Source of the DNA: a bacterium
GTDB taxonomy: Bacteria > Krumholzibacteriota > Krumholzibacteriia > LZORAL124-64-63
Length of the DNA: 46,632 bases
NCBI GenBank assembly: GCA_031441465.1
Contig: JANOEP010000012.1
Coordinates: 1 to 46,632, forward strand
Direction: 5' to 3'
Below, one piece after another: positions 1-46,632 of the stretch. How positions within the stretch are numbered: position 1 is the first letter of the stretch; every line of letters begins with the position of its first letter. Below the pieces are notes generated by a model. The model was not told the DNA's origin, did no database searches, and saw nothing but the letters and a program-made list of their open reading frames with translations. Both the position numbers and the translations under genes were made by a program.

Positions 1-1
1 C

Positions 2-175
2 TTGGCGGCGGCCGCCGCGGCCCTGCGCGGCGCGGGCTGGCACGTCGCCTGGGCGGCGGCGGCGGGGGCGGCTCCCGCGGCCCCCGGCGCGGTGCTCTTG
101 ACACTCCCGGACTCGGCTTCTACCATCCCTGCCGCACGGGCGGACGGCGACGGCACAACGGAAGGCGGACGATGA
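2..175 (+). CDS. 3' end of an upstream gene, possibly ComF/phosphoribosyltransferase family (partial)
   Basis: Frame from base 2 reads LAAAAAALRGAGWHVAWAAA... to TGA at 173-175, overlapping the pgk ATG (ATGA). Resembles the ComF C-terminal helix-strand that follows TTGAT; the diagnostic part is outside the window. Confidence 0.35.
   Translation: MAAAAAALRGAGWHVAWAAAAGAAPAAPGAVLLTLPDSASTIPAARADGDGTTEGGR
98..126 (+). promoter_or_regulatory. sigma70-type promoter for pgk
   Basis: TTGACA (98-103), 17-bp spacer, TACCAT (121-126). Confidence 0.7.
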
Positions 176-1371
176 TGCGCAAGATGGGATTGCAGGACCT
201 CGACCTGGCCGGCAAGCGGGTTCTGATGCGGGTCGATTTCAACGTGCCTCTGGACAAGGACGGTGCGATCGCCGACGACACCCGCATCCGCGCTTCGCTG
301 CCTTCGATCCGCCGCGTCCTGGACGCCGGCGCGCATCTGGTGCTGATGAGTCACCTCGGACGCCCCAAGGGCAAAGTCGTGCCCGAGATGTCGCTGCGCC
401 CGGTGGCGGACCGCCTCGCCGAGATCCTGCCGTCGCCCGTCCTGTTCGCCGACGACACCGTGGGCGAGTCGGCGCGGGCCAAGGCGTCCCGCCTGAAGCC
501 CGGCGAGACGCTGCTGCTGGAGAACCTGCGCTACGCCAAGGCCGAGACGGACAACGATCCCGACTTCTCCCGCGAGCTGGCCGCCTTCGGCGACGTCTAC
601 GTCAACGACGCGTTCGGCACCGCGCACCGCGCCCACGCCTCGACCGTCGGGGTGACCGCGTACCTCAAGCCGGCCTGCGCCGGCCTGCTGATGGAGACCG
701 AGCTGCACAACCTGGGCCTGCTGCTGCAGAACCCGCCCCGGCCGTTCACGGCCATCCTCGGCGGCGCCAAGGTTCAGGGCAAGGTCGAGGTCATCGAACA
801 CCTGCTGGACACCGTCGACACCCTGCTGCTGGGCGGCGGCATGATCTTCACGTTCCTCAAAGTCCACGGGATGAGCGTCGGCGACAGCCTGGTCGACCTC
901 GAGAGTCTGGCGGTGGCGGAGCGGATCCTCGCCAAGGCGGGGACCTCGCGCGCCAAGCTCGTGTTGCCCCAGGACGTCGTGATCGCCGACGACTTCAGCG
1001 GGGAGGCGGCCCGGCGCGAGGTGCTGGTGACCGACATCCCCGATGGCTGGCAGGGTCTGGATATCGGGCCACGGACGATCATCCGCTTCCGCGACACCAT
1101 CGACGCGAGCCGCGCCGTCTTCTGGAACGGACCGCTGGGCGTGTTCGAGATCCCGTCCTTCGCCGTCGGCACCCGGGCGATCGGCGAGGCCGTGGCTGCG
1201 GCCACGGGCCGGGGCGCCCACACGGTGGTCGGGGGAGGGGACTCGGTGGCGGCGGTCAACCAGCTGGGTCTCGCCGACCGGATCACCCACATCTCGACCG
1301 GCGGCGGCGCTTCGCTGGAGTTCATGGCCGGCTGCCGGTTGCCCGGCGTGGAGGCGCTCACCGCCGTTTGA
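172..1371 (+). CDS. pgk: phosphoglycerate kinase
   Basis: RVDFNVP, SHLGRP, LLENLR, NDAFGTAHRAHAS, GGAKV, WNGPLGVFE, GGGDS and HISTGGGASLE motifs. Confidence 0.98.
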   Translation: MMRKMGLQDLDLAGKRVLMRVDFNVPLDKDGAIADDTRIRASLPSIRRVLDAGAHLVLMSHLGRPKGKVVPEMSLRPVADRLAEILPSPVLFADDTVGESARAKASRLKPGETLLLENLRYAKAETDNDPDFSRELAAFGDVYVNDAFGTAHRAHASTVGVTAYLKPACAGLLMETELHNLGLLLQNPPRPFTAILGGAKVQGKVEVIEHLLDTVDTLLLGGGMIFTFLKVHGMSVGDSLVDLESLAVAERILAKAGTSRAKLVLPQDVVIADDFSGEAARREVLVTDIPDGWQGLDIGPRTIIRFRDTIDASRAVFWNGPLGVFEIPSFAVGTRAIGEAVAAATGRGAHTVVGGGDSVAAVNQLGLADRITHISTGGGASLEFMAGCRLPGVEALTAV

Positions 1372-1385
1372 ACCCGCCCGCCGGG

Positions 1386-1414
1386 TTGACATCCGTCGGA
1401 AGGGATGCTAATTT
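1386..1414 (+). promoter_or_regulatory. sigma70-type promoter for secG-tRNA-Leu
   Basis: TTGACA (1386-1391), 17-bp spacer, extended -10 TGcTAATTT (1406-1414). Confidence 0.7.
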
Positions 1415-1477
1415 TCAAGGAGCCGCCGGCGGTCCGGTGGCATTTCTTTGCTCGCCACGACCCGCGGGAGAAACGAC

Positions 1478-1801
1478 ATGTACGCCTTCTTCATGGTACT
1501 GCACGTGATCGTCAGCTTGCTGCTCTGCATCGTGGTCCTGCTGCAGTCGGGCAAGAGCGGCGGCCTGGCCGGCGCCTTCGGCGGCGGCGGCGGCCTGCCC
1601 CAGCAGATGTTCGGTTCGCGCGCGATGGCCACGGCGCTGAACAAGATGACGGTCTACCTCGCCGCTGGCTTTTTCCTGACTTCGGCGGTGCTCTTCGGCT
1701 TGACGGCCGACCGCACCGCGAGGCGTCCCGGCGGCGCCGCGGTCAGCGAACAGACGAGCGAACCCGTCGGCGGTGGCGCCCCCATCACCGACGGACAGTG
1801 A
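1478..1801 (+). CDS. secG: preprotein translocase subunit SecG
   Basis: GGAG RBS before ATG 1478; two TM helices flanking VLLQSGKSGGLAGAFGG; followed by tRNA-Leu(GAG) as is typical. Confidence 0.95.
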   Translation: MYAFFMVLHVIVSLLLCIVVLLQSGKSGGLAGAFGGGGGLPQQMFGSRAMATALNKMTVYLAAGFFLTSAVLFGLTADRTARRPGGAAVSEQTSEPVGGGAPITDGQ

Positions 1802-1818
1802 GCCTCTCGTCGCGCATC

Positions 1819-1904
1819 GCTCGGGTGGTGAAATTGGTAGACACGCTATCTTGAGGGGGTAGTGGCCACAAGCCGTGCGGGTTCGAGTCCCGCCCCGAGC
1901 ACCA
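1819..1904 (+). tRNA. tRNA-Leu(GAG)
   Basis: Acceptor GCTCGGG/CCCGAGC-A-CCA, D-loop GAAATTGGTAGAC, anticodon loop TT-GAG-GG, long variable arm, GGTTCGAGT T-loop. Confidence 0.97.
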
Positions 1905-1910
1905 GCTTCT

Positions 1911-1944
1911 TGGAGGATCGACTTCGTCGGTCCTCCATTTTTTT
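1911..1944 (+). terminator. intrinsic terminator after tRNA-Leu
   Basis: TGGAGGATCGAC-TTC-GTCGGTCCTCCA hairpin followed by T7. Confidence 0.9.
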
Positions 1945-1946
1945 CG

Positions 1947-1976
1947 TTGACAGTAGTTTTTAGCCATCTCAATAAT
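1947..1976 (+). promoter_or_regulatory. probable sigma70 promoter for the H1-like gene
   Basis: TTGACA (1947-1952), AT-rich 18-bp spacer, AATAAT (1971-1976). Confidence 0.55.
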
Positions 1977-2166
1977 GTGCCTGACTGGTTCACGAATTGT
2001 CCACGACGTCGACCACGGGACCGGAACCGGACGACGACATCGCAAGGTGAAGGGGACGGGGACGGTCAAGTGATGGGTGACGTGGACGGAGCCAGGTCGG
2101 ACAATTCGTAGGTCGCTTCAGGGTGCGCCTGGCGACCAAGGGATGGATCAGCAAGCGAGGTCAGTT

Positions 2167-2478
2167 ATGGAGGAGAGTCTGAAGCTGGCGGCCGCGACCA
2201 AGAAGAAGGCGGCCAAGAAGAAGGTCGCGAAGAAGAAGGTCGCCAAGAAGGTCGCGAAGAAGAAGGTCGCGAAGAAGGTGGCCCAGAAGAAGGTCGCCAA
2301 GAATAAGGTCGCGAAGAAGAAGGTGGCCAAGAAGAAGGTCGCCAAGAAGAAGGTGGCCAAGAAGAAGGTCGCCAAGAAGAAGGTCGCGAAGAAGAAGGTC
2401 GCGAAGAAGAAGGTCGCCAAGAAGAAGGTCGCCAAGAAGGCGGCCCCCAAGAAGACGACCGCGAAGCCGACCATGTAG
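2167..2478 (+). CDS. histone H1-like (Hc2/BpH1-type) Lys/Ala/Val-rich nucleoid protein
   Basis: About 16 tandem KKKVA-type units ending [14 protein letters not shown]. Start uncertain: ATG 2167, or CTG 2185 downstream of GGAGGAG. Has its own promoter and terminator. Confidence 0.8.
2200..2445 (+). repeat. coding tandem repeat, 15-bp unit AAGAAGAAGGTSGCS (KKKVA)
   Basis: Directly visible; variation mostly at third codon positions, plus two 12-bp units and [10 protein letters not shown] variants. Confidence 0.95.
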
Positions 2479-2511
2479 CGGATGCCCTGGCGCAACTGCG
2501 CTGGGGAAGAG

Positions 2512-2549
2512 AAGGACCGCCGCACCCTCGGGTGCGGCGGTCCTTATTT
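2512..2549. terminator. terminator hairpin between convergent genes (likely bidirectional)
   Basis: AAGGACCGCCGCACC-CTCG-GGTGCGGCGGTCCTT perfect 15-bp stem, then ATTT. Confidence 0.85.
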
Positions 2550-2606
2550 CGGGTGGTTTCCGGTTTCAACCCGTTGTCCGGGCGCGGGTTGCCGGAATGG
2601 CGCCGG

Positions 2607-3452
2607 TCAGTGGACGGGCTTCACGTCGAAGAGCCAGGTCACGCCGATGCTGCCGACGAACATGGTCACCTGCTGGGCGTAGGAGACCTCCTCGGTCGCG
2701 AACGAGAAGGTGGTCGCGGTGCCTCGCACGTCGATGCGCAGGTTGTCGCTGAGCGGCAGGAGCAGGCCGCTGAAGAGCTGGAAGTAGAGGGCGGTCTTGT
2801 CCTCGAGCGTCGTGAAGCGGTTGATGACGCCGCCGAAGCCGGTGCCGAACTGGGGAGTGAGCCCGAACATACGGATGGCGCTGGCGTCGTAGACCAGGTT
2901 GGCGCCGCCGGTGAACGAGCGGAAGTCCTCGTCGCGGAAGCCGCCGTCGATGCCCTGGCTCGAGTACAGCTCGTCCGTCCAACCCTGCAACTCGTCGGCT
3001 TCGACCCGTCCGGCGATCTCGCCGTCCTCGTAGCGCAGCAGGGAGAGTTCCGCCTTGCTCTTGGCGTAGGATCCGTAGAGGTCGAGGTGGAAGTCCTCGG
3101 AGATGTAGAACCCGAGCCGCAGGTTGAGCGCCTCGCCGGGCATGACCTTCTTGATGGGGGCGTCGAGGCAGTTCGGCCGGCGCTGGATGCCGAGGTCGAG
3201 TTCCTGGCCGTTGAACAGCGTCACGGTGTTGGAGCCGGGCGCGACCTGGGCCCGCAGGTCGATGGTCGGCAGCTCGAAGAAGGTGGTGCCGGAATAGTAA
3301 CCGCCCCCGACCGAGATCGCGATCTTCTTGATGGCGCTCTTGGGTTCCGGCGCCGCGGCGGCCGTCGTGTCCGCGTCCGCCTGGGCGGCGGCCGCAAGGG
3401 GGGCGAGGACGAAGAGGAATCCCGTCAGCAGCCACTTCGGAAACGATCTCAT
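2607..3452 (-). CDS. secreted protein, probable outer-membrane beta-barrel
   Basis: Signal peptide MRSFPKWLLTGFLFVLAPLAAAAQA; alternating amphipathic strands (LNLRLGFYI, FHLDLYGSY, FTGGANLVY, LRIDVRG, FVGSIGVTWLF); strong GC3 bias. Confidence 0.65.
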   Translation of the reverse strand: MRSFPKWLLTGFLFVLAPLAAAAQADADTTAAAAPEPKSAIKKIAISVGGGYYSGTTFFELPTIDLRAQVAPGSNTVTLFNGQELDLGIQRRPNCLDAPIKKVMPGEALNLRLGFYISEDFHLDLYGSYAKSKAELSLLRYEDGEIAGRVEADELQGWTDELYSSQGIDGGFRDEDFRSFTGGANLVYDASAIRMFGLTPQFGTGFGGVINRFTTLEDKTALYFQLFSGLLLPLSDNLRIDVRGTATTFSFATEEVSYAQQVTMFVGSIGVTWLFDVKPVH

Positions 3453-3671
3453 GCCACACCTCGACGTTCAGGCAGAAGGCATCCGCTCGGGCCGGTCCCG
3501 TCCGCGGGCGCCGCCGGGTGCCCGTGATCGGGGGTGTTCCGCAAACACGCACGGCGGCCCTCGCACGGCCGTCGCAGCGGGTCAACGGTAATCCACCCGA
3601 ACGCCGGCGGCAAGGTCTTTCGCGCCCCTGAACATAGGGGAAACTCCCTGTCAGGACAAGAGGTGGCGGGA

Positions 3672-3700
3672 TTGACACACCTGTGAGCGGCGGTTATCAT
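3672..3700 (+). promoter_or_regulatory. sigma70 promoter for the EF-G2/yebC/ruv cluster
   Basis: TTGACA (3672-3677), 17 bp, TATCAT (3695-3700). Confidence 0.8.
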
Positions 3701-3802
3701 TCGCCTTTGCTGCCATCCTGAGCGTCCGCTGGAAGTTCCGGTTCCGGCCCGCGATCGGGGCCGCCGCTATCGCTGTCTCACCGCCTGGACGGGAGGATCA
3801 CG

Positions 3803-5884
3803 TTGAAGACCTTCGCCACGGACAAGATCCGCAACATCGCTCTCGTCGCCCCCCACGGTGTGGGCAAGACGAGCTTGGCCGACGCCATGCTGCACGTGAC
3901 CGGCAGGGTCGGGCGCCGTGGCAGCGTCGACGATAAATCATCCGTGTTCGACTACACGGACGAGGAGCTGGACAAGAAGCAGACGATGACCGCCAGCATG
4001 GCCTGGACCGAGGTCGGCGGCGTCAAGATCAACATCATCGACACGCCGGGCGTGGCCGACTTCCGCTGCGACATGTACGGAGCGCTCGAGGTCGTCGAGG
4101 GCGTGCTGTTCGGCGTGAAGGCCGACGGCGGCCTCGAGGTGTCCAGCGACGCCCTCTGGCGCATGCTGCGGGCGCGCGAGACGCCGATGTTCCTGGTCGT
4201 GACCCGCATGAACAAGGAGCACGCCGATTTCCAGAAGGCGATGAAGGAATTCGCCGACCACCTCGACGGGACGGTCGTCGCCGCCCAGTTGCCCATCGGG
4301 GAGGGCGAAGCCTTCCGGGGCGTCGTCGACCTGGTCGCCAACAAGGCCTACACCTACACCGACGGCAAGGCCCAGGCGATCGCGATCCCCGCCGATCTGG
4401 CCGACGAGGCCGCGATCGCGCGCGAGGAACTGATGAACGCCGCCGCCGAGACCGACGAGACCCTCATCGAGAAGTTCCTCGAGACGGGCACCCTGTCGGA
4501 CGAGGACCTGATCCGCGGCCTGTCCGCGGGCATCGCCTCGGGCAAGGTCTTTCCGGTCTACGTGACGGCGGCCGACAGCGAGGTCGGCGTCGTCACGCTG
4601 CTCGAGGCCGTCGCCCAGCTGATGCCGAGCCCGGCCGCGCGGACCGAACTGACCGGCCGGCGCCCTGGCACCACGGAGGCGCGGAGCGTCGCGATCGGCC
4701 CGGACAAGCCGACGATCGCCTACGCCTTCAAGTACCAGCGCGAGGCCCAGGGCGGCGACCAGACCTGGCTGCGCGTCTGGAGCGGCAACCTGTCCTCCAG
4801 CGACAACCTGACCACGTACGCCGGCGACAGCGAGCGCATCGGCCAGCTGAGCTTCGCCCTGGGCAAGGGCCGCGAGAAGGTGGAAAGCGTGCCCGCCGGC
4901 GACATCGTGCTCGCCGCCAAGCTCAAGCACAGCCGGATCGGCACGACGCTCTGCGCCCCGGGCGTCGAGATCCAGCTGCCGCCCCCGGCCCTGCCGGCGC
5001 CCACCAGCGCCGAGGCCATCACCTCGGCCAACGCCGGCGACGAAGACAAGATGGGCGTCGGCCTGAACAAGCTCATGGAAGAGGACCCGTCGTTCCAGGT
5101 CCGTCACGAGGGCGAACTGAGCCAGACCCTGATGGTGGGTCAGGGCGAGATGCACCTCGCGGTCATCCTCGACCGCCTCCGGAAGCAGTTCGGCGTCGAG
5201 GTCGTGCGCAAGCGGCCCAAGGTCGCCTTCAAGGAGACGATCAAGGGCACCACCGAGATCCAGGGCCGCTACAAGAAGCAGACCGGCGGCCGCGGCCAGT
5301 TCGGCGACGTCCACCTGCGCCTCGAGCCGCTGCCGCGCGGCGAGAGCTTCGAATTCGTGGACGGGATCGTCGGCGGCGTGGTCCCCGGCAAGTTCATCCC
5401 CGCGGTCGAGAAGGGCGTGCGGGAGACCATGAAGCGCGGCGTCATGGCCGGCTACGAGATGGTAGACATGCGCGTCACGCTCTTCTTCGGCTCCTACCAC
5501 AACGTGGACTCCAGCGAGAACAGCTTCAAGGCGGCGGCCCGCATCGCCCTGCAGAAGGGCGTGCCCGACGCGAAACCGGCCCTGCTCGAGCCGGTCATGC
5601 AGGTCACCATCCGCGTGCCGGAGTCGTACCTGGGCGACATCATGGGCGACATCTCGTCGCGCCGCGGTCAGCCGCAGGGCATGGAGGCCGAAGGCCCCAT
5701 CCAGGTCATCAAGGCCATGGTCCCCCAGGACGAGATGTACCAGTATTCGACCTCGCTGCGCGCGATGACCCAGGGCACCGGCGAGTTCGCGATGACGTTC
5801 AGCCATTACGCCGAGGTGCCGGGCGACGTGGCCCGCCAGCTGATGGACGCGTACCAGAAGAGCCGCACCGAGGACGCCGACTAG
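3803..5884 (+). CDS. fusA2: elongation factor G paralog (EF-G2 / EF-G-like)
   Basis: IRNIALV..GKTS, IDTPG, EEDPSF, GQGEMHL, KKQTGGRGQFGDV, GSYHNVDSSE and LLEPVM motifs; TTG start after GGAGG; outside the str operon; divergent G motifs. Confidence 0.92.
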   Translation: MKTFATDKIRNIALVAPHGVGKTSLADAMLHVTGRVGRRGSVDDKSSVFDYTDEELDKKQTMTASMAWTEVGGVKINIIDTPGVADFRCDMYGALEVVEGVLFGVKADGGLEVSSDALWRMLRARETPMFLVVTRMNKEHADFQKAMKEFADHLDGTVVAAQLPIGEGEAFRGVVDLVANKAYTYTDGKAQAIAIPADLADEAAIAREELMNAAAETDETLIEKFLETGTLSDEDLIRGLSAGIASGKVFPVYVTAADSEVGVVTLLEAVAQLMPSPAARTELTGRRPGTTEARSVAIGPDKPTIAYAFKYQREAQGGDQTWLRVWSGNLSSSDNLTTYAGDSERIGQLSFALGKGREKVESVPAGDIVLAAKLKHSRIGTTLCAPGVEIQLPPPALPAPTSAEAITSANAGDEDKMGVGLNKLMEEDPSFQVRHEGELSQTLMVGQGEMHLAVILDRLRKQFGVEVVRKRPKVAFKETIKGTTEIQGRYKKQTGGRGQFGDVHLRLEPLPRGESFEFVDGIVGGVVPGKFIPAVEKGVRETMKRGVMAGYEMVDMRVTLFFGSYHNVDSSENSFKAAARIALQKGVPDAKPALLEPVMQVTIRVPESYLGDIMGDISSRRGQPQGMEAEGPIQVIKAMVPQDEMYQYSTSLRAMTQGTGEFAMTFSHYAEVPGDVARQLMDAYQKSRTEDAD

Positions 5885-5953
5885 GCGGGACGACGACGAG
5901 AAACAACGCCGACCAGGTTTTCGCGGCGCGCCCGCGAACAAGGAGCGTGGCAG

Positions 5954-6709
5954 ATGTCCGGGCACTCCAAGTGGAGCACGATCAAGCGCAAGAAGGGCGC
6001 CAAGGACGCGGCCCGCAGCAAGATCTGGTCGCGCCTCGCGCGCGAGGTCATCGTCGCGGCCCGCCAGGGGGGGAGCGACGTCGAGGGGAACGCCCGGCTG
6101 CGCAGCGCGGTCCTGGCCGCCAAGGCGCAGAACATGCCCAACCTCAACATCGAACGCGCGATCAAGCGCGGCACCGGCGAGATCGAGGGAGCCGTCTACG
6201 AGGAGCTGAGCTTCGAGGGTTACGGTCCGGGGGGCGTGGCCGTCCTGGTCGAGACGCAGACCGACAACCGCAACCGGACGACCTCGGAGATCCGCCACGT
6301 GTTCACCCGGTACAACGGCAACCTCGGCACCAACGGCTGCGTGTCCTACCTGTTCGAGCGCAAGGGGGCGATCAGCCTCGATCCCGCCCGCGTCGACCTC
6401 GACACCGTCATGGAGGCGGCCATCGAGGCCGGCGCCGAGGACGTGTCGGCCGAGGGCGGCGGCCTCGTGGTCACGACCGCGTTCGCCGACTTCAACCAGG
6501 TCCTGTTGGCGCTCCAGGAAAAGGGCCTGCCGGTGATCGAGTCGGAGATCGTCCAGGAAGCGACCACCTCGACCCACGTCACCGGCAAGGACGCCGAGAC
6601 GCTCATGAAACTGATCGAGGCCATGGACGACCTCGACGACGTGTCGCGGGTGTCATCCAACTTCGCCATCGACGACGACGAGATGGCCTCCATCATGGAG
6701 AACCTCTAG
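5954..6709 (+). CDS. yebC: YebC/PmpR family protein
   Basis: MSGHSKWSTIKRKKG, EGYGPGGVA, TDNRNRT, DDLDDV..V.SN. Confidence 0.97.
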   Translation: MSGHSKWSTIKRKKGAKDAARSKIWSRLAREVIVAARQGGSDVEGNARLRSAVLAAKAQNMPNLNIERAIKRGTGEIEGAVYEELSFEGYGPGGVAVLVETQTDNRNRTTSEIRHVFTRYNGNLGTNGCVSYLFERKGAISLDPARVDLDTVMEAAIEAGAEDVSAEGGGLVVTTAFADFNQVLLALQEKGLPVIESEIVQEATTSTHVTGKDAETLMKLIEAMDDLDDVSRVSSNFAIDDDEMASIMENL

Positions 6710-6777
6710 CAGGATCCGGCGCCGCGGACGGGGGGCGGCCGCGGCGCCGCCCCCTTCGCGCGCCCGGCGGAGGCGTC

Positions 6778-7287
6778 GTGATCATCCTGGGCATCGACCC
6801 CGGCAGCAACGTCACGGGCTACGGCCTGATCGAGCAGGACGGCGGGCGGCTGCGCCTGCTGGACGCCGGCGCCATCCGCGCCGGCCGCGGCGACGCCCTG
6901 CCCGCGCGCCTGCGCCTGATCCACGACGCGCTGGCGGAGTTGCTGGCGCACGCGCAACCGGGCGAGGTGGCCATCGAGAGCGTCTTCGCCGCCCGCAACG
7001 CCCACAGCGCCCTGGTGCTGGGCCATGCCCGGGGCGTCGCCCTGCTCGCGGTGTCGTTGCGGGACATTCCCATTGTCGAATACGCCCCCCGCGAGGTAAA
7101 ACTCGCCCTGACCGGCCACGGCGCCGCCGGCAAGGAACAGGTGCGCTTCATGGTGCAGCGCCTGCTGACCCTGCCGCGGGCCCCCGCCTCGCTCGACGCG
7201 AGCGACGCCCTGGCGATCGCCATCTGCCACGCCCAGCGCCGTACGGCGCCACGGGAATTGCTGACGAGACGGGGAGGAGCCCGATGA
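6778..7287 (+). CDS. ruvC: Holliday junction resolvase RuvC
   Basis: GTG start after GGAGG; ILGIDPGS..TGYG, AIESVF, LGHARGV, EYAPREVK, DASDALAIAICH. Confidence 0.96.
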   Translation: MIILGIDPGSNVTGYGLIEQDGGRLRLLDAGAIRAGRGDALPARLRLIHDALAELLAHAQPGEVAIESVFAARNAHSALVLGHARGVALLAVSLRDIPIVEYAPREVKLALTGHGAAGKEQVRFMVQRLLTLPRAPASLDASDALAIAICHAQRRTAPRELLTRRGGAR

Positions 7288-7895
7288 TCGCCACCCTCGA
7301 GGGTCTGCTCGTGCGCCGCGGCCCCGACTGCCTGGTCGAGGTCGGCGGCCTGGGTCTGGCGGTCACGGTGCCGGCCGGTTGCGCGGCCGCGCTCCCGGCG
7401 GCCGGCGAGCAGGTCCGGCTCTGGACGCACCTCGCCGTGCGCGAGGACGCGTGGACCCTCTACGGTTTCCTGGACCCCGACGAACTCACGCTGTTTCGCC
7501 TGCTGATCTCGGTCACCGGCGTCGGCCCCAAGCTGGCCCTGGGCATCCTGTCCGGCGCGCCGGCGACGACCATCGCCCACGCCCTGCACACCGGCGACGA
7601 GAAGACGCTGGCGACCCTGCCCGGCATCGGGCGCAAGAGCGCGGCGCGCCTGGTGGTCGAACTCGGCTCGCGGGTGCCGCCCGCGCTGCTGGCGGCGGGA
7701 ACTCCGGCCGCGGCCGCGTCGCGGGACGGGGACCTCGTCCACCCGAACGAACCGGTGGCCCGCGATCTGCTCGGCGCCATGGGCTTGCCCGCGGCGCGCG
7801 CCGGCCAACTGCTGCGCGAAGCCCTGCGGGAGGACGCGGCGCTGGGTGAGGATCCGGTCGCCTGGGTGCGGGCCGCGCTGCGCCGACTGGGCTGA
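7284..7895 (+). CDS. ruvA: Holliday junction branch migration protein RuvA
   Basis: MIATLEG, HLAVREDAWTLYGF, SVTGVGPKLA and PGIGRKSAARLVVEL HhH motifs. Confidence 0.96.
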   Translation: MIATLEGLLVRRGPDCLVEVGGLGLAVTVPAGCAAALPAAGEQVRLWTHLAVREDAWTLYGFLDPDELTLFRLLISVTGVGPKLALGILSGAPATTIAHALHTGDEKTLATLPGIGRKSAARLVVELGSRVPPALLAAGTPAAAASRDGDLVHPNEPVARDLLGAMGLPAARAGQLLREALREDAALGEDPVAWVRAALRRLG

Positions 7896-7931
7896 CCGGC
7901 AACGTCCGGGTGATCGCAAGGAAGGCTGAAC

Positions 7932-8963
7932 GTGACCGATTCCCGCTGGACCGACCCCAACCTGCGGCCGCGCGAAGACGCCGCCGAGCCGGGACTGCGT
8001 CCCCGCCGCCTCGACGAGTTCGTCGGGCAGGCCAAGGTCAAGGAGAACCTGAGGGTCTTCATCGCCGCCGCGCGCGCCCGCGGCGAGGTCCTCGACCACG
8101 TCCTGCTGTACGGGCCGCCGGGCCTGGGCAAGACCACCCTGGCCGGGATCATCGCCGCCGAGATGGAACTCGAGCTGCGCCAGAGCAGCGGTCCCGCGTT
8201 CCAGAACAGCGCCGAACTGGTCGGGCTGCTGACGCAGCACGAGGGACCCTCGGCGGTCTTCATCGACGAGATCCACCGGCTGAACCGCACGGTCGAGGAG
8301 TACCTGTACCCGGCCATGGAGGACCGGCGCATCGAGATCGTGGTGGACAAGGGACCCCACGCGCGTCACTTCCAACTGGACCTCGCGCCCTTCACCCTGC
8401 TGGGCGCCACCACCCGCGCCGGGATGATCACCGCCGCGCTGCGCTCGCGCTTCGGGATCGTCTGCCACCTGGATTTCTACCCGCCCGAAGAGCTGCAGAT
8501 CATCCTCGGTCGCACGGCGGGCATCCTGGGCATCGGCCTGGATCCCGACGGGGCGCTGGAGATGGCGCGCCGCTCGCGCGGGACGCCGCGCGCGGCCAAC
8601 CGCCTGCTGCGGCGCGTCCGCGACTACGCCCAGATCGCCGGCCGCACCGTGATCGACCACGACACCGCGGACGACGGGCTGACGCGCCTGGGCGTCGATG
8701 CGCTCGGGCTGGAGCCGCTGGACCGGCGCTACCTGCGGCTGATCGTCGAGCACTTCGCCGGCGGTCCCGTCGGCCTGCAGAACCTGGCGGTATCGCTGGG
8801 CGAGGAGCAGGACACGCTCGAGGACGTCGTGGAGCCGTACCTGATCCAGTCCGGACTGCTCAAGCGCACCCCGCGCGGTCGCGAGACGACCGAGCGGGCA
8901 TGCGCCCACCTCGGGCTCGCCCCGCCCCGCCGCAGCCAGGACGGCCAGGGTGACCTGCTCTGA
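7932..8963 (+). CDS. ruvB: Holliday junction branch migration helicase RuvB
   Basis: LRPRRLDEFVGQ, GPPGLGKTT, FIDEIHRL, GATTRAG, SRGTPR, EPYLIQ.G...RTPRGR. Confidence 0.98.
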   Translation: MTDSRWTDPNLRPREDAAEPGLRPRRLDEFVGQAKVKENLRVFIAAARARGEVLDHVLLYGPPGLGKTTLAGIIAAEMELELRQSSGPAFQNSAELVGLLTQHEGPSAVFIDEIHRLNRTVEEYLYPAMEDRRIEIVVDKGPHARHFQLDLAPFTLLGATTRAGMITAALRSRFGIVCHLDFYPPEELQIILGRTAGILGIGLDPDGALEMARRSRGTPRAANRLLRRVRDYAQIAGRTVIDHDTADDGLTRLGVDALGLEPLDRRYLRLIVEHFAGGPVGLQNLAVSLGEEQDTLEDVVEPYLIQSGLLKRTPRGRETTERACAHLGLAPPRRSQDGQGDLL

Positions 8964-10188
8964 GTCGCCGGCGGCGGCGTCCGCCTTCCATTACGATCTC
9001 CCGTCCCGGCTCGTCGCCCAATCGCCGGCCCCGCAGCGCAGCGATGCGCGCCTGATGCTGGTCGCGCGCGACGGGGGCGTGCGCGGGGAAGTGCGCTTCG
9101 CGGACCTGCCGGCGCAGCTGCGCGCGGGCGACCTGCTGGTGGTCAACGACTCGCGGGTCCTGCCGGCGCGGCTGCGGCTGCGCCGCGCCAGCGGCGGTCG
9201 CGTCGAGCTGCTGCTGGAACGGCCCCTGAGCGACGGGCAGCCGCACGACGGCCGCTGGTTGGCGCTGGCGCAGCCGATGCGCCGCCTGAAGGACGGCGAG
9301 CGGCTGCACCTCGAGGGCGACGGCGGCGCTGCCGATCCGGACGCCGCGGTCGAGATCGTGGGGCGCGACGGAAGCGGCGGGCTGATCGTGCGCGCCTGCG
9401 GGGGCGACCTCGCCGACCTCGCGCAGCGGCGGGGGGAGACGCCCTTGCCGCCCTACATCCGGCGCGGGCCCGGCACCGCGCCCGCGCTGGCGGCGCTCGA
9501 CCGCGAGCGCTACCAGACGGTGTACGCCGACGAGCGGGGCTCGGTCGCGGCGCCGACCGCGGGCCTGCACTTCGACGAGCCTCTGCTGGCGCGGCTGCGC
9601 GAAGCCGGCGTCGGGACGGCGCGCGTCACCCTGCACGTCGGTTCAGGCACCTTCCGCCCGCCCGGTCCCGACGATCTGGCGCGGCGCCGGCTGCACGCCG
9701 AGCACTTCACGCTGCCGGCCGCGACCGAGGCCGCCGTGCGACGCTGCCGCCGCGACGGCGGTCGGGTCATCGCGGTCGGCACGACGTCGCTGCGGGTTCT
9801 CGAGACGGTCCGCCGCCTGGAGCTGGACCGTGACGGGCCGGACCGGCGCCGCCGGGAACCGGCGACGGGCGGTGTGCCGGCGGAATTCGAAGGCGAGGCC
9901 GTCCGCGTCGGCGGGGCGTCGCCCGACGGTGCGGGCTGGCGCGTGTCCGGTCTGACGCGCCTCTTCGTCGCCCCGCCCGACGCGGTGGCGGCGGCCGACG
10001 GCCTGATCACCAATTTCCACCTGCCGCACTCGTCGCTGCTGATGCTGCTGGCGGCCTTCCTCGGCGGGCAGGATCGCTGGCGGCCCGCCTACGCGCACGC
10101 GGTGAGCGGCGATTGGCGCTTCTACAGCTACGGCGACGCGATGCTCGTCCTGCCGGAGCCGAACCCAGCGTCGAAGGACGGACGATGA
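8950..10188 (+). CDS. queA: SAM:tRNA ribosyltransferase-isomerase QueA
   Basis: FHYDLP..LVAQ.P, PLPPYI, RYQTVYA, GSVAAPTAGLHF, LHVG.GTF, AVGTTSLR, TNFHLP, YSYGDAM. Confidence 0.96.
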   Translation: MTCSESPAAASAFHYDLPSRLVAQSPAPQRSDARLMLVARDGGVRGEVRFADLPAQLRAGDLLVVNDSRVLPARLRLRRASGGRVELLLERPLSDGQPHDGRWLALAQPMRRLKDGERLHLEGDGGAADPDAAVEIVGRDGSGGLIVRACGGDLADLAQRRGETPLPPYIRRGPGTAPALAALDRERYQTVYADERGSVAAPTAGLHFDEPLLARLREAGVGTARVTLHVGSGTFRPPGPDDLARRRLHAEHFTLPAATEAAVRRCRRDGGRVIAVGTTSLRVLETVRRLELDRDGPDRRRREPATGGVPAEFEGEAVRVGGASPDGAGWRVSGLTRLFVAPPDAVAAADGLITNFHLPHSSLLMLLAAFLGGQDRWRPAYAHAVSGDWRFYSYGDAMLVLPEPNPASKDGR

Positions 10189-11381
10189 ACCGGAATTCCC
10201 CGCCCGCGTTCGACCGGGCGTTCGGCTTCGAGGTGACGGCCCGCGACGGCGCGGCGCGCCGCGGCTGGCTGCGCACGCCCCACGCCGAGGTCGAGACGCC
10301 GGTGTTCATGCCCGTGGGCACCCACGGCTCGATCAAGGCCATGACCTTCGAGCAGGTGGCCGCCGCGGGCGCCCGCCTGATCCTCGGCAACACCTACCAC
10401 CTGTACCTGCGGCCCGGCCACCGGCTGATCGAGGCGCTCGGCGGGCTGCACCGCTTCGAGGGCTGGGACGGCGCGATGCTCACCGACAGCGCCGGCTTCC
10501 AGGTCTTCTCGCTGTCCGCGCTGAACAAGGTGGACGAGGACGGCGTGGCCTTCCGCTCGCACCTGGACGGCAGCAGCCACCGCTTCACGCCCGAACTGTC
10601 GATGGAGATCCAGCTGGCGCTGGGCGCGGACATCGTCATGGCCTTCGACCACTGCCTGCCCCACGGCGCCGACACGGCCGCCGTCGCGGCCGCCGTGGAC
10701 CGCACCGACCGCTGGCTGCGCCGCTGCCGCGACGCCTTCGGCCCCGACGGCCGCCGCCGCAAGGACGGCTACGAGCGCGTGCTGTTCGGCATCGTCCAGG
10801 GCGGGTTCGACCCGCAGCAGCGCCGGCGGTCGGCCGAGTTGGTCGCCGCCCTCGACCTGCCCGGGACGGCCATCGGCGGGCTGTCGGTCGGCGAGCCCGT
10901 GCCCCTGATGCGGGAGATGGTCGCGACGACGACGGCGCTGCTGCCGCCGGATCGTCCGCGCTACCTGATGGGGGTGGGCTTCCCGGACGACATCGTCCAC
11001 GGTGTGCTCGCCGGCGTGGACATGTTCGACTGCGTGCTGCCGACGCGCATGGGCCGCACCGGCACCGTGCTGACGTACGACGGCCGGCTGGTGGTCAAGA
11101 ACGGCGCCTACGCCCGCGACGAACGCCCGCTGGACGCCGACTGCGATTGCCCGGTCTGCGCGCGCCACAGCCGCGCCTACGTGCGGCACCTGCTGTCGTG
11201 CGGCGAGATCCTCGGCCTGACGCTGGCCACCACCCACAACGTCTGGTTCTACCAGGCGCTGATGCGCGACCTGCGCGAGGCCATCGCCGCGGGCCGCCTG
11301 CCGGCCTTCGCCGCGGCCTTCCTCGCGCGCTGGGACGAGGGCGAGCGCCGGCGCCGGGCCGGCGATCCCGATCGCCCCTGA
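10185..11381 (+). CDS. tgt: tRNA-guanine transglycosylase (bacterial preQ1 type)
   Basis: TPVFMPVGT, LGNTYHL, TDSAGFQVFSL, FDHC, GIVQGG, GGLSVGE, PRYLMGVG, DMFDCVLPTR, CDCPVC..H zinc site. Confidence 0.97.
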   Translation: MNRNSPPAFDRAFGFEVTARDGAARRGWLRTPHAEVETPVFMPVGTHGSIKAMTFEQVAAAGARLILGNTYHLYLRPGHRLIEALGGLHRFEGWDGAMLTDSAGFQVFSLSALNKVDEDGVAFRSHLDGSSHRFTPELSMEIQLALGADIVMAFDHCLPHGADTAAVAAAVDRTDRWLRRCRDAFGPDGRRRKDGYERVLFGIVQGGFDPQQRRRSAELVAALDLPGTAIGGLSVGEPVPLMREMVATTTALLPPDRPRYLMGVGFPDDIVHGVLAGVDMFDCVLPTRMGRTGTVLTYDGRLVVKNGAYARDERPLDADCDCPVCARHSRAYVRHLLSCGEILGLTLATTHNVWFYQALMRDLREAIAAGRLPAFAAAFLARWDEGERRRRAGDPDRP

Positions 11382-11482
11382 GCGGAGAGCGCAATTCCCA
11401 GTCGGCGACTCCGGGTTTGCCCGCGGACCCCGACTGTGCCATCTTGGTCCCGGCCGTGAACGAACGACGACAAGGAGCTGTC

Positions 11483-11809
11483 ATGTCGCTAGTGAATTTC
11501 CTCGCCATGAGCCCCGCGCCCCAGTCGGGGCAGCCCGCGCCCGGGCAGGGTGCCATCTTCATGAACTTCGCCTTCATCGGCATGATGGTGCTGGTGTTCT
11601 ACCTGCTGATCTGGCGTCCCAACGCCCAGCGGCAGAAGAAGCATCGCCTGATGCTCGAGAGCCTCAAGAAGGGCGACCAGATCGTCACCACCGGCGGCCT
11701 GTTCGCGACCGTGCAGAGCGTCAAGGACGACCGCCTGGTCTGCACCATCGGCGAAGGCGTGAAGGTCGAGATCGCCCGCAGCGCGGTCGCCACGGTCCTG
11801 CCGGCCTGA
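11483..11809 (+). CDS. yajC: preprotein translocase subunit YajC
   Basis: AGGAG RBS; TM helix then FYLLIWRP..QR.K.H..M..SLKKGD.IVTTGG. Confidence 0.95.
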   Translation: MSLVNFLAMSPAPQSGQPAPGQGAIFMNFAFIGMMVLVFYLLIWRPNAQRQKKHRLMLESLKKGDQIVTTGGLFATVQSVKDDRLVCTIGEGVKVEIARSAVATVLPA

Positions 11810-11811
11810 TC

Positions 11812-12342
11812 ATGACCGACGTCGCGCCTCGTCGCCTGGTGCTGTACGGCGACCGGCGCTTGCGCCGGATCTGCCGCAGCCCGGAACCCGGCGAACCGGG
11901 GCTCGACGCGCTCGTCCAGGACATGACCCAGCTCATGCGGCGCCACCGCGGCGTCGGGCTCGCCGCCCCCCAACTGGGGGACGACCGGCGTGTCGTGGTG
12001 GTGCAGCCGGACCTCGCCGGACGACGGCCGCCGCTGGTGATGCTCGACCCCGTGCTGGAGGATACGGGCGGCCCGCCGGTCAGGTTCGAGGAGGGCTGCC
12101 TGTCCTTCCCCGGCATCTACCGGCGGATCGTGCGGCCGCGCTCGGCGGTCGTCCGCTACCGCGACCCAGACGGCGCGACCCGCTGGCTGCGCGACGACGG
12201 CCTGGCCGCGCGCATCGCGCTGCACGAACTGGATCACCTGGATGGGGTCCTGATGGTGGACCACCTTGATTCCTGGCGGCGTTTCGGCGTGGAACTGCGG
12301 CTGGGTCTGCGGCGCCTGCGCCCCGGAGGAGGTCGCGCGTGA
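11812..12342 (+). CDS. def: peptide deformylase
   Basis: GVGLAAPQLG, EEGCLSFPG, HELDHLDG. Confidence 0.97.
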   Translation: MTDVAPRRLVLYGDRRLRRICRSPEPGEPGLDALVQDMTQLMRRHRGVGLAAPQLGDDRRVVVVQPDLAGRRPPLVMLDPVLEDTGGPPVRFEEGCLSFPGIYRRIVRPRSAVVRYRDPDGATRWLRDDGLAARIALHELDHLDGVLMVDHLDSWRRFGVELRLGLRRLRPGGGRA

Positions 12343-13274
12343 GGATCGTGTTCATGGGCTCGCCGGAGTTCGCGGTGCCGACGCTCGACGCCCTGGTGGA
12401 GAGCCGCGCCGAGATCCCCCTGGTCGTCACCCAGCCCGACCGCCGCGCCGGCCGCGGCCGCCTGCTCGAGGCGACCGCGGTCAAGACCGCGGCCCGCGGG
12501 CACGGGCTGCCCGTGGTCGAGTGGGGCGCCGGCGACGCCGCCCGCGTCACGCAGCTGGTGCAGGACGCGGCGCCCGACGTCGTGGTCGTGACGGCGTTCG
12601 GCCACATCCTGCGCCAGCACCTGCTCGCCGTTCCCCGACACGGCTGCATCAACCTGCACGCCTCGCTGCTGCCGCGCTGGCGCGGGGTCGCGCCCGTCCA
12701 CTACGCGATCCTGCACGGCGACGCCTGGAGCGGCGTCAGCATCATGCGCATGGACGCCGGCGTGGACACCGGGCCGGTGCTGGCCCAGCACGCGGTGGCC
12801 ATCGATCCCGAAGAGACGGCCGGCGATCTGCTGGACCGCCTGGCGGGTCGCGGCGCGGACCTGCTGGTCCGCACCCTGCGCGTGCTCGAGACGGGCGCCG
12901 CCCCCGAAACGGCGCAGAACGAGACGGGCGCCGTCTACGCGCCGAAGCTCAACCGCTCGCTGTCGCCCCTGCGCTGGGAGCGCTCGGTGGTGAAGGTCCA
13001 CAACCAGGTGCGCGGGCTGCAGCCCTGGCCCGGCGCCACGACCTTCCTCGCCGACCACCAGATCAAGCTCACCGGGGCGCGGCCCTGGTCCTTCCACACT
13101 TCCGGCGCCGAACCGGGCACCGTGCTGGCGGTCGTGGACGAGGGTCTGTGCGTGGCCTGCGGCGAAGGCGTCCTGCTGGTGACCGGCCTGCAGAATCCCG
13201 GCAAGAAACCGATGACCGCCGCCGAATTCCTGCGCGGCTGCCCGATCCCCGCCGGCACCCGCCTGCGCTCATGA
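12339..13274 (+). CDS. fmt: methionyl-tRNA formyltransferase
   Basis: MRIVFMGSPEFAV, VTQPDR..GRG, INLHASLLPRWRG.AP, MDAGVDTG, RGLQPWPGA. Confidence 0.97.
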   Translation: MRIVFMGSPEFAVPTLDALVESRAEIPLVVTQPDRRAGRGRLLEATAVKTAARGHGLPVVEWGAGDAARVTQLVQDAAPDVVVVTAFGHILRQHLLAVPRHGCINLHASLLPRWRGVAPVHYAILHGDAWSGVSIMRMDAGVDTGPVLAQHAVAIDPEETAGDLLDRLAGRGADLLVRTLRVLETGAAPETAQNETGAVYAPKLNRSLSPLRWERSVVKVHNQVRGLQPWPGATTFLADHQIKLTGARPWSFHTSGAEPGTVLAVVDEGLCVACGEGVLLVTGLQNPGKKPMTAAEFLRGCPIPAGTRLRS

Positions 13275-14617
13275 ACCTCGACCCTGTGCGCCGGCTCGCC
13301 TGGGACGTGCTGCAGCGCGCCGAGCTGGACGAGAACCTCGACTTCGCCCTCGACGCGGCCCTGGCGCGGCTGGAAGACGAGCGCGACCGGCGGTTCCTGG
13401 CGGAACTCGTCAAGGGCACGCTGCGCTGGCGCGGGCGCTACGACCACCTCGTGCGCCGGTTCTCGCGCAAGGACGCCGCGACGCCGCCCGAGATCGCCGA
13501 CGTCCTGCGCCTGGGACTGCACCAGCTGCTCGGCATGGACCGCGTGCCGGACCACGCGGCGCTGCACCAGAGCGTCGCCCTCGCCCGCGACGTGGCGGGG
13601 CCGTGGCCCGCCCCCTTCGTCAACGGGCTGCTGCAGTCGGTGCGGCGGGCCGTCGGCGACGAGCCGCGCCAACCGGACGCCTTGCACGCGCTGTTCCCCG
13701 ATCCCGAGCGCGATCCCGACGGCTGGCTGGCCTCCTGGTGGAGCCACCCGCGATGGTTGGTCGCGCGCTGGCGCGCCCGCTACGGTCTCGCTCAGACCGC
13801 GGAACTCTGCCGTTGCAACAACCTGCCCCCGCCGCTGACCGTGCACGTGCTGGCGCCCGCCGATCCGAGCGCCGTCGCCGCGGCGTTGGCCGCCGCCGGC
13901 CGCCCCAGCCGCCCCGGCGCGCTGAGCCCGCGCGCCCTGTTGCTCGCGACCGAGGAACGCGCCGCACTGGCGGCCCTGCTGGCGACACGCCCGGAACTGA
14001 TCGTCCAGGACGAGGCGGTCCAGGCGGCGTGCGACCTGCTTCTGGACGGCGTCGCGGGACCCGCGCTGGACCTCTGCGCGGCGCCGGGGGGCAAGACGGC
14101 CCGCCTGCGCGCGACCCTCGGCGCGCAGGCGTTGCTGGTGGCCGCGGACCACAGCGCCGCGCGCCTGCGCAAGCTGCGGACGGCGGCGAAAAGGATCGAC
14201 GCGGGGCCCGACCTCGTGGTATCTGCTGACGGCAGGGCGCCCCCCTTCCGGCCGGCCTCCTTCGCGACGGTGCTGCTCGACGGGCCCTGCACCGGGACCG
14301 GCGTGCTGCGGCACCACCCGGAGGGGAAGTGGCGCCTGCGTCCGGAGGCGGTCGCCGGCTCGGCGGCCCGTTTGACGGAACTGGCGCGGCAGGCCGCCCT
14401 GCTGCTGCAGCCGGGCGGGCGGCTTCTCTACGCCACCTGTTCCCTGGAACCCGAAGAGAACCAGGACGTTTTGCAGGCGATCCTGGCGGCGGACCCGTCG
14501 CTGGCGCCCTGCCCCTGGCACGCGAACGGGGAATGGTCGCGGACCTGGTTGCCCCAGCGCGAGGGCGCGGACGGCTTTTTCGCGGCCCGGCTGTACCGGC
14601 GGGGAGATGCGTCGTGA
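13271..14617 (+). CDS. rsmB: 16S rRNA m5C967 methyltransferase RsmB (Sun)
   Basis: NusB-like N-domain (LRLGLHQL, FVNGLL), SHPRWL, VQDE, DLCAAPGGKT, LDGPCTGTG, YATCS.EPEEN, DGFFAA. Confidence 0.93.
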   Translation: MNLDPVRRLAWDVLQRAELDENLDFALDAALARLEDERDRRFLAELVKGTLRWRGRYDHLVRRFSRKDAATPPEIADVLRLGLHQLLGMDRVPDHAALHQSVALARDVAGPWPAPFVNGLLQSVRRAVGDEPRQPDALHALFPDPERDPDGWLASWWSHPRWLVARWRARYGLAQTAELCRCNNLPPPLTVHVLAPADPSAVAAALAAAGRPSRPGALSPRALLLATEERAALAALLATRPELIVQDEAVQAACDLLLDGVAGPALDLCAAPGGKTARLRATLGAQALLVAADHSAARLRKLRTAAKRIDAGPDLVVSADGRAPPFRPASFATVLLDGPCTGTGVLRHHPEGKWRLRPEAVAGSAARLTELARQAALLLQPGGRLLYATCSLEPEENQDVLQAILAADPSLAPCPWHANGEWSRTWLPQREGADGFFAARLYRRGDAS

Positions 14618-15339
14618 AGTTCTGGCAGTTCCTGCTGTTGCTCGTGAGTCTCGGCGCCGCCTGCGCCGTCGGCTTGGCCCTGAGCAACTACCTCATCGTC
14701 CCGCAGTTGATCCACCGCAACGCCGAGGTCCGCGTGCCCGACCTGCGCGAGCGGACCCTGTCGCAGGCGCGCCAGACCGCCGCCGGCGCCGGCCTCGAGG
14801 TCGAGGTGGTGCGCAGCGAGGCGCACGCCCGGCAGCCGGTCGGCAACGTCGTCGATCAGCACCCCTCGCCCGGGCAGCCCGTGCGCAAGGGGAGGGCGGT
14901 GGGCCTCGTGCTGAGCAGCGGCCCGCCTTCCGGAGCCGTGCCCGACCTCGACGGCCTCAACGTGCAGCAGGCCGCGGCGACCCTTCAGCGCGGGGGATTC
15001 CGCGCCGGGCGGACCCTGCGCGCGCGCGGCCTCGCCGGGGCCCCGTCGACCGTGGTGCTGCAGTACCCCGCGGCCGGAACCGAGAGCCGCAAGGGCGTGA
15101 CCGTGGACGTGGTCATGGCCGACCAGGCGGTGGCGCCCGCGTTCCTGATGCCCGATCTCAAGGGCCGGACGCTGTCGACGGCCCGCGGCGCCATCGAGGC
15201 GTCCGGCTGCGTCCTCGCGCCGCTGCGCCACGTCCGCGATTCCCGCACGCCGCCGCAAACCATCCTGCGCCAGTCGCCCGAACCGGGGACCAGGATCCTC
15301 AGGGGAGAAATCGTTGAACTGGTGGTCGCGACGCGCTGA
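14614..15339 (+). CDS. membrane-anchored protein with three PASTA domains
   Basis: N-terminal TM helix; three repeats starting VPDLRE, VPDLDG and MPDLKG, each with Q.P.PG..V-type motifs. Confidence 0.88.
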   Translation: MKFWQFLLLLVSLGAACAVGLALSNYLIVPQLIHRNAEVRVPDLRERTLSQARQTAAGAGLEVEVVRSEAHARQPVGNVVDQHPSPGQPVRKGRAVGLVLSSGPPSGAVPDLDGLNVQQAAATLQRGGFRAGRTLRARGLAGAPSTVVLQYPAAGTESRKGVTVDVVMADQAVAPAFLMPDLKGRTLSTARGAIEASGCVLAPLRHVRDSRTPPQTILRQSPEPGTRILRGEIVELVVATR

Positions 15340-15985
15340 ACACGCGACGGCGGTGGCTCCCTCCCTGCTGTCGGCCGATTTCGCCGACCTGAGGGGGGAG
15401 GTCGCGAAGATGGAGTCCGCCGGCGCGGACCTGTTCCACCTCGACGTCATGGACGGTCATTTCGTCCCCGACCTCACCTTCGGCCCCCTGGTCGTCGCCG
15501 CCGTCCGGCGGTGCACGGCCCTTCCGCTCGACGCGCACCTGATGGTGTCAAGGCCGGAGCGCCAGCTGGCGGCCTTCGCCCGGTCCGGCGCCGACGCGAT
15601 CACGATCCACATCGAGGCCGTCCCCGAACCCGGCGCCGCCCTCGCCGCGATCGGGGCGCTGGGGGTGCGTCGCGGCCTCAGCCTGAATCCCGGCACCCCG
15701 CTGGAATCGGTGCTGCCCTGGCTCGACCGGGTCGACCTCGTCCTGGTGATGTCCGTGCAACCGGGGGCCGGCGGCCAGAGTTTTCAGCCGGCGGCCCTGG
15801 ACAAATTGCGGGCCCTGGCCGCGCACCGGTCCGCCACCGGGCTCGAATTCGCCGTTTCCGTCGACGGTGGCGTCAACGACCGGACGGCTGCGGCCTGCCG
15901 GAGCGCCGGGGCCGACATCCTGGTCGCCGGATCCTACCTGTTCGGCGCCGCCGACCCCGCCGCCGCGATCGCCGCCCTGCGCTGA
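15314..15985 (+). CDS. rpe: ribulose-phosphate 3-epimerase
   Basis: APSLLSADF, HLDVMDGHFVP, DAHLMV, LNPGTP, VMSV.PG.GGQ.F, VDGGVN, LVAGS. Confidence 0.97.
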   Translation: MNWWSRRAEHATAVAPSLLSADFADLRGEVAKMESAGADLFHLDVMDGHFVPDLTFGPLVVAAVRRCTALPLDAHLMVSRPERQLAAFARSGADAITIHIEAVPEPGAALAAIGALGVRRGLSLNPGTPLESVLPWLDRVDLVLVMSVQPGAGGQSFQPAALDKLRALAAHRSATGLEFAVSVDGGVNDRTAAACRSAGADILVAGSYLFGAADPAAAIAALR

Positions 15986-16145
15986 CTCGCCCGAAACCCA
16001 CAATACGCTTGATTTCGCGGTCGGATTCGACGATACTGGTCGGTCGCGGCTATCTTTTACTGTCGCGGCCAGGGGGCAGGACGCCGGAAGCGTCCGCCCG
16101 CTGTTTTTGTGCGCGCCGCCATGTTCCCGCGAGAGGATCCCGAGG

Positions 16146-17483
16146 GTGTTCCAGGAGTTGACCAGCCGGCTGGGCGGCGCGCTGCGCAAGCTGTCGGGCC
16201 AGGACCGTCTGACCGAGGACAACGTCAGGGACGCGCTGCGTGAAGTGCGCCTGGCGTTGCTCGAGGCGGACGTCAACTACCAGGTCGCCAAGGATTTCGT
16301 CGCCCGCGTCGGCGAACAGGCCGCCGGGCAGCAGGTCTGGGACAGCCTGACGGCCGACCAGCAGGTCCTCAAGATCGTCCGCGACGAGATCGTGGAACTG
16401 CTCGGCGGCGAGACGTCCGCGCTGAACCTGTCGGGCGCGCCGGTGGCCACGGTCATGGTCATGGGCCTGCAGGGCAGCGGCAAGACCACCTTCTGCGCCA
16501 AGCTCGCGCTGCGCCTGCTGAAGGAGGGCCGCTCCCCCCTGCTGGTGGCGGCGGACATCTACCGGCCGGCGGCGATCGACCAGCTCGAGACGCTGGCCGC
16601 GCAGGCGGGGGTGCCGGTCCACGCCGACCGCGAGCGCCGCAACGTCGCGCAGATCGTCAAGCTCGGCCTGCGCCGGGCGCGGGACAACAAGTGCGACGTG
16701 CTGATCGTCGACACCGCCGGTCGCCTGCACATCGACGCCACGCTCATGGACGAGCTGGCCGCGATCGACAAGGCCGTGCCGATGGACGAGAAGCTCCTGG
16801 TCGTGGACGCCATGACCGGCCAGGAAGCGGTGACCGTCGCCCGCGAGTTCGCCTCGCGCGTGGGCTTCGACGGCGCCGTGTTGACGAAGATGGACGGCGA
16901 CGCCCGCGGCGGCGCCGCGCTGTCGGTCAAGGCCGTCACCGGCCGGCCCGTCAAGCTGGTCTCCACGGGCGAGAAGCTCGCCGACCTGGAGACCTTCCAT
17001 CCGGACCGCATGGCGGGCCGTATCCTCGGCATGGGCGACGTCATGTCGCTGATCGAGCGGGCCGAGGAGAACATGGACCAGCAGGAGGCCGAGGCGCTGG
17101 CCGAGCGCTTCCTGCAGAACCAGTTCACGCTCGAGGATTTCCAGAAGCAGATCCGCCAGGTGCGGCGGATGGGTCCCCTGAAGGGGATCATGAAGATGCT
17201 GCCCGGGGTCGACGGCGGGATGATCGACAAGTCGAACGTCGACGAGAAGCAACTGGGCAAGGTCGAGGCCATCCTGAGTTCGATGACCCCGTCCGAGCGC
17301 CGCAGCCCGGAGATCATCAACGGCTCGCGCCGCAAGCGGATCGCCCGCGGCAGCGGCACGAACGTGTCCCAGGTCAACCGGTTGCTCAAGCAGTACCGCG
17401 ACATGCGGCGGATGATGCGCAGCATCAACGCCGCCGGCGGTCTGGAGGAATTCGGACGCAAGGTGCTGGGCGGGCGCGGTTAG
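16146..17483 (+). CDS. ffh: signal recognition particle protein Ffh
   Basis: GTG start (MFQELTSRL); ALLEADV, GLQGSGKTT, DIYRPAA, DTAGR, TKMDGDARGG, RILGMGD, M-domain SMT..ER..P...NGSRRKRIARGSG. Confidence 0.98.
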   Translation: MFQELTSRLGGALRKLSGQDRLTEDNVRDALREVRLALLEADVNYQVAKDFVARVGEQAAGQQVWDSLTADQQVLKIVRDEIVELLGGETSALNLSGAPVATVMVMGLQGSGKTTFCAKLALRLLKEGRSPLLVAADIYRPAAIDQLETLAAQAGVPVHADRERRNVAQIVKLGLRRARDNKCDVLIVDTAGRLHIDATLMDELAAIDKAVPMDEKLLVVDAMTGQEAVTVAREFASRVGFDGAVLTKMDGDARGGAALSVKAVTGRPVKLVSTGEKLADLETFHPDRMAGRILGMGDVMSLIERAEENMDQQEAEALAERFLQNQFTLEDFQKQIRQVRRMGPLKGIMKMLPGVDGGMIDKSNVDEKQLGKVEAILSSMTPSERRSPEIINGSRRKRIARGSGTNVSQVNRLLKQYRDMRRMMRSINAAGGLEEFGRKVLGGRG

Positions 17484-17507
17484 GCCCGGCCAGGCGACCC
17501 GGGCGGC

Positions 17508-17536
17508 TTGGATCCGGCCGTCCGAGGATGTATATT
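17508..17536 (+). promoter_or_regulatory. probable sigma70 promoter for the rpsP operon
   Basis: TTGGAT (17508-17513), 17 bp, TATATT (17531-17536). Confidence 0.6.
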
Positions 17537-17600
17537 GGATCGCTTCGCGCCTGAACGGCAGGGGCGGGGCAACACACCGACACGAACCCGGAGGTACTCA

Positions 17601-18167
17601 GTGTCGACCACGATCCGTCTGACCCGCATGGGTCGCAAGCAAAGGCCCTTCTACCGGTTGATCGTCACCGACAGCCGCAACCGGCGCGACGGCGCCTACC
17701 TGGCGAACCTGGGCTACTACAACCCGTTCGCCGAGCCGCTGGAAGTGAAGCTGCACGAGCAGGAGATCATCGCCTGGCTGCGCAAGGGCGCCACGGTCAG
17801 CGACACGGCCCGCTCCCTGATGCGCCGCGAGGGCGTCCTGCTGCGCTGGGAACTGCTGCGCCAGGGCCTTGCGGTCGACGAGGTCGAAGCCCGCGTGACG
17901 ACCTGGAAGAGCGATCTCGACGGCCGCCTCGGCGCCAAGGCCCAGGTGAAGGCCGAGCAGGAGCGCAAGTCCAAGGTCGAGGCCGCCGCCGCCAAGCGGG
18001 CCGCCGAGGAGGCCGCCGCCGCCGAAGCCGCCGCCGCCGAGGCCGCCGCGGCCAAGCAGGCCGCCGCGGAAGTTGCGGCCGCCGAAGCCGCCGCCGCGCC
18101 CGCCGAAACGCCCGCCGAAACGCCCGTCGAGGGCGACGCGCCCGCGGACGAGAGCCGACCGGCATGA
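17601..18167 (+). CDS. rpsP: 30S ribosomal protein S16 with long C-terminal extension
   Basis: GTG after GGAGG; IRLTRMGRKQRPFYR, RRDG, LGYYNP, WL.KGA.VSDT; Ala/Glu-rich tail. Confidence 0.96.
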   Translation: MSTTIRLTRMGRKQRPFYRLIVTDSRNRRDGAYLANLGYYNPFAEPLEVKLHEQEIIAWLRKGATVSDTARSLMRREGVLLRWELLRQGLAVDEVEARVTTWKSDLDGRLGAKAQVKAEQERKSKVEAAAAKRAAEEAAAAEAAAAEAAAAKQAAAEVAAAEAAAAPAETPAETPVEGDAPADESRPA

Positions 18168-18409
18168 GCAAAGCAATGGAACTGGTCTCGTACCTCGCGG
18201 TGAACCTGGTCGACCATCCCGAAGACGTGCGCATCCAATCCATGGAGCGCGACGGCGAGGAGATTTTCCTGGTGCGGGTGCATCCGGACGACGTGGGGCA
18301 GATCATCGGCAAGGGAGGCGCGACCGTGAAGGCGGTGCGCAGCCTGCTGCAGGCCGTGGGCACCCGGGTCGACCGTCGTTTCGGCTTCGAGATCGCGAAC
18401 GAGCAGTAG
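18164..18409 (+). CDS. khpA: KH-domain RNA-binding protein KhpA (YlqC)
   Basis: LVDHPEDV, V.PDDVGQIIGKGG.T..AVR; position between rpsP and rimM. Confidence 0.93.
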   Translation: MSKAMELVSYLAVNLVDHPEDVRIQSMERDGEEIFLVRVHPDDVGQIIGKGGATVKAVRSLLQAVGTRVDRRFGFEIANEQ

Positions 18410-18412
18410 GGC

Positions 18413-18946
18413 ATGACGGGAATCCCGGCCGACGAGTTCGTGCCCGTCGCCGACGTGGTCAAGGCGGTGGGTCTGCGGGGCGAGTTGAAGCTCTACCCGC
18501 TGATCGATTGGCACGAGCCCTTGCTGGACTCCGGCGACCTGGTCTGGGACGACGGCGCGCCGTTCGCGCCCGAATCCTGGCGGTCCCTGGGGACCTGTTA
18601 CGTGGTGGCCTTGGCGGGGATCGTGACGCGGGAGGGCGCCGAAGGCGCCGTGGGCAGGCTGGTCGGCTTCCTCCGGAGCCGCTACGCCGACCCGGACTTC
18701 CCGCGACCCCGCGGCGGTCTGCCGTTCCGCTGGCTCGGTCGTCCGGTCGTGACCGCGGCCGGCGAAGCGATCGGCGAGGTCGACGACGTGCGCACCTACG
18801 GCATCGGGTTCATGCTGGTCGTCCCGCGCGCCGGTCGCGAGTGCCTGATCCCGGCCTTGGCGCCCATCCTGCGGCCCGAGGACGAACTGCAGGGGACGCT
18901 CGTGATCGACCCGCCGGAGGGATTGCTCGATGTCGCTGGCGATTAA
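18413..18946 (+). CDS. rimM: ribosome maturation factor RimM
   Basis: VVKAVGLRGELK N-domain; PRC barrel (G..V....GE.IG.V, LIP, IDPPEGLLD); synteny. Confidence 0.9.
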   Translation: MTGIPADEFVPVADVVKAVGLRGELKLYPLIDWHEPLLDSGDLVWDDGAPFAPESWRSLGTCYVVALAGIVTREGAEGAVGRLVGFLRSRYADPDFPRPRGGLPFRWLGRPVVTAAGEAIGEVDDVRTYGIGFMLVVPRAGRECLIPALAPILRPEDELQGTLVIDPPEGLLDVAGD

Positions 18947-19673
18947 GGTCGTCACCCTGTTCCCGGAGATGATCCGGGAGGTCCTGTCCACCAGCATCCT
19001 GGGACGGGCCGCGCGTCAGGGGCAGGTGACCTACGAAGTGCTGGACATCCGCGACCATGCCGTGGACCGCCACGGGACGGTCGACGACGCACCCTACGGG
19101 GGGGGCGCGGGGATGGTCCTGATGGCGCCGCCGGTGATTGAGGCGGTCGAGGCCGCGCGCTCCGGCGACGCGACGCCCCTGCTGCTGATGTCGGCGCAGG
19201 GCGAGCGGTTGGACGAGGACCTGGTGCTGGAACTGGCCGCGCAGGCCACGGCCGCCGGCGAACTGGTGCTGGTCTGCGGGCACTACAAGGGTGTCGACCA
19301 GCGGGTCCTGGATCTGCTGCGGCCGCGCGAGGTCTCCATCGGGGACTACGTGCTGACCGGCGGGGAACTGCCCGCGCTTGTGGTGATCGACGCCCTGGTG
19401 CGCCGGTTGCCAGGGGTGCTGGGCAACAGCGACTCGGCCGAGAGCGACAGTTTCACCGCCGCGCTCGACGGCGGACTCGAGGGTCCCTGGTACACCCGGC
19501 CTCCGGAGTACCGCGGGCTCGCGGTGCCCGAGATCCTGATCTCGGGGCACCACGCCAACATCGAGCGGTGGCGCGCGGAGAGATCGCGGGAGCGCACGCA
19601 ACAGCGTCGTCCCGACCTCGCCGCGGGACGGCGGCGGCCTGCGCCCGACGCGGGGGACGGCGCCGGAGAATGA
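18930..19673 (+). CDS. trmD: tRNA (guanine37-N1)-methyltransferase
   Basis: VTLFPE, VDDAPYGGGAGMVL, CGHYKGVDQR, SIGDYVLTGGELPA, PWYTRP, SGHHANI. Confidence 0.97.
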   Translation: MSLAIKVVTLFPEMIREVLSTSILGRAARQGQVTYEVLDIRDHAVDRHGTVDDAPYGGGAGMVLMAPPVIEAVEAARSGDATPLLLMSAQGERLDEDLVLELAAQATAAGELVLVCGHYKGVDQRVLDLLRPREVSIGDYVLTGGELPALVVIDALVRRLPGVLGNSDSAESDSFTAALDGGLEGPWYTRPPEYRGLAVPEILISGHHANIERWRAERSRERTQQRRPDLAAGRRRPAPDAGDGAGE

Positions 19674-19793
19674 CGAGCGAAGCCTGAAACGAACGACGCC
19701 GCCGCTCCCGCGAGGAGACGACGGCGAGCCACGACGGGGTCCGCGGACCCCGCCCCCCGGCGCGACGCCGGCGGGTTTGACCAGGAGGCCGCG

Positions 19794-20150
19794 ATGAGCA
19801 ACATCGTCGACACGATCCGCACCGAGAAGCTGCGCTCGGACCTGCCGGTGTTCAGCATCGGCGACACGATCCGCTGCCGGATGAACATCACCGAGGGCGG
19901 CAAGACCCGCATCCAGAACTACGAGGGTGTCGTCATCGCCCGCCAGGGTTCGGCGAACGAGGCCTCGATCACGGTGCGCAAGATCTCCAACGGCGTCGCC
20001 GTCGAGCGCGTGCTGCCGATCGAGAGCCCGAACCTCGCCGGCATCGAGCTGGTGCGCCGCGGTCGGATCCGCCGCAGCAAGCTCTACTACCTGCGAGAGC
20101 TGACCGGCAAGAAGGCCCGCATCCGCGAGAAGCAGTTCGGCCGGAAGTGA
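19794..20150 (+). CDS. rplS: 50S ribosomal protein L19
   Basis: P.F..GDT, EG.KTRIQ.YEGVVI, TVRKISNGVAVER, RGRIRRSKLYYLR...GKKARI. Confidence 0.97.
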   Translation: MSNIVDTIRTEKLRSDLPVFSIGDTIRCRMNITEGGKTRIQNYEGVVIARQGSANEASITVRKISNGVAVERVLPIESPNLAGIELVRRGRIRRSKLYYLRELTGKKARIREKQFGRK

Positions 20151-20824
20151 GCGGCTGCGGCGCCCGCCTGGCCGCCTTCGATCGCGAGCGCGCCGCCCCC
20201 GGGGCTAACGGGAACGGGACGCAGGTGGACGGGGTGCAATCGGACGGGCTACTCGTGATCGCCGGCACCGACGAGGCCGGCCGCGGTTGTCTGGCCGGTC
20301 CCGTGGTGGCGGCGGCGGTGGTGCTTCCGCCGGGCTGGGCGCCTGCGGCATTGGACGATTCCAAGCGGTTGACCGCCCGCCGGCGCGCTTCCCTGTACCA
20401 GGACATCGTCCGCGAGGCCCTGGACTGGCAAGCGGAGGCCGCCTGGCCCCGAGAGATCGAGAAGACCGATATCCTGCGCTCCAGCCTGCGCGCCATGGCC
20501 ACCGCCGTGGCGCGTCTGCGCGTCCGGCCCGACGTGGTGCTGGTCGACGGCAACCAGGCGCCGCCGTTGGCCTGCCCCGCCGTCTGCCTGGTGGGCGGCG
20601 ACGGCCTCAGCGCCGCGGTGGCCGCCGCCTCCATCATCGCGAAGGTCGTGCGCGACGCGCTCATGGTCGATCTGGACACCCGCCATCCCGGCTACGGCTT
20701 CGCCGGGCACAAGGGCTACGGCTCCGCCGATCACCTGGCGGCCCTGCGCCGGCTGGGTCCCTGCCCCCTGCACCGTCGCACCTTCGCCCCGGTCGCCAAT
20801 CTGCGGCAAGGCTCCCTCTGGTAG
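20147..20824 (+). CDS. rnhB: ribonuclease HII
   Basis: AGTDEAGRGCLAGPVVAAAV, DDSKRL, VDGN, GDG.S..VAAASIIAKV.RD, HKGYG, HRRTFAPV. Confidence 0.96.
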   Translation: MSGCGARLAAFDRERAAPGANGNGTQVDGVQSDGLLVIAGTDEAGRGCLAGPVVAAAVVLPPGWAPAALDDSKRLTARRRASLYQDIVREALDWQAEAAWPREIEKTDILRSSLRAMATAVARLRVRPDVVLVDGNQAPPLACPAVCLVGGDGLSAAVAAASIIAKVVRDALMVDLDTRHPGYGFAGHKGYGSADHLAALRRLGPCPLHRRTFAPVANLRQGSLW

Positions 20825-20856
20825 GCTTCCTGCTGCGAAGGCGGCGGGAGGTGGTC

Positions 20857-21228
20857 ATGCACCAGCACGCCGACGCCGCGACGCTCGGCCGCTGCGGCGA
20901 GGAGATCGCCGCGCAGTGGTACGTCGCCGAGGGATTCACGGTCCTCGCCCGACGGTTCCGGACCGGGCGCGGCGAGGTGGACCTCGTCGCCCGGCGCGGG
21001 CCCTTGCTGGTCTTCGTCGAGGTCAAGACCCGGCGCGGGGACGGCTGGGGATCGCCGGCCGCGGCGGTCGACGCCCGCAAGCTGTTGCGGTTGCGCGTCG
21101 CCGCCCGGGCCTGGCTCGCCGCACACCCGGCCCGCGATGCGATGGAATTCCGCTTCGACGTCGCTGCGGTGCGCTTCGCGCCGGGCGGGGACGGGCTGCG
21201 GCTGGAGGTGATCGCCGGGGTCTTCTGA
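20857..21228 (+). CDS. yraN: YraN (UPF0102) family putative endonuclease
   Basis: LGRCGEE.A, GEVDLVA, LVFVEVKTR, FRFDV; follows rnhB. Confidence 0.92.
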   Translation: MHQHADAATLGRCGEEIAAQWYVAEGFTVLARRFRTGRGEVDLVARRGPLLVFVEVKTRRGDGWGSPAAAVDARKLLRLRVAARAWLAAHPARDAMEFRFDVAAVRFAPGGDGLRLEVIAGVF

Positions 21229-21403
21229 ACCGCTGCGCGTCAACGCGCGTCGACGTGCCGGGCGCCGCTGATTGGGGGTGGCGCGGCGCGAGCCGTGCGG
21301 TTAGAGTTGCGCGACCGAGGCGCGCGGTTCCGCGCCGTCCCAACTCGCACAGCCAGTCCATCCCCGGCGACCCCCGCGTCGCCGGCCGGAGGATCGACGC
21401 ATC

Positions 21404-23935
21404 ATGGCCGACTACGATTTCCAGGAGATCGAACCGCGCTGGCGCGAGTTCTGGACCCGCACCGGGCACGACCAGGTGGACTGGGACTCCGACAAGCCCA
21501 AGTGCTACTGCCTGAGCATGTTCTCCTACCCGTCGGGCGACAAGCTCCACCTCGGCCACTGGTACAACTACGTGCCGGCCGACACCTGGGCCCGCTATCG
21601 GCGCCAGCGCGGCGACAACGTGTTCCAGCCGGTCGGTTTCGACAGCTTCGGCCTGCCGGCGGAGAACTTCGCCATCAAGTGCGGCGTCCACCCCGGCGCG
21701 CACACGACCGAGAACATTGCCTTCATTCGCGAGCAGCTGCGCACGCTGGGGCCGATGTACGACTGGCGCAGCGAGCTGGCCACGCACACCCCCGAGTACT
21801 ACGCCTGGACGCAGTGGCTCTTCCTGACCCTCTTCGAGCACGGGCTCGCCTACCGCGCCGCGCAGCCGGTGAACTGGTGCGACTCGTGCCAGACCGTGCT
21901 CGCCAACGAGCAGGTCGACGACGGCGCCTGCGAACGCTGCAAGTCCGAGGTCGTCCGCAAGAACCTGACCCAGTGGTGCTTCCGCATCACCCGCTACGCC
22001 GACCGCCTGATCGACAACCTCCCCGCGCTGGACTGGCCGGAGGAGACCAAGAAGAAGCAGACCAGCTGGATCGGCCGCAGCCACGGCGCCGAGATCGTCT
22101 TCGTCGCGCGGCTCGCCGACGGCGCCGCCGCGCCCGCCGGCGCCGACACGCAGGCGGACGGCTCGCTCGCGCTGCGCGTCTTCACGACCCGTCCCGACAC
22201 GCTGTTCGGCGTCACCTACCTGGCGCTGGCCCCCGAGCACCCGCTGGTCGACGTGCTGACCGACGCCGCGCACCGGGCGGACGTCGCCGCCTACCGTCGC
22301 CATTCGGCGCGGCTGAGCGAGGTCGACCGTCAGAGCAGCGACCGACCCAAGTCCGGCGTGCCGACGGGAGCGACGGCCGTCAATCCCGTCAACGGGGAGG
22401 CGGTGCCGATCCTGGTCGCCGACTACGTGCTGGCCGGCTACGGCACCGGCGCGGTCATGGCGGTGCCGGCCCACGACGAGCGCGACTTCGCGTTCGCCGC
22501 GGCGTTGGGCCTGCCCGTGCGGCAGGTGATCCTGCCCGAGGGGACCACGACCGCCGCGACCTTCGGCGAGGCCTGGACCGGCCCCGGCCGGATGACCGCC
22601 TCCGGCGTCTACGACGGCCTGGACGGCGAACAGGGCGCCAGGCGCCTCGTCGCGGACCTCGAGGCGCGCGGTCTCGGCTGCGCGAAGGTCCAGTATCGCC
22701 TGCGCGACTGGCTGATCAGTCGCCAGCGCTACTGGGGGGCGCCGATCCCCATCATCCATTGCCCGACCTGCGGCGAAGTGCCGGTGCCACTCGACCGCCT
22801 GCCGGTGCTGCTGCCGCAGGACGTGGACTTCCGCCCGCGCGGCAAGGCACCCCTGGCCAGCAGCGAGGCCTTCATGGCCGTGGACTGCCCGCGCTGCGGC
22901 GGGCCCGCCCGGCGCGACCCCGACACGATGGACACCTTCGTCTGCAGCAGCTGGTATTTCCTGCGCTACCCCGAGCCCGGCCTGCGCGACGCCCCGTTCC
23001 GTTACGAGACGCTGCGCAAGTGGCTGCCGGTGGACATGTACGTCGGCGGCGCCGACCACGCCTGCGGGCACCTAATCTTCTCCCGCTTCATCACGATGGT
23101 GCTGCACGACCTCGGTTTCGTGCCGGTCGAGGAACCCTTCGCGAGGCTGCGCCACCAGGGCATGATCACCCGCGACGGCGAGAAGATGTCCAAGAGCAAG
23201 GGCAACACCGTCGTGCCCGCCGACTACCTCGAGCGCTACGGCACCGACACGCTGCGCGCCTACCTCATGTTCGGCTTCGCCTTCGCCGACGGCGGGGACT
23301 GGACGGACGAGGGCCTCGACGGCATCTGGCGCTACCTCAACCGCGTCTGGCGCCTGGTGGACGCGGTGCTCGAGGACCGCTCGCCCGCCGGCGACGCGCC
23401 CGCCGCCGCCGCCGCGCTGAGCGCCGAGCAGATCGCCGAGCGCTGGCCCCTGCTGCGCCGGGTGCTGCACAACTCCGTGCGCGGCTGCACGCAGGATCTC
23501 GAACGCTTCCAGTTCAACACGGCGCTCAGCCGCCTGATGGAATTGACCAACGCCCTTTACCACTACTGCGGCCGCGAGCGGCCCTCGCCGGCGGACGCCG
23601 ACTTCCACGGGGCGCTGACGGCGCTGGTGCAGATGATCGCGCCGTTCACGCCGCACCTCGGCGCGGAACTGTGGCTGAGGCTGGGCCGGGACGGCTCGGT
23701 CTTCGATCATCCGTGGCCCGTCTGGCGCGACGAGTACCTCGTCGCCGACTCGGTCACCTACGTCATCCAGATCAACGGCAAGATCCGCGAGCGCATGGAG
23801 GCGCCCCGCGATGCCGACGCCGGGCAGGTCGAGCGCGACGCGCTCGCGCACGGCCGCGTCCCCGAGTTGATCGGGGCGGGGCCGGTGCGCAAGGTCGTCG
23901 TCGTGCCCGGCAAGCTCGTGAACATCGTCGTCTGA
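21404..23935 (+). CDS. leuS: leucine--tRNA ligase
   Basis: MFSYPSG..LHLGH, VLANEQV, WIGRS.G, FTTRPDTLFG, GTGAVMAVPAHDERDF, DWLISRQRYWGAPIP, DTMDTF, KMSKSKGN, QINGK, VPGKLVNIVV. Confidence 0.98.
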   Translation: MADYDFQEIEPRWREFWTRTGHDQVDWDSDKPKCYCLSMFSYPSGDKLHLGHWYNYVPADTWARYRRQRGDNVFQPVGFDSFGLPAENFAIKCGVHPGAHTTENIAFIREQLRTLGPMYDWRSELATHTPEYYAWTQWLFLTLFEHGLAYRAAQPVNWCDSCQTVLANEQVDDGACERCKSEVVRKNLTQWCFRITRYADRLIDNLPALDWPEETKKKQTSWIGRSHGAEIVFVARLADGAAAPAGADTQADGSLALRVFTTRPDTLFGVTYLALAPEHPLVDVLTDAAHRADVAAYRRHSARLSEVDRQSSDRPKSGVPTGATAVNPVNGEAVPILVADYVLAGYGTGAVMAVPAHDERDFAFAAALGLPVRQVILPEGTTTAATFGEAWTGPGRMTASGVYDGLDGEQGARRLVADLEARGLGCAKVQYRLRDWLISRQRYWGAPIPIIHCPTCGEVPVPLDRLPVLLPQDVDFRPRGKAPLASSEAFMAVDCPRCGGPARRDPDTMDTFVCSSWYFLRYPEPGLRDAPFRYETLRKWLPVDMYVGGADHACGHLIFSRFITMVLHDLGFVPVEEPFARLRHQGMITRDGEKMSKSKGNTVVPADYLERYGTDTLRAYLMFGFAFADGGDWTDEGLDGIWRYLNRVWRLVDAVLEDRSPAGDAPAAAAALSAEQIAERWPLLRRVLHNSVRGCTQDLERFQFNTALSRLMELTNALYHYCGRERPSPADADFHGALTALVQMIAPFTPHLGAELWLRLGRDGSVFDHPWPVWRDEYLVADSVTYVIQINGKIRERMEAPRDADAGQVERDALAHGRVPELIGAGPVRKVVVVPGKLVNIVV

Positions 23936-23958
23936 GCGGGGTCGGACAGGGGACGACC

Positions 23959-26900
23959 ATGAACTACTGGGACCAGCTGGCCGAGGCTCGCGCCCGGCTC
24001 GAGGCGGGGGATCTCCGCCAGGCCGAGGCCTGTTTCGCCGAGGCGGGGGACAGCCGCGAGCGCTCGCCCGTGCGCGTCTTTTTGAGCGAGAAGATGGGGA
24101 GCGCGGCCAAGCGCGCGCTGACCAGGATCCGGGGCGCCGGCGCCGGCGACAAGGGCGAAGCCGGGCGCTGGGAGCGCGAGCGGGCCGACTTCGTGGCCTG
24201 CTTCCGCGAGCAGGCGCGCGGCCTGCTGGACCGGGCGCGCGCTTCCGTCGCGGCGCCGGGCGCCGTCCCGCCGCGCGAGCGCCTGAACCTGGCGGCCGGC
24301 GCCGCCTACCTCACGGCGTCCAGCGAGCTGGCCGACCTGCGAAGGATCGATCCCTCACCCTTCCTCGAGGCGGCGCTGGCCGCCGCCTGCGAAGCGGGCT
24401 GCCCGCCTCCGGACGGCTTGCTGGCCGTCTCGTTGCCCCTGGCGGCCGACGTCCGGTTGCGGCTGGCGGCGCGTGTCCTGGAGTTCGCACGCCGCGGACC
24501 GCTGGACGACGCCGCCCGCGGGCTTGCCCGCGACGCCGACGCCCTGCTGGCTCCGGAACACATGGTCGGTCCCGCCCAGGAAGCCGAGCGGCTCTGGCTG
24601 GCCGCGCAACTGGCCGAAGGGCCGCTCGACGACGCGCCGCGGGCCGCGGCGCTCTACGCCGCCTGCGTGCGGGAGCCGGGCACGCCCGCCGACCGGTGCG
24701 ACCTGGCCCGTCTCGCCGCCGCCGCTCTGCTCGCCAACCTCGACCGCTTCGCGCTGCCGGTCCCGCGCTACGACGAAGCCCTGGCCCTGCTCGAAGCCGT
24801 CGCCGCCGACGCGACGGTCGAACGCCGCCGCCGTGCGGCCTTGTCCGTCCTGCAAGAGCGGCAGATCGCGACGCGAGACGGCATTTGGGCCTCGGCCGCC
24901 AAGGGTGCGGGGAAAGTCCAGGGCCAAGGCGCCGGGAGGGTCGACGGGTTCGTGGTGGTCTGGCGCCGCAGCCGGCCCGTCGATGTTCTGAGCTGGCATG
25001 ACGGGGCCTCCGCAGCAGCGGTCGCCGCGTACCTCGGCGAGGCGCGCGAGCGTGTCCTGGTGCTCGATGAGATCGGCAACGAACTGCCCAGCTGGGAGTT
25101 GCGGAGTCTGGTGGAAGCGTTGCTGGAGCCGGAGCTGCCGGCTCATGGTCTGGATGACGGCATGCTGACCTCCCTGGCCGCCCTGCGCTGCGAGGCCCCG
25201 TCGTCGCACCCGCTTTTCGGCGACGAGCCACGGGGACCGAGTTCCGGCGCTGTCGCGGACGCCCTGCGGGCGGGACGGGTCTGGCTCGGCGCCGCGGCTC
25301 GGCTGGCGGCCGCCGAACCCGGCCAACGGGGCATGATCCGCGAACTGGCCCGCCGTGGCGACGCCGCGGCCAAGCTGGTGGCGGCGTTCCTGCCGCCCGA
25401 TCTCGTGCGTCCCCAGGGCTGGCCCCTGACCCCGTTGCAGGACCGGCCGTCACCGCGCGCCTTCGGCACCACGGCGATGGACGGCGGGCGCCGCCACGTC
25501 GAACCGCGCGATCCCGAACTCGCCGCCTCGGCGTCGGCGCTGGTGTTCACCGCCGACCGGGCGTCGGCGCTGGAAGCCTGGGGCCAACGTCGCGGTGCCT
25601 GGCGTGTCGTTCTGGACGGCGCCGACCGACTGGCGGAGTTCGCCGGTGCCTTGGCGCGCCATCCGGGCGCGTGGACCCTCGTGCCGCCGGCTGGGTCGAT
25701 CCACGACCGCGACGCGGCTCTGTCCCGGTTGTCCGACCTGGCCACGACGCCGGGGCTGGGCCTGCTGCCCCTGGTCCACGCCTGCCGCCTCGCCGCGAGC
25801 CACAACGGAGATCTGGCCGATCACCGCCGGCTGCGCCCGCGATCCCACGGCGCCTGCCCCTTGTTCGATCGCTACGAGACCTGGACGGCACAGCTGCCGC
25901 GGTGCGACGCGACGACGGAACCAGCCGGTTGGGCGGCGGAACTGGCCCGACGCGTGGATGGCGACGCCGCGGTCGTGGGGTTGGTCGGCGACCTGCCGGT
26001 CGACGAGGCGGCGCGCGCACGCCGCTGGGGGCTGGACGGCAGGGCCGCCGCCTGGGTTTTCGCCGACGCCGCCGTGATCAATTGGCGCTGGCATCGCCGC
26101 GGCGCCGCCGAACCGGCCGCCCGTCACCGTGCCCTGGCCGGCGCGGGCACGGGCCAGCTGTCGTTGCTCGCGCCGGCTCCGATCCTCGACGGCGACCTCA
26201 CGGCGGTCCTCGGGAACTGGCTCTCGGCGCACGGCGCCTGCCGGGTCTTCGTCCGGGGCGGGGACGCGACGACGCCCGTGTCGCTGGCCGTCGGCGGCCC
26301 GCCACCGGACGCGCGGGTCCGGTTGGGCGCCGCCGCGGTGGCCCACGCCCGACGCCTCTCGCAGCTGTCCGGCACGGCCGGCGCCTGCCTGCTCGTGCCG
26401 GCGACCGGTCCGCTGGGCGCCTGCCTGCAAGGCCTGGCGCGTGGCGAGGTCACCGCCTCGCCGGCCGCCAGGCTCGCCGTCGAACGGCAGGACGATTTCT
26501 GGGACGATCCGGACACCGCCCGGCGTTGCGCCGGGGGGGTCGTCTATGTCCCGCAGATGGAAAGCCTGGACCCCGTTGCCGCCGGCGGCACGGATGACGC
26601 CTCCTGGCAGCGCCGGGATGCCGCCGCCGCCACGGCCGCCGAGCAACGACGCGCCTTGCTGGCGCTGGAACTGCACGCGCTGCGGAGCAGGGGAGCCGGC
26701 ACGATCATGGTCGGGGACACGCGGTGGTGGCGCACGTTCCCGCTCGGCGCGGCCGGAAGCCCGGCTCTGGATGCCGCCGGGGCGGCCGCCTTGGCGGGGG
26801 CGTGGGACGTCGGCGTCTTCGATCTGGACGGCGAACCGGCGCGGGCCCCCCAGCGACGCGGCCGCGACGCGGACCCGCTGCGCACGGCGGTCGTGGGCTG

Positions 26901-29900
26901 GCTGCAGGTTCAGGGCTGGACCGATGCCGAGGGGCGCGGCGTGCCGCCGGGATTTCTGGAGCGAGAGCGCTCGGCGCTGCCCCGGGATTGGCCCACGGCG
27001 CGTCGTCGCCTCGTGCTGGGCGATCCGGCGCCCGCCTGGCTCCACAGCGCGACGGCGGTGGCCGCTGCGCGCGAAGACGGCGATCACGGCGCCTGGCTGC
27101 TGGTCGTGAGCGATTCGCCTCCGCCCGAGGCGGCCGCCCTGCGCGACGCCATGCTGTCGCCTCGGCCATCCCTGCTCGCCGGGAGCGTTTCGCAGCAGGG
27201 AGAGGGCTGGCACGCCGTCACCTGGGCCCGGCCGACCGATCTCGCCGATCCCGCACTGGTGCAACGCCTCGCCCGGCGACCCCCGACGGAGATCTGGGCC
27301 GGGGACCTGGGCGAATGGCTCCCGTCGCGCGCGACCGACGGCGGTCGCTTCGCGCCTTGCCTGCATGCGCTGCTGCACCTGGTCGACGCGCCGATGACGC
27401 TGCAGGCGACGGACCTGCCCGGTTCCTGGCGTCGTCACCTGGCGGGTCTGTTCGAGCACGCCGGCGGTCTGGTTCACGACACGCTGGACGACGCGACGAT
27501 GTCGGACCTGGAGGACCTGCCTCCCGTCGCGATCGGTCGCGTCCCGCACCCGAATTGGCCGTGCCCTTGCTGCGGGTCGGTCTCGGCTTGGCAACGCTGG
27601 TCCCAGGGCTGCCCCGCCTGCGGTTCGTCGCTGGAGCGCTGGGCGTCGCCCGCGAACCGCTCCGCGCTGCTGCGGCACATCTGGCAGGAGAAGCTCCAGG
27701 TCCTGGCCCAGCGCACGACGGCGCCCCGGACCGAACCGCTGTGCGTCTGGACGGCGCCCGAGCACCTGGAGCTGTTGACGTCCCTGCTCGAGGCGACGGG
27801 CCGTCGCTGGCGGTTGCAGCCCACCCGGCAACTGACGGTCTCTCCCGGCGCCGACGAATGGCTCGTCTGCATCCTGGGCCGAGCCGAGGAGCCGCCGGCC
27901 GAATGCCGCCACGCCCTGCTGGACCCGCCGCCCGGCGAACAGGAACTGCGACGGTTCCGCCTGCGGGCCCGCGGCGAGACGAGCCTCTGGTACCACGCGC
28001 TCGAACTGGATCCCGCCTGCGGCGCGCTGGCCGGTGACGACCGCCGCGCGACCAGCGGCGATTTCCGACGCCTGCTCGCCGTGACCTCGGCGCTGTCCCG
28101 GTCCCACGCCGGCCCCGGCGGTGACGGCGCGCTGCCGCCCCGCTGCGTGGAGGTGCTCACCGGCCTGCCCGCCGCGGATGTGCGGCGCGCCTTGGGTGTC
28201 GCAGCCTGGTCGGCGGCGGTCGGCGGCCGCAGCGTCGAGCGGGAGCAGGTGCCGCCGCCGCGGTGCGTGCGGCTCGCGGTGGCCCTGGTGGAAGCCGAGT
28301 ACCGCCTGGAGCGTCTCGGCGCACAACTGCCGCGAGTGATCTCATCGCTGGGCGCCGCGACGGCGCTGGAGGGATCGCCCCTGCTGACCGAACCGGCCCG
28401 CCTGTGGCCGTGGCTCGACCCGACCGAACGCGGTTGGTGGGACCGACTGTTGTTGGCCGTCTCGCCGCAGCGCGCGCCGTCCGGCCGGGCCCTGCTGGTC
28501 TACGCCGCGGCGGGCGGGGCGCTCCATTCGCCGCGACGCCGCTGCGGCGTGCGCGGGGACGCCGCCGCGTTGGCCGCGCTGGTCGCCGACCGGTTGGCGG
28601 CCGTGCGCCTCCGAGCGCAGGCGCTGGCCGGGAACGGGGGAGGGGCGGGCCCGCTCACCGATGCGGATGACGACGTGCACGCGGCGGGCGTGATGCTCGA
28701 CCTGTGGCGCGTCGACGGCGCGCCGGCGTGCGGCGAGATCGTCCTGGAAGAATTCGCCGCCGTGTTCGCGGCCGGAATCGACCCGGGACCCGCGGCCGAA
28801 CTCCTGGCCGCCCTGGCCCGCGAGGACGAAGTGTGGCGGGAGCAGTTGCTCGAAGCCTGGCGTGACGGCTTCCTGCCCGATGTGACTCCTGTCGCCGGGC
28901 GGCGCTCCGTACGTGAGGCCGCCACCGAGACCGTCGCCGCCTGGCCGCCGCCCGGTTCGCCGCCCCTGGTGCTGGAAGGCATGACGGGAACAGGCGCGCC
29001 CGAAGAGGCCGCTCGCCTGCTCGCCGCGCTGCTGGACGCCGGGACCGATCACCGTCAGATCGTCGTGATCGCGCCCGGCACCGCCGCAGCGGCCCGGTTC
29101 CACCTCGGCTGGCGTCGGATCCGCCCCGGCCTGCCGCTGCTGAACGTGGTGCTGGCCGGCGACAGCCTGGAACTGGGCGATCCGCCCGGGGACGGGATCC
29201 TGTCCGGCGCGCCCGCCGAAGAGGTGCTGGTGCTGCTCGAAGCCCAGGACCTCACGACCACGCTGCGTTTCCGCGCCGCCCAGCGATTCCAGGCCGGCCG
29301 GCAGCTGTGGACGGTGGACCCGATGCTCTGCCAGGAGACGCGCGAGCACCTCTACCTGGTGGTGCCGCCCCGGCAGCAGGTGGTCGCCCTGCGGGACCAG
29401 CGCGACCAGTCGCGCCAGGTGTGCGAGGAGATCCTGGATCTGGTCGCGCGTTTCGCCGGCGAACGACCTCGCGTCCGCGCCCGGCGACGGGAACGCGGCG
29501 AGGTCGTGTCCTCCTACACCACCAACGGCCCGGAGGCCGTCAACCTCATCGTCGAACAGCAACGCGGCGGCGCCGGGCGTCTTTGGAATCTGGTCGCACC
29601 GGTGCGCGGCGATTTTGTCACGCTCGCGCAGAGTGCGTCGCTCGCGGGCTGGATCCCGGTGGAACGCCACCGCCTGGATGCGCTGCTGCTGCCGGGACCG
29701 CTCGAGATCCTGGCCCTGGCCTTGGACGTGGCCGCCCGCGGCGCCGCACCCGTCCACGCCGCCACACCTGCCGCCGCCGGCCTGATGACGGCGCCGGCGT
29801 CTCAGGAATACCGGCGGTGGCTGGCAGAAGCGGCCCCGCCGCCGACCGCGACCCTGGCGACTCTGATTTCCCTGGTGGCCCGCGCCGGCTGGTCGGAATC

Positions 29901-30234
29901 ACTGCTGGCTTGGCCGGTGGTGCGCCGTCGGTTGAAGGGGCTCGTCGCGGACTTCGGCGCCACCTCGCTCGCGGATCTGGCCCGCGAGCCGCTGCTGGCC
30001 GCGTGGCGGCTCGAAGTCGACGGTATCGGCGACCTGCGGGCGCCGCCGGGCGGGTCGCCGATCCTGGCGCTCACGACACCCGACGACGGCGTCGGCGGCC
30101 GGCCCCACGATCTGGCGTGCCTGTTCTTCGGCAACGAGATGCCGCGGCATCTCTACCGCGCGATCGCGCCGGCGGGCGACCGGCTGCTGGTGTGCTACAA
30201 GGACCGCTCGCCGCTCGGGGAGGACGGCGACTGA
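23959..30234 (+). CDS. 2091-aa hypothetical protein; probable fusion of inactivated DnaQ-exonuclease, DinG, RecQ and UvrD modules
   Basis: ATG 23959 after AGGGG, 23 bp downstream of the leuS stop; uninterrupted 6.3-kb frame filling the space to the next gene; spacing of degenerate helicase motifs recognisable by eye (see findings). Confidence in the CDS is higher than in the product call. Confidence 0.75.
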   Translation: MNYWDQLAEARARLEAGDLRQAEACFAEAGDSRERSPVRVFLSEKMGSAAKRALTRIRGAGAGDKGEAGRWERERADFVACFREQARGLLDRARASVAAPGAVPPRERLNLAAGAAYLTASSELADLRRIDPSPFLEAALAAACEAGCPPPDGLLAVSLPLAADVRLRLAARVLEFARRGPLDDAARGLARDADALLAPEHMVGPAQEAERLWLAAQLAEGPLDDAPRAAALYAACVREPGTPADRCDLARLAAAALLANLDRFALPVPRYDEALALLEAVAADATVERRRRAALSVLQERQIATRDGIWASAAKGAGKVQGQGAGRVDGFVVVWRRSRPVDVLSWHDGASAAAVAAYLGEARERVLVLDEIGNELPSWELRSLVEALLEPELPAHGLDDGMLTSLAALRCEAPSSHPLFGDEPRGPSSGAVADALRAGRVWLGAAARLAAAEPGQRGMIRELARRGDAAAKLVAAFLPPDLVRPQGWPLTPLQDRPSPRAFGTTAMDGGRRHVEPRDPELAASASALVFTADRASALEAWGQRRGAWRVVLDGADRLAEFAGALARHPGAWTLVPPAGSIHDRDAALSRLSDLATTPGLGLLPLVHACRLAASHNGDLADHRRLRPRSHGACPLFDRYETWTAQLPRCDATTEPAGWAAELARRVDGDAAVVGLVGDLPVDEAARARRWGLDGRAAAWVFADAAVINWRWHRRGAAEPAARHRALAGAGTGQLSLLAPAPILDGDLTAVLGNWLSAHGACRVFVRGGDATTPVSLAVGGPPPDARVRLGAAAVAHARRLSQLSGTAGACLLVPATGPLGACLQGLARGEVTASPAARLAVERQDDFWDDPDTARRCAGGVVYVPQMESLDPVAAGGTDDASWQRRDAAAATAAEQRRALLALELHALRSRGAGTIMVGDTRWWRTFPLGAAGSPALDAAGAAALAGAWDVGVFDLDGEPARAPQRRGRDADPLRTAVVGWLQVQGWTDAEGRGVPPGFLERERSALPRDWPTARRRLVLGDPAPAWLHSATAVAAAREDGDHGAWLLVVSDSPPPEAAALRDAMLSPRPSLLAGSVSQQGEGWHAVTWARPTDLADPALVQRLARRPPTEIWAGDLGEWLPSRATDGGRFAPCLHALLHLVDAPMTLQATDLPGSWRRHLAGLFEHAGGLVHDTLDDATMSDLEDLPPVAIGRVPHPNWPCPCCGSVSAWQRWSQGCPACGSSLERWASPANRSALLRHIWQEKLQVLAQRTTAPRTEPLCVWTAPEHLELLTSLLEATGRRWRLQPTRQLTVSPGADEWLVCILGRAEEPPAECRHALLDPPPGEQELRRFRLRARGETSLWYHALELDPACGALAGDDRRATSGDFRRLLAVTSALSRSHAGPGGDGALPPRCVEVLTGLPAADVRRALGVAAWSAAVGGRSVEREQVPPPRCVRLAVALVEAEYRLERLGAQLPRVISSLGAATALEGSPLLTEPARLWPWLDPTERGWWDRLLLAVSPQRAPSGRALLVYAAAGGALHSPRRRCGVRGDAAALAALVADRLAAVRLRAQALAGNGGGAGPLTDADDDVHAAGVMLDLWRVDGAPACGEIVLEEFAAVFAAGIDPGPAAELLAALAREDEVWREQLLEAWRDGFLPDVTPVAGRRSVREAATETVAAWPPPGSPPLVLEGMTGTGAPEEAARLLAALLDAGTDHRQIVVIAPGTAAAARFHLGWRRIRPGLPLLNVVLAGDSLELGDPPGDGILSGAPAEEVLVLLEAQDLTTTLRFRAAQRFQAGRQLWTVDPMLCQETREHLYLVVPPRQQVVALRDQRDQSRQVCEEILDLVARFAGERPRVRARRRERGEVVSSYTTNGPEAVNLIVEQQRGGAGRLWNLVAPVRGDFVTLAQSASLAGWIPVERHRLDALLLPGPLEILALALDVAARGAAPVHAATPAAAGLMTAPASQEYRRWLAEAAPPPTATLATLISLVARAGWSESLLAWPVVRRRLKGLVADFGATSLADLAREPLLAAWRLEVDGIGDLRAPPGGSPILALTTPDDGVGGRPHDLACLFFGNEMPRHLYRAIAPAGDRLLVCYKDRSPLGEDGD

Positions 30235-30680
30235 TCCCCACGGTCGGTCGCGAGGCGACGACGGGCCACCGCCAGCGCCGCGGGATAGCCGGCCGCCGCC
30301 AGCGCGACGCCCAGCGCGATCGCGCCGAGCCAGGCCGTCAGCAGCGCTTCGCCCAGCTGGGCTCGGGCCAGCGCGCCGCTGACGAGGTCCGGCATAGGAC
30401 GCCCGAGCAGCCAGGTGCCCAACCGCACGTCGAGCAGCGCCAGGGGCAGGAAGGTGAGCGGGTTCGAGAGGTTCGAGGCCAGCAGCGCCGCCGGCCGGTT
30501 CGCGCGCAGCGCCGCCGCCAGGCCCAGGGCCATCCAGGTGTGCAGGCCGAGCACCGGGGTCGGCGCCACCAGCAGTCCCGCCGCCACGCCGCGCGCCAGG
30601 GCCCGCGGGTCCCGCGTCGGTCCCACCGCCGCCCGCCACACCCCGCGCACGTCTTGCCGCCATCTTGCCGGCAGCCCCAT
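30195..30680 (-). CDS. DUF2062-family membrane protein
   Basis: P..LARGVAAGL.V..TP..G.HT...L.LA..LR.N..AA....N.SNPLT..P pattern with hydrophobic helices; 3' end overlaps the giant ORF by 40 bp. Confidence 0.8.
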   Translation of the reverse strand: MGLPARWRQDVRGVWRAAVGPTRDPRALARGVAAGLLVAPTPVLGLHTWMALGLAAALRANRPAALLASNLSNPLTFLPLALLDVRLGTWLLGRPMPDLVSGALARAQLGEALLTAWLGAIALGVALAAAGYPAALAVARRRLATDRGDQSPSSPSGERSL

Positions 30681-30697
30681 CGCCGCTCCCTCTTTTC

Positions 30698-30726
30698 TTG
30701 TTCGCCGTATCGGCGGCTGCTACCTT
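30698..30726 (+). promoter_or_regulatory. possible sigma70 promoter for tnaA
   Basis: TTGTTC (30698-30703), 17 bp, extended -10 TGcTACCTT. Confidence 0.45.
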
Positions 30727-30798
30727 CGAATCCTCAGGATGCTCGCCCGTGCCGCCCGTGGCAAGGTCTTCCGACGTCTCCCTGGTCGAGGAGGATCC

Positions 30799-32193
30799 AT
30801 GGATTTGCCCTTCGTCCCCTACCGCATCAAGGTTGTCGAACCGGTCCGCCGCGTGAGCCGCGAGGAACGCGCCGCGGCGCTGACCAAGGCCGGCTACAAC
30901 GTGTTCGGCCTGGCGAGTTCCACGATCTACGTCGACCTGTTGACCGACAGCGGCACCTCGGCGATGAGCGACGCCCAGTGGGGCGCTCTAGTGCAGGGGG
31001 ACGAGGCCTACGCGGGCAGCCGCAACTACTACGACTTCGAGGACACCATCCGCGACATCTTCGGCTACCGCCACGTCATCCCCACGCACCAGGGTCGCGT
31101 GGCGGAAAACCTCTTGTTCACCACGCGGCTCGACCAGCGCTCGGTCGTGCCCAACAACATCCATTTCGACACCACGCGCGCCAACGTCGAGCACCAGGGG
31201 GCGCTGGCGCTCGACTGCGTCATCGACGAGGGGCTCGACCCCACCGGCGACCACCCGTTCAAGGGCGACATGTCGCTGGCGAAGCTGGCCGAGGCCTTCG
31301 ACCGGTACGGCGACCGCATCCCCTTCGTCATGATCACGATCACCAACAACAGCGGCGGCGGGCAGCCCGTCTCGCTGAAGAACATCCGCGAGGTCTCCGC
31401 GTTCTGCCACGGCAAGGGCGTGCCCCTGATCTTCGACGCCTGCCGCTTCGCCGAGAACTCGTGGTTCATCAAGCGGCGCGAACCGGGCTACTGCGACCGC
31501 TCCATCAAGGAGATCGCGCGGGAGATCTTCGCCCTCGGCGACGGCTGCACGATGAGCGCCAAGAAGGACGCCCTGGTGAACATGGGCGGCTTCCTCTGCC
31601 TCAACGACGACGACTGGGCCCGCGACGTCACCAACCTGCTGATCCTCATCGAGGGCTTCCGCACCTACGGCGGCCTGGCCGGGCGCGACCTGGCCGCGGT
31701 CGCGCAGGGCCTGCGCGAAGTGCTCGATGACGATTACCTGACCTACCGCATCGGCCAGGTCGCCCGCATGGGCGAGCAGATGCAGGAGCGCGGCGTGCCG
31801 ATCCTGACGCCCGTCGGCGGCCATGCCGTCTACGTCGACGCGCGCCGCCTGCTGCCGCACCTGCCCCAGAGCGCGTTCCCGGCGCAGGCGTTGACCTGCG
31901 CCCTGTACCTCGAGGGGGGGGTGCGCGGGGTCGAGATCGGCAGCCTGATGTTCGCGCACGCCGACCCCGCGACGGGCCGGACCGTGCACCCCGCGATGGA
32001 ACTGGTGCGCCTGGCCGTGCCGCGACGCGTCTACACCGAGACGCACCTGGCCTACGTGGCGGAGGTCTGCGGTCGCCTGCGCGAGATCGGCGAGCGCCTG
32101 CGCGGTCTGGAAATCGTCGAGGAGGCGCCGGTCCTGCGCCACTTCACGGCGCGCCTGCGCCCGCTCGGCGGCGGGGCCCTGATCGAGGCTTGA
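30799..32193 (+). CDS. tnaA: tryptophanase (beta-eliminating lyase family)
   Basis: GAGGAGG RBS; PYRIKVVE, DLLTDSGT, GDEAYAGS, PTHQGR, HFDTT, PLP lysine in MSAKKD, C-terminal LRHFTA. Tyrosine phenol-lyase typically has MSGKKD and LRFFTA instead. Confidence 0.9.
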   Translation: MDLPFVPYRIKVVEPVRRVSREERAAALTKAGYNVFGLASSTIYVDLLTDSGTSAMSDAQWGALVQGDEAYAGSRNYYDFEDTIRDIFGYRHVIPTHQGRVAENLLFTTRLDQRSVVPNNIHFDTTRANVEHQGALALDCVIDEGLDPTGDHPFKGDMSLAKLAEAFDRYGDRIPFVMITITNNSGGGQPVSLKNIREVSAFCHGKGVPLIFDACRFAENSWFIKRREPGYCDRSIKEIAREIFALGDGCTMSAKKDALVNMGGFLCLNDDDWARDVTNLLILIEGFRTYGGLAGRDLAAVAQGLREVLDDDYLTYRIGQVARMGEQMQERGVPILTPVGGHAVYVDARRLLPHLPQSAFPAQALTCALYLEGGVRGVEIGSLMFAHADPATGRTVHPAMELVRLAVPRRVYTETHLAYVAEVCGRLREIGERLRGLEIVEEAPVLRHFTARLRPLGGGALIEA

Positions 32194-32206
32194 GAGGGAG
32201 GCGTCC

Positions 32207-32845
32207 TTGTTGCTGCGCGTGGAACCCGGCGACTGGGCGCACGCCGCGGCCGTCGCGGCGCTCGCCCGCGAAGCGGCCCGTTGCCACGGCTTGACGGAGC
32301 GGCTCCGCGAACTGTCGTTGATCCTCGACGACTTCGTGCCCGACGAACGGCCATGGCTGCGTTTCCCGAACCCGGACTCGCTGGAGATCTACGGCCATCC
32401 CGGCCACTTCCTCGCCGAGCGCGGCGCCGAACTCCCCGGCCGGTTGCCGACCCTGCCGTGGGAGTTCCGCGCCTCGCCGGCGACCGTCGAGGCGCCGCCG
32501 TTCGCACCCGTGCGCGGCGAGCGTTTCCTGCACCACCACTTCCTGGCCGTGGCCGACATGCTGGTGTCGCGGATCGACCCCGCCCGGGTGCCGCCGGTGC
32601 GGGCCGAGGCGTTCCAGGAGGTCTGGGACGTGACGATCGACGGCCGTCTGCGGCGTCACCACCTGCCGGGTCTCCCGGTGGCCGAGCGCCGCCGCCGTTT
32701 CGCCCGTCTCTTCGGACCCGCGGGCGTGCTGCTGCCCAGGCATTGGGAATTGTTCCACGAACTCTGGGAATGCGACGACCCGACGCAGGACGGCCTGCTC
32801 GCCTGCGCGGACCGGCTGCCGCCCCTCGGGCTGCGGCGGGCCTGA
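32207..32845 (+). CDS. hypothetical protein
   Basis: TTG start after GGAGG, 13 bp behind tnaA; normal codon bias; contains FLHHHFLAVADML and WDVTIDGRL. Confidence 0.7.
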   Translation: MLLRVEPGDWAHAAAVAALAREAARCHGLTERLRELSLILDDFVPDERPWLRFPNPDSLEIYGHPGHFLAERGAELPGRLPTLPWEFRASPATVEAPPFAPVRGERFLHHHFLAVADMLVSRIDPARVPPVRAEAFQEVWDVTIDGRLRRHHLPGLPVAERRRRFARLFGPAGVLLPRHWELFHELWECDDPTQDGLLACADRLPPLGLRRA

Positions 32846-33053
32846 ACCCGGTCCTGCGGCGGGGATTGCATTTGCTTTTTCAGCCGTGGTTCGCCAATTT
32901 CATGTCACGGTCGCCTGCGAGAACCGGTGTTGACGGGGCAGCGCGGCGGCGGGTACCTTGCGATCGCGACCCTGCGCTGCGCAGGCCCGGATTCGTCGGT
33001 TGAGCCGGCCGCGGACGGTCGGCGCGATTCGATACCCCCAAGGGAGGTTGTCC

Positions 33054-33947
33054 ATGTTTGCTGCAACGTCCGTGCTGCGACGGACTCCGCTTCTCCTCGT
33101 GGCGATCGTGGTCGCCGCGGTCCTGGCCGGCCTCGCCGGCTGCAGCAGGGAAGAAGTGGTGGTCGATCCCTACCGGTCCGCCCCGTTGGAGGCCGTCATG
33201 GCGGGCGCCGACACCATCCGCAGCCCGGACTTCCTGTTCGAGATCGACGGGCCCGCGCTCTACTTCGCGCGCGGCGACGTGGCGATCGTCAAGCAGGGCA
33301 ACCAGATGCATTTCCTGGTCGGACCCGCTCTCCAGGCGGACTACGCGGGCAAGTACCAGGGCCAGCGCCTCGGCGTCCAGAAGCGCTTCACCGACCGCGC
33401 GACCGGGACGGCCACGACGCACCTGTGCCTGATGGGCGTGCGCCAGGGCAGCACGATGGCGACCGTCGATTCGATCGGCAGCTACACCCTGCCGACGATC
33501 CTCAAGCTCAGCAAGCAGCAGCTCGAAACCCCGGGCACGAACCTCAACGAGATGGACGCCCGCGTCTTCGAGTCGTTCAAGGCGCTGCTGCCGGCGACTC
33601 CCGGCGCCCGCGCGCCGGACGCCCAGTCGATGGTGGAGCGCTTCGTCTACGCGCCGCGCCATGACCTCACGGCGGAGCAGCGCGCGAACCCCGGCCCGAA
33701 CGATCACGCGTGGTACATCGTGCTCGACCAGGCGACACTACGCGTCGTGGACGTGGGCCCCGGCGCCCACTACATGCTCCAGGTGCTGCAGGAGAAGAAC
33801 CTGCCCCTGGTCGGCTCGTTCTCGCTCGTCGAGGTTTCCGATTCGATCATCGAGCGCACCAGGTCCTACGGCAGCCTGCGCAACGTATGCGGCACGATCA
33901 GGATCAACTGGTTCAAGATCGCGAACACCGTGGTGCGCGGCACCTAG
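33054..33947 (+). CDS. hypothetical lipoprotein
   Basis: GGAGG RBS; basic-hydrophobic signal ending in lipobox LAG-C; strong GC3 bias; possible promoter TTGACG-18-TACCTT at 32930-32959. Confidence 0.8.
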   Translation: MFAATSVLRRTPLLLVAIVVAAVLAGLAGCSREEVVVDPYRSAPLEAVMAGADTIRSPDFLFEIDGPALYFARGDVAIVKQGNQMHFLVGPALQADYAGKYQGQRLGVQKRFTDRATGTATTHLCLMGVRQGSTMATVDSIGSYTLPTILKLSKQQLETPGTNLNEMDARVFESFKALLPATPGARAPDAQSMVERFVYAPRHDLTAEQRANPGPNDHAWYIVLDQATLRVVDVGPGAHYMLQVLQEKNLPLVGSFSLVEVSDSIIERTRSYGSLRNVCGTIRINWFKIANTVVRGT

Positions 33948-33965
33948 GGGACCGCGACCGCCCGC

Positions 33966-34006
33966 AACGAGCGAGCCCCCGCCGGTCGGCGGGGGCTCGC
34001 TTCGTT
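33966..34006. terminator. hairpin terminator between convergent lipoprotein and pfkA
   Basis: AACGAGCGAGCCCCCGCC-GGTC-GGCGGGGGCTCGCTTCGTT long GC stem. Confidence 0.8.
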
Positions 34007-34032
34007 CCGTGCGCCCGGGCCGGGTGCCGGCG

Positions 34033-34992
34033 TCAAGTCAGCAACCGCAGCATCTGCTCGTAGGCCAGGACCTGCTTGCGGGCGGTGTCGCTGCGCGAGG
34101 CCAGCGGGCTGGTCTTGATGCGGCTGGCGACCAACCCGACCATCTTGCCGCGCTCGCCGCCGAGCAGCAACTGCGTGGCTTCGACGCCGAATCGCGTGGC
34201 CAGCATGCGGTCCGAGGCCGAGGGGGAGCCGCCGCGCTGCACGTGGCCGAGCACGACCATGCGGATGCTGCGCTTCAGCCGGCTCTTGAGTTCGTACTCG
34301 ATGTAGGGCGCCTTGGCGGCGCCCTCGGCGACCAGGATCACCGCGTGCTGCTTGCCGCGGTTGTAGCCGCCTTCGATGCGGCGGCAGATGGCGTCCAGGT
34401 CGAAGGGGATTTCCGGGACGATCACTTCCTCGGCGCCGGTGCAGAGGCCGGCCGCCATGGCCAGCAGGCCGCAGGAGCGGCCCATGACCTCGATCACGAA
34501 GATCCGCCCGTGGCTCGAGGCCGTGTCGCGGATCTTGTCCACGGCGTCCACGGCGATGTTCAGCGCCGAGTCGAAGCCGATGGAGAAGTCGGTGCCGGGG
34601 ATGTCGTTGTCGATCGTCGCCGGCACTCCCATCACCGGCAGGTCGAATTTCTTGTCGAGCACCGCGCCGCCGCGGAAACTGCCGTCGCCGCCGATGATCA
34701 CCAGGCCGTCGAGTTTCAGTTTCTTCAGTGCGTGGCCGACCTTCTCCTGCCCGGCCTCCTCCTTGAAGTCCGGGTAGCGGAAGGTGCGCAGGATCGTGCC
34801 GCCGGCGTGCAGGATGCCCGCGACGTCGCGCGAGTTCAGCGGCCGCGCGTCGGCCTCGCTCAGGCCCAGCCAGCCCCGCTGGATGCCGACCACCTCGACG
34901 CCGCCGCTCAGCGCCGTCCTCACGACGGCCCGCAGGGCCGCGTTCATGCCGGCGGAGTCGCCGCCTCCCGTCAAGACACCGATGCGCTTCAT
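34033..34992 (-). CDS. pfkA: ATP-dependent 6-phosphofructokinase
   Basis: MKRIGVLTGGGDSAGMNAA, GGTIL, IGGDGS..G, PATIDNDI.GTD, DTASSH, EVMGR, LGHVQRGG.P...DR. Confidence 0.97.
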   Translation of the reverse strand: MKRIGVLTGGGDSAGMNAALRAVVRTALSGGVEVVGIQRGWLGLSEADARPLNSRDVAGILHAGGTILRTFRYPDFKEEAGQEKVGHALKKLKLDGLVIIGGDGSFRGGAVLDKKFDLPVMGVPATIDNDIPGTDFSIGFDSALNIAVDAVDKIRDTASSHGRIFVIEVMGRSCGLLAMAAGLCTGAEEVIVPEIPFDLDAICRRIEGGYNRGKQHAVILVAEGAAKAPYIEYELKSRLKRSIRMVVLGHVQRGGSPSASDRMLATRFGVEATQLLLGGERGKMVGLVASRIKTSPLASRSDTARKQVLAYEQMLRLLT

Positions 34993-36398
34993 GCGTCCTC
35001 GTCTTTCGTCGGTTGTGCGGCGCCTTCGCGGCGCTGCTGCTTCCAGTCCCGGATCTTCGCGAGCCTCTCGCCGAGGCGGGCTTCGTAGCCCCGCGCGGTC
35101 GGCGTGTAGAAGCGCCGGTCCCGCAGCGGATCCGGCAGGCAATCCATGGCCGCGACGCCTTCGGGCGCGTCGTGGGCGTAGGCGTAGCCCTCGCCGTAGC
35201 CGAGCGTCTCCATCAGGCGCGTCGGCGCGTTGCGCAGGTGCAGGGGCACCGGCGGGTTGACGCCGTGGCGGACCTCGGCCGCGGCGGCCCCGTAGGCGGC
35301 GTACGCCGCGTTGCTCTTGGGGGCGAGCGCCAGGTACAGGCAGGCCTGGGCCAGGGCCAGAGCCGCCTCGGGCATCCCCAGGAACTGCGCGGCGTCGCGC
35401 GCCGCGAGCGCCTGCACCAGCGCCTGAGGGTCGGCGAGGCCCACGTCCTCGCTGGCGCAGCGCGTCAGGCGGCGGGCGACGTACAGCGGGTCGGCGCCCG
35501 CCTCGAGCATCCGGGCCAGGTAGTACAGCGCGGCGTCCGGGTCGCTGTTGCGCAGCGACTTGTGGAGCGCGCTGATCAGGTTGTAGAACTCCTCGCCGGC
35601 CTTGTCGAAGCGGATCGCGCGGTCGCGGATCATGCGCACGATCGCCGCGGCGTCGACGACCTCGCCCGGCGCCGCCGCCGCGGCCGCCATCTCCAGCAGG
35701 TTCAGCGCGACACGCCCGTCGCCGTCGGCCGCCAGGGCCAGGGTCCGCAGCGCGTCCTCGGCGAAGGGCGGCACCCCGCTCCGGTCGCCGCCGAGTCCGC
35801 GGGGATCCGTGAGCGCGCGGCGCAGCAGGCTCGTCAGGGCCGCCTCGTCCAGCAGTTGCATGACGAACAGCCGTGTGCGCGACAGCAGCGCGGCGTTGAT
35901 CTCGAACGAGGGGTTCTCGGTCGTGGCGCCGATGAGCGTCACGTCGCCTTTCTCCACCCACGGCAACAACGCGTCCTGCTGGGCCTTGTTGAAGCGGTGG
36001 ATCTCGTCCAGGAAGATGATGGTGCGCCGCTTCAGCGACCGCCGCAGGCGCCCCGCCTCGGCCATGACCAGCTTGAGCTCGCGGCTGCCCACCTGCACGG
36101 CGCTGTATTCGAGGAAGTTGGCGGCGGTGACGCCGGCGATGACCCGGGCCAGCGAGGTCTTGCCGCAGCCCGGCGGTCCCCACAACAGCAGCGAGGGCAG
36201 CGCGTCGTCGTCGATGAGCCGCCGCAGCGGACGGCCCGGTCCGAGCAGGTCGTCCTGGCCGACGAGGTCCTCGATCCTTTGCGGGCGCATGCGGTCGGCC
36301 AGCGGCTGGCCGGGAGGCGCGGACGCCGCAGCGCCCGTCGGCTCCCTGCCGGCGGACCGACCGCGTGCCACCTCCGCGCCGAACAGGTCGTCTTCCAT
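34989..36398 (-). CDS. rarA: replication-associated recombination protein A (MgsA)
   Basis: PLADRMRP, WGPPGCGKT, FLDEIHRFNKAQQD, GATTENPSF, ISALHKSLR.SD, ASEDVGLADP, PKSNA, VPLHLRNAPT. Confidence 0.97.
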   Translation of the reverse strand: MEDDLFGAEVARGRSAGREPTGAAASAPPGQPLADRMRPQRIEDLVGQDDLLGPGRPLRRLIDDDALPSLLLWGPPGCGKTSLARVIAGVTAANFLEYSAVQVGSRELKLVMAEAGRLRRSLKRRTIIFLDEIHRFNKAQQDALLPWVEKGDVTLIGATTENPSFEINAALLSRTRLFVMQLLDEAALTSLLRRALTDPRGLGGDRSGVPPFAEDALRTLALAADGDGRVALNLLEMAAAAAAPGEVVDAAAIVRMIRDRAIRFDKAGEEFYNLISALHKSLRNSDPDAALYYLARMLEAGADPLYVARRLTRCASEDVGLADPQALVQALAARDAAQFLGMPEAALALAQACLYLALAPKSNAAYAAYGAAAAEVRHGVNPPVPLHLRNAPTRLMETLGYGEGYAYAHDAPEGVAAMDCLPDPLRDRRFYTPTARGYEARLGERLAKIRDWKQQRREGAAQPTKDEDA

Positions 36399-36493
36399 GC
36401 GGCCCATAGTATCCGGTTTCGCCGCCCGCACAAGCCGGACCTGCGGGCGCGGGTCGGGGTGCGGGCGGGCGGCGGTGGTGCGACCTTGGTGCA

Positions 36494-36522
36494 TTGACTT
36501 CGCCGCGGGGCGGGACTACCGT
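36494..36522 (+). promoter_or_regulatory. probable sigma70 promoter for deoB-cdd-pdp
   Basis: TTGACT (36494-36499), 17 bp, TACCGT (36517-36522). Confidence 0.6.
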
Positions 36523-36556
36523 CCGCGGACCTACCCGGACGAGGAGGCTGCGCAGC

Positions 36557-37765
36557 GTGGGCATCGCCATCGTGATCATCCTGGACGGGGTCGGCGTGGG
36601 CGCGCTGCCCGACGCCGCCGACTACGGCGACGCCGGCCACGACACCCTCGGCCACACCGCCGCCGCCGTGGGCGGGCTGGCCCTGCCGAACCTCGGCGCG
36701 CTCGGCCTGGGCAACCTGCACGCCGTGGCGGGCGTGCCGCCGGTCCCGGCGCCCCGCGCCTGCTGGGGCCGCATGGCCGAGATCTCCAAGGGCAAGGACA
36801 GCACCACCGGGCACTGGGAACTGATGGGGGTCGTCACCGCGCGGCCCTACCCGACCTACCCCCGCGGCTTCCCCTCCGACGTGCTGGCCGCCTTCACCGA
36901 CGCGACGGGCTACGGCGTCCTGGGCAACAAGCCGGCCTCCGGCACCGAGATCATCCGGGAACTCGGCAACGAGCACGTCGCCACCGGCAAGCTCATCGTC
37001 TACACCTCGGCCGACTCCGTTTTCCAGATCGCGGCCCACGAGGAGGTCGTCCCGCTCGCGGAACTCTACCGCGTCTGCGAGATCGCCCGCCGCCTGCTGG
37101 TGCCGCCCCACGAGGTCAGCCGCGTGATCGCCCGGCCGTTCCTGGGCGCCGCCGGCGACTACCGGCGCACGCCCAACCGCCGCGATTTCTCGGTCGAGCC
37201 GCCGGACGAGCTGCTGCTGCCGCAGCTGGCGGCGGCCGGCGTCGCGGTGCGCGCGATCGGCAAGATCTCCGACCTCTACGCCCACAAGGGCGTCACGGCC
37301 AGGATCGTCTCGAAATCCAACGCCGCGGGCATGGCCGCGCTTTCCGCGCTGTACGCGGAGGTCGGCGCCGGACCGTCGCTGATCCTGCTGAACCTCGTGG
37401 ACTTCGACATGCTGTGGGGCCACCGCAACGACCCCGTCGGCATGGCGCGGGACCTGGAAGCCTTCGACCGCTGGTTGGGCGGCTTCCTGCCGGAGCTGCG
37501 GGACGGCGACCTGCTGATGCTGACCGCCGACCACGGCAACGACCCGACGACGGCCAGCTCGGACCACTCCCGCGAGTACGTGCCGCTGCTGGCGACGTGG
37601 GGCGGGTTCCGCGCCGGCGTCGCCGCCGCCGGCGGCGATCTCGGCACGCGGTCCACCTTCGGCGATCTCGGGGCGACGCTGGCCGAGTACTTCGGCCGTC
37701 CGGCGCCGCGCCTCGGGACAAGTTTTCTGGCGGCGGTCCACGCCGCGGCGGGGAGGTCGTCGTGA
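36557..37765 (+). CDS. deoB: phosphopentomutase
   Basis: GTG after GAGGAGG; ILDGVGVG..PDA..YGD, GKDSTTGHWE, YTSADSVFQIAAHE, RVIARPF, NLVDFDMLWGHRND, TADHGNDPT, DHSREYVP. Confidence 0.97.
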   Translation: MGIAIVIILDGVGVGALPDAADYGDAGHDTLGHTAAAVGGLALPNLGALGLGNLHAVAGVPPVPAPRACWGRMAEISKGKDSTTGHWELMGVVTARPYPTYPRGFPSDVLAAFTDATGYGVLGNKPASGTEIIRELGNEHVATGKLIVYTSADSVFQIAAHEEVVPLAELYRVCEIARRLLVPPHEVSRVIARPFLGAAGDYRRTPNRRDFSVEPPDELLLPQLAAAGVAVRAIGKISDLYAHKGVTARIVSKSNAAGMAALSALYAEVGAGPSLILLNLVDFDMLWGHRNDPVGMARDLEAFDRWLGGFLPELRDGDLLMLTADHGNDPTTASSDHSREYVPLLATWGGFRAGVAAAGGDLGTRSTFGDLGATLAEYFGRPAPRLGTSFLAAVHAAAGRSS

Positions 37766-38172
37766 CGCGCGAAGATCAGCAGCGGTTGGTGGGGGCCGCC
37801 CGCGAGGCGATGGCGCACAGCCATGCTCCGTACTCCCGTTTCCGGGTCGGCGCCGCCCTGCTCGGCGCCGACGGGCGCGTGTACACGGGCACCAACGTCG
37901 AGAACGCCAGCTACGGCCTGAGCATCTGCGCGGAGCGCACCGCCGTCTTCAAGGCCGTGAGCGAGGGCTGCCGGACCTTCGTCGCGGCGGCCGTGGTCAC
38001 CGACACCGACCGGCCGACGCCGCCCTGCGGCGCCTGCCGCCAGGTGCTGCAGGAGTTCGCCCCCGGCCTCGTGATCCACCTGGCGGGCCGCGGCGACGCG
38101 GTCGAGACGTTCCGCCTGGCCGAGTTGCTGCCCCGCCCCTTCGACAACTTCACCCCCGGCGAAGCCCCCTGA
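37762..38172 (+). CDS. cdd: cytidine deaminase (homotetrameric type)
   Basis: APYSRFRVGAAL, G.NVENASYGLSICAERTA, PCGACRQVL.EF, LLP.PF. Confidence 0.96.
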   Translation: MTREDQQRLVGAAREAMAHSHAPYSRFRVGAALLGADGRVYTGTNVENASYGLSICAERTAVFKAVSEGCRTFVAAAVVTDTDRPTPPCGACRQVLQEFAPGLVIHLAGRGDAVETFRLAELLPRPFDNFTPGEAP

Positions 38173-38185
38173 ACGGAGACGGCCC

Positions 38186-39529
38186 GTGAACATCGTCGAG
38201 ATCATCGAGCGCAAGAAGCGCGGCGCCGTCCTGGACGAGCGCGAGATCGTGTTCGCGGTCGAGGGCTTCACCAGCGGCAGCGTCGCGGACTATCAGATGT
38301 CGGCGCTGCTGATGGCGATCTGGTGCCGCGGCATGGAGCCGGGCGAGACCGCCGCGCTGACCGGAGCCATGCTGCGCTCGGGGGAGGAGCTGGACCTTGG
38401 TGGCCTGCCCGCCCCCACCGCGGACAAGCACTCCACCGGCGGTGTCGGCGACAAGGTCAGCCTGCTGCTGGCCCCCCTGGCGGCCGCCTGCGGGCTGTGC
38501 GTGCCGATGCTGTCGGGGCGCGGCCTCGGCCACACCGGCGGCACGCTGGACAAGCTCGAGGCGATCCCCGGCTACGACATCCGCCTGGACAACGCGGCCT
38601 TCCTGCGCGTGGTCGCCGAGACCGGCTGCGCCATCGTCGGCCAGGGACCGCGGATCGCCCCGGCCGACGGCCGCATCTACGCGCTGCGCGACGTGACGGG
38701 CACGGTGGACTGCGTGCCCCTGATCACCGCGAGCATCATGAGCAAGAAGCTGGCGGCGGGGCCGCGGACCATCGTCATCGACCTGAAGGTCGGCTCCGGC
38801 GCCTTCATGACCGACCGGGCGGCCGCCGAAGAACTGGCCGCCTCGCTGCTGGGCATCGGCGCGGCGTGGGGCCGGCGCATGGCGGTGGTCTTCACCGACA
38901 TGTCCCAGCCGCTGGGTACGGCCGTCGGCCACGCCGGCGAGACGATCGAGGCCTTCGACGCCCTGCGGCCCGACGGGCGCGCGCGCGCCCCGGCCGACCT
39001 CGTCGCGCTGACCGAGGACCTCGTCGCCCAGATGCTGCTGACCTCCGGCCTGGCCGTCGGCCGGGACGGCGCGCTGGCCGCGGTGCGCCGCGCCTGGGAC
39101 GACGGCGCCGCCTTCGCCGTCATGCTGCGCTGGGTCGCCGCCCAGGGCGGGCGCCTCGAGCCCGAACGGCCCGATTTCGGGCTCACGCTGGCGCCGCGCC
39201 TCACGGCGGTCGAGGCGGCGCACGACGGTTGGATCGGGGAGGTCGCCTGCCGCGACTTCGGCCACGCGCTGGCGGAGATCGGCGGCGCCCGGCGGCAGGT
39301 GAAGGACGCGCTGGACCTCGGCGCGGGGATCGACGTCCTGGTGCGGCGCGGGGAGCGCGTCGAGCGCGGCCAGCCGCTGGCCTGGATCCGGGCGGGTGAT
39401 CGCGAGGCGGCCGGGCGCGCCGCGGACCGGCTCCGCGACACCCTGTCGATCGCGGAAGCGCCGACCGCGGCGCCGCCGTTGATCCTCGGCCGGCGCGAGG
39501 GTGCGGACCCGGGCGCGGCCTCCCGCTAG
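38186..39529 (+). CDS. pdp: pyrimidine-nucleoside/thymidine phosphorylase
   Basis: DYQMSALLMAI, DKHSTGGVGDK, SGRGLGHTGGTLDKLEAIPG, YALRDVTGTV, ASIMSKKLA, K.GSGAFM. Confidence 0.96.
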   Translation: MNIVEIIERKKRGAVLDEREIVFAVEGFTSGSVADYQMSALLMAIWCRGMEPGETAALTGAMLRSGEELDLGGLPAPTADKHSTGGVGDKVSLLLAPLAAACGLCVPMLSGRGLGHTGGTLDKLEAIPGYDIRLDNAAFLRVVAETGCAIVGQGPRIAPADGRIYALRDVTGTVDCVPLITASIMSKKLAAGPRTIVIDLKVGSGAFMTDRAAAEELAASLLGIGAAWGRRMAVVFTDMSQPLGTAVGHAGETIEAFDALRPDGRARAPADLVALTEDLVAQMLLTSGLAVGRDGALAAVRRAWDDGAAFAVMLRWVAAQGGRLEPERPDFGLTLAPRLTAVEAAHDGWIGEVACRDFGHALAEIGGARRQVKDALDLGAGIDVLVRRGERVERGQPLAWIRAGDREAAGRAADRLRDTLSIAEAPTAAPPLILGRREGADPGAASR

Positions 39530-41652
39530 AACTCGTCTTCCAGTTCGATGTCGCGCAACTCGCGGGGCGCCGGCTCGATCCAGTCGTCGACCGGACCCAG
39601 CATGGCGCCGCCGTGGCGGTCGCAGGCGCGGCGCGGGAAGCCGTCGGCGAGGAAGGATTCCACGTCCGTCGAGTCGCAGCCGGTGGTCGCCAGCAGGCCG
39701 GTACGCAGGCACACGCGTTTCTGGACGATCCCCTCGGGGCGCGCGAACGGCTCGTCGGGTCCTTCGGCCGTCACCTTGCCCATCAGCTCGGCCCAGATCG
39801 GCAGCGCCATGTGCGCGCCGGTGCCCAGCCGCCCCATGCTCACCTTCGTGTCGAAGCCCACCCACACGCCGGCGGCGTAGCTCGGCGTGAAGCCCACGAA
39901 CCAGGCGTCGGTGTACTCGTTGTAGGTGCCGGTCTTGCCCGCGGCGGTCTTGGTGAAGCCGTAGGTCGGGGCCGCGCGCGCCGTGCCCTCGGTCAGGGTC
40001 GAGGTCATCAGGTCGGCCATCAGCCACGCCGTGGCCGGATCGAGCACCTCGCGCTGCCGCACGCCGCCCTCCTCCAGGACCTCGCCGTCGGCGGTCTCGA
40101 CGCGGGTGATCAGGTAGGGTTCGACCCGCACGCCGTGATTGCCGAAGGAGGAGTAGGCCGAGACCATCTCCACGAGGTTGATCTCGCCGGCGCCCAGCGA
40201 CAGCGAGAGCACCGGCGGCAACTCGCTCGTGATGCCGAGGCGGCGGGCGGTCTCGATCACCGGCACGACCCCCACGTCGTCGATGAGCCTGGCCGCGACG
40301 ACGTTGCGCGAGTGGCTCAGGCCGTAGCGCAGCGTGATCGGGCCCATGTACTTGTTGTCGAAGTTGTGCGGCTGCCAGAGACCCGCGCCGGTGTTCAGGG
40401 CGACCGGCGTGTCCATCAGGATCGAGCACGGCGTGTAGCCGTGGGTCAGCGCCGTCAGGTAGACGACGGGCTTGAAGATCGAGCCGGGCTGGCGCTGCGC
40501 CTGCATGGCGAGGTTGAACTGGTAGTCGTCGTAGTCGCGGCTGCCGTAGAGGGCCAGCACCGCGCCGGTGCGCGTGTCCAGCAGGACGCAGGCGCCCATC
40601 AGGTAGTCCACGCGCGCGGGCCGCTTGCCGACGGCGTCGAGCGCGTCGTAGCGGGCCTTGGTCATCGGGTAGCGGCTCTCCTGCTCGAGGCGCTCGAGGT
40701 GCTTGTCGGCGGCTTCCTCCAGCCAGTGCTGGTAGCGTGGCACCAGGGTGGTGGTGACGCGCAGCCCGTCGGTGTACAGGCCCTCGAAGCCGTAGCGCGC
40801 CTCGAGGTGCTGGCGGATCTCCTCGACGAAGTGGGGAGCGAAGGCGGGCGTGGTCGAACGGCGGCGGCCGTCGCGCACGACGACCCGCACCTGGTTGATG
40901 CTCCGCGCCTCGTCGCGGGTCAGGGCGCCGGTGGCGACCATGGACTCCAGGACCGTCGTGCGGCGGCGGTAGGCGCGCTCCAGGTTGTGCAGGGGGGAGT
41001 AGGCCTCCGGCAGCTGGATCATGCCGGCGAGCATGGTCGACTCGCCGTCGTCGAGGTCCCAGACGTCCTTGCCGAAGAAGGTGCGCGCGGCCGACTGCAC
41101 GCCGTAGGCGCCGCTGCCGAAATTCACCTGGTTGAGGTACATCGCGAGAATCTCGTCCTTGCTGTACGTCTGCTCCAGCTGCAGGGCGAGGATCATCTCC
41201 TTGACCTTGCGCGTCACCGTCTTGTCGAGCGTCAGGAAGAGATTGCGCGCCAGCTGCTGCGTGATGGTGCTGGCGCCGGGACTGGACGACGAGGTCAGGT
41301 TGACCCAGACGATCTTCAGGAAGCGCTTCATGTCCAGACCGTAGTGGCGGTAGAAGCGACGATCCTCGGTGGCGACCACGGCCTCCTGCAGCCGGCGGGG
41401 GATGCGGTCCAGCGCGACGATCGTGCGGTTCTCCACGAAGAACTCGTGGATGACGCTGCCGTCGGCGCCGAGCACGAGCGTCTTGCGGGCGGGTTCGATG
41501 GTCAGGATCCGCTCGGGCGACGGCAGATCGCGGGACAATCTGCGCACCGCGGTGAGGCCCAGGCCCACGCAGACGAGCAGCAAACCGGCCACGGCGATCA
41601 GCGCGACGCGCACGCGCCGCGGTGAGATGGAGCCTTCCAGGGGGTTTTTCAT
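39526..41652 (-). CDS. class A penicillin-binding protein (PBP1A family)
   Basis: TM anchor; transglycosylase motifs EDRRFY.H.G, GASTITQQLARN, RK.KE, K.EIL..YLN; transpeptidase motifs S.FK (GSIFKP), S.N (SRN), KTG. Confidence 0.95.
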   Translation of the reverse strand: MKNPLEGSISPRRVRVALIAVAGLLLVCVGLGLTAVRRLSRDLPSPERILTIEPARKTLVLGADGSVIHEFFVENRTIVALDRIPRRLQEAVVATEDRRFYRHYGLDMKRFLKIVWVNLTSSSSPGASTITQQLARNLFLTLDKTVTRKVKEMILALQLEQTYSKDEILAMYLNQVNFGSGAYGVQSAARTFFGKDVWDLDDGESTMLAGMIQLPEAYSPLHNLERAYRRRTTVLESMVATGALTRDEARSINQVRVVVRDGRRRSTTPAFAPHFVEEIRQHLEARYGFEGLYTDGLRVTTTLVPRYQHWLEEAADKHLERLEQESRYPMTKARYDALDAVGKRPARVDYLMGACVLLDTRTGAVLALYGSRDYDDYQFNLAMQAQRQPGSIFKPVVYLTALTHGYTPCSILMDTPVALNTGAGLWQPHNFDNKYMGPITLRYGLSHSRNVVAARLIDDVGVVPVIETARRLGITSELPPVLSLSLGAGEINLVEMVSAYSSFGNHGVRVEPYLITRVETADGEVLEEGGVRQREVLDPATAWLMADLMTSTLTEGTARAAPTYGFTKTAAGKTGTYNEYTDAWFVGFTPSYAAGVWVGFDTKVSMGRLGTGAHMALPIWAELMGKVTAEGPDEPFARPEGIVQKRVCLRTGLLATTGCDSTDVESFLADGFPRRACDRHGGAMLGPVDDWIEPAPRELRDIELEDEF

Positions 41653-41757
41653 GGTGCGCAACCCTAGCGCAGTCGGCGGTCAAGAACAAGCAAGGATGGC
41701 GGTTGCGGCGGGTTTGCCGACATTTCGCGAATTTTTCGCGGTTCGCGGTTTATTCCT

Positions 41758-41786
41758 TTGACATCGGGTGGGGGCAAAGCTAGATT
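41758..41786 (+). promoter_or_regulatory. rRNA operon promoter P1
   Basis: TTGACA (41758-41763), 17 bp, TAGATT (41781-41786), GC-rich discriminator, T-rich upstream. Confidence 0.8.
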
Positions 41787-41895
41787 GCGCGCCCGTACCG
41801 ATTGCGGCGCAAGCCGATAGGCACGGGTCCGGGGGTGCCTCCGGAGGGTCTGGCAGAACGGGTCGGAAGCGGTCAAAGTTTTTTACGAAAGACAC

Positions 41896-41924
41896 TTGAC
41901 AACTTCGAAGCACTCGGATACATT
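41896..41924 (+). promoter_or_regulatory. rRNA operon promoter P2
   Basis: TTGACA (41896-41901), 17 bp, TACATT (41919-41924), AT-rich UP-like tract AAAGTTTTTTACGAAA upstream. Confidence 0.8.
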
Positions 41925-41951
41925 CTGCCGTCGGCCCATAAATGGGCACGG

Positions 41952-41985
41952 CCAGCGCCTTGCGCCTGGGTCGGCTCTTTGACAA
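41952..41985 (+). promoter_or_regulatory. rRNA leader antitermination boxB-like hairpin plus boxA
   Basis: CCAGCGC..GCGCCTGG hairpin followed by GCTCTTTGACAA; second boxA-like GTTCCTTGATAA at about 43960-43971 before the 23S. Confidence 0.7.
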
Positions 41986-42096
41986 CAGAATAGCGTACGA
42001 GACATTCCCGACGATTCCGAGTCGGATGTGGCGGATCTTCGGATCCCCTGCATCTTGTCTTGCGAAAAACAGGAAACGATTCCTGTTGTATTTTTT

Positions 42097-43663
<1,567 letters not shown>

Positions 43664-43775
43664 AGACTACCGGCCCTGTGTCGGAAGTCTTATGGTGAAG
43701 CTCGGAATCGTCCGTCTCGTACGCTATTCTCTTGTCAAAAGCCGGGATTTCCCCTTTTGGCGTGTGGTTGACTGG

Positions 43776-43852
<77 letters not shown>

Positions 43853-43864
43853 CGCTTGTCCTTC

Positions 43865-43940
43865 GGGGATATAGCTCAGTTGGGAGAGCGCCGGCTTTGC
43901 AAGCCGGAGGTCGACGGTTCGATCCCGTCTATCTCCACCA
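43865..43940 (+). tRNA. tRNA-Ala(TGC)
   Basis: GGGGATATAGCTCAGTTGGGAGAGCG, anticodon loop TT-TGC-AA, G3-U70 pair, encoded CCA. Confidence 0.98.
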
Positions 43941-44025
43941 GCACCGTCCACGACGGTACGTTCCTTGATAACCGAATATAGAGGGTAGCAAATGAAGGTG
44001 CATCTGAGGATGCGTTCTTGCCTTT

Positions 44026-46632
<2,607 letters not shown>

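Follow-up and report, generated by a model that had tools for sequence, protein, structure and literature searches.

RecC and AddB have kept the fold of SF1 helicases without motor activity and serve as DNA-recognition or scaffold modules. Other helicase-like proteins are described as assembly or loading factors in the available parts of reports on the pseudohelicases PriA of Deinococcus radiodurans (PMC4504706) and yeast Utp25 (PMC9539457). As far as those parts go, both keep a helicase fold without helicase motifs, like the protein described here, but each has one helicase core and an ordinary size, with no SF2 and SF1 core in one chain. The accessible portion of one study presents Staphylococcus aureus DinG as no helicase, yet able to hydrolyse ATP (PMC3270479), and an excerpt of another describes pExoDinG with a dead nuclease domain and an ATP site (PMC11981726); on the strength of these excerpts, loss of activity in either half therefore has precedent.

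The gene at 23959..30234 (+) of the window (the whole 46,632-nucleotide stretch of DNA analyzed here) comprises 2091 codons plus a stop codon and belongs to a new, vertically inherited family of pseudo-helicases. Supporting this are the reality of the gene, two predicted core folds, motif losses, conservation and synteny. With about even confidence, we explain the protein as a lineage-specific giant built from helicase-derived domains, which has lost its ATP residues, kept its folds and frame and does not act as a motor. Its domain order would be TPR-like, alpha/beta (maybe a dead DnaQ), DinG/XPD-like SF2, middle alpha/beta and UvrD/Rep-like SF1.

The frame starts at an ATG 23 nt past the leuS stop codon and translates into 2091 residues with zero internal stops; the N-terminus MNYWD is common to its orthologs. 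GC at codon positions 1/2/3 is 0.80/0.58/0.87, the coding pattern typical of this ~72% GC genome, and is upheld in every 600-nt bin. This matters because the antisense strand is open here too, with ORFs reaching 958 aa. Measured against an 82%-identical ortholog (Nei-Gojobori), dN/dS is 0.28 overall and 0.18-0.37 by 300-codon bin, similar to the 0.27 of the adjacent leuS. The stop-free translation and the coding pattern bear out the intact 2091-aa ORF of an earlier note on this DNA, and a dN/dS far from 1, with intact orthologs, agrees with its view of a frame under selection rather than decaying. High-GC DNA does yield long spurious ORFs, as the antisense frames illustrate, and frame changes occur in two genomes of the genus; yet the likelihood that the gene is in decay, or that high GC left the frame open by accident, is negligible given the coding pattern throughout, the dN/dS, intact orthologs down to ~20% identity across two families and confident AF2 models. 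Together with family-wide presence, these refute it for practical purposes.

Directly upstream, across a 23-nt spacer, lies leuS (21404..23935, +; Pfam LeuRS domains), with which the giant gene may be co-transcribed. A convergent DUF2062 gene (30195..30680, -; PF09835, E 6.9e-26) overlaps its last ~40 nt. The next gene on the same strand encodes a beta-eliminating lyase (30415..32193, +; PF01212, E 9.8e-79); its domain begins at residue 174 and its true start is probably later than the listed ORF start at 30415. The gene run at the locus is rplS, yraN, leuS, giant gene and lyase. leuS lies upstream in 10 of 16 family loci and in two of three sister-family loci, and the lyase lies directly downstream in 12 of the 16. 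Pfam scans of the called neighbor genes found no mobility gene, upholding the core-gene setting proposed earlier. The giant gene is single-copy in its own genome (96.8% complete), which carries canonical DinG-type, RecQ and three UvrD-type helicases elsewhere, so the giant protein is no stand-in for them. Defence systems often contain large multi-helicase proteins, and the structural matches include GajB, Cas3 and CRISPR-associated DinG. A role in anti-phage defence, or as a decoy for phage anti-helicase proteins, is nevertheless highly improbable and already disfavored: PADLOC gave 0 matches, no defence or mobility genes were found among the neighbors, and the gene is single-copy and vertically inherited in essentially every family genome, where its place next to leuS, among housekeeping genes, is fixed.

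Sequence searches of Pfam, NCBIfam, PADLOC and the PDB with the 2091-aa protein named no family. Pfam recognized no helicase family in the window protein, in 28 other full-length members of the family, or in the C-terminal parts of the proteins from 17 loci, and hhalign probability was 0.09 against the genome's own UvrD and 0.05 against its DinG. Sequence methods alone fail to connect the modules of this protein to helicases. Regex scans of the 2091 residues for G..G.GK[ST], [AG]....GK[ST], GK[ST] and DE.[HDQ] were all unmatched, in agreement with the reported lack of canonical Walker A and DExx motifs, and neither motif occurs at any homologous position across the 49 aligned family members over which we counted conservation. 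The claim that catalytic motifs were lost while the frame stayed intact and selected is thus supported by motif scans, alignment and dN/dS.

Structure prediction by AF2 was run on two halves of the protein with 49-row alignments, giving pLDDT 88.7 and pTM 0.79 for the N-half and pLDDT 86.8 and pTM 0.90 for the C-half. The N-half was searched widely against 48,161 chains, with the best 50 matches listed; the fold-match lists of the C-half cover C-half positions 501-942. Five domains had earlier been called by eye. Three of them, the helical N-terminus and the DinG-like and UvrD-like cores, reappear at near-identical boundaries, and the earlier note is largely right overall, while the RecQ-like core is unsupported. 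Likewise, the expected order of DinG/XPD and then UvrD folds is found in the AF2 halves and RecQ is not seen in the match lists shown; of the "triple" helicase, two cores are supported by predicted structure. Folds are assigned over residues 1-302, 509-957 and 1651-2091, all but about 900 residues of the chain.

Residues 1-302 (23959..24864, +) form an all-helical, TPR-like repeat domain. The AF2 model contains helices only, up to residue 301, and residues 158-302 match TPR domains with Z 11-12.5 and rmsd 2.4-4 over 112-129 aa (one of them, 2xev_A, at Z 12.2 and rmsd 2.5 over 116 aa), in keeping with the helical N-terminus proposed at residues 1-300. Sub-threshold Pfam TPR matches occur in three orthologs. 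Residues 303-508 (24865..25482, +) are predicted as a mixed alpha/beta domain followed by helices (E309-315, E330-336, E339-346, H349-364, E366-368, then helices). Here the first strand reads W310-A311, the acidic pair being missing, and 47 of 49 members share D342. This domain may be a dead DnaQ/RNase H-like fold, as suggested by its beta-beta-beta-alpha-beta-alpha order and by the top Foldseek match of the N-half, the S. aureus exonuclease-DinG 8zef_A (973 columns), although this assignment is not confirmed. In the available part of their description, ExoDinG and pExoDinG also have an alpha/beta domain ahead of the core (PMC11981726).

Residues 509-957 (25483..26829, +) match DinG/XPD cores. 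VIA gave Z 13.4 and rmsd 4.8 over 395 aa for the type IV-A DinG 8s35_M, Z 11.7 over 397 aa for E. coli DinG 6fwr_A and Z 10.3-11.4 for XPD/Rad3, and among the best 50 of 48,161 chains all helicases listed are DinG/XPD, the rest being TPR proteins. The DinG-like core claimed at 511-931 is therefore well placed. Unlike DinG/XPD proteins, this unit is embedded in a 2091-aa chain and has no Walker A, DEAH or FeS cluster and no Pfam DEAD_2 or Helicase_C_2 match; compared with S. aureus DinG and pExoDinG, as far as the partial sources describe them, it lacks residues of the nuclease type as well as of the ATPase type. At 526-542, the strand-loop-helix has the sequence ..T531-G532-x-P.., with GK[ST] missing. 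No Cys is conserved in at least 90% of the 49 members, so the DinG-like module has no FeS cluster.

Other residues of this module are strikingly constant: R549 and D553 are invariant in 49/49 members, as is the loop H615-N616-G617-D618-L619-x-D621, and with H607, R610, E904 and D920-x-R922 these polar positions are unchanged in 48-49 of 49 members despite divergence of the family to ~30% identity. They could form a catalytic or ligand site with a new enzymatic function, since clusters of His, Asn and Asp are a usual feature of metal sites. We consider this quite unlikely, as the motif is changed in sister-family orthologs (to TPDGDL and DPRLAE) and the surrounding invariant Trp, Gly and Pro suggest a structural role.

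The stretch between the two cores would be built of alpha/beta domains plus a zinc ribbon that some members lack. In residues 958-1194 (26830..27540, +), modeled in the N-half, strands and helices alternate from E1016-1020 through H1155-1164, with the conserved blocks RLxxGD, WLLVVxD.PP and DLxxWLP. A CxxC...CxxC zinc ribbon follows at residues 1195-1235 (27541..27663, +), with pairs CPCC at 1202 and CPAC at 1218 (span 1202-1221), a match to NCBIfam TIGR02605 at E 0.17 and sub-threshold Zn_ribbon_3 matches in 6 of 23 orthologs scanned. Next comes an optional alpha/beta domain at residues 1236-1360 (27664..28038, +; C-half positions 112-195). Of the 49 members, 34 have both CxxC pairs; in the other 15, ribbon and following domain are deleted, 67-105 aa replacing ~240 aa. 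Helices and small beta elements at residues 1361-1650 (28039..28908, +) precede the SF1 core, and pLDDT is mostly 80-95 over C-half positions 212-500. The RecQ-like core proposed at 981-1447 is not supported: its zinc ribbon exists, but sits between two alpha/beta domains and is absent from those 15 members, and no RecQ-specific match was seen in the structure-match lists shown, which for the C-half cover positions 501-942.

Residues 1651-2091 (28909..30231, +) superpose on the paired RecA-like core of UvrD/Rep/PcrA SF1A helicases (2is6, 1uaa, 3pjr; UvrD residues 2-638). The match to UvrD 2is6_B has a Foldseek E of 3.9e-10 and a VIA Z of 25.3 (rmsd 3.8, 325 aa), followed in VIA by AddA (22.0), SLFN11 (21.5, 282 aa), Rep (20.8), AddB (20.1) and HelD (19.1); SF1 proteins take the top ranks of both lists, which bears out the UvrD-like core claimed at 1668-2091. 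By eye, motif-like blocks follow the same order as in UvrD/Rep/PcrA, whereas identity is ~12%, Pfam PF00580 is not matched, neither the P-loop Lys and Ser/Thr nor the Walker B Asp is retained, and the core is fused behind 1650 other residues. It spans ~440 aa against ~640 aa, with correspondingly smaller accessory 1B/2B domains. In size it resembles the compact SF1 cores of HelD and the C-terminal domain of SLFN11/SLFN14, and HelD has the highest identity among the matches listed (18-21%). Unlike the giant protein, however, SLFN11/14 are eukaryotic and HelD is a factor bound to RNA polymerase; all have N-terminal domains of their own, and PDB sequence and profile searches found no sequence-level relationship to either.

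Helicase motif names for these residues are our presumed assignments, placed by eye. The remnant P-loop G-M-T-G-T-G-A-P (residues 1674-1681; 28978..29001, +) keeps its glycines (G1674 in 49/49 members, G1677 in 48/49, G1679 in 45/49). Position 1680, that of the lysine, is R in 41/49, A in 6/49 and K in 2/49, with Ala in the window's genus, and L or H is usual at the Ser/Thr position. Where Walker B would have its Asp, a hydrophobic residue stands in 46/49 members and Asp in 0/49 (L 24, C 10, V 8, I 3, A 3, T 1). E1761 is retained in 40/49 and Q1763 in 36/49; the motif VI Arg is present in 36/49 and replaced by Pro in the window's genus.

Judging from these motifs, ATPase activity is probably absent. 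The near-invariant glycines, the Arg, E1761 and Q1763 could still bind nucleotide or phosphate, and the protein might be an NTP-dependent motor or switch that hydrolyses nucleotide slowly and lost this ability only in the window's genus. GKT and the VDD strand persist in sister-family forms, and the family profile weakly finds PDB P-loop proteins (E 0.05-0.6) and, via the P-loop region, 680-776-aa ORFs that are probably UvrD-type (E 1e-4 to 1e-5). We regard a motor or switch as unlikely, though less so than the other alternatives, because the Walker B position is never Asp, the Mg-holding Ser/Thr is missing in nearly all members, and the window's genus, with Ala and Pro at the two basic positions, shows the same selection on the gene.

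AddB ranks high among the structural matches (Z 20.1 and 19.7), a 1286-aa open frame elsewhere in the genome holds a UvrD-type domain, and a TPR domain suits protein binding, all of which would fit a subunit that is itself inactive but pairs with one of the genome's canonical helicases in an active helicase-nuclease, as RecC does with RecB or AddB with AddA. This seems decidedly unlikely to us. RecC and AddB work with a nuclease domain and with an active subunit whose gene is adjacent and co-transcribed, neither of which was found at this locus; the conserved neighbors are leuS and the lyase, and RecC is absent among the structural matches listed.

Returning to a non-motor giant, helicase-shaped domains without ATP-burning residues make binding of nucleic acid or partners without motor action probable. 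With residues for binding and splitting ATP gone or substituted, purifying selection would hold the folds and the 6.3-kb frame. The two helicase-shaped cores may hold single-stranded DNA or RNA as static grips, or form a rigid platform, and the TPR domain may recruit partner proteins, making the protein a putative scaffold or sensor with a housekeeping role in the metabolism of nucleic acids. The earlier note's sensor, scaffold, decoy and partner of an active paralog were likewise conjectural.

The C-terminal third of the gene is present in 57 of 60 genomes searched in the uncultured family f1. Among genomes with a match (n=58, G000 included), 49 have it within an open frame no shorter than 1847 aa, and full-length single-frame copies of 1972-2279 aa occur at 17 loci, the window's own included. 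The sister-family form, at ~20% identity, is ~2050 aa long with the same N- and C-terminal signatures. One sister-family protein (L033) retains a canonical GKT in its P-loop, GVAGSGKT, another (L032) reads GVAGSGRS, both carry a VLVDD strand, and a fragment (P0136) reads GAPGAGKT. These P-loops suggest that the giant family descends from an active form. In the window's genus, one genome (G004) has one frame change and another (G001) several, which may be assembly errors or real decay. One TGA lies inside the matched stretch in three matches (G018, G124 and G148).

The giant gene (23959-30234, forward strand) starts with an ATG 23 nt past the leuS stop and translates into 2091 codons plus a stop, with no internal stops. 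Because the high GC content of the genome (about 72%) leaves long spurious ORFs open, the uninterrupted frame by itself means little; in the same stretch, open frames that are antisense or off-frame reach 958 aa. GC content by codon position (0.80/0.58/0.87) is of the coding type in every bin of 600 nt, and leuS has a similar profile. Comparison with an 82%-identical ortholog by the Nei-Gojobori method gave a dN/dS of 0.28 at a dS of 0.39, with values of 0.18-0.37 in 300-codon bins, and the last 491 codons of leuS gave 0.27 in the same pair of genomes. The earlier note had described an intact ORF lacking Walker A and DExx motifs, and translation, regular-expression scans and codon-position GC bear out this description. 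A dN/dS near 1 had been named there as the sign of decay, and the leuS-like value found here disfavors a pseudogene. Frame changes in two other genomes would fit such decay: in genome G004 (locus L024) the copy shifts frame once, near residues 883-899, and in genome G001 (G001:C30) it is broken into four or more segments that lie in different frames. These changes may be assembly errors or real decay within the window's genus; the former is plausible for G004 because a sister assembly of the same species holds an intact form of 2097 aa. Overall, we consider a pseudogene extremely improbable. A single TGA was present inside the matched stretch in three matches of the C-terminal profile search, and a scan of the locus for promoters and terminators found none above the shuffled background.

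Sequence searches gave little to annotate this protein with. Pfam returned no matches at E<=1, NCBIfam returned a zinc ribbon only (E 0.17), and PADLOC found nothing. The UvrD-type families PF00580 and PF13361 were not detected in the giant protein at E<=1, and a PF00580 scan of the host genome found three other genes. No helicase family was matched by Pfam in 5 + 23 full-length relatives, 17 C-terminal parts or three sister-family forms, where sub-threshold zinc-ribbon and TPR matches were all that appeared; sub-threshold PF00580 matches were obtained for two fragments, P0093 (E 0.0088) and P0136 (E 6e-4). Searches of PDB sequences found nothing at E<=10 with a nine-row family profile, sub-threshold P-loop matches only with the profile of family alignment A2, and nothing meaningful with that of A3. 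ESM Atlas searches with residues 958-1460 and 300-510 gave no usable match. Family profiles aligned by hhalign to the UvrD and DinG encoded elsewhere in the host genome had probabilities of 0.09 and 0.05, negatives that carry little weight because structure shows UvrD and DinG folds anyway.

Residues 1-1165 and 1150-2091 were folded separately by AlphaFold2 on 49-row alignments (A4 and A5), a split that cuts the middle region 958-1650. Confidence was high for both halves, with pLDDT 88.7 and pTM 0.79 for the N-terminal and 86.8 and 0.90 for the C-terminal one. For the C-terminal half, Foldseek ranked UvrD, PcrA and Rep first (2is6_B, E 3.9e-10), followed by AddA, AdnAB, SLFN11/14, RecD2 and GajB, and a Foldseek-independent search of 48,161 chains likewise placed SF1 above SF2. 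VIA-align superposed residues 1651-2091 (502-942 of this model) on UvrD 2is6_B with Z 25.3 and rmsd 3.8 over 325 aa; other Z scores were 22.0 for AddA, 21.5 for SLFN11, 20.8 for Rep, 20.1 for AddB and 19.1 for HelD. In the model, residues 1651-2091 are thus two RecA-like domains in an SF1 arrangement.

The N-terminal half had two Foldseek matches at E<=0.001, both to a Staphylococcus aureus exonuclease-DinG fusion (8zef_A, E 2.6e-4, 973 columns), and CRISPR-associated DinG and Cas3 ranked next. Residues 509-957 aligned with the type IV-A DinG 8s35_M (Z 13.4, rmsd 4.8, 395 aa) and with Escherichia coli DinG (Z 11.7, 397 aa); CasDinG and Rad3/XPD match likewise. The best 50 rows of the wide search with this half comprised nine helicase entries, all DinG/XPD, and TPR proteins aligned to residues 1-302. 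We assign residues 509-957, on these models and at moderate Z scores, to paired RecA-like domains in the DinG/XPD arrangement. The closest of the TPR fits covered residues 158-302, which superposed on isolated TPR domains with rmsd 2.4-3.5 over 112-129 aa and Z 11.5-12.5 (YbgF TPR: Z 12.2, rmsd 2.5, 116 aa); the modeled repeats are TPR by fold only, as such Z scores are common for helical repeats. The boundaries that the earlier note had drawn by eye for the helical N-terminus and for the DinG-like and UvrD-like cores fall within a few residues of these AlphaFold2 and VIA-align matches. These results also show that a small alignment of sequences from one lineage can suffice for structure prediction to annotate proteins wholly missed by profile methods.

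Two further modules had been proposed, a dead DnaQ exonuclease and a RecQ core. Residues 303-508 are modeled in a beta-beta-beta-alpha-beta-alpha order that fits a DnaQ/RNase H-like domain, with the strand/helix fit extending over 309-407, and the best Foldseek match of this half is an exonuclease-DinG fusion, reported without its alignment range. The first strand of this region reads W310-A311-S/T with no D-x-E, and D342 (47/49 members) is the sole conserved acid in 303-372. Judged by sequence, the DEDD catalytic acids are absent, so that if the domain is DnaQ-like, it is dead. A DinG review (PMC11981726) describes a subgroup, pExoDinG, with a pseudo-exonuclease domain. Against viral models, Foldseek found no match of the N-terminal half at E<=0.001, and no exonuclease was among the 50 best matches listed. 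RecQ-specific and DnaQ-type chains were likewise not among the 50-row PDB lists of either half, which says little because matches to the TPR, DinG and SF1 parts take up these lists. The models show residues 958-1650 as an alpha/beta domain, a zinc ribbon, a second alpha/beta domain and a helical region, in this order. The ribbon, whose CxxC pairs at residues 1202 and 1218 were found by a regular-expression scan, lies between the two alpha/beta domains and is present in 34/49 members; the other 15 lack both the ribbon and the second alpha/beta domain. Pfam detected neither RecQ_Zn_bind nor RQC in the giant protein and detected both in the host's own RecQ, which has the order DEAD, Helicase_C, RecQ_Zn_bind, RQC and HRDC. 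A RecQ core is thus a putative label that these results neither support nor refute, since the split between the two models runs through this region and other domains dominate the matches of both.

Motif conservation was counted over the 49 members of the family alignment, with SF1 motif names assigned by eye from consensus motifs and guided by the alignment. Scans of the window protein for strict and loose Walker A, GK[ST] and DE.[HDQ] were all negative; a few of the 49 members do contain canonical Walker A or DEAD/DEAH strings, all of them at dispersed positions that are not homologous. The SF1 P-loop of the window protein reads GMTGTGAP. Its glycines are nearly invariant (G1674 49/49, G1677 48/49, G1679 45/49); the lysine position is Arg in 41 members, Ala in six (the window's genus and its closest relatives) and Lys in two, and the Ser/Thr position is mostly Leu or His. 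Motif II reads L-E-A-Q-D in the window; its Asp position is occupied by Leu (24), Cys (10), Val (8), Ile (3), Ala (3) or Thr (1) and by Asp in no member, and with the motif placed by eye the following Glu and Gln are kept in 40/49 and 36/49. A motif VI-like Arg is kept in 36/49 and is Pro in the window's genus. The SF1 module, as judged from these residues, has neither a Walker A of the form G-x-x-G-x-G-K-[ST] nor a motif II of the form D-E-x-Q-D. The conserved glycine-rich loop with its Arg may still bind nucleotide, and the retained glycines speak for this; the absence of Asp at motif II in every member and the Ala of the window's genus speak against it, and we regard it as unlikely. The most conserved blocks of the module are P1706 (48), E1796 (46), P1803 (49), P1912 and G1913 (49) and E1916 (46), which we take, by eye, to be the strand-contacting motifs Ia, III and V.

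The history of the P-loop may be read from the sister family of the window's own GTDB family. A phylum-wide search found weak C-terminal matches in five of its nine genomes, three of them in open frames of 2064-2081 aa (L032 in G140, L033 in G034 and L034 in G029). These giants are 19-21% identical to the window's protein and share its N-terminal M-S-Y-W... helix and C-terminal H-Y-R-V-L...L-Y-S-E-x-D-P signature. The P-loop is a canonical GVAGSGKT in one of them and GVAGSGRS in another. At motif II an acidic pair, VLVDD or ILLDD, occurs in each of the three, and P0136, a fragment from a metagenome, carries GAPGAGKT. Since the GKT loop and the acidic pair occur in these relatives, the SF1 module descends from a competent-looking P-loop NTPase, with a stepwise decay from GKT to GR to GA. 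This gradation (sister family, GKT; most of the window's family, GR; the window's genus, GA) offers a natural experiment in the change from a motor to a non-motor protein.

The DinG-like core had already lost its P-loop in the sister family. In the window its strand-loop-helix 526-542 carries T-G-x-P, and GK[ST] and DE.H are both absent, leaving neither a Walker A nor a DEAH motif of the DinG type. Over residues 1-1165, none of the 98 positions that are conserved in 44 or more of the 49 members is a Cys, and thus there is no four-Cys FeS domain; some DinG subgroups likewise lack the FeS cluster (PMC11981726; PMC3270479). R549 and D553 are invariant, the loop H615-N-G-D-L-x-D621 is kept in 48-49/49 members, and the whole polar set of R549, D553, H607, R610, H615-D621, E904, D920, R922 and W923 (nt about 25603-25821 and 26668-26727) is conserved at the same level. 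These invariant His, Asn, Asp and Arg residues might form a new site, an idea that draws on their near-complete conservation and has against it that the set is not kept in the sister family; we find it rather improbable. A bolder and similarly doubtful version is that a single-chain "train" of fossil helicases forms, for one candidate phylum, a core ATP-independent nucleic-acid machine, which may have gained a catalytic or ligand-sensing center at H607/R610/H615-N-G-D-L-x-D621. If true, the protein would be more than a scaffold: a dead motor would have been turned into a new enzyme or sensor.

The giant protein is lineage-specific among the sequences searched. A word-indexed search of 5.8 billion proteins found eight relatives of 2031-2122 aa with 83-32% identity, none with a Pfam domain, and a profile of the C-terminal third found only 94 proteins among 1.84 billion representatives, about 40 of them full-length (1669-2290 aa) and the rest fragments. 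All public labels of the relatives are "hypothetical protein", and one organism label is Candidatus Krumholzibacteriia bacterium. P0087, P0093, P0095 and P0101 were considered as short stand-alone relatives and rejected, since their alignments fall at the C-terminus of sister-family giants, which makes them fragments; where recorded, contigs are 2-4 kb long (P0087, P0093 and P0136). Searches with the full protein gave a match in each of 24 further genomes from the window's family, which represent 19 genera, and in none of 16 genomes drawn from six different families within the class. With the C-terminal profile, which is more sensitive, 57 of 60 genomes from the window's family were matched. 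The remaining three are assemblies with a completeness of 84-92%, and in two of these the full-protein search found N-terminal pieces. In 49 of 58 matched genomes, the host's own included, the match lies within an open frame of 1847 aa or more, and 17 full-length single-frame copies of 1972-2279 aa, again with the window's own, were extracted.

RecC and AddB are familiar precedents for helicase-like subunits of this kind. We favor, with confidence evenly balanced between right and wrong, the interpretation that the giant is a vertically inherited pseudo-helicase with no motor activity in this family. It would keep two helicase-shaped cores for their shape, probably to grip single-stranded nucleic acid, and its TPR domain would serve for partners. 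This interpretation follows from the loss of Mg- and phosphate-binding residues, from the additional decay seen in the window's genus while selection stayed the same, from the housekeeping locus and from precedents. Published accounts describe pseudohelicases in Deinococcus radiodurans PriA (PMC4504706) and Utp25 (PMC9539457), and a S. aureus DinG that is not a helicase (PMC3270479); pExoDinG (PMC11981726) is a further precedent. A role as partner subunit like AddB, which overlaps with the scaffold idea, is compatible with the AddB match of residues 1651-2091; the host genome encodes one copy, and the catalytically intact paralog that the earlier note had suggested looking for was not found there. 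We rate this role as quite improbable. Returning to the pseudo-helicase interpretation, the component folds and pseudo-helicases as such are known; in the full-text literature searched (main texts, with passages of the DinG review PMC11981726), neither a fused SF1 and SF2 protein without ATPase motifs nor this family was described, and no paper found links the lineage to such a protein. Within that literature, this is the first case of SF2 DinG-like and SF1 UvrD-like cores, both without ATPase motifs, in one polypeptide encoded by a vertically inherited core gene, and a large "dark" protein, defined at family level, joins the few natural pseudo-helicases known. Interest is limited by an uncultured host and by a function predicted from models and sequence.

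The locus has a housekeeping character. Upstream of leuS lies a trmD operon of ffh, rpsP, rimM, trmD and rplS with a UPF0102/YraN gene (15750-21228). Directly past leuS, the giant gene is followed by a convergent DUF2062 gene (30195-30680, reverse strand; Pfam E 6.9e-26) that overlaps its last approximately 40 nt, and by a beta-eliminating lyase of the tryptophanase/tyrosine phenol-lyase family (30415-32193, forward). Two forward ORFs with coding GC and no Pfam match (32207-32845 and 32958-33947) and a MgsA/RarA-type AAA ATPase (34989-36515, reverse) come next. An rRNA operon occupies 42097-46632 (16S, 42097-43653; two tRNAs, 43776-43937; 23S, from 44026 up to the edge of the window) and accounts for the GC drop to 0.54-0.56. 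Canonical DinG-type (906 aa), RecQ (619 aa) and three UvrD-type helicases are encoded elsewhere in the genome. A role in defense or as a decoy might appeal to the CRISPR-associated DinG among the structural matches; no defense or mobility genes were found among the called neighbors, and this role is disfavored as very improbable.

Conservation of the neighborhood is partial. leuS is directly upstream in 10 of 16 loci of the window's family and in two of three sister-family loci; a five-locus clade (L017, L019, L020, L021 and L022) has a subtilase there instead, and the same five loci lack the zinc ribbon together with the alpha/beta domain after it, making the protein about 150 aa shorter there. 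The lyase immediately follows the giant gene in 12 of 16 loci of the window's family (L006, L010-L017 and L019-L021), the other four flanks being too short or without an ORF passing the filter, and in none of the three sister-family loci. The DUF2062 gene separates giant and lyase in the window; in other genera the two adjoin directly. A functional link between lyase and giant is not evident, and ORFs without a Pfam match follow the lyase in L013, L014, L019 and L020.
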